A stretch of DNA of 64,000 nt from Candidatus Lustribacter sp. (GCA_965277805.1 OZ255842.1:4736001-4800000); one strand, 5' to 3'; positions 1 to 64,000 are shown, counted from the first letter of the stretch. Notes: a model not told the origin generated them from the sequence alone. Made by a program: numbers and translations.

Positions 1-557
1 CGGAAATGCTCGAGCGCTTCGCGGCGGTAGGGCTGTTTCAGATTGCCCAGCTTCACGAACGTCTGCGCCGCCGCGAAGTGCGCCGGTTTCCACAGATCGG
101 CGAGGCTGCAGCCGGCGAGTCCGAGCTGCTCGGCGACGTCGTCGGCCAAGATCGTAACGAGCGGAACATCGCCGTGAGCGACGCGCGCTTCTTCTGCGAG
201 GCTGATCAGCGCGCGCGAATGCAGATGGTTCTCGATCGGCAACAGTCCGAACAATTCCCACAAGCCGGTTGGATTGAGCCGGCGCGTGAACGGTGCCGTT
301 TGCGGCAGGCGCGCGGCGAAGAAGCCGGTCTCGAACGTGCGGCGCGAGTTGACCGCGATGATCGGGATCTGCGGATGCTTCCAGAACGTCCGCGAGAACA
401 CGATCTCGCCTTCGTCCATGTGCTGATGATTGGTGACTAGGACGGCCGCTCCGCGCGGAGCCGGCAGCGCCCCCCACTGGCGGACGCGTATCCGTGTGTT
501 CAGATAGAGTTGGCGCGTGCCGATGGCAAGAAACAGGAGCGGAAGGCTGCGCTTCAC
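1..557 (-). CDS. Putative PlsC/LPLAT-family acyltransferase (3' end runs off window)
   Basis: Not in ORF track. Manual translation from GTG 557 (GTGA overlap with MFS stop): MKRSLPLLFLAIGTRQLYLNTRIRVRQWGALPAPRGAAVLVTNHQHMDEGE...; 'VLVTNHQ..D' resembles acyltransferase motif I; frame stays open to the window edge. Confidence 0.6.
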   Translation of the reverse strand, partial: MKRSLPLLFLAIGTRQLYLNTRIRVRQWGALPAPRGAAVLVTNHQHMDEGEIVFSRTFWKHPQIPIIAVNSRRTFETGFFAARLPQTAPFTRRLNPTGLWELFGLLPIENHLHSRALISLAEEARVAHGDVPLVTILADDVAEQLGLAGCSLADLWKPAHFAAAQTFVKLGNLKQPYRREALEHF

Positions 558-1759
558 GCCGTCTTTCCGTTGGCGTTGCGCACCGCGAGCACGGTGAGCG
601 AACCCAGCAAGAAGCATGCGCTGGCGGTCGCGAACAGCCAGCGATAGCCGTCGCTCGGCGTGCTGCCGTGCGCGATGATCACGGCACCGAGCGCGGGCGC
701 GATGACCATCGGCGAGTTGGAGAGCGTGCCCCAGATGCCGAGGTCGCGCGCCACGTCGCCGAGCTCGGGCACCGCATCGAGCGCGAGCGCCCAGCCCACC
801 GAAAACACGCCGCCGTAACCGAGCCCGAAGAGCGCGGCGAAGACGAAAATCACGCGCGGATCGGGCAAGAGCGCGAAGCCGAGCGCCGCCAGCGTCATCG
901 GCAGGCCCGAAAGACACACGACGAGCCGGCGATCGAGCCGGTCGGAGAGCACGCCGGCTGCCACGCTCGAGACGACCGCGCCGACCATCGCCGACGCGGC
1001 GACGAGGCCCGTGTTGAACGATGCGTTGCCGATGCCGAGCACGTCGTGAAAGAAGAACAGCACGTAGGTGTTGAGCAGCGTCATGCCGAGCACGATCCAC
1101 GCGCGCCCGATCAGCGTGACGAAAAGGTCCCAGCGGTCGCGTATGCTCGCGCCCGAGCCCACCGTTTCAACGTACGGCGGCGACGGCGGAACAAAGAACA
1201 GCGTGATCGCGCTCAGGGCAACGCCGCCCGCGTCGAGCAGCAGCGCTTGGCGCGCCGGCAGGAGTGCGGCAAGCCCGAGGCCGACGATCGTTCCCACCAG
1301 CGTCATTGCCCCGCGAAAACCCGCGGCCGTGCCCCAGAAGCGCCGCGGCACGATTTCCGGCAACAGCACTTGGTACACGGTCGATCCGCTCATCAGCGCG
1401 ACGGTGGCCACGACCACCGCGCCCGTGAGCCCGACGATCGTCGACACCTGCGACATCAAAAGTAGCGCGATCGTATCGACGGCCAGAATGATGCCCGTCT
1501 GGATGCGGCGGTCGCCGCCCAGCCGTCGCGAGCGATCGGAGAAAGCGCCGGCCAGCGGCGGGACGATGGCCGCCGAGAACGCCGCGACCGTCGAAAGCAC
1601 GGCCAGCACGTTGGTGTGGTTGGCCGGCGCCAGCACCAGCAGCAAGGCTGGTACCAGAATCGTCATCAGCGCCGCGTCTTGAAAGTGGACCCCCACCCAC
1701 AAGGCATTGATCGCGAGGTGATCGCGGTTGCGAAAACGCTCCGTACTCGTACTCTCCAT
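554..1759 (-). CDS. MFS transporter
   Basis: About 12 hydrophobic segments; motif A-like GAFSDRSRR and GVLSDRLDRR. Confidence 0.9.
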   Translation of the reverse strand: MESTSTERFRNRDHLAINALWVGVHFQDAALMTILVPALLLVLAPANHTNVLAVLSTVAAFSAAIVPPLAGAFSDRSRRLGGDRRIQTGIILAVDTIALLLMSQVSTIVGLTGAVVVATVALMSGSTVYQVLLPEIVPRRFWGTAAGFRGAMTLVGTIVGLGLAALLPARQALLLDAGGVALSAITLFFVPPSPPYVETVGSGASIRDRWDLFVTLIGRAWIVLGMTLLNTYVLFFFHDVLGIGNASFNTGLVAASAMVGAVVSSVAAGVLSDRLDRRLVVCLSGLPMTLAALGFALLPDPRVIFVFAALFGLGYGGVFSVGWALALDAVPELGDVARDLGIWGTLSNSPMVIAPALGAVIIAHGSTPSDGYRWLFATASACFLLGSLTVLAVRNANGKTA

Positions 1760-1823
1760 CGACCAGTACGGCTTCGCCCATTGGCCGAGCGGGCCCGCCT
1801 TCGAAGATGGGGAACCGAGCCGC

Positions 1824-2990
1824 GTGGGATTCGGCAGAACATTCCGGCGTGCGCTCGCACTGACGGCCGAGATTGCAGCGATCGCGTCGCTCGGCTATAC
1901 GGCCGCCGCGGTCGCCGCATCCGCGCACTTCGGCCGGCGTGAACGCGAGGAAGCGCATGCGCAGCCGCCGGTGACGCTGCTGGTGCCGCTGCACGGCGAC
2001 GAACCGCTGCTCGAAGAGAACCTGCGCGCGTTCGCGGAGCAGAACTATCCCGATCTGCAGATCGTGCTCGGCGTGGCGCACGCGGACGATCCGGCGCTGC
2101 CGGTCGCGCGCCGCGTTGCCGCCGCGTTGCCGCATCACCGCATCGAGATCGACATCGGCGAGGTTGCCGGCGCGCGTAATCCCAAGCTCGCCAACGTCCT
2201 CTCGATGATGCGCCTAGTGCGCCACACCACGCTGATCCTGGCCGACAGCGATACGCGCGTCGATGCCGACTACGTGCGCGCCGTGACGGCCCCGCTGCAG
2301 AGGCCGGAGATCGGCGCGGTCACGTGTCTCTTCGCCGGGGTGCCCGACGAAACGTTTGCATCGCAGCTCGGGGCGATGTTCATGAACGAGCAGTTCATTC
2401 CGTCGGCGCTGGTCGACCGGCTGTTCGGCCCGCTGCGCCACTGCTTCGGCCCCACCAACGCGTTTCGCGCGGCGGTACTGCAGTCGATCGGCGGCTTCGA
2501 TGCGCTGGCGCCGCACCTGGCCGATGACTTCATGCTCGGGCACTTCGTCGCCGAGCGCGGCTTGCGCGTAGTGATCTCGAAGTACGTGATCCGCACGATG
2601 GTCTCCGACTCGACGTTGCCGGTCTTATGGGATCACGAACTGCGCTGGCATCGCACGATCCGCGGATTGCAGCCGCTCGGTTACGCCGGGATGTTCCTGA
2701 CGTTTCCGGTGCCGCTCGCGCTGCTTGCGTTTGCGCTCGCGCGGCGGCGCGTGCCGGCCGGCGTGCTGCTGGCAACGGCGGTACTCGGCCGAATCGCGTT
2801 GCAGCGTGTTGCGGCGCGCGCGCTCGGCGTGCCGCCCGCGCCGTTGTGGATGATTCCCGCGCGTGATGCGTTCGGGCTCGCGGTGTGGGCGCGCGGGCTC
2901 ACCGGCCACGACGTGCGCTGGCGCGGCGCCCCGCTGCAGATGGCCGCCGACGGCGACCTGCTCGAGGAGCGCAACGCTAGCGCACGCTAG
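1824..2990 (+). CDS. hpnI: GT2/GT21 glycosyltransferase, HpnI/ceramide glucosyltransferase-like
   Basis: NPKLANV, DSD, LADDFMLG and HELRW.RTIR motifs; N- and C-terminal TM segments; GTG 1824 chosen to avoid overlap with the divergent MFS. Confidence 0.75.
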   Translation: MGFGRTFRRALALTAEIAAIASLGYTAAAVAASAHFGRREREEAHAQPPVTLLVPLHGDEPLLEENLRAFAEQNYPDLQIVLGVAHADDPALPVARRVAAALPHHRIEIDIGEVAGARNPKLANVLSMMRLVRHTTLILADSDTRVDADYVRAVTAPLQRPEIGAVTCLFAGVPDETFASQLGAMFMNEQFIPSALVDRLFGPLRHCFGPTNAFRAAVLQSIGGFDALAPHLADDFMLGHFVAERGLRVVISKYVIRTMVSDSTLPVLWDHELRWHRTIRGLQPLGYAGMFLTFPVPLALLAFALARRRVPAGVLLATAVLGRIALQRVAARALGVPPAPLWMIPARDAFGLAVWARGLTGHDVRWRGAPLQMAADGDLLEERNASAR

Positions 2991-4711
2991 ATCGTCCCGA
3001 TCTTGTTCCCGGCCGCGTTGTTCTCGGCGAACCAGATGTGGTTATTGGGACCAAGCGTGATGCTGCACGGTCCGCTGTTGGCCGTCGGTAACGGGAACTC
3101 GGTGAAGACGCCGGCCGTCGTCATCCGCGCGACTTTGTTTGCGGAGTTGTTATTCTCCGTGAACCAGAGGTTGCCGTCGGCGCCGGTGACGATCGTCATC
3201 GGCTGGCTGTTCGCGGTTGGAATCGTGTATTCGGGGCCGAAGACACCGGCCGTCGTAATGTGGCCGACTTTGTTGGCCGCGCCGGATTCTTCCAAGAACC
3301 ACAGCGCACCGTCGGGCCCCACGCTGATGCCCGACGGATTGCTCGACGCCGTCGGGATGGTGTATTCGGTAAAGCTGCCGCTGGTCGTCATGCGCCCGAT
3401 TTGATTCGTTCCCGACTGGGTGAACCACAGCGCGCCGTCCGGAGCCGACACGATATATCCCGGAAACGTGTTCGCGGTCGGAATCGTGAATTCGGTCACG
3501 ACGCCGGCTGTGGTGATGCGAGCGATCTTGTTGCCGTCGTACTCGGTGAAATATAGATTCCCATCCGGATTCGACGTGATCTGGTAAGGAAACACGAACG
3601 GGCTAATGCCCGCTGAATACTCCGTGATCACGTGCGTCGTCGGATTGATCGTGCCGATCTTGTTCGCGAAGCTGTTTTCCTCGGTGAACCAGAGGTTGCC
3701 GTCGGAACCGAGTGCCATCGAGGTTGGTGCTGAGTTGACGGTCGGAATCGGGTACTCCGTGATCGTGCCGCCGATCGAGACGCGTCCGACGTTGTTACCG
3801 GTTTGCTCGACGAACCACAGCGCGTTGTCGGCCGGATCGCTCACGATGCCTTCCGCTTCGCTCGACGACGTCGGGATCGAGAATTCCGAGAACGTGAAAC
3901 TGCCCGACGGCGAAATCGGGACCACTGCATACGGCAACGTTGGGGCGTTCGGATTCGCGAACGTGATATGCACCGTGCTCGCTACCGACGAGGATCCGTC
4001 GTAGGTGAGCGTGACCGCTTGCGACGGCGAGGTCCAAAGTGCCGGGGTGATCGTGATGTGCGAATCGCTCGACGTGAGAGTGATTCCGGCTGCGAACGTC
4101 GCCGATGACGGGATCGTCGTACCGTCCGGATCGTCTGCGCCGATCGTTACCGTTGCCGTTCCGGGGGTGCCGATGATGAACGACGTTCCGGACGTGTAGA
4201 CGACCGAACCGGGGACGAGCGACGCAACGACCGGCGCCATCGTTGCGGATGCAGTGAACGTTTGGCCGCTGACGACGGTCGGCTGCGCGCTGCCTTGTGC
4301 GATCAAGTGTCCGGTCCCGTTGGGAGCATCGTAGAGAGCGAGTAGAATCGTGGGCGTGCCGACCGGCGCCGTGATCGGGATCGAGCACGTACGCACGCTG
4401 CCGAGTGTGATAGGTCCCGTCGTGCACAGCGACGATGTCGAACTGACGTCGAAATATGTGTCCGGCGTTGCCGTGCTGGTCAACACCCCGAGCGACGACG
4501 CATTGGCGGACACGAATTGTACGCGCCGCGCCGTCGTGCTGTTCGTCGCCGCGCCGGCGCTGCCGATCGTGATCGTCATGACGCCGCTTGCATGTGGTCC
4601 GGTCAGGCCGGCCGGTGCTGCGGGAGTCGCCGGGGACGAACCGCCGCCGCCGCCGCACGCGGCAAGCAGCAGAACCGTGACGACTGCGGCAATGCGAAGC
4701 GATCCGGACAC
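2987..4711 (-). CDS. Lipoprotein with Ig-like N-terminal domains and C-terminal Vgb-like beta-propeller
   Basis: Lipobox LAAC followed by GGGGGS; about 7 repeats of EF.IPT..S.P..I..GPDG.LWF.E...NK.G.I. Confidence 0.85.
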   Translation of the reverse strand: MSGSLRIAAVVTVLLLAACGGGGGSSPATPAAPAGLTGPHASGVMTITIGSAGAATNSTTARRVQFVSANASSLGVLTSTATPDTYFDVSSTSSLCTTGPITLGSVRTCSIPITAPVGTPTILLALYDAPNGTGHLIAQGSAQPTVVSGQTFTASATMAPVVASLVPGSVVYTSGTSFIIGTPGTATVTIGADDPDGTTIPSSATFAAGITLTSSDSHITITPALWTSPSQAVTLTYDGSSSVASTVHITFANPNAPTLPYAVVPISPSGSFTFSEFSIPTSSSEAEGIVSDPADNALWFVEQTGNNVGRVSIGGTITEYPIPTVNSAPTSMALGSDGNLWFTEENSFANKIGTINPTTHVITEYSAGISPFVFPYQITSNPDGNLYFTEYDGNKIARITTAGVVTEFTIPTANTFPGYIVSAPDGALWFTQSGTNQIGRMTTSGSFTEYTIPTASSNPSGISVGPDGALWFLEESGAANKVGHITTAGVFGPEYTIPTANSQPMTIVTGADGNLWFTENNNSANKVARMTTAGVFTEFPLPTANSGPCSITLGPNNHIWFAENNAAGNKIGTI

Positions 4712-4803
4712 AAAACACCTCGAGGTACAAGCAACCTAGGGGCCGGTCTCAGGAGTTTACCAGCAAGCTGGAAGGTTCGTCTAGAGCGCGAAAGCCCGAG
4801 CCG

Positions 4804-5742
4804 ATGAACAGACAAGCTGCCCTCGCGCTCGGAAGCGCTTTTCTCGCCTCCCCGTCGGTGCTGTCGGCGCAAACGGCCACGCAAATGGTACTGGGTGCCG
4901 TGCCCGAGGAGTCGGTGACGCCGGCCCTTTGGGCAGTGCAGAGCGGGATGTTCCGCAAGGCGGGGCTGGATGTTGAGGTGCAGTCGGCGAGCAGCGGAAC
5001 GGCCATCGCGGCCGGCGTCGCGGGAGGCTCCTATGCGGTCGGCAAGTCGTCGCTGGTCGCGATCATCACCGCGCACGCCAAAGGGCTGCCGTTCGTGTTC
5101 GTGGCCGGCGGCAGTCTCTACGATACGAAGTTTCCGTACTCGGTGCTGACGGTGAAAGCCGACTCGCCGCTCAAGACCGCCAAAGATCTCGACGGCAAGA
5201 CGCTCGCCGTGCCGGCCCTCAGCGACCTCACCACCTACGCCACCAAAGCGTGGGTGGACTCGCACGGCGGCGATTCCACCACGTTGAAGCTGCTCGAGTT
5301 TCCGTTCTCGCAGATCCCCGATGCGCTGGCCTCGGGCCGCGTCGACGCGGGCTTCGTCGCCGATCCGGTTCTGCAGCAAGCGCTCGACGCCAAAAAAGTG
5401 CGTATTTTCGCGCACGCCTTCGACGCCGTTGCGCCGCAGTTCATGGTCACCGGCTGGTTCGTCACGCAAGAGTACGCGTCGAAGAACCTCACGGAACTGC
5501 AGAAATTTAAGAACGTCATCTACGAAGCGGCGAAGTACATCGAGAGCCATCCCGCCGATACGGTCAACGTGCTGGCGAAGTTCAGCGGCGTCGATCCCGC
5601 GGTCATCGCGCGGACGCACCGCATCGGGTACGCGCCGCTCGAGCCGAAATACATTCAGCCGGTCATCGACATCTGCGCGAAGTACAAGGCGATCCCGGCG
5701 GCGTTCGACGCCAAAGAGATTATAGCGGCAGGGTTACACTAA
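4804..5742 (+). CDS. SsuA/THI5(NMT1)-family ABC substrate-binding protein
   Basis: Signal peptide; G.F.KAGLDV, DL.GKT.A and GRVDA motifs. Confidence 0.88.
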   Translation: MNRQAALALGSAFLASPSVLSAQTATQMVLGAVPEESVTPALWAVQSGMFRKAGLDVEVQSASSGTAIAAGVAGGSYAVGKSSLVAIITAHAKGLPFVFVAGGSLYDTKFPYSVLTVKADSPLKTAKDLDGKTLAVPALSDLTTYATKAWVDSHGGDSTTLKLLEFPFSQIPDALASGRVDAGFVADPVLQQALDAKKVRIFAHAFDAVAPQFMVTGWFVTQEYASKNLTELQKFKNVIYEAAKYIESHPADTVNVLAKFSGVDPAVIARTHRIGYAPLEPKYIQPVIDICAKYKAIPAAFDAKEIIAAGLH

Positions 5743-6010
5743 CCGGGTCGAGCCGTTTAGGATAGCGGCGCACGCGCCGGTAGGTGGCGATCGCGCGAGC
5801 CACGTCCTGGTCGGCGACGTCGAAGATCAGGTGTTCGGCGATCGCCGCCGCATACGCGTAACCGCGAATTGCCCGTTCGAGATCGGCGTCGCGCAGCCAC
5901 TCGCGGTGGCGGCTGCGGTCGCGCCGCGCCATCGCGGTGGCAAAGTCTCGCAGCCGCGTCGCGCCGATGCTTGCAGCCGGGAGCCGTTTTCTGAGCGTTT
6001 GCGTGCCCAT
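5720..6010 (-). CDS. Small hypothetical protein
   Basis: 96 aa ORF fills the gap between two SBP genes; AAGGA upstream of ATG; no recognised motif. Confidence 0.5.
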   Translation of the reverse strand: MGTQTLRKRLPAASIGATRLRDFATAMARRDRSRHREWLRDADLERAIRGYAYAAAIAEHLIFDVADQDVARAIATYRRVRRYPKRLDPVSVTLPL

Positions 6011-6122
6011 GTCGTCCTTATACCCGCTTTAGGGTGCTGGAAGCGCCTTCGGGTCTTTGAGATAGGTCACTCTACTAACGCGAAGAAGGGTCGATTAGTC
6101 GCTTAGAACTGAGGATTTTCTC

Positions 6123-7088
6123 ATGTTTTCGAAGCTCGATCGCCGCCTGATGCGGCCGTTGCGCACCGTTTGCGCGGCACTGCTGCTCCTGACTCCGGGT
6201 TCGCTCGCGTGGGCGCAAACGGGCGACGAAATCGCCGTCGCCACGCCGCCGATCGATTCGTCGGGCGAAGTCTTCTATGCCGCCGACATGGGCTTCTTTG
6301 CGAAGGCCGGCTTGAACGTGAAAATCGTGCCGATGAACAACGCCGGCGCGATCGCGCCGGCCGTCATTTCGGGCACGGTCGCGATCGGCGGGCTTACGGT
6401 GCCGGCCGTCGCCCTGGCGCGCGAGAAGAACGTGCCGATTACGATCGTAGCGCCCGGGTCCGTGTACTCGATGGCGGCGCCGACGTCCGGCATCGTCGTG
6501 CTCAAGAACTCGACGTTCAAGAAAGCGGCCGATCTCAACGGCAAGACCATCGGCACGCGCGACATCTCGAATATGAGCTACTACGGCTCGAACGTCTGGA
6601 TCGACAAGAACGGCGGCGATTCGAAGTCGATCAAATGGGTCGAGATCAACGACAACGTTGCGGTTGCGGCGATGCAGCAGGGACGCATCGATGCCGCCTC
6701 GCTCAGCGAACCCGGGCTCGACGACGCCGTGCACGGCGCCGCGCGCATGCTGGGGCCGGTTTACGATGCGGTCGGCGACAAGTTTCTGATCGCCGTCTTC
6801 TTCACGACCGAAACCTACGCCAACGCGCATCCCGACGCGATGCGCAAGTTTGCCGCCGCGATCATCGAAGCCGGCAAATGGGCCAACAAGAACCACGCCG
6901 CCAGCGCGAAGATCCTCGAGAAGTACGCCGGCACGCTCATTCCGCCGAGTTATACGCGCGTGACGTATGCCGAGCGGTTACGCGCGGCCGATGCGCAACC
7001 GGTGCTCGATATGCTCGCGACCTACGGCGTAATCAAACCCAACCCGCGCGCCGCCGACCTCTTCTCGCCGGCTGTGTACGCGCAGTGA
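6123..7088 (+). CDS. SsuA/THI5-family ABC substrate-binding protein
   Basis: GAGG RBS; signal peptide; GFFAKAGLNV, DLNGKTIG, GRIDAA. Confidence 0.88.
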   Translation: MFSKLDRRLMRPLRTVCAALLLLTPGSLAWAQTGDEIAVATPPIDSSGEVFYAADMGFFAKAGLNVKIVPMNNAGAIAPAVISGTVAIGGLTVPAVALAREKNVPITIVAPGSVYSMAAPTSGIVVLKNSTFKKAADLNGKTIGTRDISNMSYYGSNVWIDKNGGDSKSIKWVEINDNVAVAAMQQGRIDAASLSEPGLDDAVHGAARMLGPVYDAVGDKFLIAVFFTTETYANAHPDAMRKFAAAIIEAGKWANKNHAASAKILEKYAGTLIPPSYTRVTYAERLRAADAQPVLDMLATYGVIKPNPRAADLFSPAVYAQ

Positions 7089-7095
7089 GCGGCGT

Positions 7096-7917
7096 TTAGC
7101 CCAGGAGCTTTTGCAGGTCGGCGTGCGTGATCCGGTCGGCGGCGAACGTATACGTGCCGCGGTCGCGCACTTCGAGGGCGGCACGCCGGAGCGCGGCGAG
7201 CAGATGCGCCGCAGGTGCGGAGCCGGTGCTGACGCGCTTCACGCCCAGGCGCGTCAGCGCTGCGACGTCGGGCGTCGTGCCGCCGGCGAGGATGTTGATC
7301 GGGCCGGGAATCGCGGCTGCCAACTGTCCGATCAGATCACCGTCGGCGATGAACGGAACGAAAATGCAGCCGGCGCCCGCGTCGAGATACGCTTTCGCGC
7401 GCGTGACCGTTTCATCGAACTGCGCTGCAGCATCGCCGTCGGTCTGATAGACGTCGGTGCGCGCGTTGATCACGAATTCGGGCACGCCGAGTTCACTTGC
7501 GGCGGCGGAGATGGCGCGAATCCGTTCGCATTGCGCGTCCATCGGCATCAGCGGCGTTTGCCCCGGCAAGCTGTCTTCGAAGTTCATGCCGACGGCACCG
7601 GCGGCGATCGCGCCGCGCACGGTGGCGACGGCATCGGCAACGGTCGGGCCATAGCCGCCTTCGAGGTCGGCGGTGACCGGAACGCTTACCGCGCCGGCGA
7701 TCGTCCTGACGTGCGCGAGCATGCCGTCGCGCGAGATCGCTTGGCCGTCGGGAAAGCCGTCGACGTACGCGATGCCCGCGCTCGTCGTAGCGATGGCCGG
7801 AAAGCCGATCGATTCCACGATGCGTGCGCTCGCGCCGTCCCATGCGTTGACGAACACCACCGGGGTCGCCTGATGGTGCAGCGCGCGCAAAGCGGCGGCT
7901 TTTTCTTTCAGGTCCAT
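7096..7917 (-). CDS. Isocitrate lyase/PEP mutase family protein
   Basis: NAWD..SA, ATTSAG, PVTADLEGGYG, NFED, INARTD; ATG 7917 overlaps the upstream stop. Confidence 0.9.
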   Translation of the reverse strand: MDLKEKAAALRALHHQATPVVFVNAWDGASARIVESIGFPAIATTSAGIAYVDGFPDGQAISRDGMLAHVRTIAGAVSVPVTADLEGGYGPTVADAVATVRGAIAAGAVGMNFEDSLPGQTPLMPMDAQCERIRAISAAASELGVPEFVINARTDVYQTDGDAAAQFDETVTRAKAYLDAGAGCIFVPFIADGDLIGQLAAAIPGPINILAGGTTPDVAALTRLGVKRVSTGSAPAAHLLAALRRAALEVRDRGTYTFAADRITHADLQKLLG

Positions 7918-8411
7918 TACGGCGGATGGCCGGGCTGGATGTCGCGCACCGAGCGCGAGCCGAGCTGCGGTGCATCCGGGTGTTCTTCGCCGACGTCGAC
8001 GATGTCGAGTATGTGCGCGACGTGGTCGCCGCAGTCGTGGCGTTCGAGGACGCGTCCGGCGAGCCAATCGCAGCCGTCGAGGATCGGCGACCCGCCGGGA
8101 CCCGGCCGCCACGCGCATTGTTCGAATTTTTCGTGCGGCGCGATTTCGTCTTCGGTCTCACCGCCGAAGAGTTGCGCGAGCGCGTGCTGATCGTTCCGCA
8201 GCAGATGCACGATCAGCCACTCCGCCCGTTCGGCGACGCCGAGTGTATGGTTCTTTTTCGAAATGCACACGAGCCAGCGCCGCGGCGAGATGCTGCACTG
8301 CGTGTGAAATCCCAGCAGACAGCCGCTGCGTTCGTGTCCGTCGAACGCGGTCACGACCGTCATCGGGAAATCGAGCGAGAGACATTGGCGGGTGAACGGG
8401 TCGGTGTTCAT
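7917..8411 (-). CDS. Flavin reductase-like protein
   Basis: TVVT...GCL.GFHTQCSI.P and CGDH motifs; ATG 8411 (ATGA overlap with SDR). Confidence 0.85.
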   Translation of the reverse strand: MNTDPFTRQCLSLDFPMTVVTAFDGHERSGCLLGFHTQCSISPRRWLVCISKKNHTLGVAERAEWLIVHLLRNDQHALAQLFGGETEDEIAPHEKFEQCAWRPGPGGSPILDGCDWLAGRVLERHDCGDHVAHILDIVDVGEEHPDAPQLGSRSVRDIQPGHPP

Positions 8412-9142
8412 GTCGATGCATTCTCCGTACGGCGTGGACGCATGCGCACGATCGGTCCGGAGGTGTGCGCCGCCGGATCGGTCGTGCGTCCGGTTGCGAC
8501 CAACTCGACGACGACGTCGGCAACTTCTCCGGCCGTGATCCAGTGCGCGGCCGAGATGGTCTCGGAGATGCGCGTACGCACCGGCCCGTCGACGACCAGC
8601 TCGAGAATGTCGACCTGCGGGTTTTCGACTTCTTGGCGCAGCGCACGCGTGAGCATAAGCTGCGCGGCCGCGGCGATCGATACGAGGCTCGAGTTGCGCA
8701 CGGGGTGGTAGGCCGCGCCGCCCCCGATGCCGATGTAGCGTCCGCCCGCCGGCTGCGCGCACAGCACGGGCACGAACGCGTGCGCGAAAACGTAGTGCGT
8801 GCGCAGCATCTCGTCCATCACCGTATCCCAGATCTCGGGTCCCGAGCCCAGCAAGTCGCCTTCCCACCAGCCGCCGAGCGAGGGGATCAAGACGTCCAGC
8901 GGACCGCACTCCCGCGCGATCTGCTCGCGCAGCGCGGCCGCACCGGCGGGCGAGCCGATCGCGCCGGTGAGCGTGACGAGCGCGTCCGGAGAACTGCCGT
9001 CGCCGGCCGCGTCGGCCCGCAGGCGTTCGAGCCGGGTCGCGCTGCGCGACGGAACGATGACCCGGTGTCCGGCTCCGAGTAATGCCCGCACGATCGCTTC
9101 GCCTACGCCCCCGGCCCCGCCGGCCACCAGGATCTGCTTCAT
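8408..9142 (-). CDS. Short-chain dehydrogenase/reductase (atypical)
   Basis: N-terminal VAGGAGGVG Rossmann motif; no clear YxxxK. Confidence 0.8.
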   Translation of the reverse strand: MKQILVAGGAGGVGEAIVRALLGAGHRVIVPSRSATRLERLRADAAGDGSSPDALVTLTGAIGSPAGAAALREQIARECGPLDVLIPSLGGWWEGDLLGSGPEIWDTVMDEMLRTHYVFAHAFVPVLCAQPAGGRYIGIGGGAAYHPVRNSSLVSIAAAAQLMLTRALRQEVENPQVDILELVVDGPVRTRISETISAAHWITAGEVADVVVELVATGRTTDPAAHTSGPIVRMRPRRTENAST

Positions 9143-9293
9143 TTCCCGGTTCCCATACCCGCTCTACGACGTTGGGCCTGTTCGGGGGGCTGCGGGCTGG
9201 GCGCGTCAAAGCGGTAAGCGCCGCTCGATGTCGTAGGGGTACGGTAGCGGCACATTCTGGTCGACTGCACCATCAAGCTGGGGTGATCACGGC

Positions 9294-9968
9294 GTGCTCC
9301 AAGCGCTCTTCGGGAACAAGAACAAGGATAAGCGCCGGCATACGCGCCGAGAGAAGGCGTTCTCTGCCGACTGGACTTCCGCGCCCGAAGTTGCCCCGAC
9401 CCCGGTCATCGGACTCGACGTGAGCGCGAGCGGCGCCGGCATTCTCTCGCGCGAAGAGATCAAACAAGAAGAGTTCATTCTTCGGCTCAAGCTCGACGAA
9501 CGCATCATCCCGACCCGCGTGAAAGTTGCGCGGCGGTTACCGGGAACGTTGCAAGGCGCGAAGGCATTCCGCTACGGCGTCGAGTTCGTGAGCATCTCGG
9601 CCGACGATTGGGATGCGGTCGTGCGCTGGTCGAAGGGCGGCGAGGCCGCCGAAGCCAGCAACAAAGTGAAGTCGGATCTCGAGATGGTCAAGATGACCGC
9701 CGACGATGCCGACCGTCTCATGCCGGTCGCGTTGCAAACGAAGTTGCTCAACGGCCTGACCCGCCGCGGCCGCCTCGCGCCGCTCGTGCCGAACCAGCAG
9801 CCGCTCGTCGGGTATTTCTACGGCGGCACGGTCAAACGCAACGGGATGATGATGCACCGTCTGGCGATCGTCTCGCGCGTGGCCGACGTCAACAACGGGC
9901 CGCCGGCCGAGTTCCGCACCATGTTCTACTTCGATGACGCCGGCGCGCACATCGAAATGGGCGATTAA
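9294..9968 (+). CDS. PilZ domain protein with unknown C-terminal domain
   Basis: RRHTRR and DVSASG c-di-GMP motifs; YGVEF strand. Confidence 0.8.
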   Translation: MLQALFGNKNKDKRRHTRREKAFSADWTSAPEVAPTPVIGLDVSASGAGILSREEIKQEEFILRLKLDERIIPTRVKVARRLPGTLQGAKAFRYGVEFVSISADDWDAVVRWSKGGEAAEASNKVKSDLEMVKMTADDADRLMPVALQTKLLNGLTRRGRLAPLVPNQQPLVGYFYGGTVKRNGMMMHRLAIVSRVADVNNGPPAEFRTMFYFDDAGAHIEMGD

Positions 9969-9982
9969 CGCCCAAGCCGCCC

Positions 9983-10921
9983 TCAGTGGCTAGGTTTGTA
10001 GATCATTTGATCGGCGGGAAACGGCGTGAACTTGCTGTATTTCGCCGCGACGTTGATCACCGGTTGTAAGAACGCGGGATTCAACGTCTCGCCGTACCGC
10101 ACGCGCAACATACCGGCGGCGGCGTCCGGATCCATCTTCGCGTACTTCAAGAGAATTTCAGCGCTCTTCGCATGGTTTGCGTTCGCCCATACCGCCGCTT
10201 CGTGAATCGCCGCGACGAAACGGTTGAGCAGGTCGGCGTGATCTTTGGCCCACGCAGCGTTGGTGAAGTAAGCGCTGACGAGAAATTCTTTCGCGATCGC
10301 GTCGTACGGCGCGCCGATGACGCGTTCGGTCTTGCGAGCGACCGATAAGAACGGTTCGGCGATCGTAATCGCGTCGACGCGGCCGGCATCGAGCGCGGGC
10401 TGCATCTGCGGAAACGGCAGTTCGACGAATTTTACCGTGCTCAAGTCGCCGCCGTTGGCCTCGATCCACGCGCGCGGGCCGTAACCGGAGATCGTGCCGA
10501 GGCCCGAGCCTGCGACGATTTTTCCGTTCAGATCTTTCGCGCTGTGAATCGATGAGTTTGCGGAGACCATCAGCAGGTTTACCGGTGCCGTCGACTCGCT
10601 CATGCCGGCCGGTGCGACGACGACGAACGGCACGTTGCGTCCGACGCCCGATGCGATCGAGACCATGTCGGAGTAGCCGATGTCGATCGCATTGCCGGCG
10701 ACCGCCGTCGCCACCGCGCCGCCGTTGGCACCGGCCTGGATGTCGACGTCGATCCCGGCTTTGGCGAAGAAGCCCATGTCCTTGGCGTAGTACACTTCTG
10801 CGCCGGCGTCGATCGGCACGGTCATCACGTGCACGACCGGCGGCGTTTGCGCGCCGGCCGGCAGTGCGAGCGCGCACATCCATATCGCTGCGAGAACAAC
10901 GTTGCGCAGGGTCGATGACAT
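9983..10921 (-). CDS. SsuA/THI5-family ABC substrate-binding protein
   Basis: Signal peptide; GFFAKAGIDV, DLNGK, GRVDA. Confidence 0.88.
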   Translation of the reverse strand: MSSTLRNVVLAAIWMCALALPAGAQTPPVVHVMTVPIDAGAEVYYAKDMGFFAKAGIDVDIQAGANGGAVATAVAGNAIDIGYSDMVSIASGVGRNVPFVVVAPAGMSESTAPVNLLMVSANSSIHSAKDLNGKIVAGSGLGTISGYGPRAWIEANGGDLSTVKFVELPFPQMQPALDAGRVDAITIAEPFLSVARKTERVIGAPYDAIAKEFLVSAYFTNAAWAKDHADLLNRFVAAIHEAAVWANANHAKSAEILLKYAKMDPDAAAGMLRVRYGETLNPAFLQPVINVAAKYSKFTPFPADQMIYKPSH

Positions 10922-10940
10922 AGCTAGTTCCCCCGTTCGT

Positions 10941-11525
10941 TCAAGTGAGGTTGGACGTTGCGCCGTCCGGAAGTTGTTGCGCGAACACGGCGAGCGTCGT
11001 TGCGGTAGCGGCGTACGCGCCCATCAGCATCACGAGGTTGACCAGCGTCTCGGTTTCGAACTGTTCGGCTGCGGCGGCGTAGGTGGAGCGGCGCACGCGG
11101 TGTTTGCCCAGCGCTTCGCGGCCGAGTTTGATGATCGCCGCTTCTTTGGCGCCGATGCCGCGCACGCGCTTGCGTTTGCGCACGATCTCGATGATCTCGT
11201 CCTCGAGGCCTTCGCGGCGCGCGTTGATCTCGTGCTGGTACCACTCAAAGTGAGAATCCATCTCGCGAGCGACCACGAGGATCGCCAGCTCGCGCAGCCG
11301 CACGTCGAGGCCGGTCTCGAAACGCAGCATCTGATTGAGCTTGTGGTGCGCGGCATAGACGCGCGGGCTGTGCAACACGATCCCGGCGGGCCCGCGAAAA
11401 CCGGCCAGCGAGCGCGGATCGTTGGCGACGCTGTCGTAGAGCGCTTGGCCCTCGGCGTCGAGCGGCTCGCGCTCGATCAACGGCAAACGGTTCCCAGATT
11501 CAGGAAAAACGTCACCCGGTCGCAT
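10941..11525 (-). CDS. Carboxymuconolactone decarboxylase/AhpD-like protein
   Basis: LHSP and LRELAIL.VA......EW.QH motif; GGAG before ATG 11525. Confidence 0.85.
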   Translation of the reverse strand: MRPGDVFPESGNRLPLIEREPLDAEGQALYDSVANDPRSLAGFRGPAGIVLHSPRVYAAHHKLNQMLRFETGLDVRLRELAILVVAREMDSHFEWYQHEINARREGLEDEIIEIVRKRKRVRGIGAKEAAIIKLGREALGKHRVRRSTYAAAAEQFETETLVNLVMLMGAYAATATTLAVFAQQLPDGATSNLT

Positions 11526-11601
11526 CTCCGGCCCCTTCGGTCCGGGCCGCGACCGCCCTTTGCACCGAGGGGGGCTTCTGCGATGGGGAGAAACCGATGC
11601 G

Positions 11602-12129
11602 ATGACGCGACAACGCACGGGAGCGCTGCTCATTCCCGAGGAGCACCTGGAGAAGCACCGTCGCCGGTTTGCGCGCTTCAAGCCGCTCAACGCGCAGGTG
11701 CTCTTCGCGGTTCGAGCGCTGGCCCAACGGATCAACGACGATGCCACCGAACGTCTCGCCGCGCTCGGGCTCACGGCTCGCCAATACAACTACCTCTCGG
11801 TGATCTACGTCGAGGAAAGCGTCACGCCGAACGAGATCGGGACGCTCATTCATACCGCGAATCCGACCGTTACCTCGATGCTCAACGCGCTCGAACGCGA
11901 CGGGCTCATCGTGCGCGAAGCGCATCCCGAAGACGGGCGCAGTTCGGTCGTGACGCTCACGCCGCGCGGCAAGACGCTCTATGAAAAAGCGTTCCAGCTC
12001 CATCACGATCCGCTCGAGGAAACGATGGCCGCGCTGAGCCTAGACGAGCGCAAAAAGCTGGTCGACGTGCTCGTTCGCCTGGGCGATTCTTTCGCCGAGT
12101 CGGGTAAGCAGAAAAAGAAGGCCAATTGA
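11602..12129 (+). CDS. MarR-family transcriptional regulator
   Basis: GLT..QY..L, LE.DGLI.R..HPEDGR...V.LT..G; GGAG RBS. Confidence 0.92.
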   Translation: MTRQRTGALLIPEEHLEKHRRRFARFKPLNAQVLFAVRALAQRINDDATERLAALGLTARQYNYLSVIYVEESVTPNEIGTLIHTANPTVTSMLNALERDGLIVREAHPEDGRSSVVTLTPRGKTLYEKAFQLHHDPLEETMAALSLDERKKLVDVLVRLGDSFAESGKQKKKAN

Positions 12130-12170
12130 CTTTTAGGGTAGGGCACCCTAGAATGTTGTTAGAATACTAA
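12126..12170 (+). promoter_or_regulatory. Sigma70-type promoter with downstream inverted repeat (candidate operator)
   Basis: TTGACT(12126)-17 bp-TAGAAT(12149), then TTAG-AATA-CTAA (12159-12170), ahead of the catabolic operon. Confidence 0.75.
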
Positions 12171-12183
12171 GGACGAGGATTGC

Positions 12184-12561
12184 ATGCAAGACGTTAAGGT
12201 AATCGCGACGCGGTACACCGATCGCGAGAAGACCGATCCAAACGCGCGGATCATGAACCCGGCCGATTTCATCAAAGTGAATCCCGAGAAGCTGCAATCG
12301 GGACGGATGTACGTGGGCGATGAGTTTCGCGCGGTCGTACTGACCTTGACGCCGGGGCAGGCGCAGACGCTGCACATGCATCCCGAAACCTCGCACGCCT
12401 GGTTCATCATTTCCGGCAGCGGCGAAGTGACGATGGAAGACGGCCGTAAAGAGCGTGCGAGCGCCGGCCAGTTTTGCGTGCATCCGCGCAACAGCGTGCA
12501 CGGCATCACCAACGACACGAACGAAAACCTCACCTACATCGCCCTGTCGATCGGCGACTGA
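12184..12561 (+). CDS. Cupin domain protein
   Basis: PGQ.Q.LHMHP and P.N.VHG cupin motifs. Confidence 0.85.
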   Translation: MQDVKVIATRYTDREKTDPNARIMNPADFIKVNPEKLQSGRMYVGDEFRAVVLTLTPGQAQTLHMHPETSHAWFIISGSGEVTMEDGRKERASAGQFCVHPRNSVHGITNDTNENLTYIALSIGD

Positions 12562-12571
12562 GAGAAACACG

Positions 12572-13549
12572 ATGTTGTCAGCGAAAGATTTCCACGGCTT
12601 GTGGGCGATCATCCCGACGCCTTCGAAACCCGGCGCCGATCGCGCCGACGCGGTCGATACGGTGGATCTCGAAGAGACCGCGCGCGTCGTCGACAAGCTG
12701 ATCAAAGACGGCTCCGATGCGCTGATCGTGCTGGGCACGACCGGCGAGTGCGCGACGCTGACGCGCAGCGAATACGAAGCCTTCGTCGACACGGTGCTGA
12801 CGACGGTTAACAAGCGTATCCCGTGCTTCATCGGCACGACGGCGCTCGGCACCCACGAAGTCGTCTATCGCACGCGCTTCGCGCAAGACCGCGGCGCCGA
12901 CGGCATCCTGCTCGGCCTGCCGATGTGGCAGCCGCTCACGGTCGTGCAAGCCGTGGAGTACTATCGCAGCGTCAGCGAGCTGTTCCCGAAACTCGCGATT
13001 CAAGTCTACGGCAACCCGCGCGCCTTCCGTTTTGCGTTTCCACCCGAGTTCTGGGCTGCGGTGGTCAAGGCCGTGCCGAACATCACCTCGGCGAAATACT
13101 CGCGTCCGAAAGCGCTGCTCGAATCACAAGCCGCCTCGAACGGCAAAGTGCACTTTCTGCCCAATGACGGCGGCGTGATGCAGTTCGTCGATCTGGCGCC
13201 GGAAACGACGACGGCCTGCTGGTCGACCGCGGCCTCGATGGGTCCGGAGCCGGCCCTGGCGCAGATCCGCGCGATCCAATCGGGCGACCTCGAGCGCGCG
13301 CGCGCGATCGCCAAAGACCTGAAGTGGACGCGCGAACCGATCGCGCCGATCGTCGCCGACGCCGACCTCTTCGCAAGCTACAACATCCAGCTCGAAAAGA
13401 CGCGCATCGGCCTCGCCGGTTACTGCAAAGCCGGTCCGTTGCGGCCGCCCTACAACGTGTACCCTGAAGAATATCACGCGCTCTTCCAGGAAAACGCAAC
13501 GCGCTGGCGCGAGCTGTGCGAGCGTTACTCGAAGGTAGCCGCTCCGTGA
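12572..13549 (+). CDS. DHDPS-family hydratase-aldolase, NahE/PhdJ-like
   Basis: G.W.I.PTP, TVDLEETAR.V, GTTGECATLT, PMW, YGNP.AF.F.FP..FW, SAKY closely follow NahE as recalled. Confidence 0.85.
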   Translation: MLSAKDFHGLWAIIPTPSKPGADRADAVDTVDLEETARVVDKLIKDGSDALIVLGTTGECATLTRSEYEAFVDTVLTTVNKRIPCFIGTTALGTHEVVYRTRFAQDRGADGILLGLPMWQPLTVVQAVEYYRSVSELFPKLAIQVYGNPRAFRFAFPPEFWAAVVKAVPNITSAKYSRPKALLESQAASNGKVHFLPNDGGVMQFVDLAPETTTACWSTAASMGPEPALAQIRAIQSGDLERARAIAKDLKWTREPIAPIVADADLFASYNIQLEKTRIGLAGYCKAGPLRPPYNVYPEEYHALFQENATRWRELCERYSKVAAP

Positions 13550-14457
13550 CGTCCACTCCGGCCGTGACGGCGGTTCGCAGCGTCGAACTCGGCGTCCGCG
13601 ACCTCGATGCATCATCGGCCTTCTATCAAGACACGTGGCTGCTCGACGAAGTCGCGCGCACACCGACGGCCGTCTATCTGCGCGCGGCCGGATCCGAGCA
13701 CCACGTGCTCGCCATTCACGGCGATCAGCCGTTCGGCGTCGTGCGCATCAATCTCGCGGCACCCGATCGGGCAGCGGTCGACGCACTGCACGACGCAGTG
13801 CTCTCAGCGGCGGTGCCGATCGTCCATGCGCCGCGCGATCTCGATGAACCCGCCGGCGGTTACGCGTTCGCCTTTACCGACTACGAAGGACGGGAGTTCC
13901 GCATCGTCGCCGGCTTGCCCGTACACCGTGAAGTCGACCACTCGAACGACCGGCCGGAGAAGGTGAGCCATATCGTCTTGAACGCCGAGGCGGAGAGCGG
14001 CAGCGCGAAGCTTTTCTGCGAGAAGCTCGGGTTCCGGTTGCGCGATCAAACGGGCCGGGCGAATTTCATCGGCTGCAACGCCGATCATCACAGCCTGGCT
14101 TTCGGCCGCGTCGGCGGCAGCGCGATGAACCACGTTGCGTTCGACATCCACGATCTCGACGGCGAGATGCGAGCGGCCGGCCGCATGAAGCGCGGCGGGC
14201 ATCCGATCGAGTGGGGCGTCGGCCGTCATGGCCCCGGCCACAACGTTTTCGCCTATTTTATCGACCCCAACGGTTACGCCATCGAGTACACGACCGAGAT
14301 GGATCAAGTCGACGATGCAAAATACGTCCCGGGTACACCCGAGACGTGGAAGCGCGCGCCGCACTCGGACGCGTGGGGCATCGCCGACCCGCCGACCCAA
14401 CGTTTTCGCGACGCGATCACCGGAAAGCTAGGTGCTTATGCTGAGTCAACAAGATAA
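13546..14457 (+). CDS. VOC-family extradiol ring-cleavage dioxygenase
   Basis: Two VOC modules; SHIVL, DHHSLA, GRHGPG, YFIDPNGYAIEY; GTGA overlap. Confidence 0.85.
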   Translation: MTSTPAVTAVRSVELGVRDLDASSAFYQDTWLLDEVARTPTAVYLRAAGSEHHVLAIHGDQPFGVVRINLAAPDRAAVDALHDAVLSAAVPIVHAPRDLDEPAGGYAFAFTDYEGREFRIVAGLPVHREVDHSNDRPEKVSHIVLNAEAESGSAKLFCEKLGFRLRDQTGRANFIGCNADHHSLAFGRVGGSAMNHVAFDIHDLDGEMRAAGRMKRGGHPIEWGVGRHGPGHNVFAYFIDPNGYAIEYTTEMDQVDDAKYVPGTPETWKRAPHSDAWGIADPPTQRFRDAITGKLGAYAESTR

Positions 14458-15703
14458 CGAGCGCTTGACGCGGGTCGGCCCCGGCACGCCGATGGGCAAC
14501 CTGTTCCGCCGCTATTGGATCCCCGCGCTGCTTTCCGAAGAGCTGGTCGAGGCCGATGGCCCGCCGGTGCGCGTGCGCTTACTCGGCGAAGACCTGGTGG
14601 CGTTCCGGGACACGGAAGGCGTGGTCGGCATCGTGTCGGCGTATTGTCCGCACCGCCGCGCGCCGATGTTCTTCGGCCGCAACGAAGATTGCGGTTTGCG
14701 TTGCGTGTATCACGGCTGGAAGTTCGATCGCAACGGCGCGTGCGTCGACATGCCGTCTGAGCCGCCGGATTCGCTGTTCAAAACGAAAGTCACGATCGAC
14801 GCCTATCCCACCTGGGAAGGCGGCGGCATGGTGTGGATCTACATGGGGCCGCTGGAGCTGAAGCCGGCGCCGCCGGATCACGAGTTGGTGCGCGCGCCCG
14901 CGAATCACCGTCACGTTTCGAAGCTGTTCGAAGATTGCAACTACCTGCAGGCGCTCGAGGGCGGCATCGATCCGACGCACGCAACGATCCTGCACAACGT
15001 CAAGATCGGCGATCGTTCGTTCCTCAACAAGTACGACGAGCTGGTTGCGGCGCTCGACATCGAGACGACCGATTACGGCTTCACCTACGCCGGCATCCGT
15101 CAGCACGCCGATTTCGACTGGATCCGCGTTTATCACTGGATCATGCCGTCGTATCACATGCGCGGCAGCGTGGCCGGCTTGTTCAACAAGCCCGGACAGA
15201 TCCCGACGATCAACGGCCACATCTGGGTCCCGATCGACGATTACAAGAGCTGGGTGTTCAGCTTCACGTATTCGGCCGATCCGAATCAGCCGATCTCGCA
15301 TGAGCACGTCGAGGAACAGGAAACGCGCCTCGGCCGCGGCACGAATACCGGCCCCGGCTACATGCCGGTCCGCAACCGCTCCAACGACTACCTCATCGAC
15401 CGGCAGTTGCAGAAGACCGAGAGCATGACCGGCATCGCCGGCGTCAACACGCAGGACTACGCATTGCAAGAAGGCATGGGTCCGATCGTCGACCGCACCA
15501 AGGAACACGTCGGTACGACGGATCGCGCTATCATCTTGCTGCGCAAAGTGCTGCTGGACGCGCTCAACACGATGGAAAAGGGCGGTACGCCGCCGGCGGT
15601 CGATCCGTCATCGTACCGCGGCGTGCGCGCGGTCGACCGCACGATTCCCAAGGGCACGGAATGGAAGGTCGTCTGCGAGCCGGATGCGGTAGCGTTGTTC
15701 TGA
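14438..15703 (+). CDS. Rieske non-heme iron oxygenase (phthalate dioxygenase/LigX-like)
   Basis: CPHR...CVYHGW Rieske site; EGGID..H....H; QD. Confidence 0.92.
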   Translation: MLSQQDNERLTRVGPGTPMGNLFRRYWIPALLSEELVEADGPPVRVRLLGEDLVAFRDTEGVVGIVSAYCPHRRAPMFFGRNEDCGLRCVYHGWKFDRNGACVDMPSEPPDSLFKTKVTIDAYPTWEGGGMVWIYMGPLELKPAPPDHELVRAPANHRHVSKLFEDCNYLQALEGGIDPTHATILHNVKIGDRSFLNKYDELVAALDIETTDYGFTYAGIRQHADFDWIRVYHWIMPSYHMRGSVAGLFNKPGQIPTINGHIWVPIDDYKSWVFSFTYSADPNQPISHEHVEEQETRLGRGTNTGPGYMPVRNRSNDYLIDRQLQKTESMTGIAGVNTQDYALQEGMGPIVDRTKEHVGTTDRAIILLRKVLLDALNTMEKGGTPPAVDPSSYRGVRAVDRTIPKGTEWKVVCEPDAVALF

Positions 15704-16815
15704 TGGAATCACAGCACCAGGCGGCCCGGTACGGTATCGATTCCTATCTCGATTGGGTCGCGCACGAGAAGCTGCTCGTGCACACGGGCCTCGCCATCGA
15801 CTGCTTCAAAGTCGAAACGCGCGAGTGGGCGCGCGCCGGCGTGCCTTCGGCCGTGCTCCATCTCGACGGCCGCGGCGACTTCTGCAACGCCTTCGTCTTC
15901 AACATTCCGGCCGGCGGCTCGACCATTCCGCAGCGGCATCTCTACGAAGAGATCGTCTACGTTCTCGAGGGCAACGGCTCGACGCAGATCGAGTTACCCA
16001 ACGGCGAAAAGCGCAGCTTCGAGTGGGGACCGACATCGCTATTTGCGATCCCGCTCAATGCGACGTATCGCCACTTCAACGCCAGCGGTCTCAAGCGCGC
16101 GCTCATCACCACGACCACCAACGCGCCGATGATGCTGAACCTCTTTCACAACGAGCGCTTCGTGTTCGACAACCCGTTCTTTTTCGACGACCGGGTCGGG
16201 AAGCAAGAGTACTTCGCGGGCGAGGGCGTGCTCAACATCGTGCGCCAAGGCAACAATACCTGGGAAACCAATTTCATCGCGAGCCTCGAGACGATCGATC
16301 TGCCCGACTTCTCCGATCGCGGCGCGGGCGGCGGCAACCTGATCTTCCTACTCGCCGACAGCTCGATGCACGCGCATGTCTCGGAGATGCCGGCCGGCAC
16401 CTACAAGAAAGCGCATCGCCACGTCGCCGGCTATAACGTCATGTGCGTGGCCGGCAGCGGCTTCTCGCTGATGTGGTTTGAAGGCGATCAGGAGTACGTG
16501 CGCATCGACTGGCACCACGGCGTGCTCTTTCCGCCCGCGCACCATCAGTTCCACCAGCACTTCACCACGAGCACGGTCGCGGCGCGCTACCTCGCGATGG
16601 GTTTCGGCAGCCTGCGCTATCCGTTCACGCAGGAACGCCGCGACGAAATTCTCGGCAAGGACGTGAAGTTCTCGACCAGCATCAAAAAGGGCGGCGACCA
16701 GGTCGAGTACGAGGACCAGGACCCGCGCATCCACCCCATCTGGCTTGCGGAAATGAAGAAGAACGGCCTCACCCCGCGCATGGACAAATACATCAAGACC
16801 GCCGAACCGGTCTAG
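15703..16815 (+). CDS. Bicupin protein, gentisate 1,2-dioxygenase-like
   Basis: Two cupin domains (QRHLYEE..YVLEG; AHRH...FHQH); TGATG coupling. Confidence 0.75.
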   Translation: MESQHQAARYGIDSYLDWVAHEKLLVHTGLAIDCFKVETREWARAGVPSAVLHLDGRGDFCNAFVFNIPAGGSTIPQRHLYEEIVYVLEGNGSTQIELPNGEKRSFEWGPTSLFAIPLNATYRHFNASGLKRALITTTTNAPMMLNLFHNERFVFDNPFFFDDRVGKQEYFAGEGVLNIVRQGNNTWETNFIASLETIDLPDFSDRGAGGGNLIFLLADSSMHAHVSEMPAGTYKKAHRHVAGYNVMCVAGSGFSLMWFEGDQEYVRIDWHHGVLFPPAHHQFHQHFTTSTVAARYLAMGFGSLRYPFTQERRDEILGKDVKFSTSIKKGGDQVEYEDQDPRIHPIWLAEMKKNGLTPRMDKYIKTAEPV

Positions 16816-17138
16816 GTCGCTTTCCGGGCCTCAAAAACATCGTAGGCGATATTGCCGGCGGAGACCGCACTGGGATGGCCCGCGTAGAACGCGACGTGGG
16901 TCATCATCTCGGCGAGTTCGTCCTGCGTGACGCCGTTGTCGAGCGCGAAGCCGATGTGATAGCGCAACTGATCGGGCCGGTAGAGCGCGGTTAACACAGC
17001 GCAGGTGATGAGGCTGCGGTCGCGCTTGGAGAGTTGCGGCCGCTCCCACACATCGCCGAAGAGCACGTTCATCGCGATGTCCCAAAGTTTGGGCAGCGCC
17101 ATGGCCCACTTGGGCATGTGAGCCGGCTGTTCGGGCAT
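16812..17138 (-). CDS. Carboxymuconolactone decarboxylase family protein
   Basis: LFGDVWERPQLS.RDRSLIT and H.AFYAG.P. Confidence 0.9.
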   Translation of the reverse strand: MPEQPAHMPKWAMALPKLWDIAMNVLFGDVWERPQLSKRDRSLITCAVLTALYRPDQLRYHIGFALDNGVTQDELAEMMTHVAFYAGHPSAVSAGNIAYDVFEARKAT

Positions 17139-17213
17139 GGTATCCTCCGTCGTCGTCCGAGTCGTTGTGCTTCGCAGCGCGGTGTTCGGGAAGACGGCGG
17201 CGAACCCCGGCGC

Positions 17214-17657
17214 ATGCCGTTACGCATCGGAGATGCCGCACCCGATTTCACGCTTCAGAGTTCGGATGGCCGCGACGTTGCGCTGTCATCGTTCCACGGC
17301 GCGCAAAGCGTGGTGCTGATCTTCTATCCGAAAGATCAAACGCCGGGCTGCACCAAACAACTGTGCACGGCGAGCAACGACGCGGCGGCGTTCGCATCCG
17401 CGGGCGCCGCGGTCTTCGGCGTCAACGGCGACAACGCCGCATCGCACGAGCGCTTCATCGCCAAGTACCAGCTCGCAATGCCGCTGCTGATCGATCCCGG
17501 CCTTATGGTAGCGAAGGCCTACGACGCCGTTGCCGGCTTCGGTCCGATCAAAATCGTCAACCGCACGGTGGTCGGCATCAACCGCGCCGGCCGCATCGCC
17601 TTCTACCAGCGCGGCATGCCCGACACCCCAACCATCCTCAGCGCTCTCTTGTCCTGA
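17214..17657 (+). CDS. bcp: Peroxiredoxin, BCP/PrxQ family
   Basis: GD.APDFTL; FYPKDQTPGCTKQLC. Confidence 0.9.
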   Translation: MPLRIGDAAPDFTLQSSDGRDVALSSFHGAQSVVLIFYPKDQTPGCTKQLCTASNDAAAFASAGAAVFGVNGDNAASHERFIAKYQLAMPLLIDPGLMVAKAYDAVAGFGPIKIVNRTVVGINRAGRIAFYQRGMPDTPTILSALLS

Positions 17658-17697
17658 GCTTGTCGAACAAGCATGTCACCCCGAGCTTGTCGAGGGG
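17651..17697. repeat. Tandem REP-like element (2 copies of GAGCTTGTCGA)
   Basis: gtcctGAGCTTGTCGAac and gtcaccccGAGCTTGTCGAgggg between convergent genes; second copy flanked by cccc/gggg. Confidence 0.65.
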
Positions 17698-17702
17698 CCG
17701 CC

Positions 17703-18170
17703 CTAACCGTCGCTGTACGCGAGGTTATGCCGCACTCGCGCGGCCACGCTCCGAAACGTCTTCAAATCACTCGCACTAATCCCGCGAATGGCATCAGCCT
17801 GAGCGGAGTCGATTGCAGCGCGAATCGGTTGACGTAGCGCGCGGCCCTTGGGCGTGAGGTAGATCAGCGCTTTACGGCGATCCGTTGCGTCCTTGCGGCG
17901 TTCGACGATCTTCGCGCGTTCAAGCGTATCTATCACCGTGACGACCGTCGATGGATCGACGCCGACGCGTTCGCTCAACTCTGCTTGCGAGATGCCGTTC
18001 GTCTCGAACAGCGCGCGCAAATAATAGTAATGCTTGAAGGGGATCCCGATCTTCGCCAGTTCGGCGGCAAAGCGGCGCGACATCGCTTTGTGCGTGTGCC
18101 GCAGTACGTAGCCCACGCCCGAGCTGGACGGAATCGGGATCGCCGCGTCCGGAGATTTTTCTGCGCTCAT
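17703..18170 (-). CDS. MarR-family transcriptional regulator
   Basis: SQAELS...VD.STV...ID.LE...V.R..D..DRR...I.LT.KG. Confidence 0.92.
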   Translation of the reverse strand: MSAEKSPDAAIPIPSSSGVGYVLRHTHKAMSRRFAAELAKIGIPFKHYYYLRALFETNGISQAELSERVGVDPSTVVTVIDTLERAKIVERRKDATDRRKALIYLTPKGRALRQPIRAAIDSAQADAIRGISASDLKTFRSVAARVRHNLAYSDG

Positions 18171-18174
18171 GCTC

Positions 18175-18239
18175 TTGACAATATAATCGAACCCGATTAA
18201 GAATACAAGGACATCCATATATTGGACTTCCAAGTATAT
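18175..18239. promoter_or_regulatory. Divergent promoter region with candidate MarR operator(s)
   Basis: TTGACA at 18175; AT-rich; atataTTGGA-CT-TCCAAgtatat (core 18222-18233) and a weaker GGA-CA-TCC at 18209-18216. Confidence 0.6.
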
Positions 18240-18262
18240 CCACACCCAGCCGGGAGGCCCGT

Positions 18263-18631
18263 ATGACCGAAGTCTTTGCCGGAACGATCGGTGAGATCAT
18301 CGAGAACAACGATCGCACGATCGTCAAACACGGCAAGCTCGAGATCGGCGTTCTGCATCGCAACGGCGAACTTTACGCGTACAACAACCACTGCGTCCAC
18401 CAAGGCGGACCGGCGTGCGAGGGCATGATCATCGCACGCGTCGAGGACGTCATGCTGCCCGACAAGACGGTCACGGGCCAGCGCTTCAACCACGACGAGA
18501 TGCATTTCGTCTGTCCTTGGCACGGCGTGGAATACGATTTGAAAACCGGCGCGTGCGTGCCCAATCCCAAACGCCGCTTGCAAAAATTCGATGTCGTGCA
18601 GAAAGGGAATGAAGTTTATGTCATCATCTGA
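18263..18631 (+). CDS. Rieske [2Fe-2S] ferredoxin
   Basis: CVHQGGP...CPWHG; GGAGG RBS. Confidence 0.92.
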   Translation: MTEVFAGTIGEIIENNDRTIVKHGKLEIGVLHRNGELYAYNNHCVHQGGPACEGMIIARVEDVMLPDKTVTGQRFNHDEMHFVCPWHGVEYDLKTGACVPNPKRRLQKFDVVQKGNEVYVII

Positions 18632-18899
18632 GATGGTCGCAACCTTGACGCCTGAAGGCGCTCTCGAGACGCTCGATTCCGCTGCGTTGCAGCAGCTCGT
18701 CGCCGCCGCGGTGCGCGAGTACGCGAAACGCGCCGATAGCCCGGGCGGCTACTTCCCGATCGTCCCCACGAGTACGATCACCGCAACCGACGCCATGATC
18801 GCGTGCACAGCCTTGCTCAAGGTCGTCAATATCGCCGTGTTCGAGTTGGGCTTGTGGCAATCGTGGGCCGGCGGCATCCCGCAAGAGGTTCCGGCATGA
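18618..18899 (+). CDS. Small hypothetical protein
   Basis: Overlaps both neighbours, which suggests translational coupling; no recognised domain. Confidence 0.7.
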   Translation: MSSSEMVATLTPEGALETLDSAALQQLVAAAVREYAKRADSPGGYFPIVPTSTITATDAMIACTALLKVVNIAVFELGLWQSWAGGIPQEVPA

Positions 18900-20125
18900 C
18901 GTCGACGCTGACGCTTCCTACCAGCGACCCGGGCGGCTTGAACATCACCGAGTTCGATACCCGCACGCTGCTCTCGCACGCCGCCGAACAATCGCGCGCC
19001 AACAACTACAACGATTTCTTCATCTGCGACGTCGACTCGCACCATTACGAGAACGAGTCCTTCGGCGCGATCGTCAAGTACATCGAAGATCCGGTCCTCC
19101 GTCACCAGGCGCAGGTCAGCGCTTCCCGCCGCTCGGGCGCAGGCTTTCTCGGCGGGGCGATCGGCAATCAAGACCAATCGGGCCGCGTGACACGCTACCA
19201 CACGCGGCACATGGATAGTTACCCGCCCGGTTCCCAGCGCGATGCGCACCTCTCGAAAAAGTGGATGGATGCGATGGGCGTTGACATCGCCTTCCTGTTC
19301 CCGTCCCCGATCCTGACGCTCGCCAGCCATCCCGTGCAGCACGTCCAGAATCAATATCTCCGCGCGTACAACTCCTGGCTGACGCAAGAGGTCCTACCGG
19401 CCGAGCCGCGGCTGCGTTCGATGCTATGCCTGCCGTTCAACGACCCGGCGGCCTCCTACCAGATGGTCCAAGACTTCGGCGACGCCAAGGGCGTCTCGGG
19501 TTTCATGATCACGGCGTCGCACAACCGGCCCGTGCATGACAATGCATACATGAAGCTCTACTCGGCGCTCGAAGAGCGCGGTCTGCCGCTCGCCTTTCAC
19601 GGCTCCTACAACTGGGCCGATACGTCGTTCTCGACTGCCAACAAGTTCATCACGGTGCACGCGCTCGGTTTCGTGTTTTACAACATGGTGCACATGGCGA
19701 ACTGGATCATGAACGGTCTGCCGGAGCGCTTTCCAAAGCTGAAGGTGATTTGGATGGAATCGGGCTTGGCCTGGGTGCCGTTCATGATGCAACGCTTCGA
19801 CAACGAGTACCTGATGCGCAGCAACGAGGCGCCGATGCTCAAAATGAAGCCCAGCGAGTACATGAAGCGCATGTACTACTCCGTGCAGCCGCTCGAGATC
19901 CCCGAAGACCTCTCGATCCTGCAGACGACGTTCAAGATGATCAACGCCGAGACGCAGCTGATGTACTCTTCGGACTATCCGCACTGGGATTTCGATCTGC
20001 CGAGTGTGATCTACGACTTGCCGTTCCTCTCCGAGGAAGGCAAACGGAACATCCTCGGCGAGACGGCGCGCAACGTATTCAACTTGGGGCCGCTGCCGAA
20101 GCTCGCCCAAATCCCGGCCGAATAA
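18896..20125 (+). CDS. Amidohydrolase_2-fold protein, candidate dinuclear monooxygenase
   Basis: CDVDSH, AFHG, WMESG, SSDYPHWD motifs; ATGA overlap. Confidence 0.88.
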   Translation: MTSTLTLPTSDPGGLNITEFDTRTLLSHAAEQSRANNYNDFFICDVDSHHYENESFGAIVKYIEDPVLRHQAQVSASRRSGAGFLGGAIGNQDQSGRVTRYHTRHMDSYPPGSQRDAHLSKKWMDAMGVDIAFLFPSPILTLASHPVQHVQNQYLRAYNSWLTQEVLPAEPRLRSMLCLPFNDPAASYQMVQDFGDAKGVSGFMITASHNRPVHDNAYMKLYSALEERGLPLAFHGSYNWADTSFSTANKFITVHALGFVFYNMVHMANWIMNGLPERFPKLKVIWMESGLAWVPFMMQRFDNEYLMRSNEAPMLKMKPSEYMKRMYYSVQPLEIPEDLSILQTTFKMINAETQLMYSSDYPHWDFDLPSVIYDLPFLSEEGKRNILGETARNVFNLGPLPKLAQIPAE

Positions 20126-20128
20126 CCG

Positions 20129-21433
20129 ATGGCCGCGATCGCCCCCGGCGGAGCGGCCCTCGGTTCACCGCTCTCGATCCAAGCCACCGCGCGCATTCGA
20201 GAGATCCTCGAAGGCCGCCGGCGCGGACTGCGCGCGGTGCTGCCGCTCGCCGGACCGGCGGTGGTCGCTTCGGTCGCCTACATGGATCCGGGGAATTTTG
20301 CAACGAACATCGCGGCCGGCTCGAAGTTCGGTTATGGGCTGCTCTGGGTCGTACTGCTTGCAAATGCGGTCGCGATGTTGTATCAGGCGATGTCGGCGAA
20401 GCTCGGCATCGTCACCAATCGCAATCTGGCCGAACTTAGCCGGGCGCATTTCCCGAAGCCGGCCGTGGTCGCGATGTGGCTCGCGAGTGAGGTCGCGGCG
20501 ATGGCCACCGACCTCGCCGAGTTCGTCGGCGGCGCGCTGGGCCTTTCGCTCTTGCTGCATTTGCCGCTGCTCTACGGCATGGCCGTCACCGCGGTGTTCA
20601 CCTATGTCATCCTATGCGTCGAGCCGAGCGGATTTCGTAAGATCGAACTGATCATCGGCTCACTGGTGCTCGCGATCGGCGCGTGTTATCTGCTCGAATT
20701 GTTCATCGTGCCGGCCGACTGGGGTGCCGTGGCCCTGCACTCGGTGCTGCCGCAATTCGGCGGCCCCGGAGCGGTCGCGCTCGCCGCGGGCATCGTCGGC
20801 GCAACGATCATGCCGCACGCGATCTTTCTGCACTCCGGGCTCACGCAAGATCGCGCACCCGCTCGGAGCGACGCCGAGCGGCGTTCGCTCGTTCGCTATT
20901 CGAATCGCGAGGTCGCGATCGCGCTATCGTTCGCGGGCTTGATCAACGTCGCGATGGTCGTGATGGCGGCCGCCGCGTTTCACGCGGGCCATAGCGGCGT
21001 GGCAGAGATCCAGACGGCGTATTACACGATGGTCCCGCTGCTCGGCGCCGCGGCCGGACTGGTGTTTCTCATCTCGCTGATGGCATCGGGTATCTCGAGT
21101 TCGGTCGTCGGGACGATGGCGGGGCAAATGATCATGCAAGGCTTCGTCGGCTTCAGCATTCCGGTCTGGCTACGGCGCACCATCACGATGGTACCGGCGT
21201 TCGTCGTGATCGCCCTCGGCATCAACGTGACCAACGCGCTTGTGGTCAGCCAGATTGCCCTGAGTATCGTGCTGCCTATCCCGATGGTTGCGCTGCTCGT
21301 GCTCAGCCGAAAACGTTCCTTGATGGGCAGCTTTACTGCCGGCCCGACGTTGCTCACATTTGCTGCTGTCGCGATCGTGGCGATCGTCGGGCTCAACGCG
21401 GTGCTCGTGGTCGGGGCGATCGGAGGGAATTAA
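20129..21433 (+). CDS. mntH: Nramp divalent metal (Mn2+/Fe2+) transporter
   Basis: YMDPGN and IMPH signature motifs; starts 3 nt after the amidohydrolase stop. Confidence 0.95.
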   Translation: MAAIAPGGAALGSPLSIQATARIREILEGRRRGLRAVLPLAGPAVVASVAYMDPGNFATNIAAGSKFGYGLLWVVLLANAVAMLYQAMSAKLGIVTNRNLAELSRAHFPKPAVVAMWLASEVAAMATDLAEFVGGALGLSLLLHLPLLYGMAVTAVFTYVILCVEPSGFRKIELIIGSLVLAIGACYLLELFIVPADWGAVALHSVLPQFGGPGAVALAAGIVGATIMPHAIFLHSGLTQDRAPARSDAERRSLVRYSNREVAIALSFAGLINVAMVVMAAAAFHAGHSGVAEIQTAYYTMVPLLGAAAGLVFLISLMASGISSSVVGTMAGQMIMQGFVGFSIPVWLRRTITMVPAFVVIALGINVTNALVVSQIALSIVLPIPMVALLVLSRKRSLMGSFTAGPTLLTFAAVAIVAIVGLNAVLVVGAIGGN

Positions 21434-21460
21434 CGTCGGTCTAACGTCGGTCGCGCGCTC

Positions 21461-22114
21461 TTATTGGATCACGGCCTCGCAATGCTCGAGACATATCACG
21501 TTGTGGCCGAGGATCGAGACGCACTGCTCGACGCAAACGCTGTAATCGGGGCTGACGGCCGTCGACGCGTTGATCATCGACAACGTGGCGATGCCGGTAA
21601 CTTGCGCCGAGCCGTCATCGCCGATCAAGTCAGGACGCTTTGCGAGGCTCGACAGTACCGCGTTCGTGAGTACGATACCCGCCTCCATCGGCGTGCCGGC
21701 GCGCACGACTGAGCCGGCGAGTGCTTGCTCGAAGGGCGCGGGATTTTTCAGCGGGGGCCCCGGCGTGACGAGCCCCATAAGCGTCCGATCGTCCGGTGGC
21801 TTATGCGCGGCCGGCGTTTCGGGGTGAATTGTCGTGCACCGCGTGTAGCAGAGCACCTCCTGATCGAAAACTTTCCAGCACATGGTGCTACACAGGATCG
21901 TATCGAGTGGTCCCTCGCCGGCGGCCGCTGCCGGTGCAACCGTTACCGCGAAGGGGACGACCAGACTCTTGCCGTCTTCGGACGTGATTTTATGTGCCAT
22001 CGCGCTGCGCATGATGGACTTCATAAAGAGCACGCCGAGTTCTTCGGCGGAAGTCAGGGTCGACGCAAGCTGCGCGTACGGTTTTGCCGACCCGTGTGAA
22101 CCACCCTGAGCCAT
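21461..22114 (-). CDS. Hypothetical protein with tandem Cys-rich domain
   Basis: GAGGGGAG RBS; two copies of CxxxC-x9-CxxxC. Confidence 0.7.
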   Translation of the reverse strand: MAQGGSHGSAKPYAQLASTLTSAEELGVLFMKSIMRSAMAHKITSEDGKSLVVPFAVTVAPAAAAGEGPLDTILCSTMCWKVFDQEVLCYTRCTTIHPETPAAHKPPDDRTLMGLVTPGPPLKNPAPFEQALAGSVVRAGTPMEAGIVLTNAVLSSLAKRPDLIGDDGSAQVTGIATLSMINASTAVSPDYSVCVEQCVSILGHNVICLEHCEAVIQ

Positions 22115-22226
22115 AACTTACTCCCCTCAGCGATCTTAGCTATTAGGCGCGCGCTTCTTGGGTTGCTCAGCTGGTTCCCAGCAAGTAAGCGTCTGCGTTT
22201 CGAGCCAACGCGGCGGGGTGCGGCGA

Positions 22227-23156
22227 TCATAGCAGTTCGCGCGCGTCGAACCCCTTCGGGAGTTGCTTGTATTTTGCCATCAGATCGATGACCGGCTGGA
22301 TGGCGGCGGCGTTGAAGCTCGTCGCGGTATAGCCGTGGCGCATGTCGGTGGCGACATTCAGCTCCATGCCGGTGAGCGGCAGCAGTAGCGGGATCGTTTC
22401 CTTGACGTGCGTGTTCGCGTAACCCGCGGCGGCTTCGATCGCCTTGCTGAAGCCCGCGACGGCTTCTTTGTTCTTCGCCGCATAATCGCGCGTGCAGAAG
22501 TACACGACTTCCAGAATCGGCCGCGGATAGCCTAAGAGTTCGTCGACGAAGTAGCGCAGCTTGCCGGCCCGTACCGCTTGCATCATGCCCGGTTCGCCCA
22601 TCAGGCCGGCGTCGACGCGCCCTTCTTCGAGCGCGATCGCGACCGCGTTGAACGGCATCTCGACGAACTTCACCGTTGACGAATCGCCGCCGCGCGCATC
22701 GATCATCGCGCGCAGACCGAGATAGGCGATATCGCCGATCGCGCTGCAGGTCACCGTTTTGCCTTGCAGGTCGAGCGGCGTCTTCAGCGGTGAGTTCGCC
22801 GTGACGAGATATCCCGCGGTCGGATCGCCTTTGCGATACGACAATCCCGGCGCGATCACGGTGAACGGGATGCCGCGCGCGTAGGCGGCGATGATCGAGG
22901 TGACGCTGGCCTTACCGATGTCGGCTGCGCCGCCGACGATCGCTTGCGCGACGATCGCGCCCGTGCCGGCCGGTTGTAGCGTTACCTCGACGCCGTTATC
23001 GCGGAAGAGCCCCGACGTCTGCGCGTAGAGCAGCGGACGCAGATCGTCGGCGACGGTCGAGATGAAGTGCACCGGCGTGAGTTTCTCGCCGGCCGCCAGC
23101 GCCGTTCCGGCCGCGGCAGCGAACAAACCCTGGAGCATGAGCGCGCGTGTCAGCAT
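22227..23156 (-). CDS. SsuA/THI5-family ABC substrate-binding protein
   Basis: GAAGG RBS; DLQGKTV.C.AIGD; GRVDAG. Confidence 0.88.
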   Translation of the reverse strand: MLTRALMLQGLFAAAAGTALAAGEKLTPVHFISTVADDLRPLLYAQTSGLFRDNGVEVTLQPAGTGAIVAQAIVGGAADIGKASVTSIIAAYARGIPFTVIAPGLSYRKGDPTAGYLVTANSPLKTPLDLQGKTVTCSAIGDIAYLGLRAMIDARGGDSSTVKFVEMPFNAVAIALEEGRVDAGLMGEPGMMQAVRAGKLRYFVDELLGYPRPILEVVYFCTRDYAAKNKEAVAGFSKAIEAAAGYANTHVKETIPLLLPLTGMELNVATDMRHGYTATSFNAAAIQPVIDLMAKYKQLPKGFDARELL

Positions 23157-23190
23157 GGGACCTTCCTTCGTCAGACCATTCATCGAACGT

Positions 23191-23553
23191 TTAGCGGACG
23201 TTGTCGATCGCCAGTAATTGCCAGCCCGATGAGCCGCGTGTCCACACGCTCATATAACGCAACGGCGACGTACGGGGTTCGCCGGCCACCGTCACGTCGA
23301 GCTCCGCGCGCGCGCAGAGGATGGCGACATCACCGCTCACCCGCACGTCCGTTTCCCCGCGTGTAATCGCGCGATAGCGGACGCGTCCCGACCGCGTGTG
23401 CTCGAGAAAGGCGGCTTTGCCTTCACGCCGCCCGTCGTTGTGGACGAAGACGAGTTCGGGGCGCACGAGCCGATCGAGCGCCTCGATATCGCAAGCAACT
23501 ATGGCCGCCAGGCGGGCTTCATCGGCGGCCAAAACTGCATCGTCGTCGGTCAT
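23191..23553 (-). CDS. NTF2-like (DUF4440-type) protein
   Basis: D..AL..L....L.FVH..G and C-terminal VW.....GWQL. Confidence 0.85.
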   Translation of the reverse strand: MTDDDAVLAADEARLAAIVACDIEALDRLVRPELVFVHNDGRREGKAAFLEHTRSGRVRYRAITRGETDVRVSGDVAILCARAELDVTVAGEPRTSPLRYMSVWTRGSSGWQLLAIDNVR

Positions 23554-23573
23554 TCCCGCCACTTCCTAAGGCA

Positions 23574-23616
23574 TTGACTTTTACTATCCGAGACCCTATT
23601 CTACTTAGAACTCTAT
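23574..23616 (+). promoter_or_regulatory. Sigma70-type promoter with TAG-N4-CTA site
   Basis: TTGACT(23574)-17 bp-TATTCT(23597), then TTAGAACTCTAT (23605-23616). Confidence 0.6.
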
Positions 23617-23664
23617 CATTTTTCATCCTCCCGTCCAGACGTTCGGCCCACCCGAGGGGGACCC

Positions 23665-24672
23665 GTGAAGTTCGGCGTTTTTGATCATCTCGACCGTAAC
23701 GATTTACAACTCGCCGACTTTTACGAGCAGCGCCTCGATTTCGTTGAGCTCTACGATCGTTTGGGTTTCTACAGCTACCATCTCGCCGAACATCACGGTA
23801 CGCCGCTCGGTATGGCATCATCACCGAGCGTGTTTCTTTCCGCCGTTGCGCGCCGCACGAAGCGCCTGCGTTTCGGCCCGATGGTGTACTTGCTGCCGCT
23901 CTATCATCCGATTCGTTTGGCGGAAGAGATCGCGATGCTCGATCAGCTCGGCCGCGGCCGGCTCGATGTGGGCGTCGGACGCGGCCGCTCGCCGATCGAG
24001 CTGCAGAGCTTCGGCGTCAATCCGGCCGTAGCCGAAGCGGTGTACGAAGAATCGCTCGAGATCATCCGGCGCGTGCTGAGCGACGGCGTCGTGAATTTTA
24101 GCGGCACGCACTACACCATGAGCGACGTGCATATCCAGATGCGTCCACTGCAGACACCGCATCCGCCGCTTTGGTATGGGATCGGCTCGCTCGGCGGCGT
24201 CGACAAATTCGTTGCTGCCGATTTTAACGTCATCACGATCTCGAAGCCCGCGTTGGCCGGCGAACTCGTGCGCAAGTATCTCGATACCGCAGCGAATGCC
24301 GGCAAGGATTTGCTCGCGGGCGTGAGCCGGTTCGTCGTCTGTGCCGATACGACCGATCAAGCGCTCAAGATCGCGCGCCGGGCGTATCCCTTCTGGCACA
24401 AGAGTTTCGACTATCTCTTTGCGATTCACGGCCTGCGCCCGGTGCAGGCGTGGCCGGGCAGCTTCGATGCGATGGCGGCCGACGGCCTCGCATTTGCCGG
24501 CTCGCCCGACGATCTTACCGAAGCGCTATCGGCGCATATGGACCAGATCGGCGCGAACTATTTCGCCGGCCAATTCGTTTTCGGTGACATGACGGTCGAA
24601 GAAGGCCGCCGGTCGATCGATCTCTTCAGCCAAAAAGTCATGCCGGCCCTTGCCGGCGCGGTTTCTGCTTAA
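23665..24672 (+). CDS. LLM-class (luciferase-like) flavin-dependent monooxygenase
   Basis: MKFGVF, LAEHH, HPIRLAEEIAMLD.L..GR...GVGRG, P.Q.PHPP. Confidence 0.92.
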   Translation: MKFGVFDHLDRNDLQLADFYEQRLDFVELYDRLGFYSYHLAEHHGTPLGMASSPSVFLSAVARRTKRLRFGPMVYLLPLYHPIRLAEEIAMLDQLGRGRLDVGVGRGRSPIELQSFGVNPAVAEAVYEESLEIIRRVLSDGVVNFSGTHYTMSDVHIQMRPLQTPHPPLWYGIGSLGGVDKFVAADFNVITISKPALAGELVRKYLDTAANAGKDLLAGVSRFVVCADTTDQALKIARRAYPFWHKSFDYLFAIHGLRPVQAWPGSFDAMAADGLAFAGSPDDLTEALSAHMDQIGANYFAGQFVFGDMTVEEGRRSIDLFSQKVMPALAGAVSA

Positions 24673-24680
24673 GGATTCAC

Positions 24681-25643
24681 ATGGATTTCCGGAACATCAT
24701 TCGCACCTCAGTTCGTTTGAGCGCGGCCCTTGTCGCGCTTTTCGTTGCCACGGCGGCAACGGCGCCCGCGCAACCGGCCCTGACGACGATCCACTTCATC
24801 TCCTCGGCCAGCGACGATCTGCGGCCACTGCTGTACGCGCAGAGTGCGGGCCTCTTTCAAAAAGCCGGACTCAACGTGGTGGTCGACAAGGCCGCGAGCG
24901 GCGGCGTGGTCGCGCAGGCGATCATCGGCGGCGCCGACGACATCGGCAAGGCGAGCCTCGTTTCGCTGATCGCCGGCTACGCTCGCGGCGTACCGTTCGC
25001 GATGATCGCGCCGTCGGCCGTCCATCTGAAAGACGACGCAAACTCCGGGATCATGATCGCGGCGAATTCCCCGCTCAAATCAGTCCTCGACTTGCAAGGC
25101 AAGGTCGTCGGTTGCACGGCGATCGGCGACATCGGGTATCTCGGCACGCGCGCGATGATCGATTCGATGGGCGGCGACTCGGCGACCGTGAAATGGGTCG
25201 AAATTCCCATTGCGACGCTCGCGCCCGCCGTCGAGCAAGGCCGCGTCGTTGCGGGCTTGACGACCGAACCGTACATGTCGAAGGACTTAGCCTCCGGTAA
25301 GTTCCGCATTCTCACGGACATGCTCAACGGCTACTCGAAGCCGATCCTCGAATCGGCGTTCTTCTCGACCCGCGACTATGCAGCGAAGAACCACGACGCC
25401 GTGGTCAAGTTTGCGAAGGTGATGTCGCAAGCAGCCGGCTACGCGAACACGCACATCCCGGAAACGCTGCCATTGATGGTTTCGTTCAGCGGCATGGATC
25501 CGGAAGCGGCTGCGAAGATGCACAAAACGCAAACTGCGCTCTCGTTCGATCCCTCGGCACTTCAACCCGTGATCGACGCCGCGGCCAAATATCAGATCAT
25601 CCCGAAAGGCTTCTCGGCGCGCGACATGCTCGCGCTGCCCTGA
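24681..25643 (+). CDS. SsuA/THI5-family ABC substrate-binding protein
   Basis: Signal peptide; DLQGKVVGCTAIGD; paralog of 22227 and 28275. Confidence 0.88.
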   Translation: MDFRNIIRTSVRLSAALVALFVATAATAPAQPALTTIHFISSASDDLRPLLYAQSAGLFQKAGLNVVVDKAASGGVVAQAIIGGADDIGKASLVSLIAGYARGVPFAMIAPSAVHLKDDANSGIMIAANSPLKSVLDLQGKVVGCTAIGDIGYLGTRAMIDSMGGDSATVKWVEIPIATLAPAVEQGRVVAGLTTEPYMSKDLASGKFRILTDMLNGYSKPILESAFFSTRDYAAKNHDAVVKFAKVMSQAAGYANTHIPETLPLMVSFSGMDPEAAAKMHKTQTALSFDPSALQPVIDAAAKYQIIPKGFSARDMLALP

Positions 25644-25646
25644 CAA

Positions 25647-27026
25647 TTAGGCGAAAACGCGGTCGAGCAGGGCGCTTGCGTGCGGAAGTTCTTCGAGACG
25701 CAGCGTCAGCTCGGCGAGTTCGCGCGCGGCTGGTTCGCCGATTGATGGGGCGACGTTGTCGACGAACTTCTCCAGCAGTTGCACTTCGGTGAGGCGCTGC
25801 AGGAGCGGCATGTGATCGTCGTAGGTTCCGTTCGCGGTTTGGATCGTCACCGACGTCGGAACGTAGCCTTCCCAGTAGCGCACGTCGGGCGGACCCGTCT
25901 CGACGTACGGTTCGATCGTCGCGAGCTCCACCAGCCGCGCGACCTCGGGCGGCGGCGGTTCGCCGTTTTGCCATGCGCTATAGGGCCGCGTTCCGCATGC
26001 GCCGTGCGCTGCGTTGAGACGCAGGCTCAGCCATTGCGACATCGAGCCGCCGCTGCCGTCACCGCCGTGGCCCTTGATGTCACGTGAACAGCGCAGAATC
26101 ATTCGCGTGATTTCGGCCGGCTGGATCTGATGTTCGGCAACGATCTTCTGCACGAGCGCCACGACGGAAGCGTCGTAGAGATTGCACGGTACCGACTTGA
26201 AGAACGTCGGCGCGATCATGAAGTCGCCGCCGAATGTTTCGAGTATCGTCCAATCGCAGCCCAGCGCGCCGGAATAACGCCACGCGCCGTATTCGCCCTC
26301 GAAGGCTTCGCGATCGCCGGTGAACCCGTGCTGCGCTAGACGCGCCGCATCGATGCCGGCCAGCGCCATGCCGCCCATGTGATCGTACTTCGTCATCGGC
26401 GGATCATACGACTCGAGCACCTTGCGCAAGGTCGGCACGTGCGCGCTGTAGCTTGCGATTCCGAGCGCATTGCGAATCGACTCGCGATCGAGTCCCAGCA
26501 GCATCGACGCCGGAACGGTAGCGGCGAAGATCGAGTGCGGTGCCCCGCGCACCGCCGGCAGCCCGACGACTTTCGAGCCGCTCGTATCGCGCCGCCACGC
26601 TGCGCCGATGCGGCCGCTGACGTCGAGGCCGGCAATCAGCGCGGTCAGCACGTCGGCGCCGGAACTCCCGCGCCAATCGGCATACGCGAGCACCACCGGC
26701 ACCGCGATCACGCCGACGTGGCCTTCGGGGCCGACGGGTTCGAAGTCGAGCGCGTTGCAGCAGATCGTGTTGGCGAGCGCCGCGCGTTCGAGCGCGACGA
26801 GTTCGCCGCCGCCCGCGATGCGCGATTGCGGCAATGGCGATTCACGCGCAAGCGCAAGCGCCGCCCGTCCGCTCGGCGTGGAGGCGCCCACGATCATGCA
26901 ACCCAGGCAATCGAGCAGCATGATTTTGGCGAAGCGCTGCACGCCGGTGGAAACGTCGTCTAACCGCAAGCCGAGGACGTAGTCGGCAATCAGCCGAGTG
27001 ATCGTCCCCGGTTCGGGCGAGGGCAC
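25647..27026 (-). CDS. MmgE/PrpD family protein
   Basis: LLD.LGC...G, AALAN....ALDF, GFTG....FEG..G, FK..PC. Confidence 0.85.
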   Translation of the reverse strand: MPSPEPGTITRLIADYVLGLRLDDVSTGVQRFAKIMLLDCLGCMIVGASTPSGRAALALARESPLPQSRIAGGGELVALERAALANTICCNALDFEPVGPEGHVGVIAVPVVLAYADWRGSSGADVLTALIAGLDVSGRIGAAWRRDTSGSKVVGLPAVRGAPHSIFAATVPASMLLGLDRESIRNALGIASYSAHVPTLRKVLESYDPPMTKYDHMGGMALAGIDAARLAQHGFTGDREAFEGEYGAWRYSGALGCDWTILETFGGDFMIAPTFFKSVPCNLYDASVVALVQKIVAEHQIQPAEITRMILRCSRDIKGHGGDGSGGSMSQWLSLRLNAAHGACGTRPYSAWQNGEPPPPEVARLVELATIEPYVETGPPDVRYWEGYVPTSVTIQTANGTYDDHMPLLQRLTEVQLLEKFVDNVAPSIGEPAARELAELTLRLEELPHASALLDRVFA

Positions 27027-27027
27027 G

Positions 27028-27837
27028 CTAGGTGTTGAGGCCGGGCTTCGATTTGCCGTCGATGAATTCGCCGATGCCGCTCTTCATCCACGCGCCGTCC
27101 TGTTTGTAGGTCAGGTCGCCGGCCAGGGCCATGCTGTACGCGTACGCTTCTTCGTAGTCCATGCGCTGACTGATCTTCAAGACGTCTTTGGTCACCTTGA
27201 GCGCGATCGGATCTTTCTCACGTAGGGCTTCGGCGATGCGGCGCACTTCGGCCTTGAGCTGCTCTTTCGGCACCGAGATCGTAACGAGGCCGATCTCGGC
27301 GGCGCGCTTGCCGCTGAACGGCTCGCCCATCAACGCGTAGTACATCGCCTGGCGCTGCGGTATTTTCTCCGAGATATCGCGGCTGACGAGTCCGAGCGGC
27401 GCGGTCTTGAAGTTGATCTCGGAGAGGCCGAACGTCGCGTCGTCGGCGGCGACCACGATGTCGCACGACGTGATGACTGAAAACGCTCCGCCGAAGCAGT
27501 AGCCGTTGACCATCGCGATCGTCGGCGCCGGAAACAAGCGCAGCATGTGGCTGCGCCACTGATTCGACTGCTCGCGAGAGCGCTCGCGCAGCTCCTTCGT
27601 GCTCTCATCGGCGAGCAGGTAGAAGTACTCTTTGAGATCTTGGCCGGCGCAGAAGCTCTCGCCCGCACCGGTGATGATGAGCACGCGCACCCGTTCGTTG
27701 TACTTCAGATCGTTCAACAGCTTGTGCATCTGCTGATGCATGGCCGGGTTCATCGCGTTGCGCTTTTCCGGCCGGTTGAAGGTGATGGTGAAGATGCCGT
27801 TATCTTCTTCGAGCAAGACCACGTTTTCGTCAGCCAT
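27028..27837 (-). CDS. Crotonase-family enzyme, hydroxycinnamoyl-CoA hydratase-lyase-like
   Basis: NRPEKRNAM, AG.DLKEYF, PTIAMVNG.CFGG, FGLSEIN and C-terminal KPGL match HCHL/Ech as recalled; GGAG RBS. Confidence 0.85.
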   Translation of the reverse strand: MADENVVLLEEDNGIFTITFNRPEKRNAMNPAMHQQMHKLLNDLKYNERVRVLIITGAGESFCAGQDLKEYFYLLADESTKELRERSREQSNQWRSHMLRLFPAPTIAMVNGYCFGGAFSVITSCDIVVAADDATFGLSEINFKTAPLGLVSRDISEKIPQRQAMYYALMGEPFSGKRAAEIGLVTISVPKEQLKAEVRRIAEALREKDPIALKVTKDVLKISQRMDYEEAYAYSMALAGDLTYKQDGAWMKSGIGEFIDGKSKPGLNT

Positions 27838-27888
27838 GTCGTACTCCCGAACGCGCGAAGGGCCACGCGTTCGCACGCGAGCCGGCAA

Positions 27889-27935
27889 GTTAGATGACTA
27901 ACAATAATGATAGAGAAGCATCGGGGTGAAGTCAA
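27889..27935 (-). promoter_or_regulatory. Sigma70-type promoter with perfect GTTAG-N4-CTAAC inverted repeat
   Basis: Minus strand TTGACT-17 bp-TATCAT, then GTTAGTCATCTAAC (27889-27902). Confidence 0.75.
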
Positions 27936-27975
27936 GGCACTCGCCGTAGCAATGCATGCTTTTTGAGGACTCAAC

Positions 27976-28278
27976 ATGCTCTATATCGGATATGCGGAAG
28001 ACATCCCGGGCACCGATGAAAAGCGCGCGGCCGCGCTCGACGCGCACATGGCCTACCTGCACGGAACGACCGAGATCGTCGTGCTCGGCGGACCGTTGCT
28101 CGACGGCGCCGACAAGCGCCACGGCACGTGTCTCATCATCAGCGCGCCGGATATGGCCACGGCCGAAGACTGGTTTGCAAACGAGCCGTTCAACAAAGCC
28201 GGCATCTTCAAATCGCTGAAGGTCTCGCGCGTAAGACGCGGCATCTGGCATCCCGAACTGGCCGCCGATAGCAAATGA
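27976..28278 (+). CDS. YciI family protein
   Basis: R....AH.AYL, GGPL, G...I...., EPF..AG. Confidence 0.88.
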   Translation: MLYIGYAEDIPGTDEKRAAALDAHMAYLHGTTEIVVLGGPLLDGADKRHGTCLIISAPDMATAEDWFANEPFNKAGIFKSLKVSRVRRGIWHPELAADSK

Positions 28279-29231
28279 AGCTCGCGCGCGCAGCCCTCAT
28301 CGCGTTTTCGCTGCTCGCCCTCTCGTCCGCAGCGATGGCGCAACCCTCCGGTCCGGCCCTCACGGTCATTCGCTTTACGGCCGCACCCAGCGACGATCTG
28401 CTGCCGTTCTGGTATGCGCAGAGTACCGGCATGTTCAAGGCCGCCGGGCTCGACGTGCAGGCGTCGAGCGTTTCGACCGGCGCGGTCGTTACCCAGGCCG
28501 TGATCGGCGGTGCCGCCGACATCGGCCGCACGAGCCCGCAGGTCCTCATCGCGGCGCACATCCGCGGCATTCCGCTCGTGATCGTCGCACCCGGCGCGAT
28601 TCATCGCCAGAACGTACAGGGCAACGCCGCGATCGCGGTGGCCGCGAATTCTCCACTGAAGTCCGTGCTGGATCTGCAAGGGAAGACCGTTGCCTGCACG
28701 GCGATCGGCGATGTCGGCTATCTCGGTTTGCGCGCGCTGATCGATGCGGCCGGCGGTGACTCATCTACGGTGAAGTGGATCGAGATTCCGATTCCGGCCG
28801 TTGCGGCCGCACTGGATGCGGGTCGCATCGATGCCGGGCTCACGACCGAGCCGTTCATGACGCGCGACATCGCCGGCGGCAAGATCCGCACGCTCGTCGA
28901 CATGCTCAACGGCTACCACGCGAACATCATGCAGGGCGCCTACTTCGCGATGCGCGCGTATGCCGAAGCGAACCCGGATGCGATCGCGCGCTTTGCGCGC
29001 GTGCTGCGGCAAGCGTCGATCTACACCAACGCGCACGCCGCGGAAACGCTCTCGCTCCTGGTCGCGAACACGGGCTTGGAGCCGGAGGTCGCCGCCAAGA
29101 TGCACCGTACGACGATGGCGCTGACGCTCGATCCGGCGCAAGTGCAGCCGCTCATCGACGTCGCTGCGAAGTACAAGTCGATCCCGCAAAGTTTCGACGC
29201 GCGCGACTTTTTTTGGATCCCGCCCAAGTGA
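28275..29231 (+). CDS. SsuA/THI5-family ABC substrate-binding protein
   Basis: Signal peptide; DLQGKTVACTAIGD; ATGA overlap. Confidence 0.88.
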   Translation: MKLARAALIAFSLLALSSAAMAQPSGPALTVIRFTAAPSDDLLPFWYAQSTGMFKAAGLDVQASSVSTGAVVTQAVIGGAADIGRTSPQVLIAAHIRGIPLVIVAPGAIHRQNVQGNAAIAVAANSPLKSVLDLQGKTVACTAIGDVGYLGLRALIDAAGGDSSTVKWIEIPIPAVAAALDAGRIDAGLTTEPFMTRDIAGGKIRTLVDMLNGYHANIMQGAYFAMRAYAEANPDAIARFARVLRQASIYTNAHAAETLSLLVANTGLEPEVAAKMHRTTMALTLDPAQVQPLIDVAAKYKSIPQSFDARDFFWIPPK

Positions 29232-30835
29232 ACGCAACGACAGAGCAGACGATCGGGCAGGCGTTGAGCAACGCCGTCGCGCGTTACGGAAAGCGCGAAG
29301 CGTACACGTACGCGGACCGGCGTTTGAGCTTCAACGACGTCGATACGGAATCGAATAGCGTCGCGCTCGCGCTGCTGGCGAGCGGCATCACGCGCGGCGA
29401 CTACGTAGCCGTCTGGATGGCCAATCATTCGCCGTGGCCCTCGCTGTATTTCGGCGTCTTGAAGATCGGCGCGATCCTCGTTCCGCTGAACACGCGTTCG
29501 CGACCCGACGAGCTCGCCTTCGCGCTGGTGAATTCGAAAGCGAAGCTGTTCTTGTTCAAGCGCGAAACGAAAGGCCGCACCGATTACGGTGACGTGCTGC
29601 TCGACGTGTTGCCGGAGCTGCAGCACGCCGAAAGCGGCGCGCTGCACGCTGAAAAATTCCCCGCGCTGCATACCGTCGTCGACATCGCCGACCCGCCGAT
29701 GAACGGCACGCTGGGTTTTGCCGCGTTTCTCGACCGCGGCGGAAGCGTTGCGGCCGCCGATCTTGCCACGGCCGAACGGGCCGTACAGCCGCGCGATGAA
29801 TCCGTCATCGTCTACACCTCCGGCACCACCTCAGCGCCGAAGGGGACGCAGCTCTATCACGAAGGCATGCTCCACAGCGTGCGCTGGAGCGACGCGTGCA
29901 TCGCGCTCGGACCGGACGACGTGTACTTCAGCTTGCAGCCGGTCTATCACAGCGGCGGTGCGATCGGTGCGATGCTGCGCCCGATCGTTGACGGGTGCCG
30001 GCTCGTGACGCAGCCGTACTTCGATCCGGGCGACGCGTTGGCCGCGATCGAAGCGGAAGGCGTGACGGTGATGTCCGGCTTGCAGCCGCATTGGGTCGAG
30101 TACCTCAATCATCCGAGTCTGCCGCAGCGCAACCTCAAAGTCGAGCGCGCATTCGTCATGGCGCCGCCGGAGTTGCTGTGGACGATCTATGAGAAGATGG
30201 GCATCGAAGGGCTCGTCACCGGCTATTGCATGACCGAGACGCACCTCTACGGCACGAACACGACGCTCGCCGATTCGCGCGAGGTGCGTTACAACACCAA
30301 CGGCCGGCCCAATCCCGACGTCGAAGTGGAGATTCGCGATCCCGACGACGGCACGGTGCTCGGACGTGAGGAGCCCGGCGAGATCTTCATGCGCGTTCCG
30401 CATCCGATGCAGGGCTATCTCGGCGAACCGCAACTGACGGCCGACGTGCTCGGTGCCGACGGCTGGTACCGGACCGGCGACAACGGCGTGATCCGCGCCG
30501 ACGGCAATCTCATCTTGCTCGGCCGCGTGCGCGACATGATCCGCGTCGGCGGCGAAAATCTCTCGGGCGCCGAGGTCGAAGCCGTGCTCGGCGCGCACCC
30601 GGCGGTGAAGCAAACCGCCGTCGTGCCCGCGCCGGATCCGCGGCTCGGTGAGATCGTGGTGGCCTTCGTGGAGCTCAAGCCCGGCGCGCAGGCGACCGAG
30701 GCCGATCTGGTTGAGCACTGCCGTGCGCACCTCAGCAATTACAAGGTGCCGAGGGCCGTGCACTTCGTGACGGCGTGGCCGATGACGGGGTCGGGCAAAG
30801 TCCAGAAACGCAGCCTGCTCGGGACCCTAGTCTAA
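29228..30835 (+). CDS. AMP-forming acyl/aryl-CoA ligase
   Basis: YTSGTTSAPKG, GYCMTE, W.RTGD, GR..DMI..GGEN, SGKVQK; GTG 29228. Confidence 0.92.
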   Translation: MNATTEQTIGQALSNAVARYGKREAYTYADRRLSFNDVDTESNSVALALLASGITRGDYVAVWMANHSPWPSLYFGVLKIGAILVPLNTRSRPDELAFALVNSKAKLFLFKRETKGRTDYGDVLLDVLPELQHAESGALHAEKFPALHTVVDIADPPMNGTLGFAAFLDRGGSVAAADLATAERAVQPRDESVIVYTSGTTSAPKGTQLYHEGMLHSVRWSDACIALGPDDVYFSLQPVYHSGGAIGAMLRPIVDGCRLVTQPYFDPGDALAAIEAEGVTVMSGLQPHWVEYLNHPSLPQRNLKVERAFVMAPPELLWTIYEKMGIEGLVTGYCMTETHLYGTNTTLADSREVRYNTNGRPNPDVEVEIRDPDDGTVLGREEPGEIFMRVPHPMQGYLGEPQLTADVLGADGWYRTGDNGVIRADGNLILLGRVRDMIRVGGENLSGAEVEAVLGAHPAVKQTAVVPAPDPRLGEIVVAFVELKPGAQATEADLVEHCRAHLSNYKVPRAVHFVTAWPMTGSGKVQKRSLLGTLV

Positions 30836-30858
30836 ACGCACCGTACGTGCTACGATAT

Positions 30859-30875
30859 ATTACGTGGAACGTAAT
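30859..30875. promoter_or_regulatory. Candidate PadR operator
   Basis: Perfect ATTACGT-GGA-ACGTAAT inverted repeat immediately before the PadR GTG. Confidence 0.65.
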
Positions 30876-30878
30876 GTC

Positions 30879-31193
30879 GTGCGGAAGGACGCGGGCCTGG
30901 GGCGCCTGTCCGAACCGGCCCTGCTCGTCCTGGCCGCGCTCGCCGCGGGGTCCAAGCACGGGTACGCGATCATCAACGACATCGAGGAACACGCCGGCCA
31001 GCGCCTCGGTCCCGGCACGCTCTACGGGGTGATCGCGCGGCTCGAGTCCCAAGGGTTCATCGAAGCGCTCGAGCTCGAGGAGCGTGGCCGCCGCCCGTAC
31101 CGGATCACCGCCGCCGGCCGGCGCGTTTTCCAGAAACGTTTGGGCGAGCTGACGCGCTACCAAAGCGCGCTGCTCGAGTTGGCGGGCGGATGA
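30879..31193 (+). CDS. PadR-family transcriptional regulator
   Basis: HGYAI, GPGTLY..I.RLE..G.I, RR.YRIT..G. Confidence 0.92.
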   Translation: MRKDAGLGRLSEPALLVLAALAAGSKHGYAIINDIEEHAGQRLGPGTLYGVIARLESQGFIEALELEERGRRPYRITAAGRRVFQKRLGELTRYQSALLELAGG

Positions 31194-31513
31194 ACGCGCG
31201 GCTCGCGGCCATGCTGACGGCAGCGCATGCGCCCGGGTGGCGCCGGCGCTACGGTGTCGAGTTCTGCGCGCTGCTCGAAGAACTTCCGGCCACGCCGCCG
31301 GTGATCGCAAGCGCAACGGCGAGCGCGCTCGGTACGCACGGATCGCTGCTCGTCACGGCCGGCGCGTTTGCATTGGCCGCCGCGGTATTGGCGTTGGGCC
31401 CGGCTGCCAGCGATCGCCGCACGGTCACCGCACATACGCAGTCCGCGCACGTATCCAAACGCGCGGTCTCGTGGGACCGGCAGGCGCCGTGCGATTCGGA
31501 GGTTTCATGCTGA
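31190..31513 (+). CDS. PadR-associated membrane hypothetical protein
   Basis: P.WRRRYG.EF.ALLE N-terminus and one TM segment; ATGA overlap. Confidence 0.7.
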   Translation: MNARLAAMLTAAHAPGWRRRYGVEFCALLEELPATPPVIASATASALGTHGSLLVTAGAFALAAAVLALGPAASDRRTVTAHTQSAHVSKRAVSWDRQAPCDSEVSC

Positions 31514-31956
31514 ACGCCGACACGCTCGACGAGCACGTCCACGCCGGGCGCCTGCGCCGGTTGCTGGAGGCTTACGGGTACAGCGTAGCGTCGGTCGGCA
31601 CCGCGAGCGGTAACCTCGTGACGGTCGTTGCGCCGCCCACGCCGCGGCCCGAACGTATTTCGGCCGGCGGTCTGGAGCTCGATCCGGAATTGCAGCTGCT
31701 TGCATTCGAGGGCCGCGTCGTGCGGCTCACCGCGAGCGAAACGTCGGTGCTGCACGCGCTCTTGCTGCGCGCCGAAACCGTCGTGCCGCAGCGCGAACTG
31801 ATCGCTGCGCTATGGCCCGGCAGCGATCCCAAAATGTGCAAGAACCGTCTTTACGCGCACGTGTTTACGCTGCGCCGCAAACTCGCCGAGGCGTGCACCG
31901 CGGCGGCGATTCACGGGTCGCGCAGCGGCTACCGGCTCGCCTTCAAAGCAGGCTGA
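31507..31956 (+). CDS. OmpR/PhoB-type winged-helix protein lacking a full receiver domain
   Basis: LT.SE..VL..L, LI.ALW, L..HV..LRRKL, GYRL; GGAGG RBS. Confidence 0.8.
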   Translation: MLNADTLDEHVHAGRLRRLLEAYGYSVASVGTASGNLVTVVAPPTPRPERISAGGLELDPELQLLAFEGRVVRLTASETSVLHALLLRAETVVPQRELIAALWPGSDPKMCKNRLYAHVFTLRRKLAEACTAAAIHGSRSGYRLAFKAG

Positions 31957-32003
31957 AGGCCGCTTCTCAGGCCAGTCCCAACGGCGCTGGCGACAATCCC
32001 CGC

Positions 32004-32693
32004 ATGCTGCGACAACTAGTAACCCTGAGCGTTCTCACCCTCGCACTCGGCGGTACTTCCGTCGCTCAGACGGCGCCCGCCGCGCCGAGCGCACCGCCGG
32101 CCGCGCGTGCCGAACGCGCCGCATCGTTTGCGCTGCGGGGTGCGTACCGCACGATCGGCGACGCCGAAGTGCGCGGTGCATCGACGTATTTGGATGCCGC
32201 GAAAGCGCACTACCGCGACGCGATCGCACGCCTCGGCCGGCACGACGCCGGCGCGGCGAGCGAAGCCATGGCCGCGGCCGCACTCGCGCGCGCTGCAATT
32301 GCCGAACACCCGGCGCCCGCGCCGCGCGATATCCCGGCGCCGCCCGCGCTCGCCGCTGCCGGCGCGCCGATGGTGCCGCGCCCGCAGATGATGCGTGGCG
32401 ATCGCGGATCGCGCGGCATGGGCGGGCGGTTCGACGCGACGCGGCTCGCGGCCGATTCGAAGCTCGCCAATACAGCCGAAGCGCGCGATCTCGCACAGAA
32501 GGCCGTCGACGCGGACGTCGCACGCACGCACGCGGACTTCAGCGGTAACCACGAAGAAGCGATGCGTCAGGGCCGGATCGCGAGTTCGCTCGCGATGGCA
32601 GTGCGGTCACTCGCAATGGCCGATCATCCCCGCGCCTTTCCGGGCCCGCGCCGCCGCCCGGCGGCGACCGTCGGTCTCGTTACGGACAACTAG
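32004..32693 (+). CDS. Secreted Ala-rich hypothetical protein
   Basis: Signal peptide MLRQLVTLSVLTLALGGTSVA; helical Ala-rich body. Confidence 0.65.
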   Translation: MLRQLVTLSVLTLALGGTSVAQTAPAAPSAPPAARAERAASFALRGAYRTIGDAEVRGASTYLDAAKAHYRDAIARLGRHDAGAASEAMAAAALARAAIAEHPAPAPRDIPAPPALAAAGAPMVPRPQMMRGDRGSRGMGGRFDATRLAADSKLANTAEARDLAQKAVDADVARTHADFSGNHEEAMRQGRIASSLAMAVRSLAMADHPRAFPGPRRRPAATVGLVTDN

Positions 32694-32765
32694 CACGTAA
32701 AGCGGCCGAGCAAACGGCCGTATGATTTCGAGTTGACACGTTTGCTAGCTCGCACCTAGGATGGT

Positions 32766-35576
32766 GTGTCGTGTGCGATTCGCCGACACCGTGAGCTAGC
32801 GATAGACATACGGACGGTACGGGAGGGCCTCAAGCCCCGCCTCATCGGGCGCGCTCGGGAGCGCGCGTCGTTCGACGCGCGAATCGACGACGCGCTGCGC
32901 AGTGACGGTTCGCTGACGCTCCTGTTCGGAGCGGGCGGAATCGGCAAGAGCGCGCTGCTGCGCGTGTGGCTCGATGCCGCGCGCGCGCGTTCGTTCGCCG
33001 TCGCTTCGGTAGCGAATTTTCCGTTCGCGCGCGATCCGTATGCGCCGCTGGCCGAGGTCTGCCGGTCGTTCGCGCGGAGCTATCCGCGGGCGCTGCCGCG
33101 CGGCGAGAACCGCGCGCTTTTCATGCGTTTCCTCGATCTGCAGCCGGTCGAGCAGAACGGTGAAGCGGAACGGTGGCAGAAGCGCCGCCTTTTCGTTCTC
33201 GTGCGCGAATTTTTCGAACGGCTTGCATCGACGAGGCCGCTGGTCGTCGCCATCGACGATGCGCACTGGCTCGATCCAGAATCGCTCGAGCTCGTCGCTT
33301 ATTTGGCGCCGCATTTCAGCGAGTGGCGGGCGGCGCTGGTGTTAGCGGGCCGCGGAGCGAGTGGGGGCAGCGACTTCGAAGAGGTCAGCCTCGCGACGCT
33401 GGAACGCCACCCCTCGTGCTATCGGATCGTGCTGGGTCCCCTGCAAGCCGACGAGACGCGCGAACTGATCTATTCGCTCTTACCGCCGGGCCGGCGTTTC
33501 CCGCAGCGGACGATCGATGATATCTGCCGGCGCTGCGCGGACACGCCGCTGTTTGCGGAAACGCTCGTACGGAGCGCGCTGGAGGGGCATTCGGTGCTCG
33601 CGCTCCCGGCAAGCGTCGAGCAATCGGTCAACGATCATCTCGCGCAGCTCGAAGGTCCCGATGCCGCGTTGCTGGAGGCCGCGTCCGTCATCGGTTTGCG
33701 CATCGATTTGGAAACGCTCGAGCAAGCGTTCGCCGTTTCCGATGCCGATGCGCTGCGCGTGTTCCGCGTCGCTCGTGAGATGGGTCTCGTCGTCGACGGG
33801 CCATCGGGAGAGTTGCAATTCGGCCACGAGTTCATCCGTGAGGCAATCTATGCACGCTTGACCTCAATCGAGCGGCGGGCATACCACCGGCGCGTTGCAG
33901 GTCACCTCGAAGTGCGCCAGCCGCCGGCACCGGCCGCCGAGCGTTTCCGGCACGTTCAGGGAGCGAACAACCTCGCCGAGGCTTCGGCGCTCGCCGAACG
34001 TGCCGGCGACGATGCGATGGCGCGGTTCGCTTTCGCGACCGCGCGCAATTTCTACGATGCCGCGCTCGCGAATGACGTGCTCGATCCGCGCGCGACGGCA
34101 CGCGTGGCGGAGAAGCTCGGTGAGGCGCACGATCTTCTCGGAAGCCACGGCGAGGCGGCCGCATGTTTTGCGCGAGCCGATGCGTACGCTCGCGGCGCGA
34201 GCGACCGCGAGCATGAAGCCGCCATCGCGATTCGCTTAGCGTTGGCCGCGGGCCGAATGTCGGATCTCGAGGCGGAACTGCGGCATTGCGAACGCGCGCT
34301 GCAGTGCTCGGGAAATGCGGGCCGGAGCGCGTTTGCGGCGGAGGTGCTGCTCGCGCTGCATCATGTGAATCGCATCGATGCGGAACGCGCGGCGGTCCAT
34401 CTCGAGCGGGCCGACGCGCTGGCCGCACGACCCCGCGATAGCTTCGGCGTGCGGCACCTCGTCGCGCGCGCGGCCTTGGCGAATCTGCGGGGCGACGTCG
34501 CCGGCTGGCGCGCGGCGAGTTTCGATGCGGTCGCCGCGGCCGAGGAGTTCGGCGATCCCGCGATGCTCGCGAACGTCTGGAGCTACGTTGCCGACTATGC
34601 GCGTTTGCGCGGAGAGCCGGAACTCGCGCGGCGCGGTTTTACCGACGCCATCGCTGCGGCCGACCGCTACGGCCTGACGTTCACGGCCGCAAAGTCACGC
34701 CTGGCGGCCGCCGACATGGCATATTCCGAGGGCCGCGTCGCCGACGCGCATGCCTTCGTCCGCGAAGCTGCGGCCTTGCAAGTCGATGGTCCCTACGCGC
34801 GCATGCAGGCGTCGGCCGTGGGATTGCCCATCGCCATTGCCGCCGGCGACGCATTTCTCAGCGAGCGCCTCGATGACGCCGAACTCCTCGAGACCGTGCG
34901 GACCGGCGAGCTGCAGCCGCTGGCGATATCGTTCATCGCCGCCATGGCCGAACTGCGAGCTCGCCAAGGCGATCCGGAAGAAACCCGGCGGCTCATCGAG
35001 CGCACGTTGATGCGCGTTCGAAACGCCGCGCTGATCGACAGTGCCCTGCTGACGTTTGCACGGTACGGCGATGCAAAGAGCGCGCGGACGGCGGCGGACC
35101 TGCTGGAGTCGACCGCCGACCGCGACGATCCGATCGCGTGCGTTCACATTCCGCTGGCTGCCGCGATCGCGGCCGCGGCGGAGGGAAATCGCACGCGCAG
35201 CCTTGCCGAAGCGAAACTCGCGCGAGAACGCGCCGCCGCTGCAGCCACGCCGCTGCTCGATGCCCTGGCATGCGAAGTTGCGGGTGACGCGGACGCGGCG
35301 CAGCGCATCTACCTCGCCTGCGGCGCGCACGGCGACGTGCGGCGTTTGACCGGTTCGAACAAACCGGCCCGCGGGCCGTCCGATTTGACGCGGCGCGAGT
35401 CGGAAGTTGCCGCGTTGATCGCGGAGGGACTCTCGAACCGCGCGATTGCCGAACGATTATCCGTCAGCGAACGGACCGTCGAACATCACGTGGCGGCGAC
35501 GTTCGGCAAGCTTGGCCTTCGTTCTCGTGCTCAGCTCGCGGCGTTCATGTCGCGAGCGCCCCAAACGTCGCGGTAA
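32766..35576 (+). CDS. Large ATP-binding LuxR-family (LAL/MalT-like) regulator
   Basis: LIGR..E, Walker A GAGGIGKS, Walker B IDDAHW, C-terminal LTRRE...GLSN..IA..L.VS.RTV..H; start uncertain. Confidence 0.92.
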   Translation: MSCAIRRHRELAIDIRTVREGLKPRLIGRARERASFDARIDDALRSDGSLTLLFGAGGIGKSALLRVWLDAARARSFAVASVANFPFARDPYAPLAEVCRSFARSYPRALPRGENRALFMRFLDLQPVEQNGEAERWQKRRLFVLVREFFERLASTRPLVVAIDDAHWLDPESLELVAYLAPHFSEWRAALVLAGRGASGGSDFEEVSLATLERHPSCYRIVLGPLQADETRELIYSLLPPGRRFPQRTIDDICRRCADTPLFAETLVRSALEGHSVLALPASVEQSVNDHLAQLEGPDAALLEAASVIGLRIDLETLEQAFAVSDADALRVFRVAREMGLVVDGPSGELQFGHEFIREAIYARLTSIERRAYHRRVAGHLEVRQPPAPAAERFRHVQGANNLAEASALAERAGDDAMARFAFATARNFYDAALANDVLDPRATARVAEKLGEAHDLLGSHGEAAACFARADAYARGASDREHEAAIAIRLALAAGRMSDLEAELRHCERALQCSGNAGRSAFAAEVLLALHHVNRIDAERAAVHLERADALAARPRDSFGVRHLVARAALANLRGDVAGWRAASFDAVAAAEEFGDPAMLANVWSYVADYARLRGEPELARRGFTDAIAAADRYGLTFTAAKSRLAAADMAYSEGRVADAHAFVREAAALQVDGPYARMQASAVGLPIAIAAGDAFLSERLDDAELLETVRTGELQPLAISFIAAMAELRARQGDPEETRRLIERTLMRVRNAALIDSALLTFARYGDAKSARTAADLLESTADRDDPIACVHIPLAAAIAAAAEGNRTRSLAEAKLARERAAAAATPLLDALACEVAGDADAAQRIYLACGAHGDVRRLTGSNKPARGPSDLTRRESEVAALIAEGLSNRAIAERLSVSERTVEHHVAATFGKLGLRSRAQLAAFMSRAPQTSR

Positions 35577-35964
35577 CCGTGCCGGTACCGATGGGCAAGG
35601 CGACGTACGTCGTCTCGCTTCCGTCGGCGCTCAGTAAGACGAGATCGCTTTCCGTTCGCGCGATCGCGTAGAGCACGGAGCCCGGCGTAAACGAGATCGA
35701 CGTGCCGGGGGCGCTTTCGCCGCTGATGGCGATCGTCTGCGCAGCGCCGTCGCAGCTGACGGCGATCGTGATGCCGGCGGCCGTGCTCTCGACTTGGTTG
35801 AGCGAGATCGATGAGGTGCCGAGCGCTTGCGCGAGCGCGACGGGTCCGATGATGGAATTCGGTTGGATCGTCAGTGTTTCGCCGGACTTTTTACGTCCGA
35901 GGGTGATCGGCCCGACGACGGACTGCGGCTGTGCCGTTCGGCCCGGGCTGGTATGGTCGCTCAT
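35545..35964 (-). CDS. Beta-rich hypothetical protein
   Basis: ATG 35964 with GGAG RBS and ATGA overlap with the upstream gene; duplicated (P/Q).S(V/I)(V/I)GP(I/V) motif. Confidence 0.6.
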   Translation of the reverse strand: MSDHTSPGRTAQPQSVVGPITLGRKKSGETLTIQPNSIIGPVALAQALGTSSISLNQVESTAAGITIAVSCDGAAQTIAISGESAPGTSISFTPGSVLYAIARTESDLVLLSADGSETTYVALPIGTGTVTATFGALAT

Positions 35965-36440
35965 AGTGGGTGTACTCCATGACGTGGGCGGCGCGAGGGG
36001 CCGTTCCGTGAGACGATGTGCAGAAAGAATGCCTTGGCGTAACCGTCGCCGTCGCGATCGAGCACCGACGCTTCGATCGCGTGCGCGTTGCGTCCGCAAA
36101 CGTTGAGTTGTGCGGCAGTCGTACCGGCATACGGGACGTCGTATTGAAGTTCGAGCGCCAGGTGCCCGGTGCGGCTTACGTAGCGTACGATGCCGCTGCA
36201 TCCCATGCCGGAATGAGCGCCTGTGCTCTGCGCCCCGAAGACGGCAAAGCACCACGGCATGATTTTCGGCGGGGGTTGCCCGGCCAATCCACCTCGACTG
36301 ACGTTCACCGAGCTGAGGCTCCAGGCGAGGCTGGTGCTGTTGGTAAGCACAACCACGCACGACCGGGACGACCGGAGAAGCCGCGCTGCACTGGCTGCGG
36401 CGGCATCGAGGCGGACTTGGTGCTGGGCTGGCCGATCCAT
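35961..36440 (-). CDS. Aegerolysin/Cry34-like small beta-sandwich protein
   Basis: Pattern RS.VV.L.N.T...L...G....PP..I.P....FGA.S.G...G..G.V.Y....L.YDVPY.G, recognised by eye. Confidence 0.55.
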   Translation of the reverse strand: MDRPAQHQVRLDAAAASAARLLRSSRSCVVVLTNSTSLAWSLSSVNVSRGGLAGQPPPKIMPWCFAVFGAQSTGAHSGMGCSGIVRYVSRTGHLALELQYDVPYAGTTAAQLNVCGRNAHAIEASVLDRDGDGYAKAFFLHIVSRNGPSRRPRHGVHPL

Positions 36441-36592
36441 GACTGGAGCATAGTTATTCCAGGTGATGGCAGTATCAGTGTAAGTACCTATTTCGCAAAA
36501 CCTAGGTATCTTCCCCGATTCGGCGTCGCATCGCGCACCCTAGACTCAGGAGGTCCCCGGCGGCTAGCCGGGCGTCTCGGAGGACTACAAAC

Positions 36593-36880
36593 GTGACGAC
36601 CACCGTTTCCGACCCCGCCCAGATCGGGCAACTGCTCTTCCCGTACCTCTGGTTCGACGCCGAACTCAATCCCATCGGAGGCGGGCCGGCCAATGAATGG
36701 CCGGTTGCCGTCCTCACGGTGCTGCGGGCCTGCGTGCGCCGGGCGCTGGCGGAAAACCGCTCCAGCTTTCGGCCGTTCGGGATGGGCCCGACGTGGCACA
36801 TCGCCCGCGTCGAAGGCTCGCAGTCCACGCGGCTGGCGGTCTTCGTCGAGCAGCCCGGGAGCGCCGAGCGGTGCTGGTGA
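36593..36880 (+). CDS. Small hypothetical protein resembling the N-domain of the downstream LuxR
   Basis: GGAGG RBS before GTG; GTGA overlap with next ORF. Confidence 0.6.
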   Translation: MTTTVSDPAQIGQLLFPYLWFDAELNPIGGGPANEWPVAVLTVLRACVRRALAENRSSFRPFGMGPTWHIARVEGSQSTRLAVFVEQPGSAERCW

Positions 36881-37116
36881 CCTTAGACGTCTTCCGCGGC
36901 GTGATCGGCGTCGCGTGCAAGGCGTACCGGCGATTTGTCCCGGCGCGCACAGCGGAAGTCTCCCGCCTGGAGTGGTGCTGCGGTTGCGTTACCGGCACGC
37001 AGCACGTGCGCGGCACCGTCGTTTGGACCAGCGAGACGTGCTGTGCGGAACATCGGCGTACGCCGCTGCGCACCGTGAATCCGCCCTTGGGAGGCTCCGA
37101 TGGTTTTCTCGTGTGA
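36877..37116 (+). CDS. Small Cys-rich hypothetical protein
   Basis: GTG 36877 coupled to upstream stop; WCCGC and TCCAEH motifs. Confidence 0.45.
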   Translation: MTLDVFRGVIGVACKAYRRFVPARTAEVSRLEWCCGCVTGTQHVRGTVVWTSETCCAEHRRTPLRTVNPPLGGSDGFLV

Positions 37117-37636
37117 GCGGCCGGAAGCCGATTTGGAGCCCGCCCGCGTTGCCCACCGCCGTCAGCCGACGCCGATGGTCATCATCGACCGCAACTTGCA
37201 AACCATCGCGCAATCACTTCAATTCGAAGGTTCGGAAATTGCCGACCGCGTCCGCGGGACGGTCGAACGCCACATCGCGGAGAGCCGCCCGGAAAGCGCC
37301 CACGCCACCTTTGAAATGATCGACGCAGAAACGGCGCTGCGGGTGATCGATCTCGCCGCCGGCGACGGCGTTTGCTTTGCGGTCACGTTCGAACGCTTCG
37401 AGAACAAACGCGACGCGATCGAAGACGTCGCGACGGCGCACCGGCTTACCAACCGCGAACGCGAGGTGTTCCGGATGCTCTTGGCCGGTGCGACGGACGC
37501 GGAAGTGTCCGAGCGGCTCGTCATCGCCCGTACGACCGCAAGCGACCACGCGAAGAACATCTTGCGCAAGACCGGCGCCAACAAGCGCACCGAGCTGTTT
37601 GCTCAGGTCATAAAGTACGCCGGCCGCTTGCGCTAG
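37100..37636 (+). CDS. LuxR-family HTH regulator with small N-terminal domain
   Basis: LTNRERE...G.....V...L.I...T...H..NI..K; GGGAGG RBS. Confidence 0.88.
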   Translation: MVFSCERPEADLEPARVAHRRQPTPMVIIDRNLQTIAQSLQFEGSEIADRVRGTVERHIAESRPESAHATFEMIDAETALRVIDLAAGDGVCFAVTFERFENKRDAIEDVATAHRLTNREREVFRMLLAGATDAEVSERLVIARTTASDHAKNILRKTGANKRTELFAQVIKYAGRLR

Positions 37637-37648
37637 CGTGCCGAGCGC

Positions 37649-38131
37649 TCACCAGTGGCGGTGGAAACCGCCGCCGAAGTGCAGACCGAGCGAGAATGAC
37701 GGGTACCCAAATCCGTAGACCGGGTACGGATACGGGTACACCGGATACACGTACGGTCCGTACGGATAAACCGGAATAGCGCCGTAGGACTGATACGGCG
37801 TGTCGATCACGTTGGCGGCGAACGCGGAACCGCGATTGACGCCGTGAATCGTTACCTGCATCCCCGGCGCGAGGCGAATGCCGGTCGGGTTGATGACGGT
37901 GCCTTGCCGCAGCTGCACGTTGTCGATGAAGCCGCGATCGTCGCGGACCTGCAGGCTGTAGGCGCCGTCGAACGACGACACGCGGCCGTGGATGACCTCA
38001 TCCGTCGAGCTGTAACTCGGTGGCGCCGCGTACGTGGGCGCGTCGGGTGGTGCCGTTTGCGCGGCAGCTCCGAGTGGGGCAAGGGCGATGAGAGCGGCGA
38101 GCGCCGCAAGAGTGCGAATGTGCAAAACCAT
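37649..38131 (-). CDS. Secreted hypothetical protein with OB-like core and Pro/Tyr-rich tail
   Basis: Signal peptide; C-terminal YPYGPYVYPVYPYPYP...GGGFHRHW. Confidence 0.75.
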   Translation of the reverse strand: MVLHIRTLAALAALIALAPLGAAAQTAPPDAPTYAAPPSYSSTDEVIHGRVSSFDGAYSLQVRDDRGFIDNVQLRQGTVINPTGIRLAPGMQVTIHGVNRGSAFAANVIDTPYQSYGAIPVYPYGPYVYPVYPYPYPVYGFGYPSFSLGLHFGGGFHRHW

Positions 38132-38190
38132 GGCCGGGAGGCTCCTTTCCGCTGAAAGTATGCCGGACGTTGCTGTGGTAACTCTTAAAC

Positions 38191-39543
38191 ATGAAAACGC
38201 CGTTCCAAACGCAATGGATGCGCCGCACGTTGGCCGCCGCGCTGCTGGTGTTCGGCCTGACTGCGGCCGCGGCCGGCGCGCAGTCCGCGCCGACGCTCAT
38301 TTCGCTCGGTCCGGCAGAGGCTGCGCTCTACAAGCCCGACAGCGGACCGGCGCCGCACGTCGGCCTGATCGTCATTCACCGCACCGCCGATTTCATGCGC
38401 CACCCCGCCTGCACCGAACTCGCGCAGCGCGGCTTTTTAATGCTTTGCGTCAACACGCGCTTCACGAACAACGAAGGCCTCGTGCGCTTCGAGGACATCG
38501 CGCTCGACGTGAAAGCGGCGGTCCAATTCTTGCGCAAGCAGCCGGGCATTACGAAAGTGCTGCTGTTCGGTCATAGCGGCGGCGGTCCGACCGTGAGCTT
38601 CTATCAAGCCGTTGCGGAAAACGGCATCGCCTATTGCCAGAATCCGAAGCGGCTGACGAAGTGCACCGCGGAACTTGCGAACCTCCCGCCCGCCGACGGC
38701 ATCGTCTTCGCCGATTCGCATCCGGGCAATCCGGTCAACGTGCTGCGCGGCCTCAACCCGGCCGTGCTCAACGAGAAGAACCCGCCCGATCCCGGCTTCA
38801 ACGCCTCGCTCGACATGTTCGATCCGAAGAACGGCTACAACCCGAGCGGTAACTCGCATTACAGTGCGGAGTTTCAGAAGCGCTACTACGCCGCCCAATC
38901 CAAGCGCATGAACGACCTGATCGATCAGTCGCTGGCCAAACTGCAAGCGATGAAGAACGGTACGTACGGCTATCCGGACGACGACATCATCGTGATCCCG
39001 CGCGGCGGCAATCCCGGTTCCGGGCCGGGCGCGGCCGCTGCGCTGTTCGACACGGATCCTTCGATCGCGGGTGTGATGAGCACCGCTCGGCCGGAGAAGC
39101 TGCTGAAGAACGACGGCAGCATCGTGACGCAGGTCGTGCACAGCGTGTTCGTGCCCGATCCGAATCTCAAGAAGCTGCACATGACCTTTGATAACGGCAC
39201 GAAGATCTTGAATATCGAGTCGTTCCTCAGCGCAAACGCGGTGCGCTCGACGAATTCGCTCGACGGCATCGACGATTGCTCGAGCAACAATTCGACCACG
39301 TGCGCGGTGCAGTCGATCGCGGTGCCGGAGCTGTACGCCGCGATGGGCGCGCACTACTTCATCCGCGACGTCGAGCACGAATACGATGTTGCCAAGAGCA
39401 AAGACAAGGATTTCATCGTGATCGAGGGCGCCGTGCATCAGTTCACGCCGTGCACGCGCTGCGAGACGTTTCCCGGTCAGTACTCCAACACGATGAAGAA
39501 CCTAATGGACTACATTCGCGACTGGATCAACAAACGGTATTAG
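38191..39543 (+). CDS. Secreted alpha/beta hydrolase
   Basis: Signal peptide; GHSGGG nucleophile elbow; IEGAVH. Confidence 0.8.
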   Translation: MKTPFQTQWMRRTLAAALLVFGLTAAAAGAQSAPTLISLGPAEAALYKPDSGPAPHVGLIVIHRTADFMRHPACTELAQRGFLMLCVNTRFTNNEGLVRFEDIALDVKAAVQFLRKQPGITKVLLFGHSGGGPTVSFYQAVAENGIAYCQNPKRLTKCTAELANLPPADGIVFADSHPGNPVNVLRGLNPAVLNEKNPPDPGFNASLDMFDPKNGYNPSGNSHYSAEFQKRYYAAQSKRMNDLIDQSLAKLQAMKNGTYGYPDDDIIVIPRGGNPGSGPGAAAALFDTDPSIAGVMSTARPEKLLKNDGSIVTQVVHSVFVPDPNLKKLHMTFDNGTKILNIESFLSANAVRSTNSLDGIDDCSSNNSTTCAVQSIAVPELYAAMGAHYFIRDVEHEYDVAKSKDKDFIVIEGAVHQFTPCTRCETFPGQYSNTMKNLMDYIRDWINKRY

Positions 39544-40250
39544 ACGCCGAACGCTGCGGCTAGTTCGCCGTAGGTGTGGGCGATGACGTCCCAATCGTGC
39601 TCGGGGCCCGGCGGCGTGCGGCCGGGCCCGTTTTCATCCGGGCGGTAGATGAAGGCGGTACGTAATCCGCAGCGCCGTGCGGCGCCGAGATCGTTGTTGT
39701 GCGCGGCGACCAGGCACACTTCATCCGGCCGCATCGCGAGGATGTCGGCCGTGCGCAGATACGCTTCGGGCGAGGTCTTGTAAGCCTGCGCGACCTCGGC
39801 GCCGAGGATCGCATCCCACGGAATGCCGGCGCGTTTGGCCATGTCGAGCATCAAGATGATGTTGCCGTTCGACAGCGGTGCGATGATGTAGCGCGACTTC
39901 AGCCGCGTGAGCCCGGCGATCGCATCGGGCCACGGATCGAGGCGGTGCCAAGCGAGGTTGAGCTCGTCGAGTTCCGCCGCCGGTACGGCGGCGGGATCGA
40001 TGCCGAAGTCGGGCAGCACGGCGGCGAGGTTCTCGCGGTGCAGCACATCGAGCCGCACAAACGGGCGCCGTCCGCTGCGCACTTCCTCGAGCGCGGGCTG
40101 ATAACGTTTGCGCCACGCGTCGGCGAAGACGCCGGGATCTGTGCCGCTCGCGTAACGCGCGAGAAACGGCGCGGCTTCGCGGGCGACGCCGGAGCGCCAA
40201 TCGACGACGGTGCCGAACACGTCGAACACCAGCGCCCGCACGCCGTTCAT
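39540..40250 (-). CDS. Haloacid dehalogenase type II (HAD)
   Basis: FDVFGTVVDW, LSNG, YK.SPEAY, VAAH..DL; ATG 40250. Confidence 0.9.
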   Translation of the reverse strand: MNGVRALVFDVFGTVVDWRSGVAREAAPFLARYASGTDPGVFADAWRKRYQPALEEVRSGRRPFVRLDVLHRENLAAVLPDFGIDPAAVPAAELDELNLAWHRLDPWPDAIAGLTRLKSRYIIAPLSNGNIILMLDMAKRAGIPWDAILGAEVAQAYKTSPEAYLRTADILAMRPDEVCLVAAHNNDLGAARRCGLRTAFIYRPDENGPGRTPPGPEHDWDVIAHTYGELAAAFGV

Positions 40251-41107
40251 CGGCCGGTGAGTTTGCGTCCGGCCTCGAGCGCGGCGTAGCTGCGCACCGG
40301 CGCCGCCATGAGAAAGCGGTAACCGGCTTTCACGATCCAGTCGACGTTCTTCGTATCGACGTGCGGATGGCCGACCGGGACGTTGTGCTGCTTGCAGGTC
40401 GCCACGACTTTGTTCATCCACTCGACGACCAGCGGGTGATCGTATTCGCGCGGATGACCGAGTTCCTGAGAGAGGTCGCCTTCGCCGATCAGGATCGCGC
40501 CGATGCCCGGAACTTGGCTGAGGATATCGGAGAGATTGGTGATGCCGCGCGTATCTTCCATCATCAGCATCACGAGGATCTCGCCCTTGGGGTTGAGCGG
40601 CCACACGTCGGCGCGCTCGTAGTACTCTTGCTGCGTGACGCCCCAGTAGCGCACCGCCGCTGTCGGACCGTCGCCGCGTATGCCCTGCGGTTCAAAGAGC
40701 GGCGCGCCGGAGAGACGCGGATAGCGGCACGCGGCCACGGCATTGTACGCTTCTTCGACCGTTGAGATGTGCGGCCAAATGATGCCGTACGCGCCGAGGT
40801 CGAGCGCTTGTTTTGCGAAGATCTGAGATTTCTCTGAACCGTTCGGCGGAATGCGCACCATCGGCGTGACCTGCGGCACGATCGATCCCGAACGCGCGAT
40901 CTGTCCGCGGTTGAGCAAATACTGAAGACCGTCGCGGAGCCCGCCCGCATCCCAGGGATTGTGCTCCATCTCGAACACGACGCCGTCGTAGTTCGCCGTG
41001 CTCATCGCGATCGCCGATTCGCGGTCGGCCGACGCAAAGGTGGTGAACGCGGTTTGGCCCGATTCGAGGGCGGCAATAATCCGGTTGAGGCGCGGCAACT
41101 CACTCAT
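40247..41107 (-). CDS. HpcH/HpaI aldolase family protein
   Basis: FEMEH, MVRIP, LDLGA.G, G.RG.G, IG.GDLS. Confidence 0.9.
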   Translation of the reverse strand: MSELPRLNRIIAALESGQTAFTTFASADRESAIAMSTANYDGVVFEMEHNPWDAGGLRDGLQYLLNRGQIARSGSIVPQVTPMVRIPPNGSEKSQIFAKQALDLGAYGIIWPHISTVEEAYNAVAACRYPRLSGAPLFEPQGIRGDGPTAAVRYWGVTQQEYYERADVWPLNPKGEILVMLMMEDTRGITNLSDILSQVPGIGAILIGEGDLSQELGHPREYDHPLVVEWMNKVVATCKQHNVPVGHPHVDTKNVDWIVKAGYRFLMAAPVRSYAALEAGRKLTGR

Positions 41108-41168
41108 TTTTCATCTGTTAGCCGAGGGACGGCTGCGGAGCCTGCTGAAAATCTTGCTCGAGGTACTC

Positions 41169-42140
41169 ATGCGTCGCATTTCGTTTGTGTCCGTACTCTG
41201 CGCTCTCGTTGCGTTAGCCGGTTGCGGCGGCGGCGGCAACGACTATTCGCCTCCGGCCCAGTCGACGTACGTGCCGCCGTCGGGTGGATCGTACGTCTAT
41301 ATCACCGACGGCGGCGGCAGCGTGCTGCAATTGCTGCAGTCGGCGACGGGCAACGTCAACCCGCTTTCGGTCATCTCCGGGCCGAATACGCAATTGCAAG
41401 GTGCGGCCGGCATCGTGCGCGATTCGGCGGGCAACATCTACGTCGCCGATCAGACGTCCAACAACGTGACGGTCTACCCGCCCGCGATCGCCGGCAACGT
41501 GACGCCGAAGTTCCAGATCGCCGGCGCGTTGACGGGCCTGGCGTCGCCTCGCGGGCTCGCGATCGACGGCGCGGGCCGGCTCGTCGTGGTCAACACCAGC
41601 GGCAATTCGGTGACGATCTTCGCCGCCGCGGCGAACGGGAACGTCGCGCCCGCCGTCACGATCGCGGGAACGGCGACCGGCCTCAACACGCCCGCGGCCG
41701 TCGCGCTCGATGCGGCCGGCAACCTGTACGTCGCGAACGAGTCGGGGTCGATCACGGTCTTTGCGAGCGGTGCCAACGGCAACGTTGCGCCGATCCGCAC
41801 GATCACCGGTACCGCGACGGGGCTCAACGTGCCGAGCGGCGTGTGCCTCGATGCGAGCGGCAACCTCTACGTGACCAACGCGAACGGAAACAGCGTCACC
41901 GAATACGCCGCCGGTGCGAACGGCAACGCCGCGCCCACGCTGACGATCGCCGGATCGAGCACGCAGCTCGCCTTCCCGCAAGACATCGTCATCGGCAGCG
42001 GCGGCAACCTGTTCGTGACGAACTTCAGCGTGCCGGGCGTTCCCGGCATCTTGACCGTGTTCGCGCCCGGCGCCAACGGCAACGTCGCGCCGATCCAGAG
42101 CGTGACGCGCTTCGTCGGCCCGATCGGCATCAGCCTCTAG
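41169..42140 (+). CDS. NHL-repeat lipoprotein
   Basis: Lipobox LAGC-GGGG; about 5 repeats of NGNVAP..TI.G..T.L..P...D..GNLYV.N. Confidence 0.85.
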   Translation: MRRISFVSVLCALVALAGCGGGGNDYSPPAQSTYVPPSGGSYVYITDGGGSVLQLLQSATGNVNPLSVISGPNTQLQGAAGIVRDSAGNIYVADQTSNNVTVYPPAIAGNVTPKFQIAGALTGLASPRGLAIDGAGRLVVVNTSGNSVTIFAAAANGNVAPAVTIAGTATGLNTPAAVALDAAGNLYVANESGSITVFASGANGNVAPIRTITGTATGLNVPSGVCLDASGNLYVTNANGNSVTEYAAGANGNAAPTLTIAGSSTQLAFPQDIVIGSGGNLFVTNFSVPGVPGILTVFAPGANGNVAPIQSVTRFVGPIGISL

Positions 42141-42144
42141 ACGA

Positions 42145-43623
42145 TTACTCGCAGCGAACGAGACCGCGCACGAGGAGCGCGACGAGTTCGCGCGCGGCAT
42201 CCGGTTCGGCGATGTCGCGCACGCGCAGGCCGCCGGCGGCGACGCGCATGAGTACCGCGAAGGCACCGCGTGAGACCGCGGTGTTTTCGTGAATCGACCG
42301 GGGGCCTGGGGCGGCGTAACACGACGTGCTCACGGTTCCATCGGGCGCCCGTTCCGCGATATCGACGAGCCGCAATTCGGGCGCGAGCGACAAGCGCGCA
42401 TCTTCGATGTTGCCGGCGAGCAAGCGGCGTTGATGCGCGAACCAGGCGCCGACGTCGGCCGAGATCGCGCTGTTGAGCATCGCGCCGGTGCGTTGCAGCA
42501 ATGCCGGTCCGGGCAGTCCGTCTTGGACGATGTAGCCGAAATCGAGCGTCTTGATGCCGGCACCATCGAAATGCTGCAAGAGCCGCACGGTCTCCGTTTG
42601 GCGCTCGCCCCCGGAGCGCCGGCGATGCGCGGCGTGCGACTCGGCGTACTCGAGCAAGTCGTAATGACGCTGCACGAGGACCAGCGTGCGTCGCGTTTCG
42701 CCTTGCCAGTGAGCGATCCGTTCCGCGAGCGATGCGACGTTGGTTAAATCGGCGACGATCGTGAGCGCACCGCCTGGTTCCAGCCGCGTGACGGCGCCCG
42801 CGAGAACTCGGCGCACGACGTCGTCGCCGGTCGCGCCGCCGCCGCGATAGAGCAGTTCGTCGTCGCCGGGCGGCCACGGGACGAACGGCGGGTTCGCCAC
42901 GATCGTGTCGAAGCGCGCGTTCCCGAGTGCTTCGTAGACGTCGCTGAGCACGAAGTCCGCACGCTCGATAGAGTTCGCCGCGGCGTTGAAACGGGCGAAG
43001 CGGAGTGCGCGCGGGTTGATGTCCACCCCGGTGACGTGCGTGCTGTACGCGGCCGCGGCCAGCGTCTGCGCGCCGGAGCCGCAACAGATGTCGAGCGCGG
43101 CCTTGCGCGGCGCGTGCGGAGCGACGCGCTCGAGTCCGACGGAGTCGCCGCCCGGCGGCATCACGTAGTCCGGAAACAGGTCGCGCGGCCAGAACGCGTT
43201 GTAGGCGCGCGCATCGGCGAAGATCAGCACCCCCGCAAACCACGACGCGCTGACGAGCGAGCGAAGCTGCCCGTCGACCTCAACCAGCGCCGCCATCTCG
43301 CGCAGCAGATCCACAGCCGCATCGCCCAGCCACGCGCGCAGTTCGGGCTCCGTCTGCGGTTCGTGCAACACGAAGAAGCGCGCGGCCGCCCCGGCTTCAT
43401 CCGGCGGCAACATCAGCGCATCGTAGAAGGCGGTTCGGGTCGCGCGCACGTCGGCGACATCGGCCAGTCCGAAAAGCGCGGCCGCGCGATCCGGTCCGAA
43501 GCCGGTGGCGATCAGCCGTTCGCGAAGCGCCGTCGCCGACTCGCGGTGAGCTTGATTGCGAGGATCGAATGCTGCGAAGGTAGCGGCGCCGAAATGGCGC
43601 GCGCTATATTCGTCAGCGTTCAC
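42145..43623 (-). CDS. Class I SAM-dependent N-methyltransferase (NPPF) with extra N- and C-terminal domains
   Basis: LDICCGSG, VDINPRA, FD.IVANPPF. Confidence 0.88.
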   Translation of the reverse strand: MNADEYSARHFGAATFAAFDPRNQAHRESATALRERLIATGFGPDRAAALFGLADVADVRATRTAFYDALMLPPDEAGAAARFFVLHEPQTEPELRAWLGDAAVDLLREMAALVEVDGQLRSLVSASWFAGVLIFADARAYNAFWPRDLFPDYVMPPGGDSVGLERVAPHAPRKAALDICCGSGAQTLAAAAYSTHVTGVDINPRALRFARFNAAANSIERADFVLSDVYEALGNARFDTIVANPPFVPWPPGDDELLYRGGGATGDDVVRRVLAGAVTRLEPGGALTIVADLTNVASLAERIAHWQGETRRTLVLVQRHYDLLEYAESHAAHRRRSGGERQTETVRLLQHFDGAGIKTLDFGYIVQDGLPGPALLQRTGAMLNSAISADVGAWFAHQRRLLAGNIEDARLSLAPELRLVDIAERAPDGTVSTSCYAAPGPRSIHENTAVSRGAFAVLMRVAAGGLRVRDIAEPDAARELVALLVRGLVRCE

Positions 43624-44894
43624 TAGAAGCGGGCGATGAGTTCCCGTTCGAGCAGTTCTTGCCAGCGGCTACCGCGCGGGATCTCCAAGTCGACCGGCCG
43701 CACTTGGCTGTAGTCGACCGGGTTCGTCCCCTTCGGCGCTTGGCCGCGTTCGACGGCGTCGAGCGCTTCGAACAGCAGTTGCCGCGCCGCGATGATGGCC
43801 CGGTCGCTCGTTCCGAGATGCTCGTGCGTGCGGTCGCAGATCGGCCCCATGCCTTCTTGCAACGCGTAGTCTTGCGTGTTGATGCCCTTGATGCCGGTGA
43901 ACGTCTTCGTGCGCTGCAGCTCGCGATCGATCAAGTAGTCGTTGTCGCGATTGCGTTTGAGGCGGTACGTGCCCGGGATGTAATCTTCGGGACCGCGGCC
44001 CGAATAGATCTCGTGGCCGATCGCGTGTTCCTCATCGAGCGGGATCGCCGGATCGTACGAGTAGATCCAGTTGTACGTGAACGTCGTCTCGTCGTCGATC
44101 GGAACCCACAGGTGACCGTGCAGCGTCGGGACTTCCTTTTTGCCGCCGGCCGATTCGGTCACGCCGCCGCGCAGTTGCTGCGCCGGCAGCACGTAGTGAT
44201 ACACGCGCGCGTAATCTTGGACTTCGTTGAGCCGCCGAATGCCCGCGTAGCGGAAGCCGTACGACGTTTTCTCGACTTCGATGTGGGGTGCGGTGTCGGC
44301 GTTGCGCAGCAGCTTCTTGTTGTTGATGTCCTGGTTGTGCACGAACGACGAGTGTGACGTATCGATGCCGCCTTCGAGCGCCTGCAGCCAGTTCGCTTGC
44401 TCGAACGTTTTCGAGACGTGCCGGTGCGTGTCGGGCGCGCGCAGCAATTCGTAATCGGGTGCGGGCGGCTGGAATTCTTCGGGCCCCAAGTAGGCCCACA
44501 CCATGCCGCCGCGTTCGCTGGTGGGATAGGCGCCGATGCGGACCTTCGTCTTGAACAGCGAATCCGGCGGTTCGCTCGGCATGTCGACGCACTCGCCGCT
44601 GCGATCGAACTTCCAGCCGTGGTACACGCAGCGCATGCCGCACTCTTCGTTGCGGCCGAAGAACATCGGCGCGCGGCGATGCGGGCAGAACGCATCGATC
44701 AAGCCGACGTCGCCGTTCGTATCGCGGAAGGCAACCAGATCTTCGCCTAGCAAGCGGACGCGGACCGGCGGGCCGTCGGGTTCGGGCACTTCCGAACTCA
44801 GGAGCGCCGGCTGCCAATAGCGGCGCATCAAATTGCCCATCGGCGTCCCCGGGCCGACTCGCGTTAGGCGGGCATTTTCTTCGGCTGTGAGCAT
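43623..44894 (-). CDS. Rieske non-heme iron oxygenase (paralog of 14438)
   Basis: CPHR...CVYHGW; EGGID.SH...VH; TQDYALQE. Confidence 0.92.
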   Translation of the reverse strand: MLTAEENARLTRVGPGTPMGNLMRRYWQPALLSSEVPEPDGPPVRVRLLGEDLVAFRDTNGDVGLIDAFCPHRRAPMFFGRNEECGMRCVYHGWKFDRSGECVDMPSEPPDSLFKTKVRIGAYPTSERGGMVWAYLGPEEFQPPAPDYELLRAPDTHRHVSKTFEQANWLQALEGGIDTSHSSFVHNQDINNKKLLRNADTAPHIEVEKTSYGFRYAGIRRLNEVQDYARVYHYVLPAQQLRGGVTESAGGKKEVPTLHGHLWVPIDDETTFTYNWIYSYDPAIPLDEEHAIGHEIYSGRGPEDYIPGTYRLKRNRDNDYLIDRELQRTKTFTGIKGINTQDYALQEGMGPICDRTHEHLGTSDRAIIAARQLLFEALDAVERGQAPKGTNPVDYSQVRPVDLEIPRGSRWQELLERELIARF

Positions 44895-44910
44895 GGGGAA
44901 GGGTTCTCGG

Positions 44911-46269
44911 CTAGTCGGTCCGGCCCCCGCGCAGCCGCTCGAGCTGCGCCGTCAGATCGGCGATCTGTGCTTGCTGACGCGCATTTTCGGTGCGTAGGGT
45001 CGCCAGCTCGCCCGGCTCGCCCGGTTCGGCGACCGGCTCACCGCCCTCAGGCAAAACGCGGGTCCGCAGTGCCTCGGTCGCGTGTTCTTCCAGCCACTTG
45101 AACGCGAACGCGATGCCCAGCGAAATCGCGGCCGCGATCCAGCGTGACATCCGGAAGTCTTCCAGCAGCGTGCCGAAGAGGTAGTCGAGCAGCGCGAAGA
45201 TCGTGGCCAAGATCGTCGTAAGCACGACGAATACGAGCGCGCGCTCGATGACGACGCGAATCTCCAGCACGTGGTGGCGGATGACGGCATGCGCGACGGT
45301 CAGCGGCAGCAGCACGTTCAGCGAGGTCAGCGCAAGCACGACGCTGAGCGGCGCTGCGGTCGCGAGGATCGTGCTGAACACCAGCGTCGTCCCGATATAA
45401 TTGCAAAGCAAACCGAAGCCGAAGCCGGCCAGCACCCAGCGCACGCGTTCGCGCTCGGCAGGTTCGATGCGCCGGTAACTGTCGCATAACACGAGCATCG
45501 CCAGCACGTACACCGCGCCGAAAGCACCCTGCAGGACGCGGTTCTCGAATTGCGCGCCGCGCGCGAGCAGCAGGTTCGCGATGTCGGGATAGAGCGTCAT
45601 CGCCGCCAGCACGACGAACAGGACCGGCAGCAGCGCGCGAATGCGCGAGCGCCACGCGACGTCGAACGGGCGCGGAAAGTCGAGCGCAAACAGCACGAGA
45701 CCCGCGACGCCCGCGTTCTGAACGATGTCGTAGAAGACCGTTGCGGCCAAGGCCGCACCGGCGCTCGGCCACGGCAGCGCATACATCGCCGTCGGCAGCG
45801 TGAGCAAGCAGTAGAGGCCGAAGCCCCAGGTGGCGTAGCTCGGGCGCAGGAGCATCAACGTCGCGCCGACCGCGATGAAGACGAGCGACGCAGCGCACAG
45901 GAACAACAGCGCGACGCGCTCGGAGGCGTCGAGCGGCGCGGCGATGGCGATCAAGTGCGCGCTGCGGTTGATGCCGTCGTGCGTATAGGCGACGTCGACG
46001 GCCGTGCCGGGCGGCGGATTGGTGCCGGCGCCCGAAACGAAGCGCCGCTCTTCGAACGGTACGGCGTCGAGGCGAATGCGATCGCCGGCTGCGATGCCCG
46101 CGCGCGCAGCCGGACCGCCGGGGCTGACGGCGCGAACCGTCGCGCCGTAATCGCTCGCGAGGCCGATCGATCCGGGCGTTTGCCAAAACGTCGATGCGGC
46201 CGCGTAGACGCCCAGCAATGCATATGCAACCAGCAGCAAGACGGCGAAACGCAGGGCGAGTTGCCTCAC
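44911..46269 (-). CDS. PDZ-domain polytopic membrane protein
   Basis: TM, PDZ-like V..V.PGGPA.RAGI..GD.I, about 9 further TM segments, short C-terminal coiled coil; GTG 46269. Confidence 0.75.
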   Translation of the reverse strand: MRQLALRFAVLLLVAYALLGVYAAASTFWQTPGSIGLASDYGATVRAVSPGGPAARAGIAAGDRIRLDAVPFEERRFVSGAGTNPPPGTAVDVAYTHDGINRSAHLIAIAAPLDASERVALLFLCAASLVFIAVGATLMLLRPSYATWGFGLYCLLTLPTAMYALPWPSAGAALAATVFYDIVQNAGVAGLVLFALDFPRPFDVAWRSRIRALLPVLFVVLAAMTLYPDIANLLLARGAQFENRVLQGAFGAVYVLAMLVLCDSYRRIEPAERERVRWVLAGFGFGLLCNYIGTTLVFSTILATAAPLSVVLALTSLNVLLPLTVAHAVIRHHVLEIRVVIERALVFVVLTTILATIFALLDYLFGTLLEDFRMSRWIAAAISLGIAFAFKWLEEHATEALRTRVLPEGGEPVAEPGEPGELATLRTENARQQAQIADLTAQLERLRGGRTD

Positions 46270-46323
46270 GGGCTCGGCGTTTGCGAGAAGGTCCGGGACG
46301 CCTGCTCGCCTGAAGCTCGCGCG

Positions 46324-46872
46324 ATGACGCTGCCGGATCTGCTGCGCCGCGATCTCGACGTCGTCTTCGTCGGCATCAACCCGTCGGTGTACTCGGCCGA
46401 GCGCGGGCACTACTTCGCCCGCGGCAGCAATCGTTTTTGGCCCTGCATCTCGCGCTCGAGGCTCACGCAACGTGCGCGCGCGGGCCTCGGCGTCGAAGTG
46501 CTCGGCCCCGAGAACGACCGGGCGCTGCTACGCTACGGCATCGGCTTCACCGATCTGGTCAAGCGGCCCACGCCGAAGGCGAGCGATCTGTCGCGGGCGG
46601 AACTCGCCGCCGGCGTCGACGCGTTGCTGAAGAAGATCGCGCGCTATCGTCCGCGGATCGCGTGTTTTCACGGCGTGACCGGTTATCGCTTCGTGCACGC
46701 CCTGCTGACGGAAACGGCCGCAGCGGTAGAACTCGGCCTGCAAGAGGTGCGCGCCGGCACGACACGGCTGTATCTCGTGCCGAACCCGAGCGGTGCGAAC
46801 GCGCACTTCTCCCGGGCGGATCAAACGCGCTGGTACGACGCTTTGGCGGACGAGCTGGGTGGAATTCGGTAA
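46324..46872 (+). CDS. mug: G/U mismatch-specific DNA glycosylase
   Basis: VFVGINP, NRFW, GFTDLVKRPT, PNPSG. Confidence 0.92.
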   Translation: MTLPDLLRRDLDVVFVGINPSVYSAERGHYFARGSNRFWPCISRSRLTQRARAGLGVEVLGPENDRALLRYGIGFTDLVKRPTPKASDLSRAELAAGVDALLKKIARYRPRIACFHGVTGYRFVHALLTETAAAVELGLQEVRAGTTRLYLVPNPSGANAHFSRADQTRWYDALADELGGIR

Positions 46873-46893
46873 CGTGCTGTCCAAGGCGGCGCC

Positions 46894-47214
46894 ATGAGCG
46901 TAGTTTTTCACGAGGCCGCCAAGGTCTCCGACGTGGCGCAGGATTCGGCGGTTCATCTCAAGGTCGCCGATCGCGAGATTGCGCTGATCAACTTGGCGGG
47001 TACGCTCTACGCGATCGGCGGAATCTGTACGCACGGTGCGGCGCGTCTGGCCGACGGTTACATCGAGGGCGAGCTGATCGAGTGTCCGCAGCACGCCGGA
47101 ACGTTTGAGATCAAGACGGGCAAAGCGGTCGATTACCCGTGCACGGTCAACGTGAAAAAGTACGACGTGCGCATCGACGGCGAAACCGTGATGATCGGAT
47201 GGGAGCCGCTGTAA
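46894..47214 (+). CDS. Rieske ferredoxin of ring-hydroxylating dioxygenase type
   Basis: CTH...L.DG....IECPQH...F.I.TG. Confidence 0.92.
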   Translation: MSVVFHEAAKVSDVAQDSAVHLKVADREIALINLAGTLYAIGGICTHGAARLADGYIEGELIECPQHAGTFEIKTGKAVDYPCTVNVKKYDVRIDGETVMIGWEPL

Positions 47215-47217
47215 ACC

Positions 47218-47490
47218 ATGTGCCGCAACATTCGCACCCTGTTCAACTTCGAGCCGCCCGCGACCGACGATGAGGTGCGCGCGGCGTCGCTGCAGTTCGT
47301 GCGCAAGATCTCCGGCTTCACGAAGCCGTCAGCGGTCAACGAAGCCGCGTTCAATACGGCCGTGGACGAGGTGACGGCTGTCGCGCGCGAATTGCTCGGC
47401 AAGCTGGTCACGACCGCTGCGCCGCACGATCGCGACGTATGGATCGCGAAGGCCAAGGCGCGCGCGGCGGAGCGCTACGCCAAGACCTGA
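47218..47490 (+). CDS. DUF2277 family protein
   Basis: MCRNIRTLFNFEPPAT..EVRAASLQFVRKISG. Confidence 0.9.
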   Translation: MCRNIRTLFNFEPPATDDEVRAASLQFVRKISGFTKPSAVNEAAFNTAVDEVTAVARELLGKLVTTAAPHDRDVWIAKAKARAAERYAKT

Positions 47491-48515
47491 GTTTCGCGCG
47501 CCAGTAGCTTCTCGAGCACGCGCCGCATGTGTACGCGCGCGCCGTCGGCCACGATGTTGACGAGCCCGTCTTCGCCGAGTTCTTTCAAGCGCATTTGCTG
47601 TTGCTGCACGATGTATTGATCTTCGCGAAAGGCGGCTGAGACCTCGTCGAAGATCTTTTGCGTCGAGGCCGGGTCGTGCGGCGCGAAGCCGTTGAGCGTC
47701 GACCAGAAATAGTGACACGTCGTTTCGGTTTCGGGCGTGAGACCGTGGAAGATGCGCATCGAGAAGCCGCCGTCGCGTTTGCCCTGATCGTAGGCGCCGG
47801 TACCGGCGTTGGTTGCGCCGACCCATTGCAGCACGACGGCCGGTGCGACGAATTCGAACTCTTGCCAGCGGTCGATACGATCGGCCAGCGTGGGCACGGC
47901 CTTCTTGTACGTCGGCGGTGCGGGCGAATTGAGCATCCAGCGCGTGAACTTCAGGCCCGTTTCGGTAGGCTGCGTATCCATGATCGCGTCGACGTGCGAT
48001 TGCGGGTAGCCGCCGATCGTTCCGACGTGCACGTAGCCCAAGTGCGTGAGGTCCATCAGGTTGTCGACCATCAGGCTCGCGCTGCCCTCGATCGGGTACA
48101 TCGTGTGCTTGTGCGGCCAGTGTGCCGTATCGTTGTGAAACGGATAGCCGACGATCGTGCTCGGATCGGCCGCGGCCGGATCGCCGAGCCAGACCCACAG
48201 CAGCGCGTCCTTTTCCACCAGCGGAAAGCTCTTCACGCGGGCCTTCGCCGGTATGTGGACTTGCCCCGGAATGTGCACGCACGCGCCGTCGCCCGCATAC
48301 ACCATGCCGTGGTAGCCGCACTCGAGCCCGTTCGAGACGACCTTGCCGCAGCTCAGCGGCGCGCCGCGGTGACAGCACATGTCGAGCAGCGCTGCAGCTT
48401 TGCCCGCTTCGTCGCGGAACAGCACGACGGGTTCGTCGAGAATCCGCCGTGCTACCGGCTTATCGGTGACTTCATCGGCCCAGGCCGCAACGTACCACGC
48501 GTTCCTGATGAACAT
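47475..48515 (-). CDS. Rieske oxygenase, VanA (O-demethylase)-like
   Basis: NAWYVAAW, CCHR...CGYHG, DNLMDLTH..YVH, TPET...HYFW, ED. Confidence 0.9.
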   Translation of the reverse strand: MFIRNAWYVAAWADEVTDKPVARRILDEPVVLFRDEAGKAAALLDMCCHRGAPLSCGKVVSNGLECGYHGMVYAGDGACVHIPGQVHIPAKARVKSFPLVEKDALLWVWLGDPAAADPSTIVGYPFHNDTAHWPHKHTMYPIEGSASLMVDNLMDLTHLGYVHVGTIGGYPQSHVDAIMDTQPTETGLKFTRWMLNSPAPPTYKKAVPTLADRIDRWQEFEFVAPAVVLQWVGATNAGTGAYDQGKRDGGFSMRIFHGLTPETETTCHYFWSTLNGFAPHDPASTQKIFDEVSAAFREDQYIVQQQQMRLKELGEDGLVNIVADGARVHMRRVLEKLLARETQVLA

Positions 48516-48536
48516 TAGACCCCTCCGCAGGAAGAG

Positions 48537-49145
48537 TTACCGGACGGATGGCGCTCGCAGATACCGCTCGATCGTTTCGTCGTTGAGCTCGACGCCGGGG
48601 TCAAACTCGGGCGCCGTTTCGATCTGTTCGAGATCGTTCAGACCGCAGTACTTGTAAATGCGATTGGTCGCGCTCACGAGCCGCGCCGGCTGCGCCGGAT
48701 CGGCATTGAAGTGCTGGCTGATCGTGTTGGGCGGGATGTAGATCATGTCGCCGGCTTCCCACTCGAAGCGCTTCTCTTCATCTTGCGGCGTCCAGTGGTA
48801 CGTGTCGGTGATCTCGACGTCGCAGTCGGTGTGCACGTCGTAGCCGCGGCCTTCGAGCACGTAGAGGCACTCTTCGGCGAGCTGACGGTGTTTGCCCGAG
48901 CGGCTGCCGGGCGGGATGATCTGCATGTAGATGTCGACCGTCTCGACGCGAGCGTTCATCTTGTCGTTGACGAGGTGCTTGATCAGCCCGTGGGGTGACA
49001 TCTCCCACGGCATCTCTTCGGGCGTGATGATCTTCTTGCGGGCCGCATCGCGAATGGGCCGCTCGGCCGCGTCCTTCAGCGCCTCTGCGTAAAAACTCGC
49101 TTTGCCTTTGCCGGCGCGCCAGCTCTTCGATTCTTGCCAAGCCAT
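48537..49145 (-). CDS. Cupin protein with degenerate metal site
   Basis: PPGSRSGKHRQLAEE..YVLEG.G; IPPN...QHFN. Confidence 0.8.
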   Translation of the reverse strand: MAWQESKSWRAGKGKASFYAEALKDAAERPIRDAARKKIITPEEMPWEMSPHGLIKHLVNDKMNARVETVDIYMQIIPPGSRSGKHRQLAEECLYVLEGRGYDVHTDCDVEITDTYHWTPQDEEKRFEWEAGDMIYIPPNTISQHFNADPAQPARLVSATNRIYKYCGLNDLEQIETAPEFDPGVELNDETIERYLRAPSVR

Positions 49146-49155
49146 CGTCTGCTAC

Positions 49156-49761
49156 CTAATCGCCGTGCGCGTGGGAGTGCGAGTGCGAATGGTCGTGGTC
49201 ATGGTCATGGTCATGGTCGTGATTGTAGTCGACATCGTGACGCGGCTCGAAGTCGCCCTGCGTCGGGGTCGGCTCTTTCGGTCGGTCGGTGACCTTCTTC
49301 TGAAAGAGCATGTTCATGAACATGTACATCGGCTTCGTCTTGATGACGAGCGCGCGCGCCGGTTCGTGGGCATCGGCGTTATTGTGTTCGTGCACGCAGT
49401 TGTTGTGGACGATCGCGACGTCGCCGGCTTTCCAGGTGTACTTGATGCCGTCGTGGATCTCGAAACCCTTACCGTCGAGGATGTAGAAGATCGCTTCATT
49501 CACGTGCCCGTGCATCTGCGACTTGCCGCCCGGGGCGTATTCTTCGAGATGGATGTGCAGCGTCTGTCCGAGGCCGTCTTCGGGCTCCATGTAGTGCTTG
49601 GAAAACGCTTGCGGGCCGGACGCGAATTTGACCTCGCTGCCCTTTTGGACGCGCGGCAGGCTGCGCAGGCGCGTCAACTCGTGCTTGAGGCTGTACTCGC
49701 CGCTGATCTCGCGGACGAAGACGCGCTTATGCGTCGGATCGTAGTGCGATTTGTTGCCCAT
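49156..49761 (-). CDS. Cupin protein with His/Asp-rich C-terminal tail
   Basis: HGH.NEA..YILDG.G...HEH; tail HDHDHDHDHSHSHSHAH. Confidence 0.85.
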   Translation of the reverse strand: MGNKSHYDPTHKRVFVREISGEYSLKHELTRLRSLPRVQKGSEVKFASGPQAFSKHYMEPEDGLGQTLHIHLEEYAPGGKSQMHGHVNEAIFYILDGKGFEIHDGIKYTWKAGDVAIVHNNCVHEHNNADAHEPARALVIKTKPMYMFMNMLFQKKVTDRPKEPTPTQGDFEPRHDVDYNHDHDHDHDHDHSHSHSHAHGD

Positions 49762-49838
49762 ATACGGGCATTTCCGAGGATTTCGCGGCCTACCTGCGGC
49801 TGCCGGGTGCCAAAAAACCGGCAGCCTGAGCAGCTAGC

Positions 49839-51014
49839 CTATTTCAGCGGTGCGCCGCCCGGGAGGGTGAGCGGGATGCCGGCTTCGTTGACCGGGTCCC
49901 AACGGACCATGACCAGCGCGTCGTCGCCGATCCCGCGCTGCGGGTACTTCGTGAAGTCGTAGAGACCGTTGATGCCGGTCCAGCCGTGCAGGTTGTTCAC
50001 GTAATCGCGCACCTGCGCTGGCGTGGCGTCGAGCCCGAGCTTCTGCAGGGCGCCGACCATGATGAGGATCTGATCCCAGACTTGGCCTTCGCCGCTCGGA
50101 TGCGAGCCGGCGGCGCGAAAGAGATCGTAGTAGCGGGTGAGCGCGTCTCTGGCCGGGCCCTTCGGCAATTGGTCGGGCGCGAGGAACGAGCGCAGGTTCG
50201 GGAAGATCAGTTCCTTCGGCATGATCGTTTTGTACTGGCGCAATTGGACCGCAAGGGCGTTGGCTGGGGTCGAGATGACGGGCAGGTCGAGCCCGGCATC
50301 GCGCACGCCGCGCAAGATCGTGCCGAACGGCGCGCCGGTGGCCCAGCCGATGATCACTTGGGCCCCCGATGCGCGAAACTTCGCCATCTGCGGCGCCACG
50401 TTGGTGTCGGTGGGATTGAAGTGCTCGCGTTCGACGATACCGAGTGCGTGGTTCTCCGGCGCGGCGAACACGGCGTCGATCGCGCGATCGGCGTCTTGTC
50501 CGGTCGCATCGGTCGACGTGAGCACGGCCACCTTCGTCAGTCCGCGGTCGCGCATGTAGCGGGCGGCGACGCGCAAGAACGAGCCGGCGTCAACGCCGGA
50601 CGAATAGACGTACGTACCGGCGGCGGGACGAATCCCCGGCGAAAAGCAGTACTCGAGCGGACCGTCTTTGTTCAGCGACGCCATCGCGTTGCACGTTGCC
50701 GACAGACTCGAACCGAGCACGAACGGTACTTTCTTCACGATCAGCGCGTTGAACAGTTGCACGGCGACCGACGGGTCGGACTGATCGTCGGCGACGTTGA
50801 ACTTAATCTGCCGGCCGCGCACGCCGCCCGACTTGTTGACCATCGCTTCCGCAATGTTGAGCGCGTTGATCTCGACCGTCGATACGAAGGCACCGCCGCC
50901 GGTTACGGGCAGCACCACGTCGATTACGTAGGGATCGGCGGCCAGCGCCGGCGTTAACGGCAAGAGCGCGACGAGCAGCGCGAGCGCAGCGGCGAGGACG
51001 TTCGTTTTACGCAA
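49839..51014 (-). CDS. LivJ/LivK-type ABC substrate-binding protein
   Basis: Signal peptide; LP.TG, VN..GGV.GR...DDQS.P; G..G...F; TTG 51014. Confidence 0.85.
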   Translation of the reverse strand: MRKTNVLAAALALLVALLPLTPALAADPYVIDVVLPVTGGGAFVSTVEINALNIAEAMVNKSGGVRGRQIKFNVADDQSDPSVAVQLFNALIVKKVPFVLGSSLSATCNAMASLNKDGPLEYCFSPGIRPAAGTYVYSSGVDAGSFLRVAARYMRDRGLTKVAVLTSTDATGQDADRAIDAVFAAPENHALGIVEREHFNPTDTNVAPQMAKFRASGAQVIIGWATGAPFGTILRGVRDAGLDLPVISTPANALAVQLRQYKTIMPKELIFPNLRSFLAPDQLPKGPARDALTRYYDLFRAAGSHPSGEGQVWDQILIMVGALQKLGLDATPAQVRDYVNNLHGWTGINGLYDFTKYPQRGIGDDALVMVRWDPVNEAGIPLTLPGGAPLK

Positions 51015-52008
51015 GATAGCCGGCCTCACGATAGTAGCGCTCGGCGCCGGGGTGCAGCGGAATCGGGGTGCGCGCGGCGAGGTATCCGTTGATCGGATAC
51101 GACACGGGGCTGCGTTCGGGCGGGATGTGTTTGTAGCCCAGTTCGAGCGTTTCGAAGCGTTCGACCGACGCCCACGCGAGCGCGTAGGCAACGTCGTCGG
51201 GCAGATCGGTCGTCGTCACCAGCACGAAGTGTGAGAAATCCATGAACTCCATCTCGCGGTCGATGCCGCGCAAGTAATCTTTGGGCAACGTGGCCGGCGA
51301 CCAGTCGAGATCGCGCTTGAGTTTGTCGCGCACGTCGGGCTCGATCTCCAAAAACGTGAGATCGACCTTGTCGGCCAACTCCGTCCAGTAGTACGTCATC
51401 ACGGCTTCCTGGATGATCGCGTCGGCGTTGCCGGCCAGCACTTGGCTCGTGCACGAACGCGGCTCTTCGAATTCGATGTACCGTCCGCCCCACGCTTCGA
51501 ACGCGTCGCGCGGGATGCCGGCGGCCGACATAATTTGCTGCGCCGCATAGCCGAGAAAGGTGACGCCGTCGTCGGGACCGGTCGTGATGCGCAGCTTCGG
51601 CTTCTTGTTGCGGATGTCGGCATACGAGGTGATGCCGAGATCGCTGCGCACCGCCATGATCATGCGGTCGTGCTGCGGCACGTGGCCGAGCGCGCGCAAG
51701 TGCGGGAAGCGCTCGCCTTTGGCGAGCCCCTTGCCTTCCATCGCGGCAGCGATGAAGTTCTCGGGCACCACCAGCGCGACGTCGATTTCGCCGCGCCCGA
51801 CGGCCTGAATGTTATCGAGCGCGCCGCGGCCCGTCCAAATACCCGTCTTCGAGTGCGGTCCCGCAAGTTTGTTGAACTCGAACGCCAAGCAGCCAAGCGC
51901 GCGATGCAGATTCGCCCGGCCCCAATCGCCCATCCAGTTCATCGTGATCGAGCGATCGAGTTTCGGCGCCGGTACGCGCTTAGCGGCGGGTTTGAGTTCA
52001 GTCTGCAA
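51007..52008 (-). CDS. TAXI-family solute-receptor-fold protein without signal peptide
   Basis: G..DN...V..GE.D.A, LRAL, C-terminal PIPLHPGAERYYREAG. Confidence 0.8.
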   Translation of the reverse strand: MQTELKPAAKRVPAPKLDRSITMNWMGDWGRANLHRALGCLAFEFNKLAGPHSKTGIWTGRGALDNIQAVGRGEIDVALVVPENFIAAAMEGKGLAKGERFPHLRALGHVPQHDRMIMAVRSDLGITSYADIRNKKPKLRITTGPDDGVTFLGYAAQQIMSAAGIPRDAFEAWGGRYIEFEEPRSCTSQVLAGNADAIIQEAVMTYYWTELADKVDLTFLEIEPDVRDKLKRDLDWSPATLPKDYLRGIDREMEFMDFSHFVLVTTTDLPDDVAYALAWASVERFETLELGYKHIPPERSPVSYPINGYLAARTPIPLHPGAERYYREAGYLA

Positions 52009-53254
52009 TGGCGGCCTCTTTCATGAGCGATGCTTGACGCATGATCTCGCGCGCCTGCGCGACGACGCGCGTGCGGCGGCGGTATTCTTCCCAGCCCCAG
52101 TAATCGGATGCGAAGAAAGGCGGGTTGACGTGACCGCACTTGCGGCACGTGCGGGACGCTTCATCGGCGTTGATGTGGTCGCGGGCCACCGCGCTCTGTG
52201 AAGACGTCGGCAGGCCGATGAGCGGCCGGTCGACCTCGCCTTCGAGTTCGCCCGGAAACGTGTGCGCATCGAACTCGTATTCATAGAGCAGCTCGTCGCA
52301 CGCCTCGCAAACGAAGCCCAGCGCTTCTTTTTGCGGAATCCCGACGGACTGCCGCTGCGTGATCACGGCGAGGTTCATCAGCTTCGGATTTTCCTGGCCG
52401 GCCTTCTGGCCGACGCCGTGCCGGAACGGTCCGACGCCGCAGCCGCCGGGCAATTGATAGCCGTCGCGAGTGCCGAAGCTGATGTTCACCTCGTGCACGG
52501 TGTTGGTGTGGATGAAGTAGCCCATCGGATCGGTGCTCGAGAGTTCGTGCAGCGTCGTGCACGGCACGATCGAGCCCGGCTCCGTATACGGAAAGAGCGG
52601 GGTGAGTGCGCCGGTTGCGATGCGGGCGAACAGGTACACGTTGTTCTTGAGCGGCGGGCGCATCTCGTCGGCGGGGCCGATGGCCATCCGGGTGCTGCGT
52701 GGCGCAGCGGCGCTCGCGCCCTCGCCTTTGGCGTTTAAGCGCGTCAGCTCACCGGCTTCGGTTTCGCGGATCTCTGCTGCGACGGCCGCCCAGTTGAAGC
52801 GGCTGACGTCGATGCCGCGCGCGAGACACGCGCGCTGATAGGCTTCCTGCGGTAGCTCGGCCGCGCAGTCCCACGTGACGCGGTGGAGCTCTTTGCCGGA
52901 GCGTTCGTCGAACCACGTTACGGCCTCGAGGCCGGGGAAGCGGGCTTTATAGCGGAGCTGGATCGATTCGCTTTTCGGCACGATCCGGTGCGGCGTGCCG
53001 GCCGGGACGTACACGTAGTCGCCCAGCACCAAATGAAAAAAGTTGACCGGTGAATGACGAAACTCGACGCGCGCTTCACCGGATAACTGGGCCAGCACCG
53101 TGTCCTGCTCGCAGATCAAAAAGAACGGCTGCGGCACCGCGTTGCGGCTGAGATGAACTTGCGGATCGATCCCCAGTTCGAGCATCGGGAACTCATCGTA
53201 ATTCCCGCGCGACGGGGCTTCTTTGAAGGTATCGAAACGAGCCTTGCGCTTCAT
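51998..53254 (-). CDS. Two-domain cupin protein, 3-hydroxyanthranilate dioxygenase-like
   Basis: C-half H-x5-E...H plus CEAC...RTCRKCG; N-half similar but degenerate; GGAGG RBS. Confidence 0.65.
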   Translation of the reverse strand: MKRKARFDTFKEAPSRGNYDEFPMLELGIDPQVHLSRNAVPQPFFLICEQDTVLAQLSGEARVEFRHSPVNFFHLVLGDYVYVPAGTPHRIVPKSESIQLRYKARFPGLEAVTWFDERSGKELHRVTWDCAAELPQEAYQRACLARGIDVSRFNWAAVAAEIRETEAGELTRLNAKGEGASAAAPRSTRMAIGPADEMRPPLKNNVYLFARIATGALTPLFPYTEPGSIVPCTTLHELSSTDPMGYFIHTNTVHEVNISFGTRDGYQLPGGCGVGPFRHGVGQKAGQENPKLMNLAVITQRQSVGIPQKEALGFVCEACDELLYEYEFDAHTFPGELEGEVDRPLIGLPTSSQSAVARDHINADEASRTCRKCGHVNPPFFASDYWGWEEYRRRTRVVAQAREIMRQASLMKEAAIAD

Positions 53255-53300
53255 GATTCCTCCCTTACGGCGACGAGCGGCCTTAGTCTTTGCCGCTCCG

Positions 53301-53338
53301 TTGACGGCTGACGTTACGTGATCGTAGCATACTACGAT
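53301..53338 (+). promoter_or_regulatory. Promoter with perfect inverted repeat over -10 and start codon (possibly leaderless)
   Basis: TTGACG(53301)-18 bp-TAGCAT(53325); ATCGTAG-CATA-CTACGAT (53321-53338); ATG at 53337. Confidence 0.65.
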
Positions 53339-54047
53339 GAACGACACGACCGAGACCGACGAGAGCCGGATCGCCGACCTCATCGCGGGCAACCATATCC
53401 TGGCAAACGAGGGCGTCCTCGACGGCTTCGGCCACGTCAGCGTGCGCTCGGTAACAAATCCGCGCCACTATTTCATGGCTCGCTCGCGAGCGCCGGGCCT
53501 CGTCAGCCGCGACGACGTCATGGAGTTCGACGAACACAGCGCGCCGGTCGACCAGCAGGGCCGCCGGATGTACGCCGAGCGTTTCATTCACGGCGAAGTT
53601 CTCGCCGCGCGGCCCGACGTGAACGCGGTCGTGCACAGTCACTCGCCCGAAGTACTGCCGTTCACCGTCACCAACGCGCCGTTCAAGGCGCTCATTCACA
53701 TGGCCGCGTTCTTGGGTGATACGCCCGCGCCGGTGTTCGAGATTCGCGACGTGCTCGGCGACGACAACAAGATGCTCGTAACGGAGTCGCGCACCGGCGC
53801 GGCGCTCGCAGCCGTCATGGGCAAGCGCGCGGTCGTGCTCATGCGCGGGCACGGTATGACGGTTGCCGCTGAAAGCGTCAAGCTCGTCGTCTTGCGCGCG
53901 ATCTACACGCAGCTCAACGCGCGCATCGAAGCGGCGGCGCTGCGGCTCGGCGAGCCGGTGTTCCTCAATGCGTTCGAAACCGACCGCGTCGATCCGGCCG
54001 ACCGACCGTGGGAGGCGTGGGCCGCGAACGCCGGTGAGAAGGCTTAG
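53337..54047 (+). CDS. Class II aldolase/adducin family protein
   Basis: GHVSVR, ERFIH, AVVHSHS, LMRGHG. Confidence 0.92.
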   Translation: MNDTTETDESRIADLIAGNHILANEGVLDGFGHVSVRSVTNPRHYFMARSRAPGLVSRDDVMEFDEHSAPVDQQGRRMYAERFIHGEVLAARPDVNAVVHSHSPEVLPFTVTNAPFKALIHMAAFLGDTPAPVFEIRDVLGDDNKMLVTESRTGAALAAVMGKRAVVLMRGHGMTVAAESVKLVVLRAIYTQLNARIEAAALRLGEPVFLNAFETDRVDPADRPWEAWAANAGEKA

Positions 54048-54697
54048 AACTCCGCGTCGAGTTCTTCCACCTCGTCGGGCTCCGCGTACGCAGCGGCCGT
54101 CCACTCGATCATCTCGGGCAGATTCAAGATTCGTTCTACGTACGCGCTGCACGTGGCATCGAGTTTGACGTCGTAGGTGCGAAAGCGCGTTGCGACCGGC
54201 GCGTACATCGCATCGGCAATCGTGCGTTCGCCGAAGAGGAACGGTCCGCCGTAGGCGGTCAGGCATTCATTCCAGATCGTCGTGATGCGATCGATATCGG
54301 CCTGTGCTCCCGGCCACACCTTGAAGCCCGGGTGCCGGCCCTTGAGGTTCATCGGCAGCGCCGACCGCAAATTGCTGAAACCGCCGTGCATTTCGCCGCA
54401 GATCGAGCGGCAATGGGCCGCGGCGGCGCGCTCCTTCGGCAAGAGATGTGCCCGTGGTTTGACGTCGTTGAGGTATTCTGCGATCGCGATCGTGTCCCAA
54501 ACGGCGATCGACTTGTGGGTCAAGCGCGGGACGAGAAAGGAGGGTGATAGAAGCAACAGCTCTGCGCGCATCGCCGGATCGTCACTCGGGATGATGGTTT
54601 CCTCGAACGCCAGACCGGCAAATTTGCACAGAAGCCATCCCCTCAGGGACCATGAAGAGTAGTTCTTGCTGCTGATCGTCAACGTAGCGTCCGCCAT
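54044..54697 (-). CDS. Glutathione S-transferase family protein
   Basis: NYSSWSLR.W, SP...VP.L, WD..AI.EYL, ADAMYAP; GGAGG RBS. Confidence 0.92.
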   Translation of the reverse strand: MADATLTISSKNYSSWSLRGWLLCKFAGLAFEETIIPSDDPAMRAELLLLSPSFLVPRLTHKSIAVWDTIAIAEYLNDVKPRAHLLPKERAAAAHCRSICGEMHGGFSNLRSALPMNLKGRHPGFKVWPGAQADIDRITTIWNECLTAYGGPFLFGERTIADAMYAPVATRFRTYDVKLDATCSAYVERILNLPEMIEWTAAAYAEPDEVEELDAEF

Positions 54698-54766
54698 TGG
54701 TCGCACCTCCAGAGAGCAACGCGTTCGCCTCGAACGCTTGGGCTCCCAGCGGCCCAATGGTGGACG

Positions 54767-55984
54767 ATGATGTACCAAATGTATCAAGCGCAGGCCGATG
54801 CAGCAGAGCAAGTGCGTGTGTGGGCGCGCGCGACGAGCGCATTGCTTCATAATCCGTTCGCACAAGCGTTTGCGCCGTTTGGTATGGGCTACGTCACCGC
54901 CGGCTACGAAATGCTCGCCCGCGCCGGGTTTACGCACGAACGCACGCCCTTCGGTATCGACTCGGTCAAGATCGGGACCGACGACGTTCCGGTCACCGAA
55001 GAAATCGCCGCCGCCACGCCGTTTGCGACGTTGCTCCACTTCAAGAAGGCCTCCGCGGCTCATCTGCCGCGCGTGCTGCTCGTCGCGCCGATGTCGGGCC
55101 ACTTTGCAACCCTGCTGCGCGCGACCGTCAAGACGATGCTGCCCGAGCACGACGTGTATCTCACCGACTGGCACAACGCGCGCGACGTGAGCCTCGACGA
55201 CGGCCCGTTCGGGGTCGACGACTACGTCGCGCACGTGATCCAATTTCTCGAAACGATCGGCAGCGGCGCGCACGTCGTGGCCGTCTGCCAGCCGTGCGTT
55301 CCGGTCCTCGCCGCGGTTGCGGTCATGGCCGAGGCCGGAAACGAGGCGCAGCCGCGCACGATGACGCTGATGGCAGGCCCGGTCGATGCGCGCGTGAGCC
55401 CGACGCGGGTGAACGAACTCGCAATCAGCCATCCGATGGAGTGGTTCGAGCAGAATCTCATCGCGACGGTGCCGGCGAAATTTCGCGGCGCGAACCGCCG
55501 CGTTTACCCCGGCTTCATCCAGCTGCTCGCGTTCATCAGCATGAATCCCGAGCGCCACGTTGAGGCGCATTGGGATCTCTACAACGATTTTGCCACCGGC
55601 GAAGACGAAAAAGCGAAGACGATCGCAACGTTTTACGACGAGTACTTCTCAGTCGCCGATCTGCCGGCGGAATTCTATCTCGAAACGGTCAGGACCATCT
55701 TCCAAGAGTACGCGCTGGCGCGCGGCACGCTGACGTATCGTGGCCGCCTCGTCAACCCCGGGGCGATCGACCGCACCGCGCTGCTCACCGTCGAAGGCGA
55801 ACGCGACGACGTGTGCGGGATCGGTCAGACGCTCGCCGCACAGGATCTCTGCACCGGCATCCGGCCCTATCGCAAGCGTCATCATCTGCAGCCGGGCGTC
55901 GGACACTACGGCGTGTTCAGCGGCCGGCGCTGGTCGCAGAGCATCTACCCGATGCTGCGCAACCTCATCCTATCCATGGACTAG
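54767..55984 (+). CDS. phaZ: Intracellular polyhydroxyalkanoate depolymerase
   Basis: VAPMSGHFATLLR, VAVCQP, TVEGERDD, GVGHYGVFSG. Confidence 0.95.
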   Translation: MMYQMYQAQADAAEQVRVWARATSALLHNPFAQAFAPFGMGYVTAGYEMLARAGFTHERTPFGIDSVKIGTDDVPVTEEIAAATPFATLLHFKKASAAHLPRVLLVAPMSGHFATLLRATVKTMLPEHDVYLTDWHNARDVSLDDGPFGVDDYVAHVIQFLETIGSGAHVVAVCQPCVPVLAAVAVMAEAGNEAQPRTMTLMAGPVDARVSPTRVNELAISHPMEWFEQNLIATVPAKFRGANRRVYPGFIQLLAFISMNPERHVEAHWDLYNDFATGEDEKAKTIATFYDEYFSVADLPAEFYLETVRTIFQEYALARGTLTYRGRLVNPGAIDRTALLTVEGERDDVCGIGQTLAAQDLCTGIRPYRKRHHLQPGVGHYGVFSGRRWSQSIYPMLRNLILSMD

Positions 55985-55988
55985 CAGT

Positions 55989-57032
55989 CTACTGCAGCGA
56001 GACTTGGTTCGCGACGATCAGGAACGATGAGTCGGCCTTCGAGAGCGTTCCGCGAATCGTGATGTTTTTGCCGAGAAATGCGCCGAAGTCGATCTGCACC
56101 GTAGGTGCTTCCAGAACGAGCGCCGTTTCGCGGCCGGCGGCGTTCGCGAGGAAGTAGCCGTTCGGCCCCAGCTTCAACGTGCCGGAGAGTGAGGTGACGA
56201 ACTGCGGCTGCTCGAGCACGTTGGGGGTGATCGAGGCGACCTTGCGGTTCTGATTGGGGCCGCTGAAGTTCAGCAACGCGCTGATCTGCGCGATCCCTTT
56301 GACTTGCGGCGTCCAGATCGTGGTCACGCGCGTCGTCTGACCGGAGGTTGTCGGCGGTACGATGATGCGTGCCAGCTGCCCGCCGTTCGCGGTGATCGAG
56401 AGCGGCACGTTTTGTTCGGCGAACGTGCCGCTGTTCTGCACGGTCGCGACGATGACGGTGGCCGCGCCGACATAGGCCGGCGTGGTCAGCACGAGCGAGG
56501 TGATGCCCATATCGTGCACCGGCGTCGAGGAACCGCCGCCGCGCGCGAGATCGAGCGAAAAGCGCCCGATCGATGAGAAGATCGTCGACGCACCGGTCCC
56601 GATGATCGCGCGCACGCGCCAGTAATACACGCCGCCCGAAAGCGGGAGATTCGGCGGCTGCTGGCTGGTGAATCCGGAGCCCGGCAAGTTTTGGTTCTGG
56701 AACGTGAAGATCGTCGTCGGCGTATTGAGGTCGACGAGGATGTGGCTGCCGACGTCGGGTTGATCGGAGATCTGCAGTTCGTAGGTGACGGCGAGCGCAC
56801 CGGGCGCGACTTGCGGTTGGCGCCCGCGCGAGGTCAGCACGAAGTTGTAGACGTTGCCGGGGTTCACCGGCGTCCATTGGAACAGAATCGGAATGCCGAC
56901 GTTGAGCATCGGCGAGATCAGCGTCGGCGCCGGCACCTGCGGGATCGTCTGCGCGTGGGCCGTTGCGCCCGACGCTAAGGCGAGCGCAGCAGTGAGCGCG
57001 AGGCGTCGCGTGGTTCGAACGAGTGCGTGCAT
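55989..57032 (-). CDS. Secreted protein with FN3-like, CARDB-like and OB-like domains
   Basis: Signal peptide; YELQIS...YYWRVRA; V.N.G...; TGATG coupling. Confidence 0.7.
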   Translation of the reverse strand: MHALVRTTRRLALTAALALASGATAHAQTIPQVPAPTLISPMLNVGIPILFQWTPVNPGNVYNFVLTSRGRQPQVAPGALAVTYELQISDQPDVGSHILVDLNTPTTIFTFQNQNLPGSGFTSQQPPNLPLSGGVYYWRVRAIIGTGASTIFSSIGRFSLDLARGGGSSTPVHDMGITSLVLTTPAYVGAATVIVATVQNSGTFAEQNVPLSITANGGQLARIIVPPTTSGQTTRVTTIWTPQVKGIAQISALLNFSGPNQNRKVASITPNVLEQPQFVTSLSGTLKLGPNGYFLANAAGRETALVLEAPTVQIDFGAFLGKNITIRGTLSKADSSFLIVANQVSLQ

Positions 57033-58930
57033 CAGAATTGCCGATTGACGCTCAAGGCGCCGACGGACGTATTGATCATGCCGATGTTCTCCGTTACCGT
57101 AGCAGAAACCGAGTAGGGGCTATGCGGCGGCTTCACGGTCAAACCGTAGTTGTACGTGGTGGTCGGCGGGCTGACCACGCCGAAGGCAGGGAGCGTGAGC
57201 GCGTGATTGAGCTGCGTCGAGAGCGTAAAACTGCCGCGCGTCCAGGAGATCGATGCGGTCGCCGAATTGCTGACCGACGATTGGGTGTCGGAGCTGGCAT
57301 CGTTTTGGCTCAGATTGTATCCGCCCGAAATCGTGATGCCGGCGAACGGGGTGCGTGAGATCGTGATGCCGTCGGTCATGACGTGCAAGAGATCGCCGGT
57401 ATCGTCGCGCGTCTCCGTATCGGTGAGCGTGTATTGGATCGCGTACGGTCCGCGCCGCGTCGTATAGGCGAACGTCGTGCCGTCGTTGCCGCTGAAAGGC
57501 GCGACCGGCGTTCCCGTCTGATGCTGGATTCCGTTCACTCCCTGTAACGACAGCGTGTCCCCGTTCTTGAGCGGATAGGTGATGCCGATGTTCTCCGTCG
57601 AGTAGTGGGTTGTCTGTACAGCGGTCGAACCGGGAAGGTCGTTGCGATAGGCATTGAAGCCGAGTGTGACCTGCAGCACGCCCAACGGGAAGTTGACCGA
57701 GGCGCTCTCGTTCTCTTGATCGGGCGTGATCGACGGCGCGAGGCTGTTCGAAAACGCCGGCGTGGCGCGCACGTAGCTGAAGGCAAAGTGCGCCTTGCGG
57801 ATCGCGAAGCCGAACGACGTGTCGAACACCTGCCCGAACTGATCGGATCCGGTGATGTCGTCGAGATAGTACGACATGCCGTAGTGCAAGCCGTAGGTGA
57901 TCGTCGAGTTCCTCGCGGTCACGTCGTCGCCGAATCCGAAGAACGTGCCGTCGCGCATGAAATACGGTCCGCTGGCTTGCACGGGCCCATAGACGGTCTC
58001 GTAGGCACCCGTGACGGTGACCGACGTTCCGTGCAGCGGAAAGCCGTACTGCGCGGCCGATACTTCGAAGGGGTTCGTGGTGTCGTGATTGCCCGAGATG
58101 TAGGCGCCTTGCAAGTAGTTCGTCTGCGAGTATTGCTGCTTGAAGCCGAAGCCCGAACCGGTCGGGCCGGCGAGCACGTCGCGGTCGTAGGCGGGCGCGA
58201 ACGTGCCGATTTGCACGAGCGTGGTCGGTGTTTGGTAGCTGAAGATCGGCTTCGTTGCGCCCGGCGTGTTGGCGAGGCCGAGCGACGTCGTCACGCTCTG
58301 GTTGTTGGCGAATTTCCCGGTCATGTTCAAGGTGCCGCTCTGCGTTTGCTGCGCGGCGAAGCCCGCGTTGAGCGCGAGCGAACCGTTATAGCTTTGCGTC
58401 GGCACGTGCGGCGCGGGCGGGGCCTGCGGCTGCGCCGGGGCCGGGCTTTCGGCGACACCGGGCGCCGGAACTTGACCCGGCGGCGGCGATCCGGGCGGCA
58501 CGATCGTCGCGGCCCCTGCCGAACCGCCGACCACGATGCCGACCGGCGGTGACGTTTCGGATTCCTTACCGTGCGCAAGCTGCGCGCGCACGACGAGCGG
58601 CCCGGCATAACCCTGCGGCAGCGCGAGATCGGCGAAGACCATCGTGGTCTGCTGCGGCGTTGCGGCCTCGGTTGCCGTGAGCGGTGAACCGGTCACGACG
58701 ACGTTGCCGTTGGGATCGGTCGCCGTCAGCGTGAGCGAATACGAACTCGGGGCCCACACGAGGTTGTCGTCGGGCGAAACCGCGATTTGAAACGTCACCG
58801 TCCCGCCGACGTCGGGGGCGAGGTTTTTCGCGATGATTTCTTCGATCGCGTTGTCGGCCAGCGCGGCACGCGGCGCCGCTAACGCGAGGCCGACCAGCGC
58901 GGCAAGAGAAACGTGCCAGACGCGATTCAC
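57032..58930 (-). CDS. Putative outer-membrane beta-barrel with N-terminal Ig-like domain
   Basis: Signal peptide, Pro-rich linker, long alternating amphipathic strands, C-terminal Phe; GTG 58930. Confidence 0.65.
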   Translation of the reverse strand: MNRVWHVSLAALVGLALAAPRAALADNAIEEIIAKNLAPDVGGTVTFQIAVSPDDNLVWAPSSYSLTLTATDPNGNVVVTGSPLTATEAATPQQTTMVFADLALPQGYAGPLVVRAQLAHGKESETSPPVGIVVGGSAGAATIVPPGSPPPGQVPAPGVAESPAPAQPQAPPAPHVPTQSYNGSLALNAGFAAQQTQSGTLNMTGKFANNQSVTTSLGLANTPGATKPIFSYQTPTTLVQIGTFAPAYDRDVLAGPTGSGFGFKQQYSQTNYLQGAYISGNHDTTNPFEVSAAQYGFPLHGTSVTVTGAYETVYGPVQASGPYFMRDGTFFGFGDDVTARNSTITYGLHYGMSYYLDDITGSDQFGQVFDTSFGFAIRKAHFAFSYVRATPAFSNSLAPSITPDQENESASVNFPLGVLQVTLGFNAYRNDLPGSTAVQTTHYSTENIGITYPLKNGDTLSLQGVNGIQHQTGTPVAPFSGNDGTTFAYTTRRGPYAIQYTLTDTETRDDTGDLLHVMTDGITISRTPFAGITISGGYNLSQNDASSDTQSSVSNSATASISWTRGSFTLSTQLNHALTLPAFGVVSPPTTTYNYGLTVKPPHSPYSVSATVTENIGMINTSVGALSVNRQF

Positions 58931-60093
58931 GGGCTTTGCCGCGTTTGTGCGTTGACGTTGAACTGGTTGTTGTTGACGTCGACGAAGATGCTCTTGCTCA
59001 CCGATCCGAACGTGCCGGTGAGCGTACACGCGTGGGCGACGTTGCTGCTGGGCGCGACGTTCCCGGTCACGTTCACCGTCGCCGGCGTTCCGGCCGGCAC
59101 GGACGTTTGCGAGAGCGAGATCGCGGCACCGCTCACGCACGTGTCGGTGAGCGCGACCGGTCCGGCTCCGCCGGTGAGCGTCACGGTGACCGGCGCGCTC
59201 GGACCGCCGACGGAAACGCTGACGTCGGCGGGCGTAATCGACAGCACCGGCGTGGCCGAGCCGGTGAACGCCGGGAAGGGCGCGGTGACCGTCTTATTGC
59301 CGATCTGCGCGGCCACGCTCGGATTGGCGGCGGGCGTGCCGTCGTACGTCACGGTGACGGGGGTACTGGGGCTGGTCACGGTGCCGGGTGAAAACGTGAA
59401 CCCGGGCGTCTGAGACACGAGAACGAGCGGCGTGCTGAACGGCACGGCGCCCGGGATCGGATTGCCGTCGGCATCGAGCGCGGTGAAGATCAGCGATGTG
59501 GTTCCCGGAACACCATTGGCGAGCGGCGCTCCTACGGCGAGTTGCACGCCGGCGGCCACGGGCTGCAGCGTTGCGTTCACATTAGCGACGCCGTCGACGG
59601 CCGGCGGTACCGGAACGGTGACGGTCGAGAGCAGATTGCCTTGCGAGTTGGGCTGATCGAAGAACTCGATGACGAAGTTCGTCGCGCTCGATTGCGCGAC
59701 GACCGAGATGTCGCACTCGGTCAAGCCGTTGACGACCGTGCAGTCCGGCGGCAATGGCGAGAGGTTCAACTGCGCGCCGATCGCGGTCGCCGTGCCGTAT
59801 TGGACATCGACCTCGAGCGATTGCGATGACGGTGAAATGTACGCCGCGTGCCGCACATTCGAACTCGTCGTGCGCGACGGGACGGCGAACGAAAAGCGCG
59901 CGGTCAATGCGGCGCTGCTCGTGGCGGGGGTGGCTCCCGGGCCGCTTGAGCCTCCGCCACCGCAGCCGGCGCACAACGCCAAACTCGAGACGAATATGAG
60001 CGCGCGGATGCCTCTCAAACGACGAAATCCCCTACCATGTAAAGTGTCCGACAGCTTTCTCAGCGTGCCGATGCCTGCCTGCGGCCTTACCAT
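58927..60093 (-). CDS. Ig-fold-rich lipoprotein
   Basis: Lipobox CAGC-GGGGSS; Thr/Val/Pro-rich beta domains; start may be later (e.g. TTG 60018). Confidence 0.75.
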   Translation of the reverse strand: MVRPQAGIGTLRKLSDTLHGRGFRRLRGIRALIFVSSLALCAGCGGGGSSGPGATPATSSAALTARFSFAVPSRTTSSNVRHAAYISPSSQSLEVDVQYGTATAIGAQLNLSPLPPDCTVVNGLTECDISVVAQSSATNFVIEFFDQPNSQGNLLSTVTVPVPPAVDGVANVNATLQPVAAGVQLAVGAPLANGVPGTTSLIFTALDADGNPIPGAVPFSTPLVLVSQTPGFTFSPGTVTSPSTPVTVTYDGTPAANPSVAAQIGNKTVTAPFPAFTGSATPVLSITPADVSVSVGGPSAPVTVTLTGGAGPVALTDTCVSGAAISLSQTSVPAGTPATVNVTGNVAPSSNVAHACTLTGTFGSVSKSIFVDVNNNQFNVNAQTRQSP

Positions 60094-60201
60094 TCATTTG
60101 AACTTCGGCAATTGGGCGTCCAATTCGCACGGCCGCGGATCGCGGTTGCCTGGGAGGCCCACCCTCCCGATCCGCTAACGGATCGAGCCTTGGCCGCACG
60201 G

Positions 60202-61089
60202 ATGAATCCCGGCGCGTGGATCGCCGCCTACGTGCTGCAGCACGTTTCGCCGCTATTCTGGCGGCCGCGCAAAGAGCTGTACTTCGGCACCCGCCGCATT
60301 GCGCGGCCGGCTGAGGTTCGCGTTCCGACGCGCCACGGCGAGGTGCGCTGCCTCATATACCGTCCGCCGAACTCGGCGGCGCCGCCGCCCGTGCACGTGC
60401 TGATTCACGGCGGCGGCATGTTCGGCCGTTATCCTGAACAGGACGATCACATCGCTACGTATCTCGCATCGGAGACCGGCGCGGTCGTCGTCAGCATCGA
60501 TTACGACGTCACGCCGCAAGTGCAATATCCGGTGGCAGAGGAAGAATGCTATGACGTTGCGCTGTGGGTTCACGCGAACGCAGCGCCCGGCGGGTGGGAT
60601 CCGGATCGCATCTCGGTCGGCGGCGAGAGCGCCGGCGGCAAGCTCGCGATCAACGTGTGCCAACTCGCGTACGCGGGCGGTGTCTTTCGTCCGTGTGCGC
60701 TCGTCGCGGCATATGCGGTCGCCGACGTCACGCGCACCGATCGCACGTCGAGCAAACGCTTCGCGAAAATTTCGCCTGCGCTGCAGCGCGTGGTCAGCAA
60801 CACGTACTTTGCCGACGCAGGGCGGCGCCGCGAAGCGCTCGCGTCGCCGCTCTTCGATCCGCACTTGGCGCTCGCGCTTCCGGCGACGCTGATCCTGACC
60901 GGCGAGTACGATACGCTCGCTCCCGAGATGGATCGTCTCGCGCAGATGCTCGCTGCGGCCGGAGTACCCGTCGTTCACCGGCAGTTCGCGCGGATCGATC
61001 ACGGATTCACCCACGGACCGCCGGTGGCAACGGCGCGTGAAGCGATTGCTCTGACGGGCGCTCACCTGGCTGCTGCCTACGGGCGATGA
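60202..61089 (+). CDS. HSL-family esterase/lipase
   Basis: HGGG, GESAGG, D.L, HGF. Confidence 0.9.
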   Translation: MNPGAWIAAYVLQHVSPLFWRPRKELYFGTRRIARPAEVRVPTRHGEVRCLIYRPPNSAAPPPVHVLIHGGGMFGRYPEQDDHIATYLASETGAVVVSIDYDVTPQVQYPVAEEECYDVALWVHANAAPGGWDPDRISVGGESAGGKLAINVCQLAYAGGVFRPCALVAAYAVADVTRTDRTSSKRFAKISPALQRVVSNTYFADAGRRREALASPLFDPHLALALPATLILTGEYDTLAPEMDRLAQMLAAAGVPVVHRQFARIDHGFTHGPPVATAREAIALTGAHLAAAYGR

Positions 61090-61093
61090 CGAC

Positions 61094-61130
61094 GTACGGT
61101 ACCGTACAGGCTTAAAGTACCAAAGCGTAC
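61094..61130. promoter_or_regulatory. Tandem GTAC-N6-GTAC sites upstream of desaturase
   Basis: Perfect palindrome GTACGGTACCGTAC (61094-61107) and GTACCAAAGCGTAC (61117-61130). Confidence 0.5.
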
Positions 61131-61179
61131 AAGAACGCAGGGTCGCGTTCCACACTGGCATCTTTCTAAGCCGGTCTTT

Positions 61180-62058
61180 TTGCAACAATTGAGCAGTGAA
61201 CCCACGGTGCCCGTCCGGATTCCGACGGACGGCAAAGGCACGGGCATCGGGTTACTCATCCTCCATGTGGGGACGCTGCTCGCATTGATTCCGGCGACGT
61301 TCTCGTGGTCGGGTGTCGTGGTGGCGATCGTGCTGTGCAACCTGACCGGCGGCGTCGGGCTCTCGCTCGGCTACCACCGCATGCTTACACACCAGAGTTT
61401 GCGCGTTCCACGCTGGCTCGCGTACACGATCGCGGCGATCGGCGTCCTGGGAATGGAAGGCGGTCCGATCACCTGGGTGGCGACGCATCGGCGCCATCAC
61501 GCAAATTCCGATAGTGCGGGCGATCCGCACAACGGCCGCCGCGGTTTGCGTTGGAGTCAGCTCCTGTGGCTCTATAAGCCCAACGACGCGCGACCGACGC
61601 AAGACGAAATGCTGCATCTCACGCCGGATCTGTCCGCCGATCCGTTCTACCGTTTTTTGGAACGCACGAACATCTTCTGGCAGATCGGCCTCGGCGCGCT
61701 GCTGCTGCTCTTCGGCGGCTGGTCGTGGGTGATCTGGGGCATGTTCGTGCGCGTCGTGTTTACCATCCACGTGACCGGACTCGTGAACAGCGTCGCGCAC
61801 ACCTTCGGCTATCAGACGTATCGCACGGGCGATCAGTCGAGAAACAACTGGTGGGTGGCGATGCTGACCTGGGGCGACGGCTGGCACAACAACCACCACG
61901 CGTTCCCGGCGAGCGCGCGGCACGGGCTGCGCTGGTTCGAACTCGACCCGACGTGGCTTGCGATTTGTTTATTGCGCCGGGTCGGGCTCGCGCGCGACGT
62001 CCATTTCCCGAGCGCGGTCGCAATGGCGCGCGGGCTGGTGAACGGACCGCTGCCCTAG
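61180..62058 (+). CDS. Delta-9 type membrane fatty acid desaturase
   Basis: His boxes HRMLTH, HRRHH, HNNHH. Confidence 0.92.
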   Translation: MQQLSSEPTVPVRIPTDGKGTGIGLLILHVGTLLALIPATFSWSGVVVAIVLCNLTGGVGLSLGYHRMLTHQSLRVPRWLAYTIAAIGVLGMEGGPITWVATHRRHHANSDSAGDPHNGRRGLRWSQLLWLYKPNDARPTQDEMLHLTPDLSADPFYRFLERTNIFWQIGLGALLLLFGGWSWVIWGMFVRVVFTIHVTGLVNSVAHTFGYQTYRTGDQSRNNWWVAMLTWGDGWHNNHHAFPASARHGLRWFELDPTWLAICLLRRVGLARDVHFPSAVAMARGLVNGPLP

Positions 62059-62071
62059 AAGCCCGAGCCGA

Positions 62072-63031
62072 ATGGCAATTCCGGTTTCGCGGCGGCTGGA
62101 TTTCTCCGAGATCCCGATCGTCGATGTTGGCGGCCTCGTGGCCGGTGAGGACGATGCGCTAGCGATCGCGCAACTCGGCCGCGCGTGCACCGACGTCGGC
62201 TTCGTGTACGTGAAGCACCACGGCGTTGCTCCGCGGCTCGTCGAGGACGTCGCAACGCAGGCGGCGCGCTTCTTCGCGCGGCCGATGGACGAGAAGCTGA
62301 CGATCACCGTCGACCCGCGCATGCGCGGCTATTTGCCGCTCAACTACACGAGCCTGATCGGTGAGCCCGGTGGCGGCGTGAGCCGGCAAGAGGGCTTTTG
62401 GATCGGCCGCGACGGCGAGCTCGACGCGGTCAATGCGCTCGCCGGACCGAACCGTTGGCTCGCGAGCGAACCGGGTCTCGCGCCCGCAATGTTCGCCTAT
62501 TTCGATGCCGTCGAAAAACTCGGCGATGCGCTGCTGCGCGGCTTCGCGCTCGCGCTGGGTCTGCAGCACGATTTCTTCGCGCCGCTGTTCGCCGCTCCGC
62601 AGTCGCGCTTGAAACTCAACCACTATCCGCCGCAGATGATCGCCGCCGACGAGGGCGACATCGGCGTCGTCGGGCATTCGGATTCGGGCGGCTTCACGAT
62701 CTTGTGGCAAGATGACAACGGCGGCCTCGAGGTACAGTCGCGGAACGGCGATTGGGTCGGCGCGCCGCCGATAGCGGATACGTTCGTGATCAATCTCGGC
62801 AACGTCATGCAGATTTGGACCGGCGGACGCTTTTCATCGACGCCGCACCGCGTCATCAACCGTAGCGGCAGCGACCGGTATTCCATACCGTTGTTCGTCA
62901 ATCCCAATTACGACGCGGCGATCGCGCCGCTCACCGGTGCACCGGATTCCGTGGCGGCGCCGAACTTTGCCGCCTACCAGACGGAAATTTGGCGCAAGAT
63001 CTTCCCCGTCGCGTACGCAGGCCGCTCGTGA
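62072..63031 (+). CDS. 2OG-Fe(II) oxygenase, IPNS/DIOX family
   Basis: IPIVD, GF.YV..HGV, HSD...H, RYS. Confidence 0.92.
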   Translation: MAIPVSRRLDFSEIPIVDVGGLVAGEDDALAIAQLGRACTDVGFVYVKHHGVAPRLVEDVATQAARFFARPMDEKLTITVDPRMRGYLPLNYTSLIGEPGGGVSRQEGFWIGRDGELDAVNALAGPNRWLASEPGLAPAMFAYFDAVEKLGDALLRGFALALGLQHDFFAPLFAAPQSRLKLNHYPPQMIAADEGDIGVVGHSDSGGFTILWQDDNGGLEVQSRNGDWVGAPPIADTFVINLGNVMQIWTGGRFSSTPHRVINRSGSDRYSIPLFVNPNYDAAIAPLTGAPDSVAAPNFAAYQTEIWRKIFPVAYAGRS

Positions 63032-63825
63032 ACGTGCACCTCGTCGACGGCACCTACGAATTGTTCCGCCACTTCTTCGCGCTGCCGTCGGCGCGCGACG
63101 CCGAAGGGCGCGAGATCGCGGCGGTGCGCGGGGTCGTTGCGTCGGTCCGGGCGATGGCACGGGAAGGCGCTACGCACATCGGGGTTGCGACCGACCACGT
63201 CATCGAGTCGTTTCGTAACGGCCTGTACGCCGGCTACAAAACCGGCGAGGGGATCGACGCCGATCTGTGGGCGCAGTTTCCGTTGCTCGAAGAAGCGCTG
63301 GCGGCCGCCGGCTTCGCCGTTTGGCCGATGGTGGAATTCGAGGCCGACGACGGTCTCGCCGCCGCGGCCGCCATCGCGAGCGCCGATCCACGCGTGGAAC
63401 GCGTCATCATCGCCACGCCCGACAAGGATCTCGCGCAGTGCGTACGCGGCACGCGCGTCGTGCAGTTGAATCGCCGTACGAACACGTACTTCGATGAAGC
63501 CGGCATCGTGGCGAAATTCGGCGTGCCGCCGGCGAGTATTCCCGACTACCTGGCGCTGGTCGGAGACGCCGCCGATGGTTTTCCAGGACTGCCCGGCTGG
63601 GGCGCCAAATCGGCCGCCCGCGTGCTCTTCCGATACGGACACATCGAAGCGATTCCGGCCGATCCGCGTGATTGGGACGTCACCGTCGCCGGTGCTGCCC
63701 GGCTGGCCCAAACGTTGCAGCGCGAGCGGCAGAACGCGCTGCTCTTTCGCACGCTGGCCACGCTGCGCACCGATATCCCGCTCTTCGACGACGTTGAATC
63801 GCTTCGCTGGCAGGGTGCGCAATGA
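63028..63825 (+). CDS. Stand-alone 5'-3' exonuclease/flap endonuclease
   Basis: LVDG, YK, EADD, DKD, LVGD.ADG.PG..G.G.K; GTG 63028. Confidence 0.92.
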   Translation: MNVHLVDGTYELFRHFFALPSARDAEGREIAAVRGVVASVRAMAREGATHIGVATDHVIESFRNGLYAGYKTGEGIDADLWAQFPLLEEALAAAGFAVWPMVEFEADDGLAAAAAIASADPRVERVIIATPDKDLAQCVRGTRVVQLNRRTNTYFDEAGIVAKFGVPPASIPDYLALVGDAADGFPGLPGWGAKSAARVLFRYGHIEAIPADPRDWDVTVAGAARLAQTLQRERQNALLFRTLATLRTDIPLFDDVESLRWQGAQ

Positions 63826-64000
63826 CGATGCAGCGTCGCGTCCTAACGCTCCTGTGGGTCGAGTTCTTCACCGCGTATCTCGACCGGACGAATATCGCGG
63901 TCGCCGGGCCGACGCTGATGAAGTCGCTCGCGATCACGCCGCAACTCTTCGGCTACGTGCTGGCGGCCTTTACGGCCGGATATGCCGTGATGCAAGTGCC
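63822..64000 (+). CDS. MFS transporter, ACS-like (partial)
   Basis: Manual translation MTMQRRVLTLLWVEFFTAYLDRTNIAVAGP...; YLDR.N motif; ATGA overlap. Confidence 0.85.
   Translation, partial: MTMQRRVLTLLWVEFFTAYLDRTNIAVAGPTLMKSLAITPQLFGYVLAAFTAGYAVMQV

Follow-up and report, generated by a model that had tools for sequence, protein, structure and literature searches.

What kind of enzyme would be made together with a Rieske ferredoxin and a divalent-metal importer, and which metal would it use? These questions are raised by a locus of Candidatus Lustribacter sp. (GCA_965277805.1), at 17703-21433 of the 64,000-nucleotide stretch analysed here (OZ255842.1:4736001-4800000; the window). The genus is placed in the phylum Vulcanimicrobiota by tree-tool labels. 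An initial annotation had read the locus as an O2-activating, Mn-cofactored monooxygenase operon with its own importer. Hydroxylation of C-H bonds is the reaction of amidohydrolase-related dinuclear oxygenases (AROs), a class recognised only recently, with some 17,000 members that mostly carry a wrong 'amidohydrolase' annotation; the metal choice of each ARO is a current question in the field. The family was published in 2024 and 2026 (Liu et al., JACS 2024, PMC10811679; JACS 2026, PMC13154177), its initial discovery having come from neighbouring Rieske-ferredoxin genes. The core idea of the initial annotation is not new, as AROs had already been defined by the same guilt-by-association logic, and the ARO core of the operon is an already known kind of system. 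What goes beyond the main texts of these papers, neither of which mentions a small partner protein or an SLC11 importer in an ARO operon, is a conserved small partner, an SLC11 linkage within the genus and a set of conflicting predictor residues.

Organization of the locus

Five genes were confirmed, coupled as tightly as had been described. They and their neighbours are as follows.

14432-15703: LigXa-like Rieske oxygenase, upstream of the operon
16812-17138: AhpD/CMD-family gene, beside the operon
17217-17657: peroxiredoxin, beside the operon
17703-18170, minus strand: MarR-family regulator, 155 aa from the ATG at 18170 (PF01047, 47.1 bits; PF12802, 45.7 bits)
18171-18262: divergent control region, 92 bp, with a promoter-like pair and a palindrome
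18263-18631, plus strand: small Rieske [2Fe-2S] ferredoxin, 122 aa (PF00355, 44.1 bits)
18618-18899, plus strand: small helical protein, putative partner, 93 aa, not assigned to any named family, with ...VFELG[LM]WQSW as its C-terminal motif
18896-20125, plus strand: PF04909 protein, predicted ARO, 409 aa (73.9 bits; cut-off 26.4)
20129-21433, plus strand: MntH, predicted SLC11/Nramp divalent-metal importer, 434 aa (NF001923, 481.6 bits; cut-off 430), the last gene of the operon

The Rieske gene and the small ORF overlap by 14 nt, the small ORF and the PF04909 gene share an ATGA overlap, and mntH starts 3 nt past the TAA stop of the PF04909 gene. We infer from the sequence that the operon genes are co-transcribed. 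At 2.5-4 kb upstream there are genes for the LigXa-like oxygenase and for a bicupin. No reductase gene was found in 1-40.6 kb of the window.

The MarR ORF was listed with 180 aa from an upstream GTG; the ATG at 18170, which agrees with the alignment of its relatives, was taken as the start, and the intergenic region is thus 92 bp. In NCBIfam, the regulator matches the Saro_0803 family best, though with 60 bits it stays under the cut-off of 200, and a divergent MarR gene also accompanies the orthologues and paralogues in the genus. In the control region, TTGACA (-35-like, 18175-18180) and AAGAAT (-10-like, 18199-18204) form a promoter-like match at 10/12 positions. The palindrome noticed earlier, TTGGA-CT-TCCAA, is present downstream of this pair at 18222-18233, but its arms, of 5 bp each, are too short for significance by themselves. 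It was not reported by a repeat search with a 6-nt seed, and it is exact only in the window and the two nearest orthologous loci (G004, G003), being absent from G005 and G002, where there are TCCA boxes alone. TTGACA and two TCCA boxes are invariant across five aligned orthologous control regions.

The PF04909 protein as an ARO

Signature motifs, ligand columns, the ranking of PDB profiles and AF2/Foldseek matches together identify the PF04909 protein as a predicted ARO. The ARO signature consists of D-x-H and D-x-P-H-x-D, and both motifs are reported to be missing from characterised PF04909 hydrolases and decarboxylases (PMC13154177). The ligands proposed in the initial annotation were found as D45-V-D47-S-H49, H235, E288 and D360-Y-P-H363-W-D365, giving D47, H49, H235, E288, D360 and H363, plus D365, as candidate metal ligands. 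D47-S48-H49 lies within modelled strand 44-50, in keeping with the N-terminal D-x-H that AROs carry on the first beta strand as ligands of metal site 1, and is aligned with D-V-H of SfbO; H49 is invariant and D47 at least 90% conserved in 41 relatives, with N in two loci (L015, L024). D360-Y-P-H363-W-D365, a C-terminal D-x-P-H-x-[D/E] motif with at least ~200 preceding residues, is invariant in the same relatives. H235 and E288 do not vary either, and 8SM7 and SfbO have His and Glu at the aligned positions; tentatively, they can be taken as the remaining site-1 and bridging ligands. Overall, the ligand columns are those of SfbO in HMMER alignments. The suggested comparison with known AROs recovered every aligned metal ligand.

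The best PDB matches are 8SM7 (1.2e-39), 8SM9, SfbO (8SM6) and AibH2, compared with 4e-13 for LigW and 3e-5 for ACMSD; the clustering with these decarboxylases that would have spoken against an oxygenase was not seen. With the family profile, five Rieske-linked AROs score 5e-52 to 2.5e-33, PtmU3 1.4e-17 and LigW 8.5e-17. An AF2 model (pLDDT 83.9, pTM 0.86) has AROs as its top Foldseek matches (8SM7, SfbO, AibH2; TM 0.69-0.73). The proposal of a dinuclear-type oxygenase with one PF04909 gene and a Rieske ferredoxin thus agrees with the motifs and nearest structures; two bound redox metals and O2-dependent oxygenation are predicted.

The Rieske ferredoxin and the small helical protein

The ferredoxin displays CVH...CPWH cluster ligands (C-x-H...C-x-x-H), belongs to PF00355, is shorter than 250 aa and neighbours an ARO, as do small Rieske ferredoxins of the AibG/SfbR-like type. 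Rieske ferredoxins adjoin such AROs and their docking is supported (PMC10811679; PMC13154177). We presume that the ferredoxin is the electron donor to the oxygenase, electrons probably flowing in that direction. In 74/80 related loci a Rieske homologue immediately precedes the ARO gene or the small ORF, and in 51/80 the small ORF sits between the two, a gene order beyond chance.

The small ORF, in which a second ATG at 18633 would yield 88 aa, has no Pfam or NCBIfam match, and 32 members of its family gave no Pfam match either. Homologues were found in 1119 clusters (50% identity) at E<=1e-3. The AF2 model is helical (pLDDT 82.8), and hhalign of the small protein against the ARO gave a probability of 0.2%. 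Six homologues are fused in frame to the ARO and one (P0151) to a Rieske ferredoxin. The placement in 51/80 loci, the translational overlap and these fusions support the 93-aa ORF as a genuine gene whose product is a conserved partner of the ARO, in keeping with the small accessory subunit first proposed. Activity or metal loading may depend on it, and if so, this could matter when subfamily members are expressed alone.

Which metal is used

Mn-dependent (low-potential) AROs have a hydrophobic γ1, a hydrophilic γ2 and an aromatic γ4, while di-iron (high-potential) AROs have a hydrophilic γ1, a hydrophobic γ2 and a non-aromatic γ4, all three being required (Table 1, PMC13154177); γ1 is x of D-x-H, γ2 the end of the second beta strand and γ4 x in P-H-x-D. 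Ser is counted as hydrophilic at γ1, five of five tested AROs with a hydrophilic γ1 formed no Mn(III)Fe(III), and γ2 is >95% Phe/Tyr in the di-iron cluster (PMC13154177). The window ARO has Ser48 at γ1 and an invariant Phe135 at γ2 (the end of modelled strand 131-136), where the Mn class has hydrophobic and hydrophilic residues, respectively; its invariant γ4, Trp364, is aromatic as in the Mn class, and γ5 is Phe366. At the position of Phe135, SfbO and 8SM7 have Thr and 8SM9 has Gly; from the description in PMC13154177, we infer that this Thr is γ2. Among the 80 related loci and the window, γ1 is Ala in 50, Ser in 28, Gly in 1 and Cys in 1, with one locus truncated. Ala is hydrophilic on the octanol scale.

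Since γ1 and γ2 fit the di-iron class and γ4 is Trp, the window ARO fits neither annotated metal class: Ser and Phe point to di-iron, Trp to manganese. Of the Mn cofactor put forward at first, γ4 can be said to agree and γ1 and γ2 to disagree, and the metal used (Mn and/or Fe) appears ambiguous.

The importer itself is compatible with either metal. MntH aligns over its full length with Deinococcus MntH 8E5S (DraNramp; E 5e-115), and its M-D-P-G-N and A-T-I-M-P-H agree with the DxxN/AxxM site signature of canonical Nramps as given in PMC8806188. It can be assigned to the canonical SLC11 (Nramp) transition-metal importers, with transport predicted. Canonical Nramps of the MntH type import Fe2+ as well as Mn2+. 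This leaves a minority but real possibility that the enzyme is a di-iron (high-potential) ARO, with MntH supplying Fe2+, or raising Mn2+ against reactive oxygen from an uncoupled oxygenase instead of providing a Mn cofactor. Such an enzyme would be in line with γ1 and γ2, Ser48 being shared with PtmU3, and a defence against reactive oxygen with the adjoining peroxiredoxin and AhpD/CMD-family genes. However, G004, the nearest relative, is alone in keeping the latter two genes; G005 and G002 lack them, and none was seen among the Pfam-scanned genes flanking the paralogous module. Further, the aromatic γ4 does not fit the di-iron row of Table 1 (PMC13154177) either, and the protein groups with the Mn-using branch by its γ4 Trp and γ5 Phe, by its Rieske linkage and by similarity overall. 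The second importer type found behind these AROs also argues against di-iron: the transporter of the paralogous module matches only EleNRMT (PDB 7QIA; E 4e-46), with a site of D-G-P-S/A-T-V-T against the published DxxG-TxxA/T, and EleNRMT was shown to transport Mg2+ and Mn2+, the latter being carried by canonical Nramps too (PMC8806188).

Linkage of SLC11 importers to AROs

The slot behind the ARO in related modules is usually occupied by a substrate-uptake gene: TctC occurs in 30/80 related loci, typically just downstream of the ARO, and an NMT1-type binding protein follows the ARO in three loci of the genus, a fourth giving a weak match. In nine of 19 genus ARO loci, an SLC11 gene is directly downstream, five being canonical MntH and four NRMT-like. 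The dedicated Mn supply proposed earlier is consistent with the genus, where all five canonical mntH copies found in eight genomes are directly behind an ARO, but not with loci outside it: mntH is near 1/78 AROs, there with its own MntR-like regulator gene, and an ARO near 1/80 mntH genes. The suggested neighbourhood survey thus bore out the Rieske and small-protein genes and found Nramp genes rare beyond the genus.

The ARO subfamily was found in 6/7 other genus genomes and in 0/33 other genomes of the family, order and class, with as many as eight module copies in one genus genome. A quick tree puts the 16 AROs from the genus in a single clade, surrounded by proteobacterial relatives (SH-aLRT 99). 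The module seems to have entered the genus by horizontal transfer and to have multiplied there. It could have landed by a resident transporter in the genus ancestor and been copied as a block, so that adjacency would be a historical accident with no functional tie. Apart from this distribution, an accident would account for the 10/19 genus modules without an SLC11 gene in the available flank, and the NRMT-like gene, resident in the class (39/41 genomes) and widespread there without an ARO, may be what the module landed beside. We nevertheless consider an accident improbable, as the same slot is filled by two different SLC11 clades and canonical mntH was found in the genus only behind AROs, its closest outside relatives being proteobacterial, not from the host's class. 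In addition, the five-gene core has been kept in two paralogue lineages diverged to 73% (ARO) and 63% (MntH) identity, with ARO-SLC11 gaps of 3-50 nt in the genus and changed flanks, and the pairing recurs in a separate Caulobacter cluster (Rieske-small-ARO-MFS-MntH). A role of the importer in metal supply is also in line with two of four extra-genus loci (L117, L118), where NRMT-like orthologues are directly behind a DtxR/MntR-family regulator gene.

It is very improbable that the PF04909 protein is a non-redox LigW/ACMSD-type decarboxylase or hydrolase whose neighbouring Rieske ferredoxin serves the LigXa-like oxygenase: PF04909 includes decarboxylases, and a LigXa-like gene lies upstream here, as others do close to the module in some related loci (L039, L048, L064), but the protein has both ARO motifs, the gap between LigW or ACMSD and the AROs holds with the family profile, and the Rieske gene stays with the small ORF and the ARO regardless of neighbours, the LigXa block being syntenic in G004 only.

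Proposed mechanism

The gene identities, the ARO signature and ligands, the conserved synteny, the fusions and the genus-wide ARO-SLC11 linkage are established at the sequence level. Based on these observations, we think it reasonably probable that the locus encodes, under MarR control, a multicomponent ARO-type monooxygenase, with an importer co-expressed for metal loading. A reductase encoded elsewhere would reduce the Rieske ferredoxin, from which electrons would reach the two-metal site in the amidohydrolase-fold oxygenase. This site would activate O2, and an organic substrate, probably an aromatic or heteroaromatic carboxylic acid, would be hydroxylated or oxidatively dealkylated. The 93-aa protein would be a stoichiometric partner of the oxygenase that may act in assembly, ferredoxin docking or metal loading. 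The presumed purpose of the co-expressed MntH would be to bring in Mn2+ and/or Fe2+ to load the newly made enzyme.

A bolder version, which we hold to be rather doubtful, is that AROs of the large subfamily with Ser/Ala at γ1, Phe at γ2 and Trp at γ4 depend in vivo on a cofactor that contains Mn, despite failing the published rule, metalation being secured by an SLC11 Mn2+ importer on the same substrate-induced transcript and by the three-helix protein, whose dedicated task would be loading or ferredoxin docking. If true, the oxygenase system would have four parts, and the supply of its cofactor would be coupled to synthesis of the enzyme. The genus offers a natural example of metal importers from two SLC11 clades built into ARO operons, the subfamily having conflicting predictor residues, and the cofactor of this subfamily bears on how far the published γ1/γ2/γ4 rule generalises.

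Comparison with known systems

The best sequence and fold matches to the window ARO are SfbO/SfbR and the TruffO proteins D3EI84 (8SM7), W7L2Y2 (8SM9) and B6JH23 (8SM8), which are Rieske-linked AROs (PMC10811679; PMC13154177), yet identity is only 21-27% in Foldseek alignments. Shared with SfbO/TruffO are the PF04909 fold, six or seven ligand positions, D-x-H and D-x-P-H-x-D, and aromatic residues at γ4 and γ5; in both, one gene encodes the oxygenase and a small Rieske ferredoxin is encoded beside it. In contrast, γ1 is Ser in the window (Ser/Ala in the subfamily) and Val/Ile in SfbO/TruffO, and γ2 is Phe as opposed to Thr/Gly/Gln. The window ARO is also ~40-50 residues longer, including a conserved, poorly modelled loop (78-114), and its locus has an extra conserved small partner gene and, in the genus, an SLC11 importer in the operon.

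The 2-aminoisobutyrate hydroxylase AibH1H2/AibG/AibF (PDB 6M1W, 8FUL-8FUO) likewise has a Rieske gene in its operon. Its ARO catalytic subunit, AibH2 (E 3.3e-26), has a Mn/Fe cofactor (PDB titles; PMC10811679) and needs the inactive amidohydrolase-fold AibH1, whereas the window has one PF04909 gene and an unrelated 93-aa helical protein. PtmU3 (PDB 6OMP), a di-iron ARO of platensimycin biosynthesis, shares the ARO fold, the motifs and γ1 Ser but is much more distant (E 4.7e-19; profile 1.4e-17). The last motif residue of PtmU3 is a metal-bound Glu, and the di-iron ARO group is largely without a Rieske partner (PMC13154177). Finally, the window MntH is alike over its full length to DraNramp (8E5S and others), with DPGN/AxxM kept; the SLC11 genes here end operons of a substrate type (MarR), not units controlled by MntR/Fur.

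Gene organization and control region

The locus had been read in the initial annotation as a candidate operon for a Mn-cofactored amidohydrolase-fold monooxygenase with its own Nramp importer. The ORF list and family scans confirmed the five-gene arrangement that it described, with a divergent regulator followed by four genes on the opposite strand.

Genes of the predicted operon (window coordinates)
17703-18170, minus strand: MarR; likely start at ATG 18170 (ORF list and family scans)
18263-18631, plus strand: Rieske ferredoxin, 122 aa, with C-V-H and C-P-W-H cluster ligands
18618-18899, plus strand: small protein, 93 aa, without a Pfam or NCBIfam match
18896-20125, plus strand: PF04909 protein, 409 aa (family scans), assigned below to the amidohydrolase-related dinuclear oxygenases (AROs)
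20129-21433, plus strand: MntH (NF001923, 481.6 bits; cut-off 430)

The ATG is the likely MarR start; a longer, GTG-started ORF would overlap the promoter region. The operon junctions are, in order, a 14-nt overlap (Rieske/small protein), an ATGA overlap (small protein/ARO) and a 3-nt gap (ARO/MntH). Promoter-like TTGACA-18-AAGAAT lies in the 92-bp intergenic region. The palindrome reported earlier, TTGGA-CT-TCCAA, is present at 18222-18233 and is a plausible candidate operator; however, its arms are just 5 bp. The two closest orthologous regions retain it, whereas two that are more distant do not, and there the invariant elements are limited to TTGACA and a pair of TCCA boxes. Just after mntH lies an ORF of 217 aa (21461-22114, minus strand) with no Pfam or NCBIfam match. 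In G004, the nearest genome, no equivalent ORF occupies this position and an NMT1-type gene directly succeeds mntH; the ORF could be a recent insertion or might not code for protein at all.

The PF04909 protein belongs to a published oxygenase family

Searches with the PF04909 protein place it among the AROs. In phmmer against the PDB, the best matches were 8SM7 (1.2e-39), 8SM9 (1.1e-28), SfbO (8SM6, 4e-28), AibH2 (3.3e-26) and PtmU3 (4.7e-19), with decarboxylases far weaker (LigW, 3.9e-13; ACMSD, ~3e-5). A profile of 41 relatives widened the gap between Rieske-linked AROs and LigW: five of these AROs scored from 5e-52 to 2.5e-33, PtmU3 1.4e-17 and LigW 8.5e-17. Foldseek ranked the same AROs first when given the AlphaFold2 model (pLDDT 83.9, pTM 0.86). 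The protein carries D47-S-H49 near its N-terminus and D360-Y-P-H-W-D365 near its C-terminus, and its H235 and E288 correspond, in the alignments, to a His and a Glu in SfbO and 8SM7. These ligand positions are invariant among 41 aligned sequences, except for the nearly invariant D47.

The class was named by Liu et al. (2024, PMC10811679; 2026, PMC13154177). According to these papers, it counts about 17,000 sequences, is defined by N-terminal D-x-H plus C-terminal D-x-P-H-x-[D/E], and had members discovered through adjacent small Rieske ferredoxins. The earlier structural guess of a dinuclear oxygenase was therefore right but not new, both the enzyme class and its ferredoxin partnership being already in print.

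Genomic neighborhood and possible role

Related loci were collected as the best 80 of 597 relatives (51-73% identity). These come mostly from Xanthobacteraceae and other alphaproteobacterial MAGs, the rest being a few actinobacterial loci, one from Gemmatimonas and two from Candidatus Lustribacter. By tblastn, a Rieske ferredoxin lies just 5′ of the ARO or of the small ORF on the same strand in 74 of the 80 (at least 800 nt of upstream sequence was available in 77), a small-ORF homologue sits between Rieske and ARO in 51, and an MntH homologue occurs in three, two of them Lustribacter records. Neighbors of the same 80 loci were clustered roughly by a longest-ORF proxy, which called some spurious antisense ORFs as well. 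In 30 loci there were TctC-family carboxylate receptors, typically just 3′ of the module, along with ABC ATPases (20 loci), FAA-hydrolase-family proteins (15), glyoxalase/extradiol-dioxygenase-type proteins (11), two clusters of NMT1-type binding proteins (9 and 5), cyclases (9) and TauE (8). Taken with the window's upstream genes for a LigXa-like oxygenase, a bicupin and extradiol-type proteins, these neighbors suggest that the module may serve in catabolism of an organic carboxylate, probably aromatic or heteroaromatic.

The upstream genes form a packed four-gene block (12455-16815, plus strand) of DHDPS-family, glyoxalase/extradiol-dioxygenase-type, LigXa-like Rieske oxygenase and bicupin genes that looks like an aromatic-ring catabolic unit. 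Synteny of the block is confined to G004, as is that of the wider LigXa/bicupin/CMD/peroxiredoxin flank. Four NMT1/THI5-like ABC substrate-binding genes lie within 20 kb (6123-7088, 9983-10921, 22227-23183 and 24681-25643), one of which adjoins a luciferase-like monooxygenase (23665-24672). Three genus paralogues likewise have an NMT1-type binding protein 3′ of the ARO, and a fourth shows a weaker match there. Elsewhere in the window's genome, a weak Rieske-like match (27%) comes immediately after a distant PF04909-like gene (L089, G000:C1 ~2326111-2327260; 25% identity), and the two may represent a further ARO-ferredoxin pair.

A conserved small partner protein

The 93-aa protein had been proposed as an accessory subunit, and its distribution (51 of 80 loci, six ARO fusions and one Rieske fusion) supports a conserved partner of the enzyme, whose role may be an accessory one. 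Its conserved core ends in T-A-T-[DE]-x-M...L-L-x-A...V-F-E-L-G-[ML]-W-Q-S-W. A profile search of 1.84 billion representatives returned 1119 clusters at E<=1e-3, of which 709 reach E<=1e-10. Almost all of the 150 proteins listed (56-220 aa) carry the domain at the C-terminus or close to it, and homologues, where named, are called "hypothetical protein". In six of the 51 loci (L006, L008, L009, L053, L065 and L075), spread over two separate parts of the ARO tree, it is fused in frame to the ARO as one ORF. P0151, a database protein of 245 aa from one public 36-kb contig, joins a Rieske ferredoxin through an Ala/Pro/Lys-rich linker to the small-protein domain at its C-terminus. The fusions stem from MAGs, and assembly errors are possible among them. 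Even so, the fusions, combined with a constant gene position and the overlap of stop and start codons, point to a physical partner. A word-based search with the window's small protein found no extended (fused) forms; the same search run with the family alignment gave at least 48 proteins, mostly N-terminally extended, plus one Rieske fusion. The ARO fusions of the related loci are not among the matches listed.

The AF2 model (pLDDT 82.8) has three main helices and one short one, a predicted fold that resembles nothing solved: Foldseek found no PDB structure at E<=0.001, a wide VIA-align search reached a best Z of 3.8, and the protein Atlas offered no usable match. Pfam found no common family among 32 members, and hhalign detected no homology to the ARO (probability 0.2%). 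Complex prediction of the ARO with the small protein scored 0.00 and was counted neither for nor against. No small accessory protein or subunit is mentioned in the main texts of PMC10811679 and PMC13154177.

Linkage of AROs to SLC11 importers

At E<=1e-80 among 40 relatives, the ARO subfamily was found in six of seven other genus genomes, several of these assemblies being merely 72-84% complete, and in none of 33 from other genera, families or class. The genus holds 19 ARO loci. Canonical MntH lies directly 3′ of the ARO in five (the window, G004, G005 twice and G003), and a gene of the divergent clade resembling Eggerthella lenta NRMT (EleNRMT) does so in four (G000, the window's own genome; G001, G002 and G006). 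The other ten have neither type within flanks of up to 1.5 kb (~0.5 kb in one); there, the next genes encode NMT1-type binding proteins, a UbiD-family decarboxylase or a TPP enzyme. All five canonical mntH copies found in the eight genus genomes, present in four of them, are directly behind an ARO.

A quick IQ-TREE ML tree was built from 95 rows, with two loci entered twice (L010/L100 and L012/L098) and L045, the split G003 gene and the broken L107 and L111 left out. In it, 16 genus AROs form one clade (SH-aLRT 99), with the MntH-linked AROs in one subclade and the NRMT-linked in two. Paralogue lineages at 73% (ARO) and 63% (MntH) identity share the five-gene core only, when wider flanks are compared. 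The split G003 orthologue (L099/L103, G003:C4 ~263928-265155) matches in two pieces in different frames (query 1-170 and 170-409), because of a frameshift in the gene itself or an error of assembly; the MntH beside it is intact.

The window's genome encodes five Nramp-family proteins and a second ARO, about 64-65% identical to the first, in a complete paralogous module (L093:6871-10622, G000:C1 ~2154870-2158620).

Genes of the paralogous module (L093 coordinates)
10140-10622, plus strand: MarR, 44% identity to the window MarR
9705-10103, minus strand: Rieske ferredoxin, 57% identity
~9452-9676: small protein, 49% identity
ending at 8232: the second ARO
6871-8220: NRMT-like Nramp, last gene of the module

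Among the neighbors of this module are an M24 peptidase/creatinase-type gene, a bicupin, an FAA hydrolase and a dienelactone hydrolase. The two importers differ in type. The window MntH has a strong match in Deinococcus MntH (E 5e-115) and retains DPGN/AxxM. In contrast, the only PDB match of the paralogous module's Nramp is the Mg2+/Mn2+ carrier EleNRMT (E 4e-46); the site residues of this Nramp are D-G-P-S / A-T-V-T, against the published DxxG-TxxA/T.

NRMT-like genes occur in 39 of 41 genomes of the class, with the unpublished G015 and G036 counted in. We examined one additional copy from the genus and, from other genera, four close orthologues; two of these four (L117 and L118) lie directly behind a DtxR/MntR-family regulator, the usual setting of transition-metal uptake genes. 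Import of an organic substrate by the NRMT-like Nramp was rejected because of this setting and the sole PDB match, and because mntH in a Caulobacter cluster is accompanied by an MFS gene of its own kind, distinct from the importer. The L117 and L118 orthologues (L117:3601-5615 and L118:4222-6250; 60% identical, from two other genera of the class) have regulators with a FeoA-like domain, and L118 is also adjoined by a Fur-family domain gene.

The best 80 relatives of the window MntH are proteobacterial (59-69% identity). Among them, Caulobacter sp. S45 (L177:510-5272) encodes on one strand a Rieske ferredoxin, a distant small-protein homologue (hhalign 97.7%), an ARO (51% identity), the MFS transporter and, after 22 nt, MntH. 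This cluster is an independent parallel of the ARO-MntH pairing. A Gemmatimonas locus (L017) was downgraded to mere proximity because its mntH precedes its own DtxR/MntR-like gene. The linkage is thus lineage-restricted but consistent within the lineage, across two SLC11 clades, with one independent parallel. The claim of a dedicated importer holds only within the genus (9 of 19 AROs), and we have moderate confidence that the linkage reflects functional metal supply.

Which metal

The Mn cofactor originally proposed for the window ARO is possible, though somewhat less likely than not. Overall similarity, Rieske linkage and aromatic residues at the metal-predictor positions γ4 and γ5 (Trp364 and Phe366) fit the low-potential, Mn-using branch (L-AROs). 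Mn2+ is also the substrate common to characterized members of both importer clades, as PMC8806188 indicates; abstracts describe canonical Nramps as carriers of both Mn2+ and Fe2+. However, Table 1 of PMC13154177 requires a hydrophobic γ1 and a hydrophilic γ2 for Mn, and both residues break this rule: γ1 is Ser48, identical to the residue of di-iron PtmU3, and γ2 is Phe135, at the end of modeled strand 131-136 and aligned with a Thr of SfbO. The window ARO fits neither the Mn nor the di-iron row of that table. Across the best 80 of 597 relatives and the window, γ1 is Ala in 50, Ser in 28, Gly in one and Cys in one, with one locus truncated; γ2 is always Phe in the best 80. The Caulobacter ARO has Ala at γ1 and Phe at γ2 and γ4. 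PMC13154177 reports that Mn(III)Fe(III) did not form in any of five AROs tested whose γ1 is hydrophilic, and it describes one of them, A0A2K8M2W4, as having "higher homology to L-AROs". Its membership in the window ARO subfamily would bear directly on the Mn question.

Comparison with known AROs

Overall, the initial observation is confirmed and its interpretation partly supported. The locus lends itself to testing how AROs select their metal and are assembled, and is set apart from known AROs by its conserved small partner, its operon-embedded SLC11 importers and its conflicting metal-predictor residues.

Follow-up and report, generated by a model that had tools for sequence, protein, structure and literature searches.

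The locus described here raises the question of what three overlapping genes, A, B and C, build at the envelope of an uncultured soil or bog bacterium whose genome is available as an Eremiobacterota MAG. The genes lie in a 64,000-nucleotide stretch of DNA (the window) and form three neighbouring open reading frames, all on the minus strand, at the positions where an earlier note on this DNA had placed them (Table 1). They are also coupled in the way that it had proposed: the stop codon of A overlaps the start of B in ccGTGAat (GTGA), and the stop codon of B overlaps the start of C in ttcTGATGcac (TGATG). Homologues of B, C and A occur in 23 loci, at 23–97% identity, and all three are real genes. 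The host is a diderm: its genome encodes an Omp85/BamA protein (94.1 bits) and, for LPS synthesis, LpxC (2.3e-86), and the outer membrane of a cultured relative is described as covered with LPS (PMC9758169).

Table 1 Genes and predicted features of the A, B and C locus, in window coordinates
Feature	Position	Strand	Remarks
Gene A	58927..60093	-	Predicted lipoprotein, 388 aa
Cys44 codon of A, predicted lipidated cysteine	59962..59964	-	Cys and Gly run conserved
Gene B	57032..58930	-	Predicted outer-membrane protein, 632 aa, GTG start
B residues 29–134, N-terminal Ig-like beta sandwich	58529..58846	-	AF2 model
B residues 136–177, Pro-rich disordered linker	58400..58525	-	33% Pro; low pLDDT
B residues 180–632, beta barrel of ~26 strands, C-terminal Phe	57035..58393	-	DSSP on model
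Gene C	55989..57032	-	Exported three-domain partner, 347 aa; ATG overlaps B stop
C residues 29–163, FN3-like beta sandwich	56544..56948	-	Model; invariant columns; structural matches
C residues 171–274, CARDB	56211..56522	-	Pfam match; model
C residues 277–346, small all-beta OB-like domain	55995..56204	-	Model; weakly DUF5818-like

Three exported proteins

The central component, B, is predicted to be an outer-membrane beta-barrel protein: it carries a signal peptide (AALA/DNA) and a C-terminal aromatic residue (the terminus reads NRQF, and F632 is nearly invariant across the family), it is modelled as a barrel, and its host possesses BAM. In the AF2 model (mean pLDDT 73.7) the barrel region comprises 26 DSSP strands over residues 180–631, the linker drops to pLDDT 22–29 in blocks spanning residues 141–170 and, because the pTM is 0.54, the arrangement of the domains is uncertain. 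The loops of the predicted barrel are short (4–15 residues on one face, 2–6 on the other), and with a longest inter-strand loop of 15 residues the model contains no plug inserted inside the barrel. Model and sequence therefore bear out the description in the earlier note of a protein of about 630 residues with an N-terminal Ig-like domain, a proline linker and a barrel-like region ending in phenylalanine. That note had counted a soluble protein or a known TonB or porin fold, together with a lack of co-conservation, against its proposal; B is not soluble, has no TonB-type plug and matches no Pfam family, porin families included.

Comparison with solved structures places B among large outer-membrane barrels (Z 16–21). 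Its barrel is closest to MtrB (6r2q_B, Z 21.1, rmsd 4.5, 426 residues aligned), a score just ~1–3 units above those of TonB transporters, many of which lie at Z 16–20, and of the ushers FimD (Z 18.8, rmsd 4.0, 373 aligned) and PapC (Z 17.9). Foldseek ranks FimD first, at 1e-7, with TM-scores of 0.31–0.41, and SlpA chains are also among its matches. The predicted fold matches large barrels generically, and the likeness to MtrB reflects barrel size, not kinship. The modelling and fold searches by which the earlier note had hoped to count strands and to find relatives such as ushers give about 26 strands, ushers among the matches and MtrB as the best hit of the structural search.

Searches by sequence place B outside the named families. 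The protein, which is single copy in the host genome, has no match in Pfam (E<=1), NCBIfam or the PDB sequence families, none of 38 members of its family matches any Pfam family, and its homologues form 22 clusters among 5.8 billion proteins, every one unnamed. It is rare as well: nine of the 401 genomes searched in the phylum have it, as do 5 of 41 close relatives. Profile comparison puts B within a wider unannotated Ig-plus-barrel superfamily: proteins of roughly 600–680 residues with the same architecture (alignment A4) align with it over its full length at 16% identity (hhalign probability 99.9, E 5.9e-35, 552 columns) and constitute its true family context. They lack the long Pro-rich linker, their Ig domain and barrel being separated by a short one, which marks the linker of B as an insertion. 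The ESM Atlas clusters nearest to these proteins are commonest in Elusimicrobiota and Acidobacteriota; the proteins are themselves uncharacterised, with weak Pfam matches to Porin_4 (2/32) and SlpA_C (2/32, at 3e-5). Within the phylum of the host, related barrels have long N-terminal Ig/PKD arrays.

The product of the downstream gene, C, agrees with its earlier portrayal as an exported protein with FN3-, CARDB- and OB-like domains. Its signal peptide ends at AHA/QT. The FN3-like domain holds the most conserved motifs of the family (F51, W53, Y84-E-L-Q87 and Y136-Y-W-R-V-R141) and is structurally similar to 6i60_B (Z 10.1) and 3a0o_A (Z 9.7), while an invariant His173 precedes the CARDB domain. 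The latter scores 31.7 bits against PF07705 (cut-off 22.7, E 1.9e-7), is matched by all 28 members of the C family, and superposes on 3idu_A with Z 13.8 and rmsd 1.8 over 101 residues. The last domain approaches DUF5818 at E 0.019 in the window protein and at E<=0.01 in 5 of 28 members. C is single copy in the host genome and has 39 homologue clusters; CARDB is its sole match to a named family.

Upstream, A has the hallmarks of a bacterial lipoprotein, as had been suggested: a signal peptide followed by a lipobox (SLALCAG/C44, then a GGGGSS linker, read by eye) with a putatively lipidated cysteine that is invariant, the cysteine and the following glycine run being kept in 4/4 aligned orthologues (alignment A5) and in the paralogues of A. 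A conserved N-terminal module (residues ~60–230) precedes two probable beta domains, the protein being all-beta in appearance from its sequence. The C-terminus reads ...KSIFVDVNNNQFNVNAQTRQSP; the strand formed there is kept just among the closer orthologues and appears to be no more than a usual final strand. A has nothing above threshold in Pfam, NCBIfam or the PDB families (all Pfam matches are sub-threshold), and neither A nor C belongs to a catalytic or known sugar-binding family among those searched. The host genome contains eight matches to A including itself, or 12 with the A5 profile, so that A is one member of a lineage-expanded lipoprotein family; its paralogues bear Vgb-lyase-like propellers. 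This family is present in 25 of 41 related genomes, mostly ones without B, whereas B is present in 5; B is therefore not a general exporter of the A family.

Conservation of the module and a fused relative

To judge from 14 B lineages (23 loci), the invariant unit of the module is B–C. C lies directly downstream of B on the same strand in each of the 13 lineages that are informative for this adjacency, and it overlaps the end of B in the seven loci checked (the window and L028–L033), with C starts at positions assigned in this analysis. An A-like lipoprotein gene adjoins in 12 of the 14 lineages in varied orientation: the order A-B-C is found in four, A is divergent in seven, downstream of C in one and absent from two. 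The three genes are thus co-conserved, as the earlier note would have it, but its three-gene operon stands in the B–C part and is seen in full in 4/14 lineages alone. Because A is missing from two lineages and changes orientation, it may be dispensable. In a distant genome, GGGG-linker lipoproteins unrelated to A come after B-like genes.

Across loci, A, B and C alone recur. Conserved genes for a glycoside hydrolase, an ABC transporter or a regulator are not found beside the module, the locus contains nothing that resembles a pilin, a chaperone or a fibre subunit, and the neighbours of the module in the window are metabolic genes without relation to it. With neither A nor B matching a named family or a solved structure, and C matching CARDB alone, the proposal of an undescribed outer-membrane module holds up: A-B-C is, on the strength of these predictions, an envelope module that is conserved but has so far escaped description, consisting of a very wide outer-membrane barrel, a partner and a lipoprotein.

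The link between B and C takes a different form in one relative (L056), where C-like and B-like parts share a single open reading frame of 1593 residues. Residues 100–294 match the C profile (hhalign probability 97.3, E 1.8e-11) and residues 992–1415 the B profile (98.3, E 1.7e-14), the order being a passenger-like array with the C-like FN3 and CARDB domains, a PT-rich linker, an Ig domain and the barrel. At a second locus of the same genome a C-like frame lies directly upstream of a B-like gene. The fusion is followed by a frame that runs off the contig and encodes a protein of at least 1452 residues. This protein has a signal peptide and contains repeats that, by eye, look Ig- and FN3-like.

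A proposed filled barrel and its rivals

Our best reading, to which we give a probability of roughly 0.4, is a barrel-sheath complex with a lumen filled by beta-sandwich domains. B and C would be obligate partners in an outer-membrane complex that in most cases also includes an A-type lipoprotein and that is constructed from unrelated parts along the lines of the assemblies that combine a barrel sheath, a protein insert and a lipoprotein (MtrCAB, LptDE). So wide a barrel without long loops could not stay open, and its lumen is therefore presumed to be filled or capped. The filling would be a beta-sandwich domain, either the N-terminal Ig domain of B itself, whose tether is a Pro-rich segment of 42 residues where members of the wider family have a short one, or a domain of C; both the position of the Ig domain and the open or filled state of the lumen are inferred. 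A weak hint is that the aligned range starts at B residues 31–34, set against the cork region of TonB transporters, in 2 of the best 50 matches of one structural search and in 1 of the best 50 of another. Because the filling would come from the Ig domain of B or from C, C is expected on the same side of the membrane as the N-terminus of B, most simply at the periplasmic mouth. Its FN3–CARDB part is an unlikely plug, since the C-like module lies ~700 residues from the barrel in the fused relative. A, lipid-anchored in the outer membrane, would be the third subunit, and the complex would hold or gate a beta-sandwich assembly at or across this membrane instead of acting as a free-diffusion pore.

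Against this reading, the CARDB, FN3 and PEGA domains, the PT-rich linkers and the giant Ig-repeat neighbour would fit the cell surface equally well. Surface display or secretion of a type V-like kind, in which beta-sandwich passengers would reach the cell surface by way of the barrel, comes near the export or anchoring function that the earlier note had favoured, but is unlikely. The long N-terminal array of the fused relative would then be a cis passenger, as in autotransporters, whereas the proteins of the window would work in trans, in a two-partner-like arrangement of C, and perhaps A, with the Ig domain of B as periplasmic receptor. The order of the fused frame, the domain types typical of surface proteins (CARDB, PEGA, FN3) and the large exported protein encoded behind the fusion, with its seemingly Ig/FN3-like repeats, are all consistent with such a route; yet the autotransporter, Omp85/TpsB, POTRA and Slam families are unmatched, ~26 strands are not 12 or 16, a barrel of this width would remain open around one threaded linker, and most A-family lipoproteins occur where B does not. 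Rather less probable is a specific large-pore channel through which bulky nutrients, glycans for instance, would be taken up, much as in SusC/D/E/F but independently of TonB, with C and A binding substrate at the mouth of B. The FN3-like and CARDB domains of C do resemble accessory domains of glycoside hydrolases (6i60, 3a0o, 3wnk and GH2/GH3 entries), the propellers of the A paralogues recall Vgb lyase, and TonB transporters with lipoprotein lids (XusAB, BtuBG) are among the fold matches. But B has neither plug nor TonB box, the module is accompanied by unrelated metabolic genes in the window and by none of the conserved hydrolase, transporter or regulator genes sought across loci, and A and C lack a catalytic or known sugar-binding family.

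The Pro-rich hinge beside the barrel may resemble that of OmpA, and it is conceivable, if doubtful, that the Ig domain on this hinge, together with C, ties the outer membrane to the cell wall in the manner of OmpA, OmpM or SlpA. The weak SlpA_C barrel matches of two distant relatives and the long Ig/PKD arrays on related barrels of the phylum would suit such a tether. However, B is rarer than a core tether should be, SLH, OmpA_C and LysM domains are absent, and neither B nor the host genome matches SlpA_C when tested for SlpA/OmpM porins. We give little credence to a platform for fibre or pilus assembly (chaperone–usher, curli or Fap-like), at which the word filament in the earlier note hints and which would draw on the usher matches, FimD being first in Foldseek, and on the all-beta look of C in its model and of A in its sequence: the Usher, PapD, fimbrial, CsgG and Fap families are unmatched, the barrel lacks a plug, the Foldseek TM-scores are low, and there is no multi-copy subunit gene, 1:1 translational coupling suiting a complex and not a polymer. 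Scarcely credible is a divergent LptD/LptE translocon for LPS, with a 26-strand barrel, an N-terminal beta domain and a lipoprotein plug. The strand count and the kinds of component are alike and a search of the host genome with the Pfam LptD barrel family is negative, but B is found in just 9/401 genomes although the phylum bears LPS, other loci of the host encode LptD_N-type proteins, the N-terminal domain of B is not LptD_N, and LptD chains reach TM 0.19–0.29 in Foldseek and are absent from the best 50 structural matches.

Comparison with known systems

Several known systems share parts of this design. The GfcBCD/YjbFGH exopolysaccharide module, whose GfcD is a multi-barrel protein according to PMC11494523, was rejected, as YjbH/GfcD, GfcC and YjbF are unmatched in A, B and C in Pfam. 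Type V systems (autotransporter or TpsB) and Slam were set aside as identities as well, with no match to 12/16-strand families, POTRA or DUF560 and a barrel of ~26 strands. TonB transporters with lipoproteins (SusCD, BtuBG, XusAB) likewise combine an N-terminal globular domain, a barrel and a co-encoded lipoprotein; B, though, has no Plug (PF07715), TonB box or TonB_dep_Rec match and about 26 strands, not 22. Ushers have 24 strands and a plug inserted inside the barrel sequence. They share with B a large barrel and, in the filled-barrel reading, a lumen closed by a beta sandwich, whereas the sandwich of B is at the N-terminus of a ~26-strand protein; usher identity was discarded in view of the missing PF00577, PapD and fimbrial matches, inserted plug and pilin genes. 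LptD/LptE offers a 26-strand barrel (a likeness of size only), an N-terminal beta domain and a lumen-plugging lipoprotein, but the Lpt system has no counterpart of a periplasmic or secreted CARDB partner and B is not a core gene; B was not accepted as LptD, matching neither LptD nor LptD_N.

In overall plan the module can be set beside MtrCAB of Shewanella (PDB 6r2q), where the sheath is a 26-strand barrel co-encoded with a lipoprotein and with a partner in the periplasm, and where a protein fills the barrel lumen, as is proposed for B. B differs in having its own N-terminal Ig domain, and the gene order is unlike. A porin–cytochrome of the MtrB/PioB type was rejected, since there is no MtrB_PioB or other Pfam match, and A-B-C cannot be an electron conduit because A, B and C contain no CxxCH and B and C no cysteine. 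A speculative extension of the barrel-sheath reading, which we consider rather improbable, is that B–C(–A) corresponds to the trans-outer-membrane complex of the Mtr type but lacks haem, with a rod of Ig-like domains running through the 26-strand sheath and linking a surface lipoprotein to the periplasm. If this were true, the module would stand for a widespread, unannotated class of 'Ig-plugged' giant barrels in Eremiobacterota and probably also in Elusimicrobiota and Acidobacteriota.

Organization and conservation of the locus

The genes for the lipoprotein (A), the barrel-like protein (B) and the CARDB protein (C) are head-to-tail open reading frames on the minus strand (see the table), with the stop codon of A overlapping the start of B in GTGA and the stop codon of B overlapping the start of C in TGATG. 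A begins with a lipoprotein signal (...LCAG, then C44) that is followed by GGGGSS, and the signal peptides of B and C are of the ordinary kind (...AALA/DNA and ...AHA/QT, respectively); the C-terminus of B reads NRQF. The earlier note had described three coupled genes for exported proteins (a lipoprotein, a barrel-like protein and C), a description that proved right at base level, from the reading frames and overlaps to the signals and the terminal Phe. A scan for promoters and terminators was uninformative (it gave no promoter-like sites and, on the opposite strand, three terminator-like sites compared with 3.5 expected). The window genes flanking A-B-C (PHB depolymerase, alpha/beta hydrolase, desaturase and 2OG oxygenase) are unrelated to the module. 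The PHB depolymerase gene (PHB_depo_C match, 2.4e-90) is convergent with C, and only 4 bases separate the two stop codons, with no terminator-like site found in the gap.

B is rare: it occurs in 9 of 401 genomes of the phylum, as a single copy in the host, and forms 22 clusters, all unnamed, among 5.8 billion proteins. The homologues of C fall into 39 clusters, and one source assigns a C homologue to Candidatus Lustribacter. We gathered 23 loci, which represent 14 B lineages at 95% identity. One lineage is cut short by the contig edge; in all of the 13 informative ones, the gene immediately after B on its strand is C, whose start overlaps the end of B in each of the seven loci checked with assigned start sites (the window and L028-L033). 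An A-like lipoprotein gene adjoins B-C in 12 of the 14 lineages, either co-directional upstream as in the window (4), divergent upstream (7) or downstream of C (1), and is absent from the remaining 2; no conserved neighbours of B were found besides A and C. Since the position of C is constant and that of A varies, B-C is the invariant unit and A a frequent third member. The synteny survey thus bears out the co-conservation of the module genes: C is the obligate, translationally coupled partner of B, and the A-type lipoprotein is a recurrent member of the module. In the closest relative (G003, locus L006), B is 97% identical to the window copy; the A orthologue there contains an in-frame stop and the C orthologue is split between two frames, which could reflect sequencing error or decay of accessory genes.

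Features of the module, its relatives and its predicted domains
Feature	Location	Strand	Remarks
A, lipoprotein gene	window 60093..58927	-	388 aa
B, barrel gene	window 58930-57032	-	632 aa; GTG start at 58930
C, CARDB-protein gene	window 57032..55989	-	347 aa
PHB depolymerase gene	window 54767-55984	+	
A paralogue	window 2990-4735	-	Vgb_lyase match, 3.4e-84
Further A-family members	G000:C1 (host) 3442539, 5270300, 1071926, 2113235, 3978748, 4618332, and others		
A-family matches, single in-frame TAG	G000:C1:3978748-3979707, 4618332-4618613		examples
A orthologue	L006 4847-6001		in-frame stop
C orthologue	L006 7899-8940		two frames
C orthologue	L032 6782-7846	-	genome G124
Fused frame	L056 4365-9143	+	genome G044; 1593 aa, uninterrupted
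Frame after the fusion	L056 9343-13698	+	at least 1452 aa; reaches contig end
B-like gene	L057 4161-5944	-	genome G044; two overlapping frames (261 aa, 426 aa)
Ig-like sandwich of B	residues 29-134		AlphaFold2 model
Linker of B	residues 136-177		AlphaFold2 model; disordered, 33% Pro
26 strands of B	residues 180-631		AlphaFold2 model
FN3-like domain of C	residues 29-163		model
CARDB of C	residues 171-274		model; fold match 3idu_A, Z 13.8
Small all-beta domain of C	residues 277-346		model

Predicted structures of B and C

Sequence and profile searches with B returned no relative in Pfam, NCBIfam or the PDB, a profile of the 38-member B family likewise found none, and the ESM Atlas matches were unnamed clusters only. 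The AlphaFold2 model of B (alignment of 22 sequences; mean pLDDT 73.7, pTM 0.54) places an Ig-like sandwich and a linker before a long run of strands, whose connections alternate between 4-15 residues (mean 7.8) on one side and 2-6 residues (mean 3.5) on the other. Outer-membrane barrels usually combine short periplasmic turns with long outer loops and have both barrel ends in the periplasm, and the modelled loop pattern of B is of this type. We regard B as a predicted outer-membrane barrel with short loops between about 26 strands; because its modelled connections are so short, no loop could close the lumen. Fold searches returned large outer-membrane barrels only, led by MtrB (Z 21.1, rmsd 4.5, 426 aligned) and followed by PiuA (Z 20.4), a SusC-like chain (Z 19.4), FimD (Z 18.8) and PapC (Z 17.9); with Foldseek TM-scores of 0.2-0.4, these matches are a resemblance in size and shape and not evidence of kinship. 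Membership tests led us to reject B as an usher, TonB, type V, Slam, Gfc or LptD protein, and LptD chains were also absent from the best 50 VIA fold matches. B and C contain no Cys, and CxxCH is absent from A, B and C. An outer-membrane barrel is plausible in this host, as its genome (one contig, 5.53 Mb) encodes Omp85/BamA and LpxC, and the outer membrane of the cultured member of the phylum is covered with LPS (PMC9758169).

For C, CARDB scored above the Pfam threshold, as it did in all 28 family members. The model (mean pLDDT 82.4) divides the protein into three domains and no catalytic fold was found in it; its ESM Atlas matches are CARDB/FN3 clusters with scores below 0.85. The C orthologue of G124 (locus L032) bears a possible lipobox (..MLAAC) ahead of a Pro/Thr-rich stretch, and on this motif C may be lipid-anchored in that lineage, where no A-like gene adjoins.

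Relatives of the lipoprotein and of the barrel

No family in Pfam, NCBIfam or the PDB matched A above threshold. The protein belongs to a lineage-expanded lipoprotein family with a Cys-GGGG linker, Ig-like domains and a conserved N-terminal module that contains two Cys. The host genome holds 8 matches with A as the query (A itself included) and 12 with the profile, and relatives have up to 15 profile matches per genome. Seven paralogue frames in the host measure 567-809 aa, and five of them continue from the same N-terminal module into what looks by eye like a propeller-type repeat. Several A-family matches, in the host as well as in G025, G026 and G028, contain one in-frame TAG. Of 41 related genomes, 25 (a count that takes in the unpublished genome G036) have members of the A family and 5 have B; B is therefore not a general exporter of the A family.

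Among 1.84 billion representatives, a profile search found 70 matches at E<=0.001, many of which are about 600-680 aa long and match the Ig domain of B. B is homologous along its full length to an alignment of 32 such Ig+barrel proteins (hhalign probability 99.9, E 5.9e-35, 552 columns), and almost all of these proteins are without a Pfam match, apart from Porin_4 and SlpA_C (2/32 each). Elusimicrobiota and Acidobacteriota are the most frequent sources of the nearest ESM Atlas clusters, which are unnamed; within the phylum, 44 of 401 genomes match the wider profile, a tally that takes in the unpublished genome G245 and barrel-only matches within larger proteins. Six proteins at other loci in several genomes of the phylum (L044, L046-L049 and L053), retrieved as frames of 769-887 aa, five of which run off the retrieved stretch (809-1233 aa when whole), have C-terminal barrels that match this profile (E 1e-11 to 1e-13), with N-terminal PKD/Ig-like repeats visible by eye in L044, L046, L048 and L049; they seem to belong to a larger related class of outer-membrane proteins.

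A search of the 5.8-billion-protein set for longer, fused forms of B was negative, which is weak evidence. A fused frame does exist at locus L056 of G044, a genome from a distant family of the same phylum. This protein runs from PEGA through a C-like FN3+CARDB part (residues 100-294; probability 97.3, E 1.8e-11; CARDB 1.9e-8) and further sequence, by eye repeated units and a Pro/Thr-rich linker, to a B-like Ig+barrel from residue 992 (probability 98.3, E 1.7e-14). This natural fusion is independent evidence of cooperation between C-type and B-type proteins, and indicates that C resides in the same compartment as the N-terminus of B. The frame that follows the fusion encodes a signal peptide and, by eye, Ig-/FN3-like repeats. 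At a second locus of G044 (L057), a C-like 741-aa ORF (probability 98.7, E 4.1e-16) lies directly upstream of a B-like gene, whose split into two frames reflects a frameshift or else an error of assembly, and a GGGG-linker lipoprotein with a TIG domain comes next; at a third, a B-like gene is again followed by a GGGG-linker lipoprotein. By BLASTP, A shows no resemblance to the lipoproteins of the G044 loci (E 0.034).

Models for the module

With its short loops, a barrel of about 26 strands would have to be filled or capped, and the filler would likely be a beta-sandwich domain, either the Ig domain of B or a domain of C. By analogy, we tentatively favour, at a probability of about 0.4, a complex in which B is the sheath, accompanied by an insert and, where present, the A-type lipoprotein. 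Type V-like surface display by the module is unlikely, and a specific uptake channel with binding partners is a little less likely again; an envelope tether seems improbable. The earlier note had read the locus as an undescribed outer-membrane export or anchoring module for a filament or adhesin. This reading stands in part, in that the locus is a real, conserved and undescribed outer-membrane module; the filament side fared worse, as the defining features of a fibre platform were tested here and failed, which leaves that reading very improbable. The features that define LptDE failed in the same way, and we give this identity hardly any credence.

No description of the A-B-C module was found in literature listings on the Eremiobacterota outer membrane, Lustribacter, 26-stranded barrels or CARDB-lipoprotein operons. 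The locus defines a further very wide barrel family without a Pfam, NCBIfam or PDB relative, one with an obligate CARDB partner (backed by the natural fusion), a recurrent lipoprotein and a tie to a larger unannotated superfamily that occurs in several poorly studied phyla. A module that proves to be no more than a plugged porin with accessory proteins would bring a modest gain; the identity of the lumen filler, once solved, would add a new envelope machine and annotate 22 B clusters, 39 C clusters and 70 profile matches. To our knowledge, very wide outer-membrane barrels are few, and each of those characterised is distinctive in its role, be it LPS insertion, pilus assembly, electron transfer or type 9 secretion. 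The favoured arrangement of sheath, insert and lipoprotein would be analogous in plan to MtrCAB and LptDE, whose parts are unrelated to those of B-C(-A).
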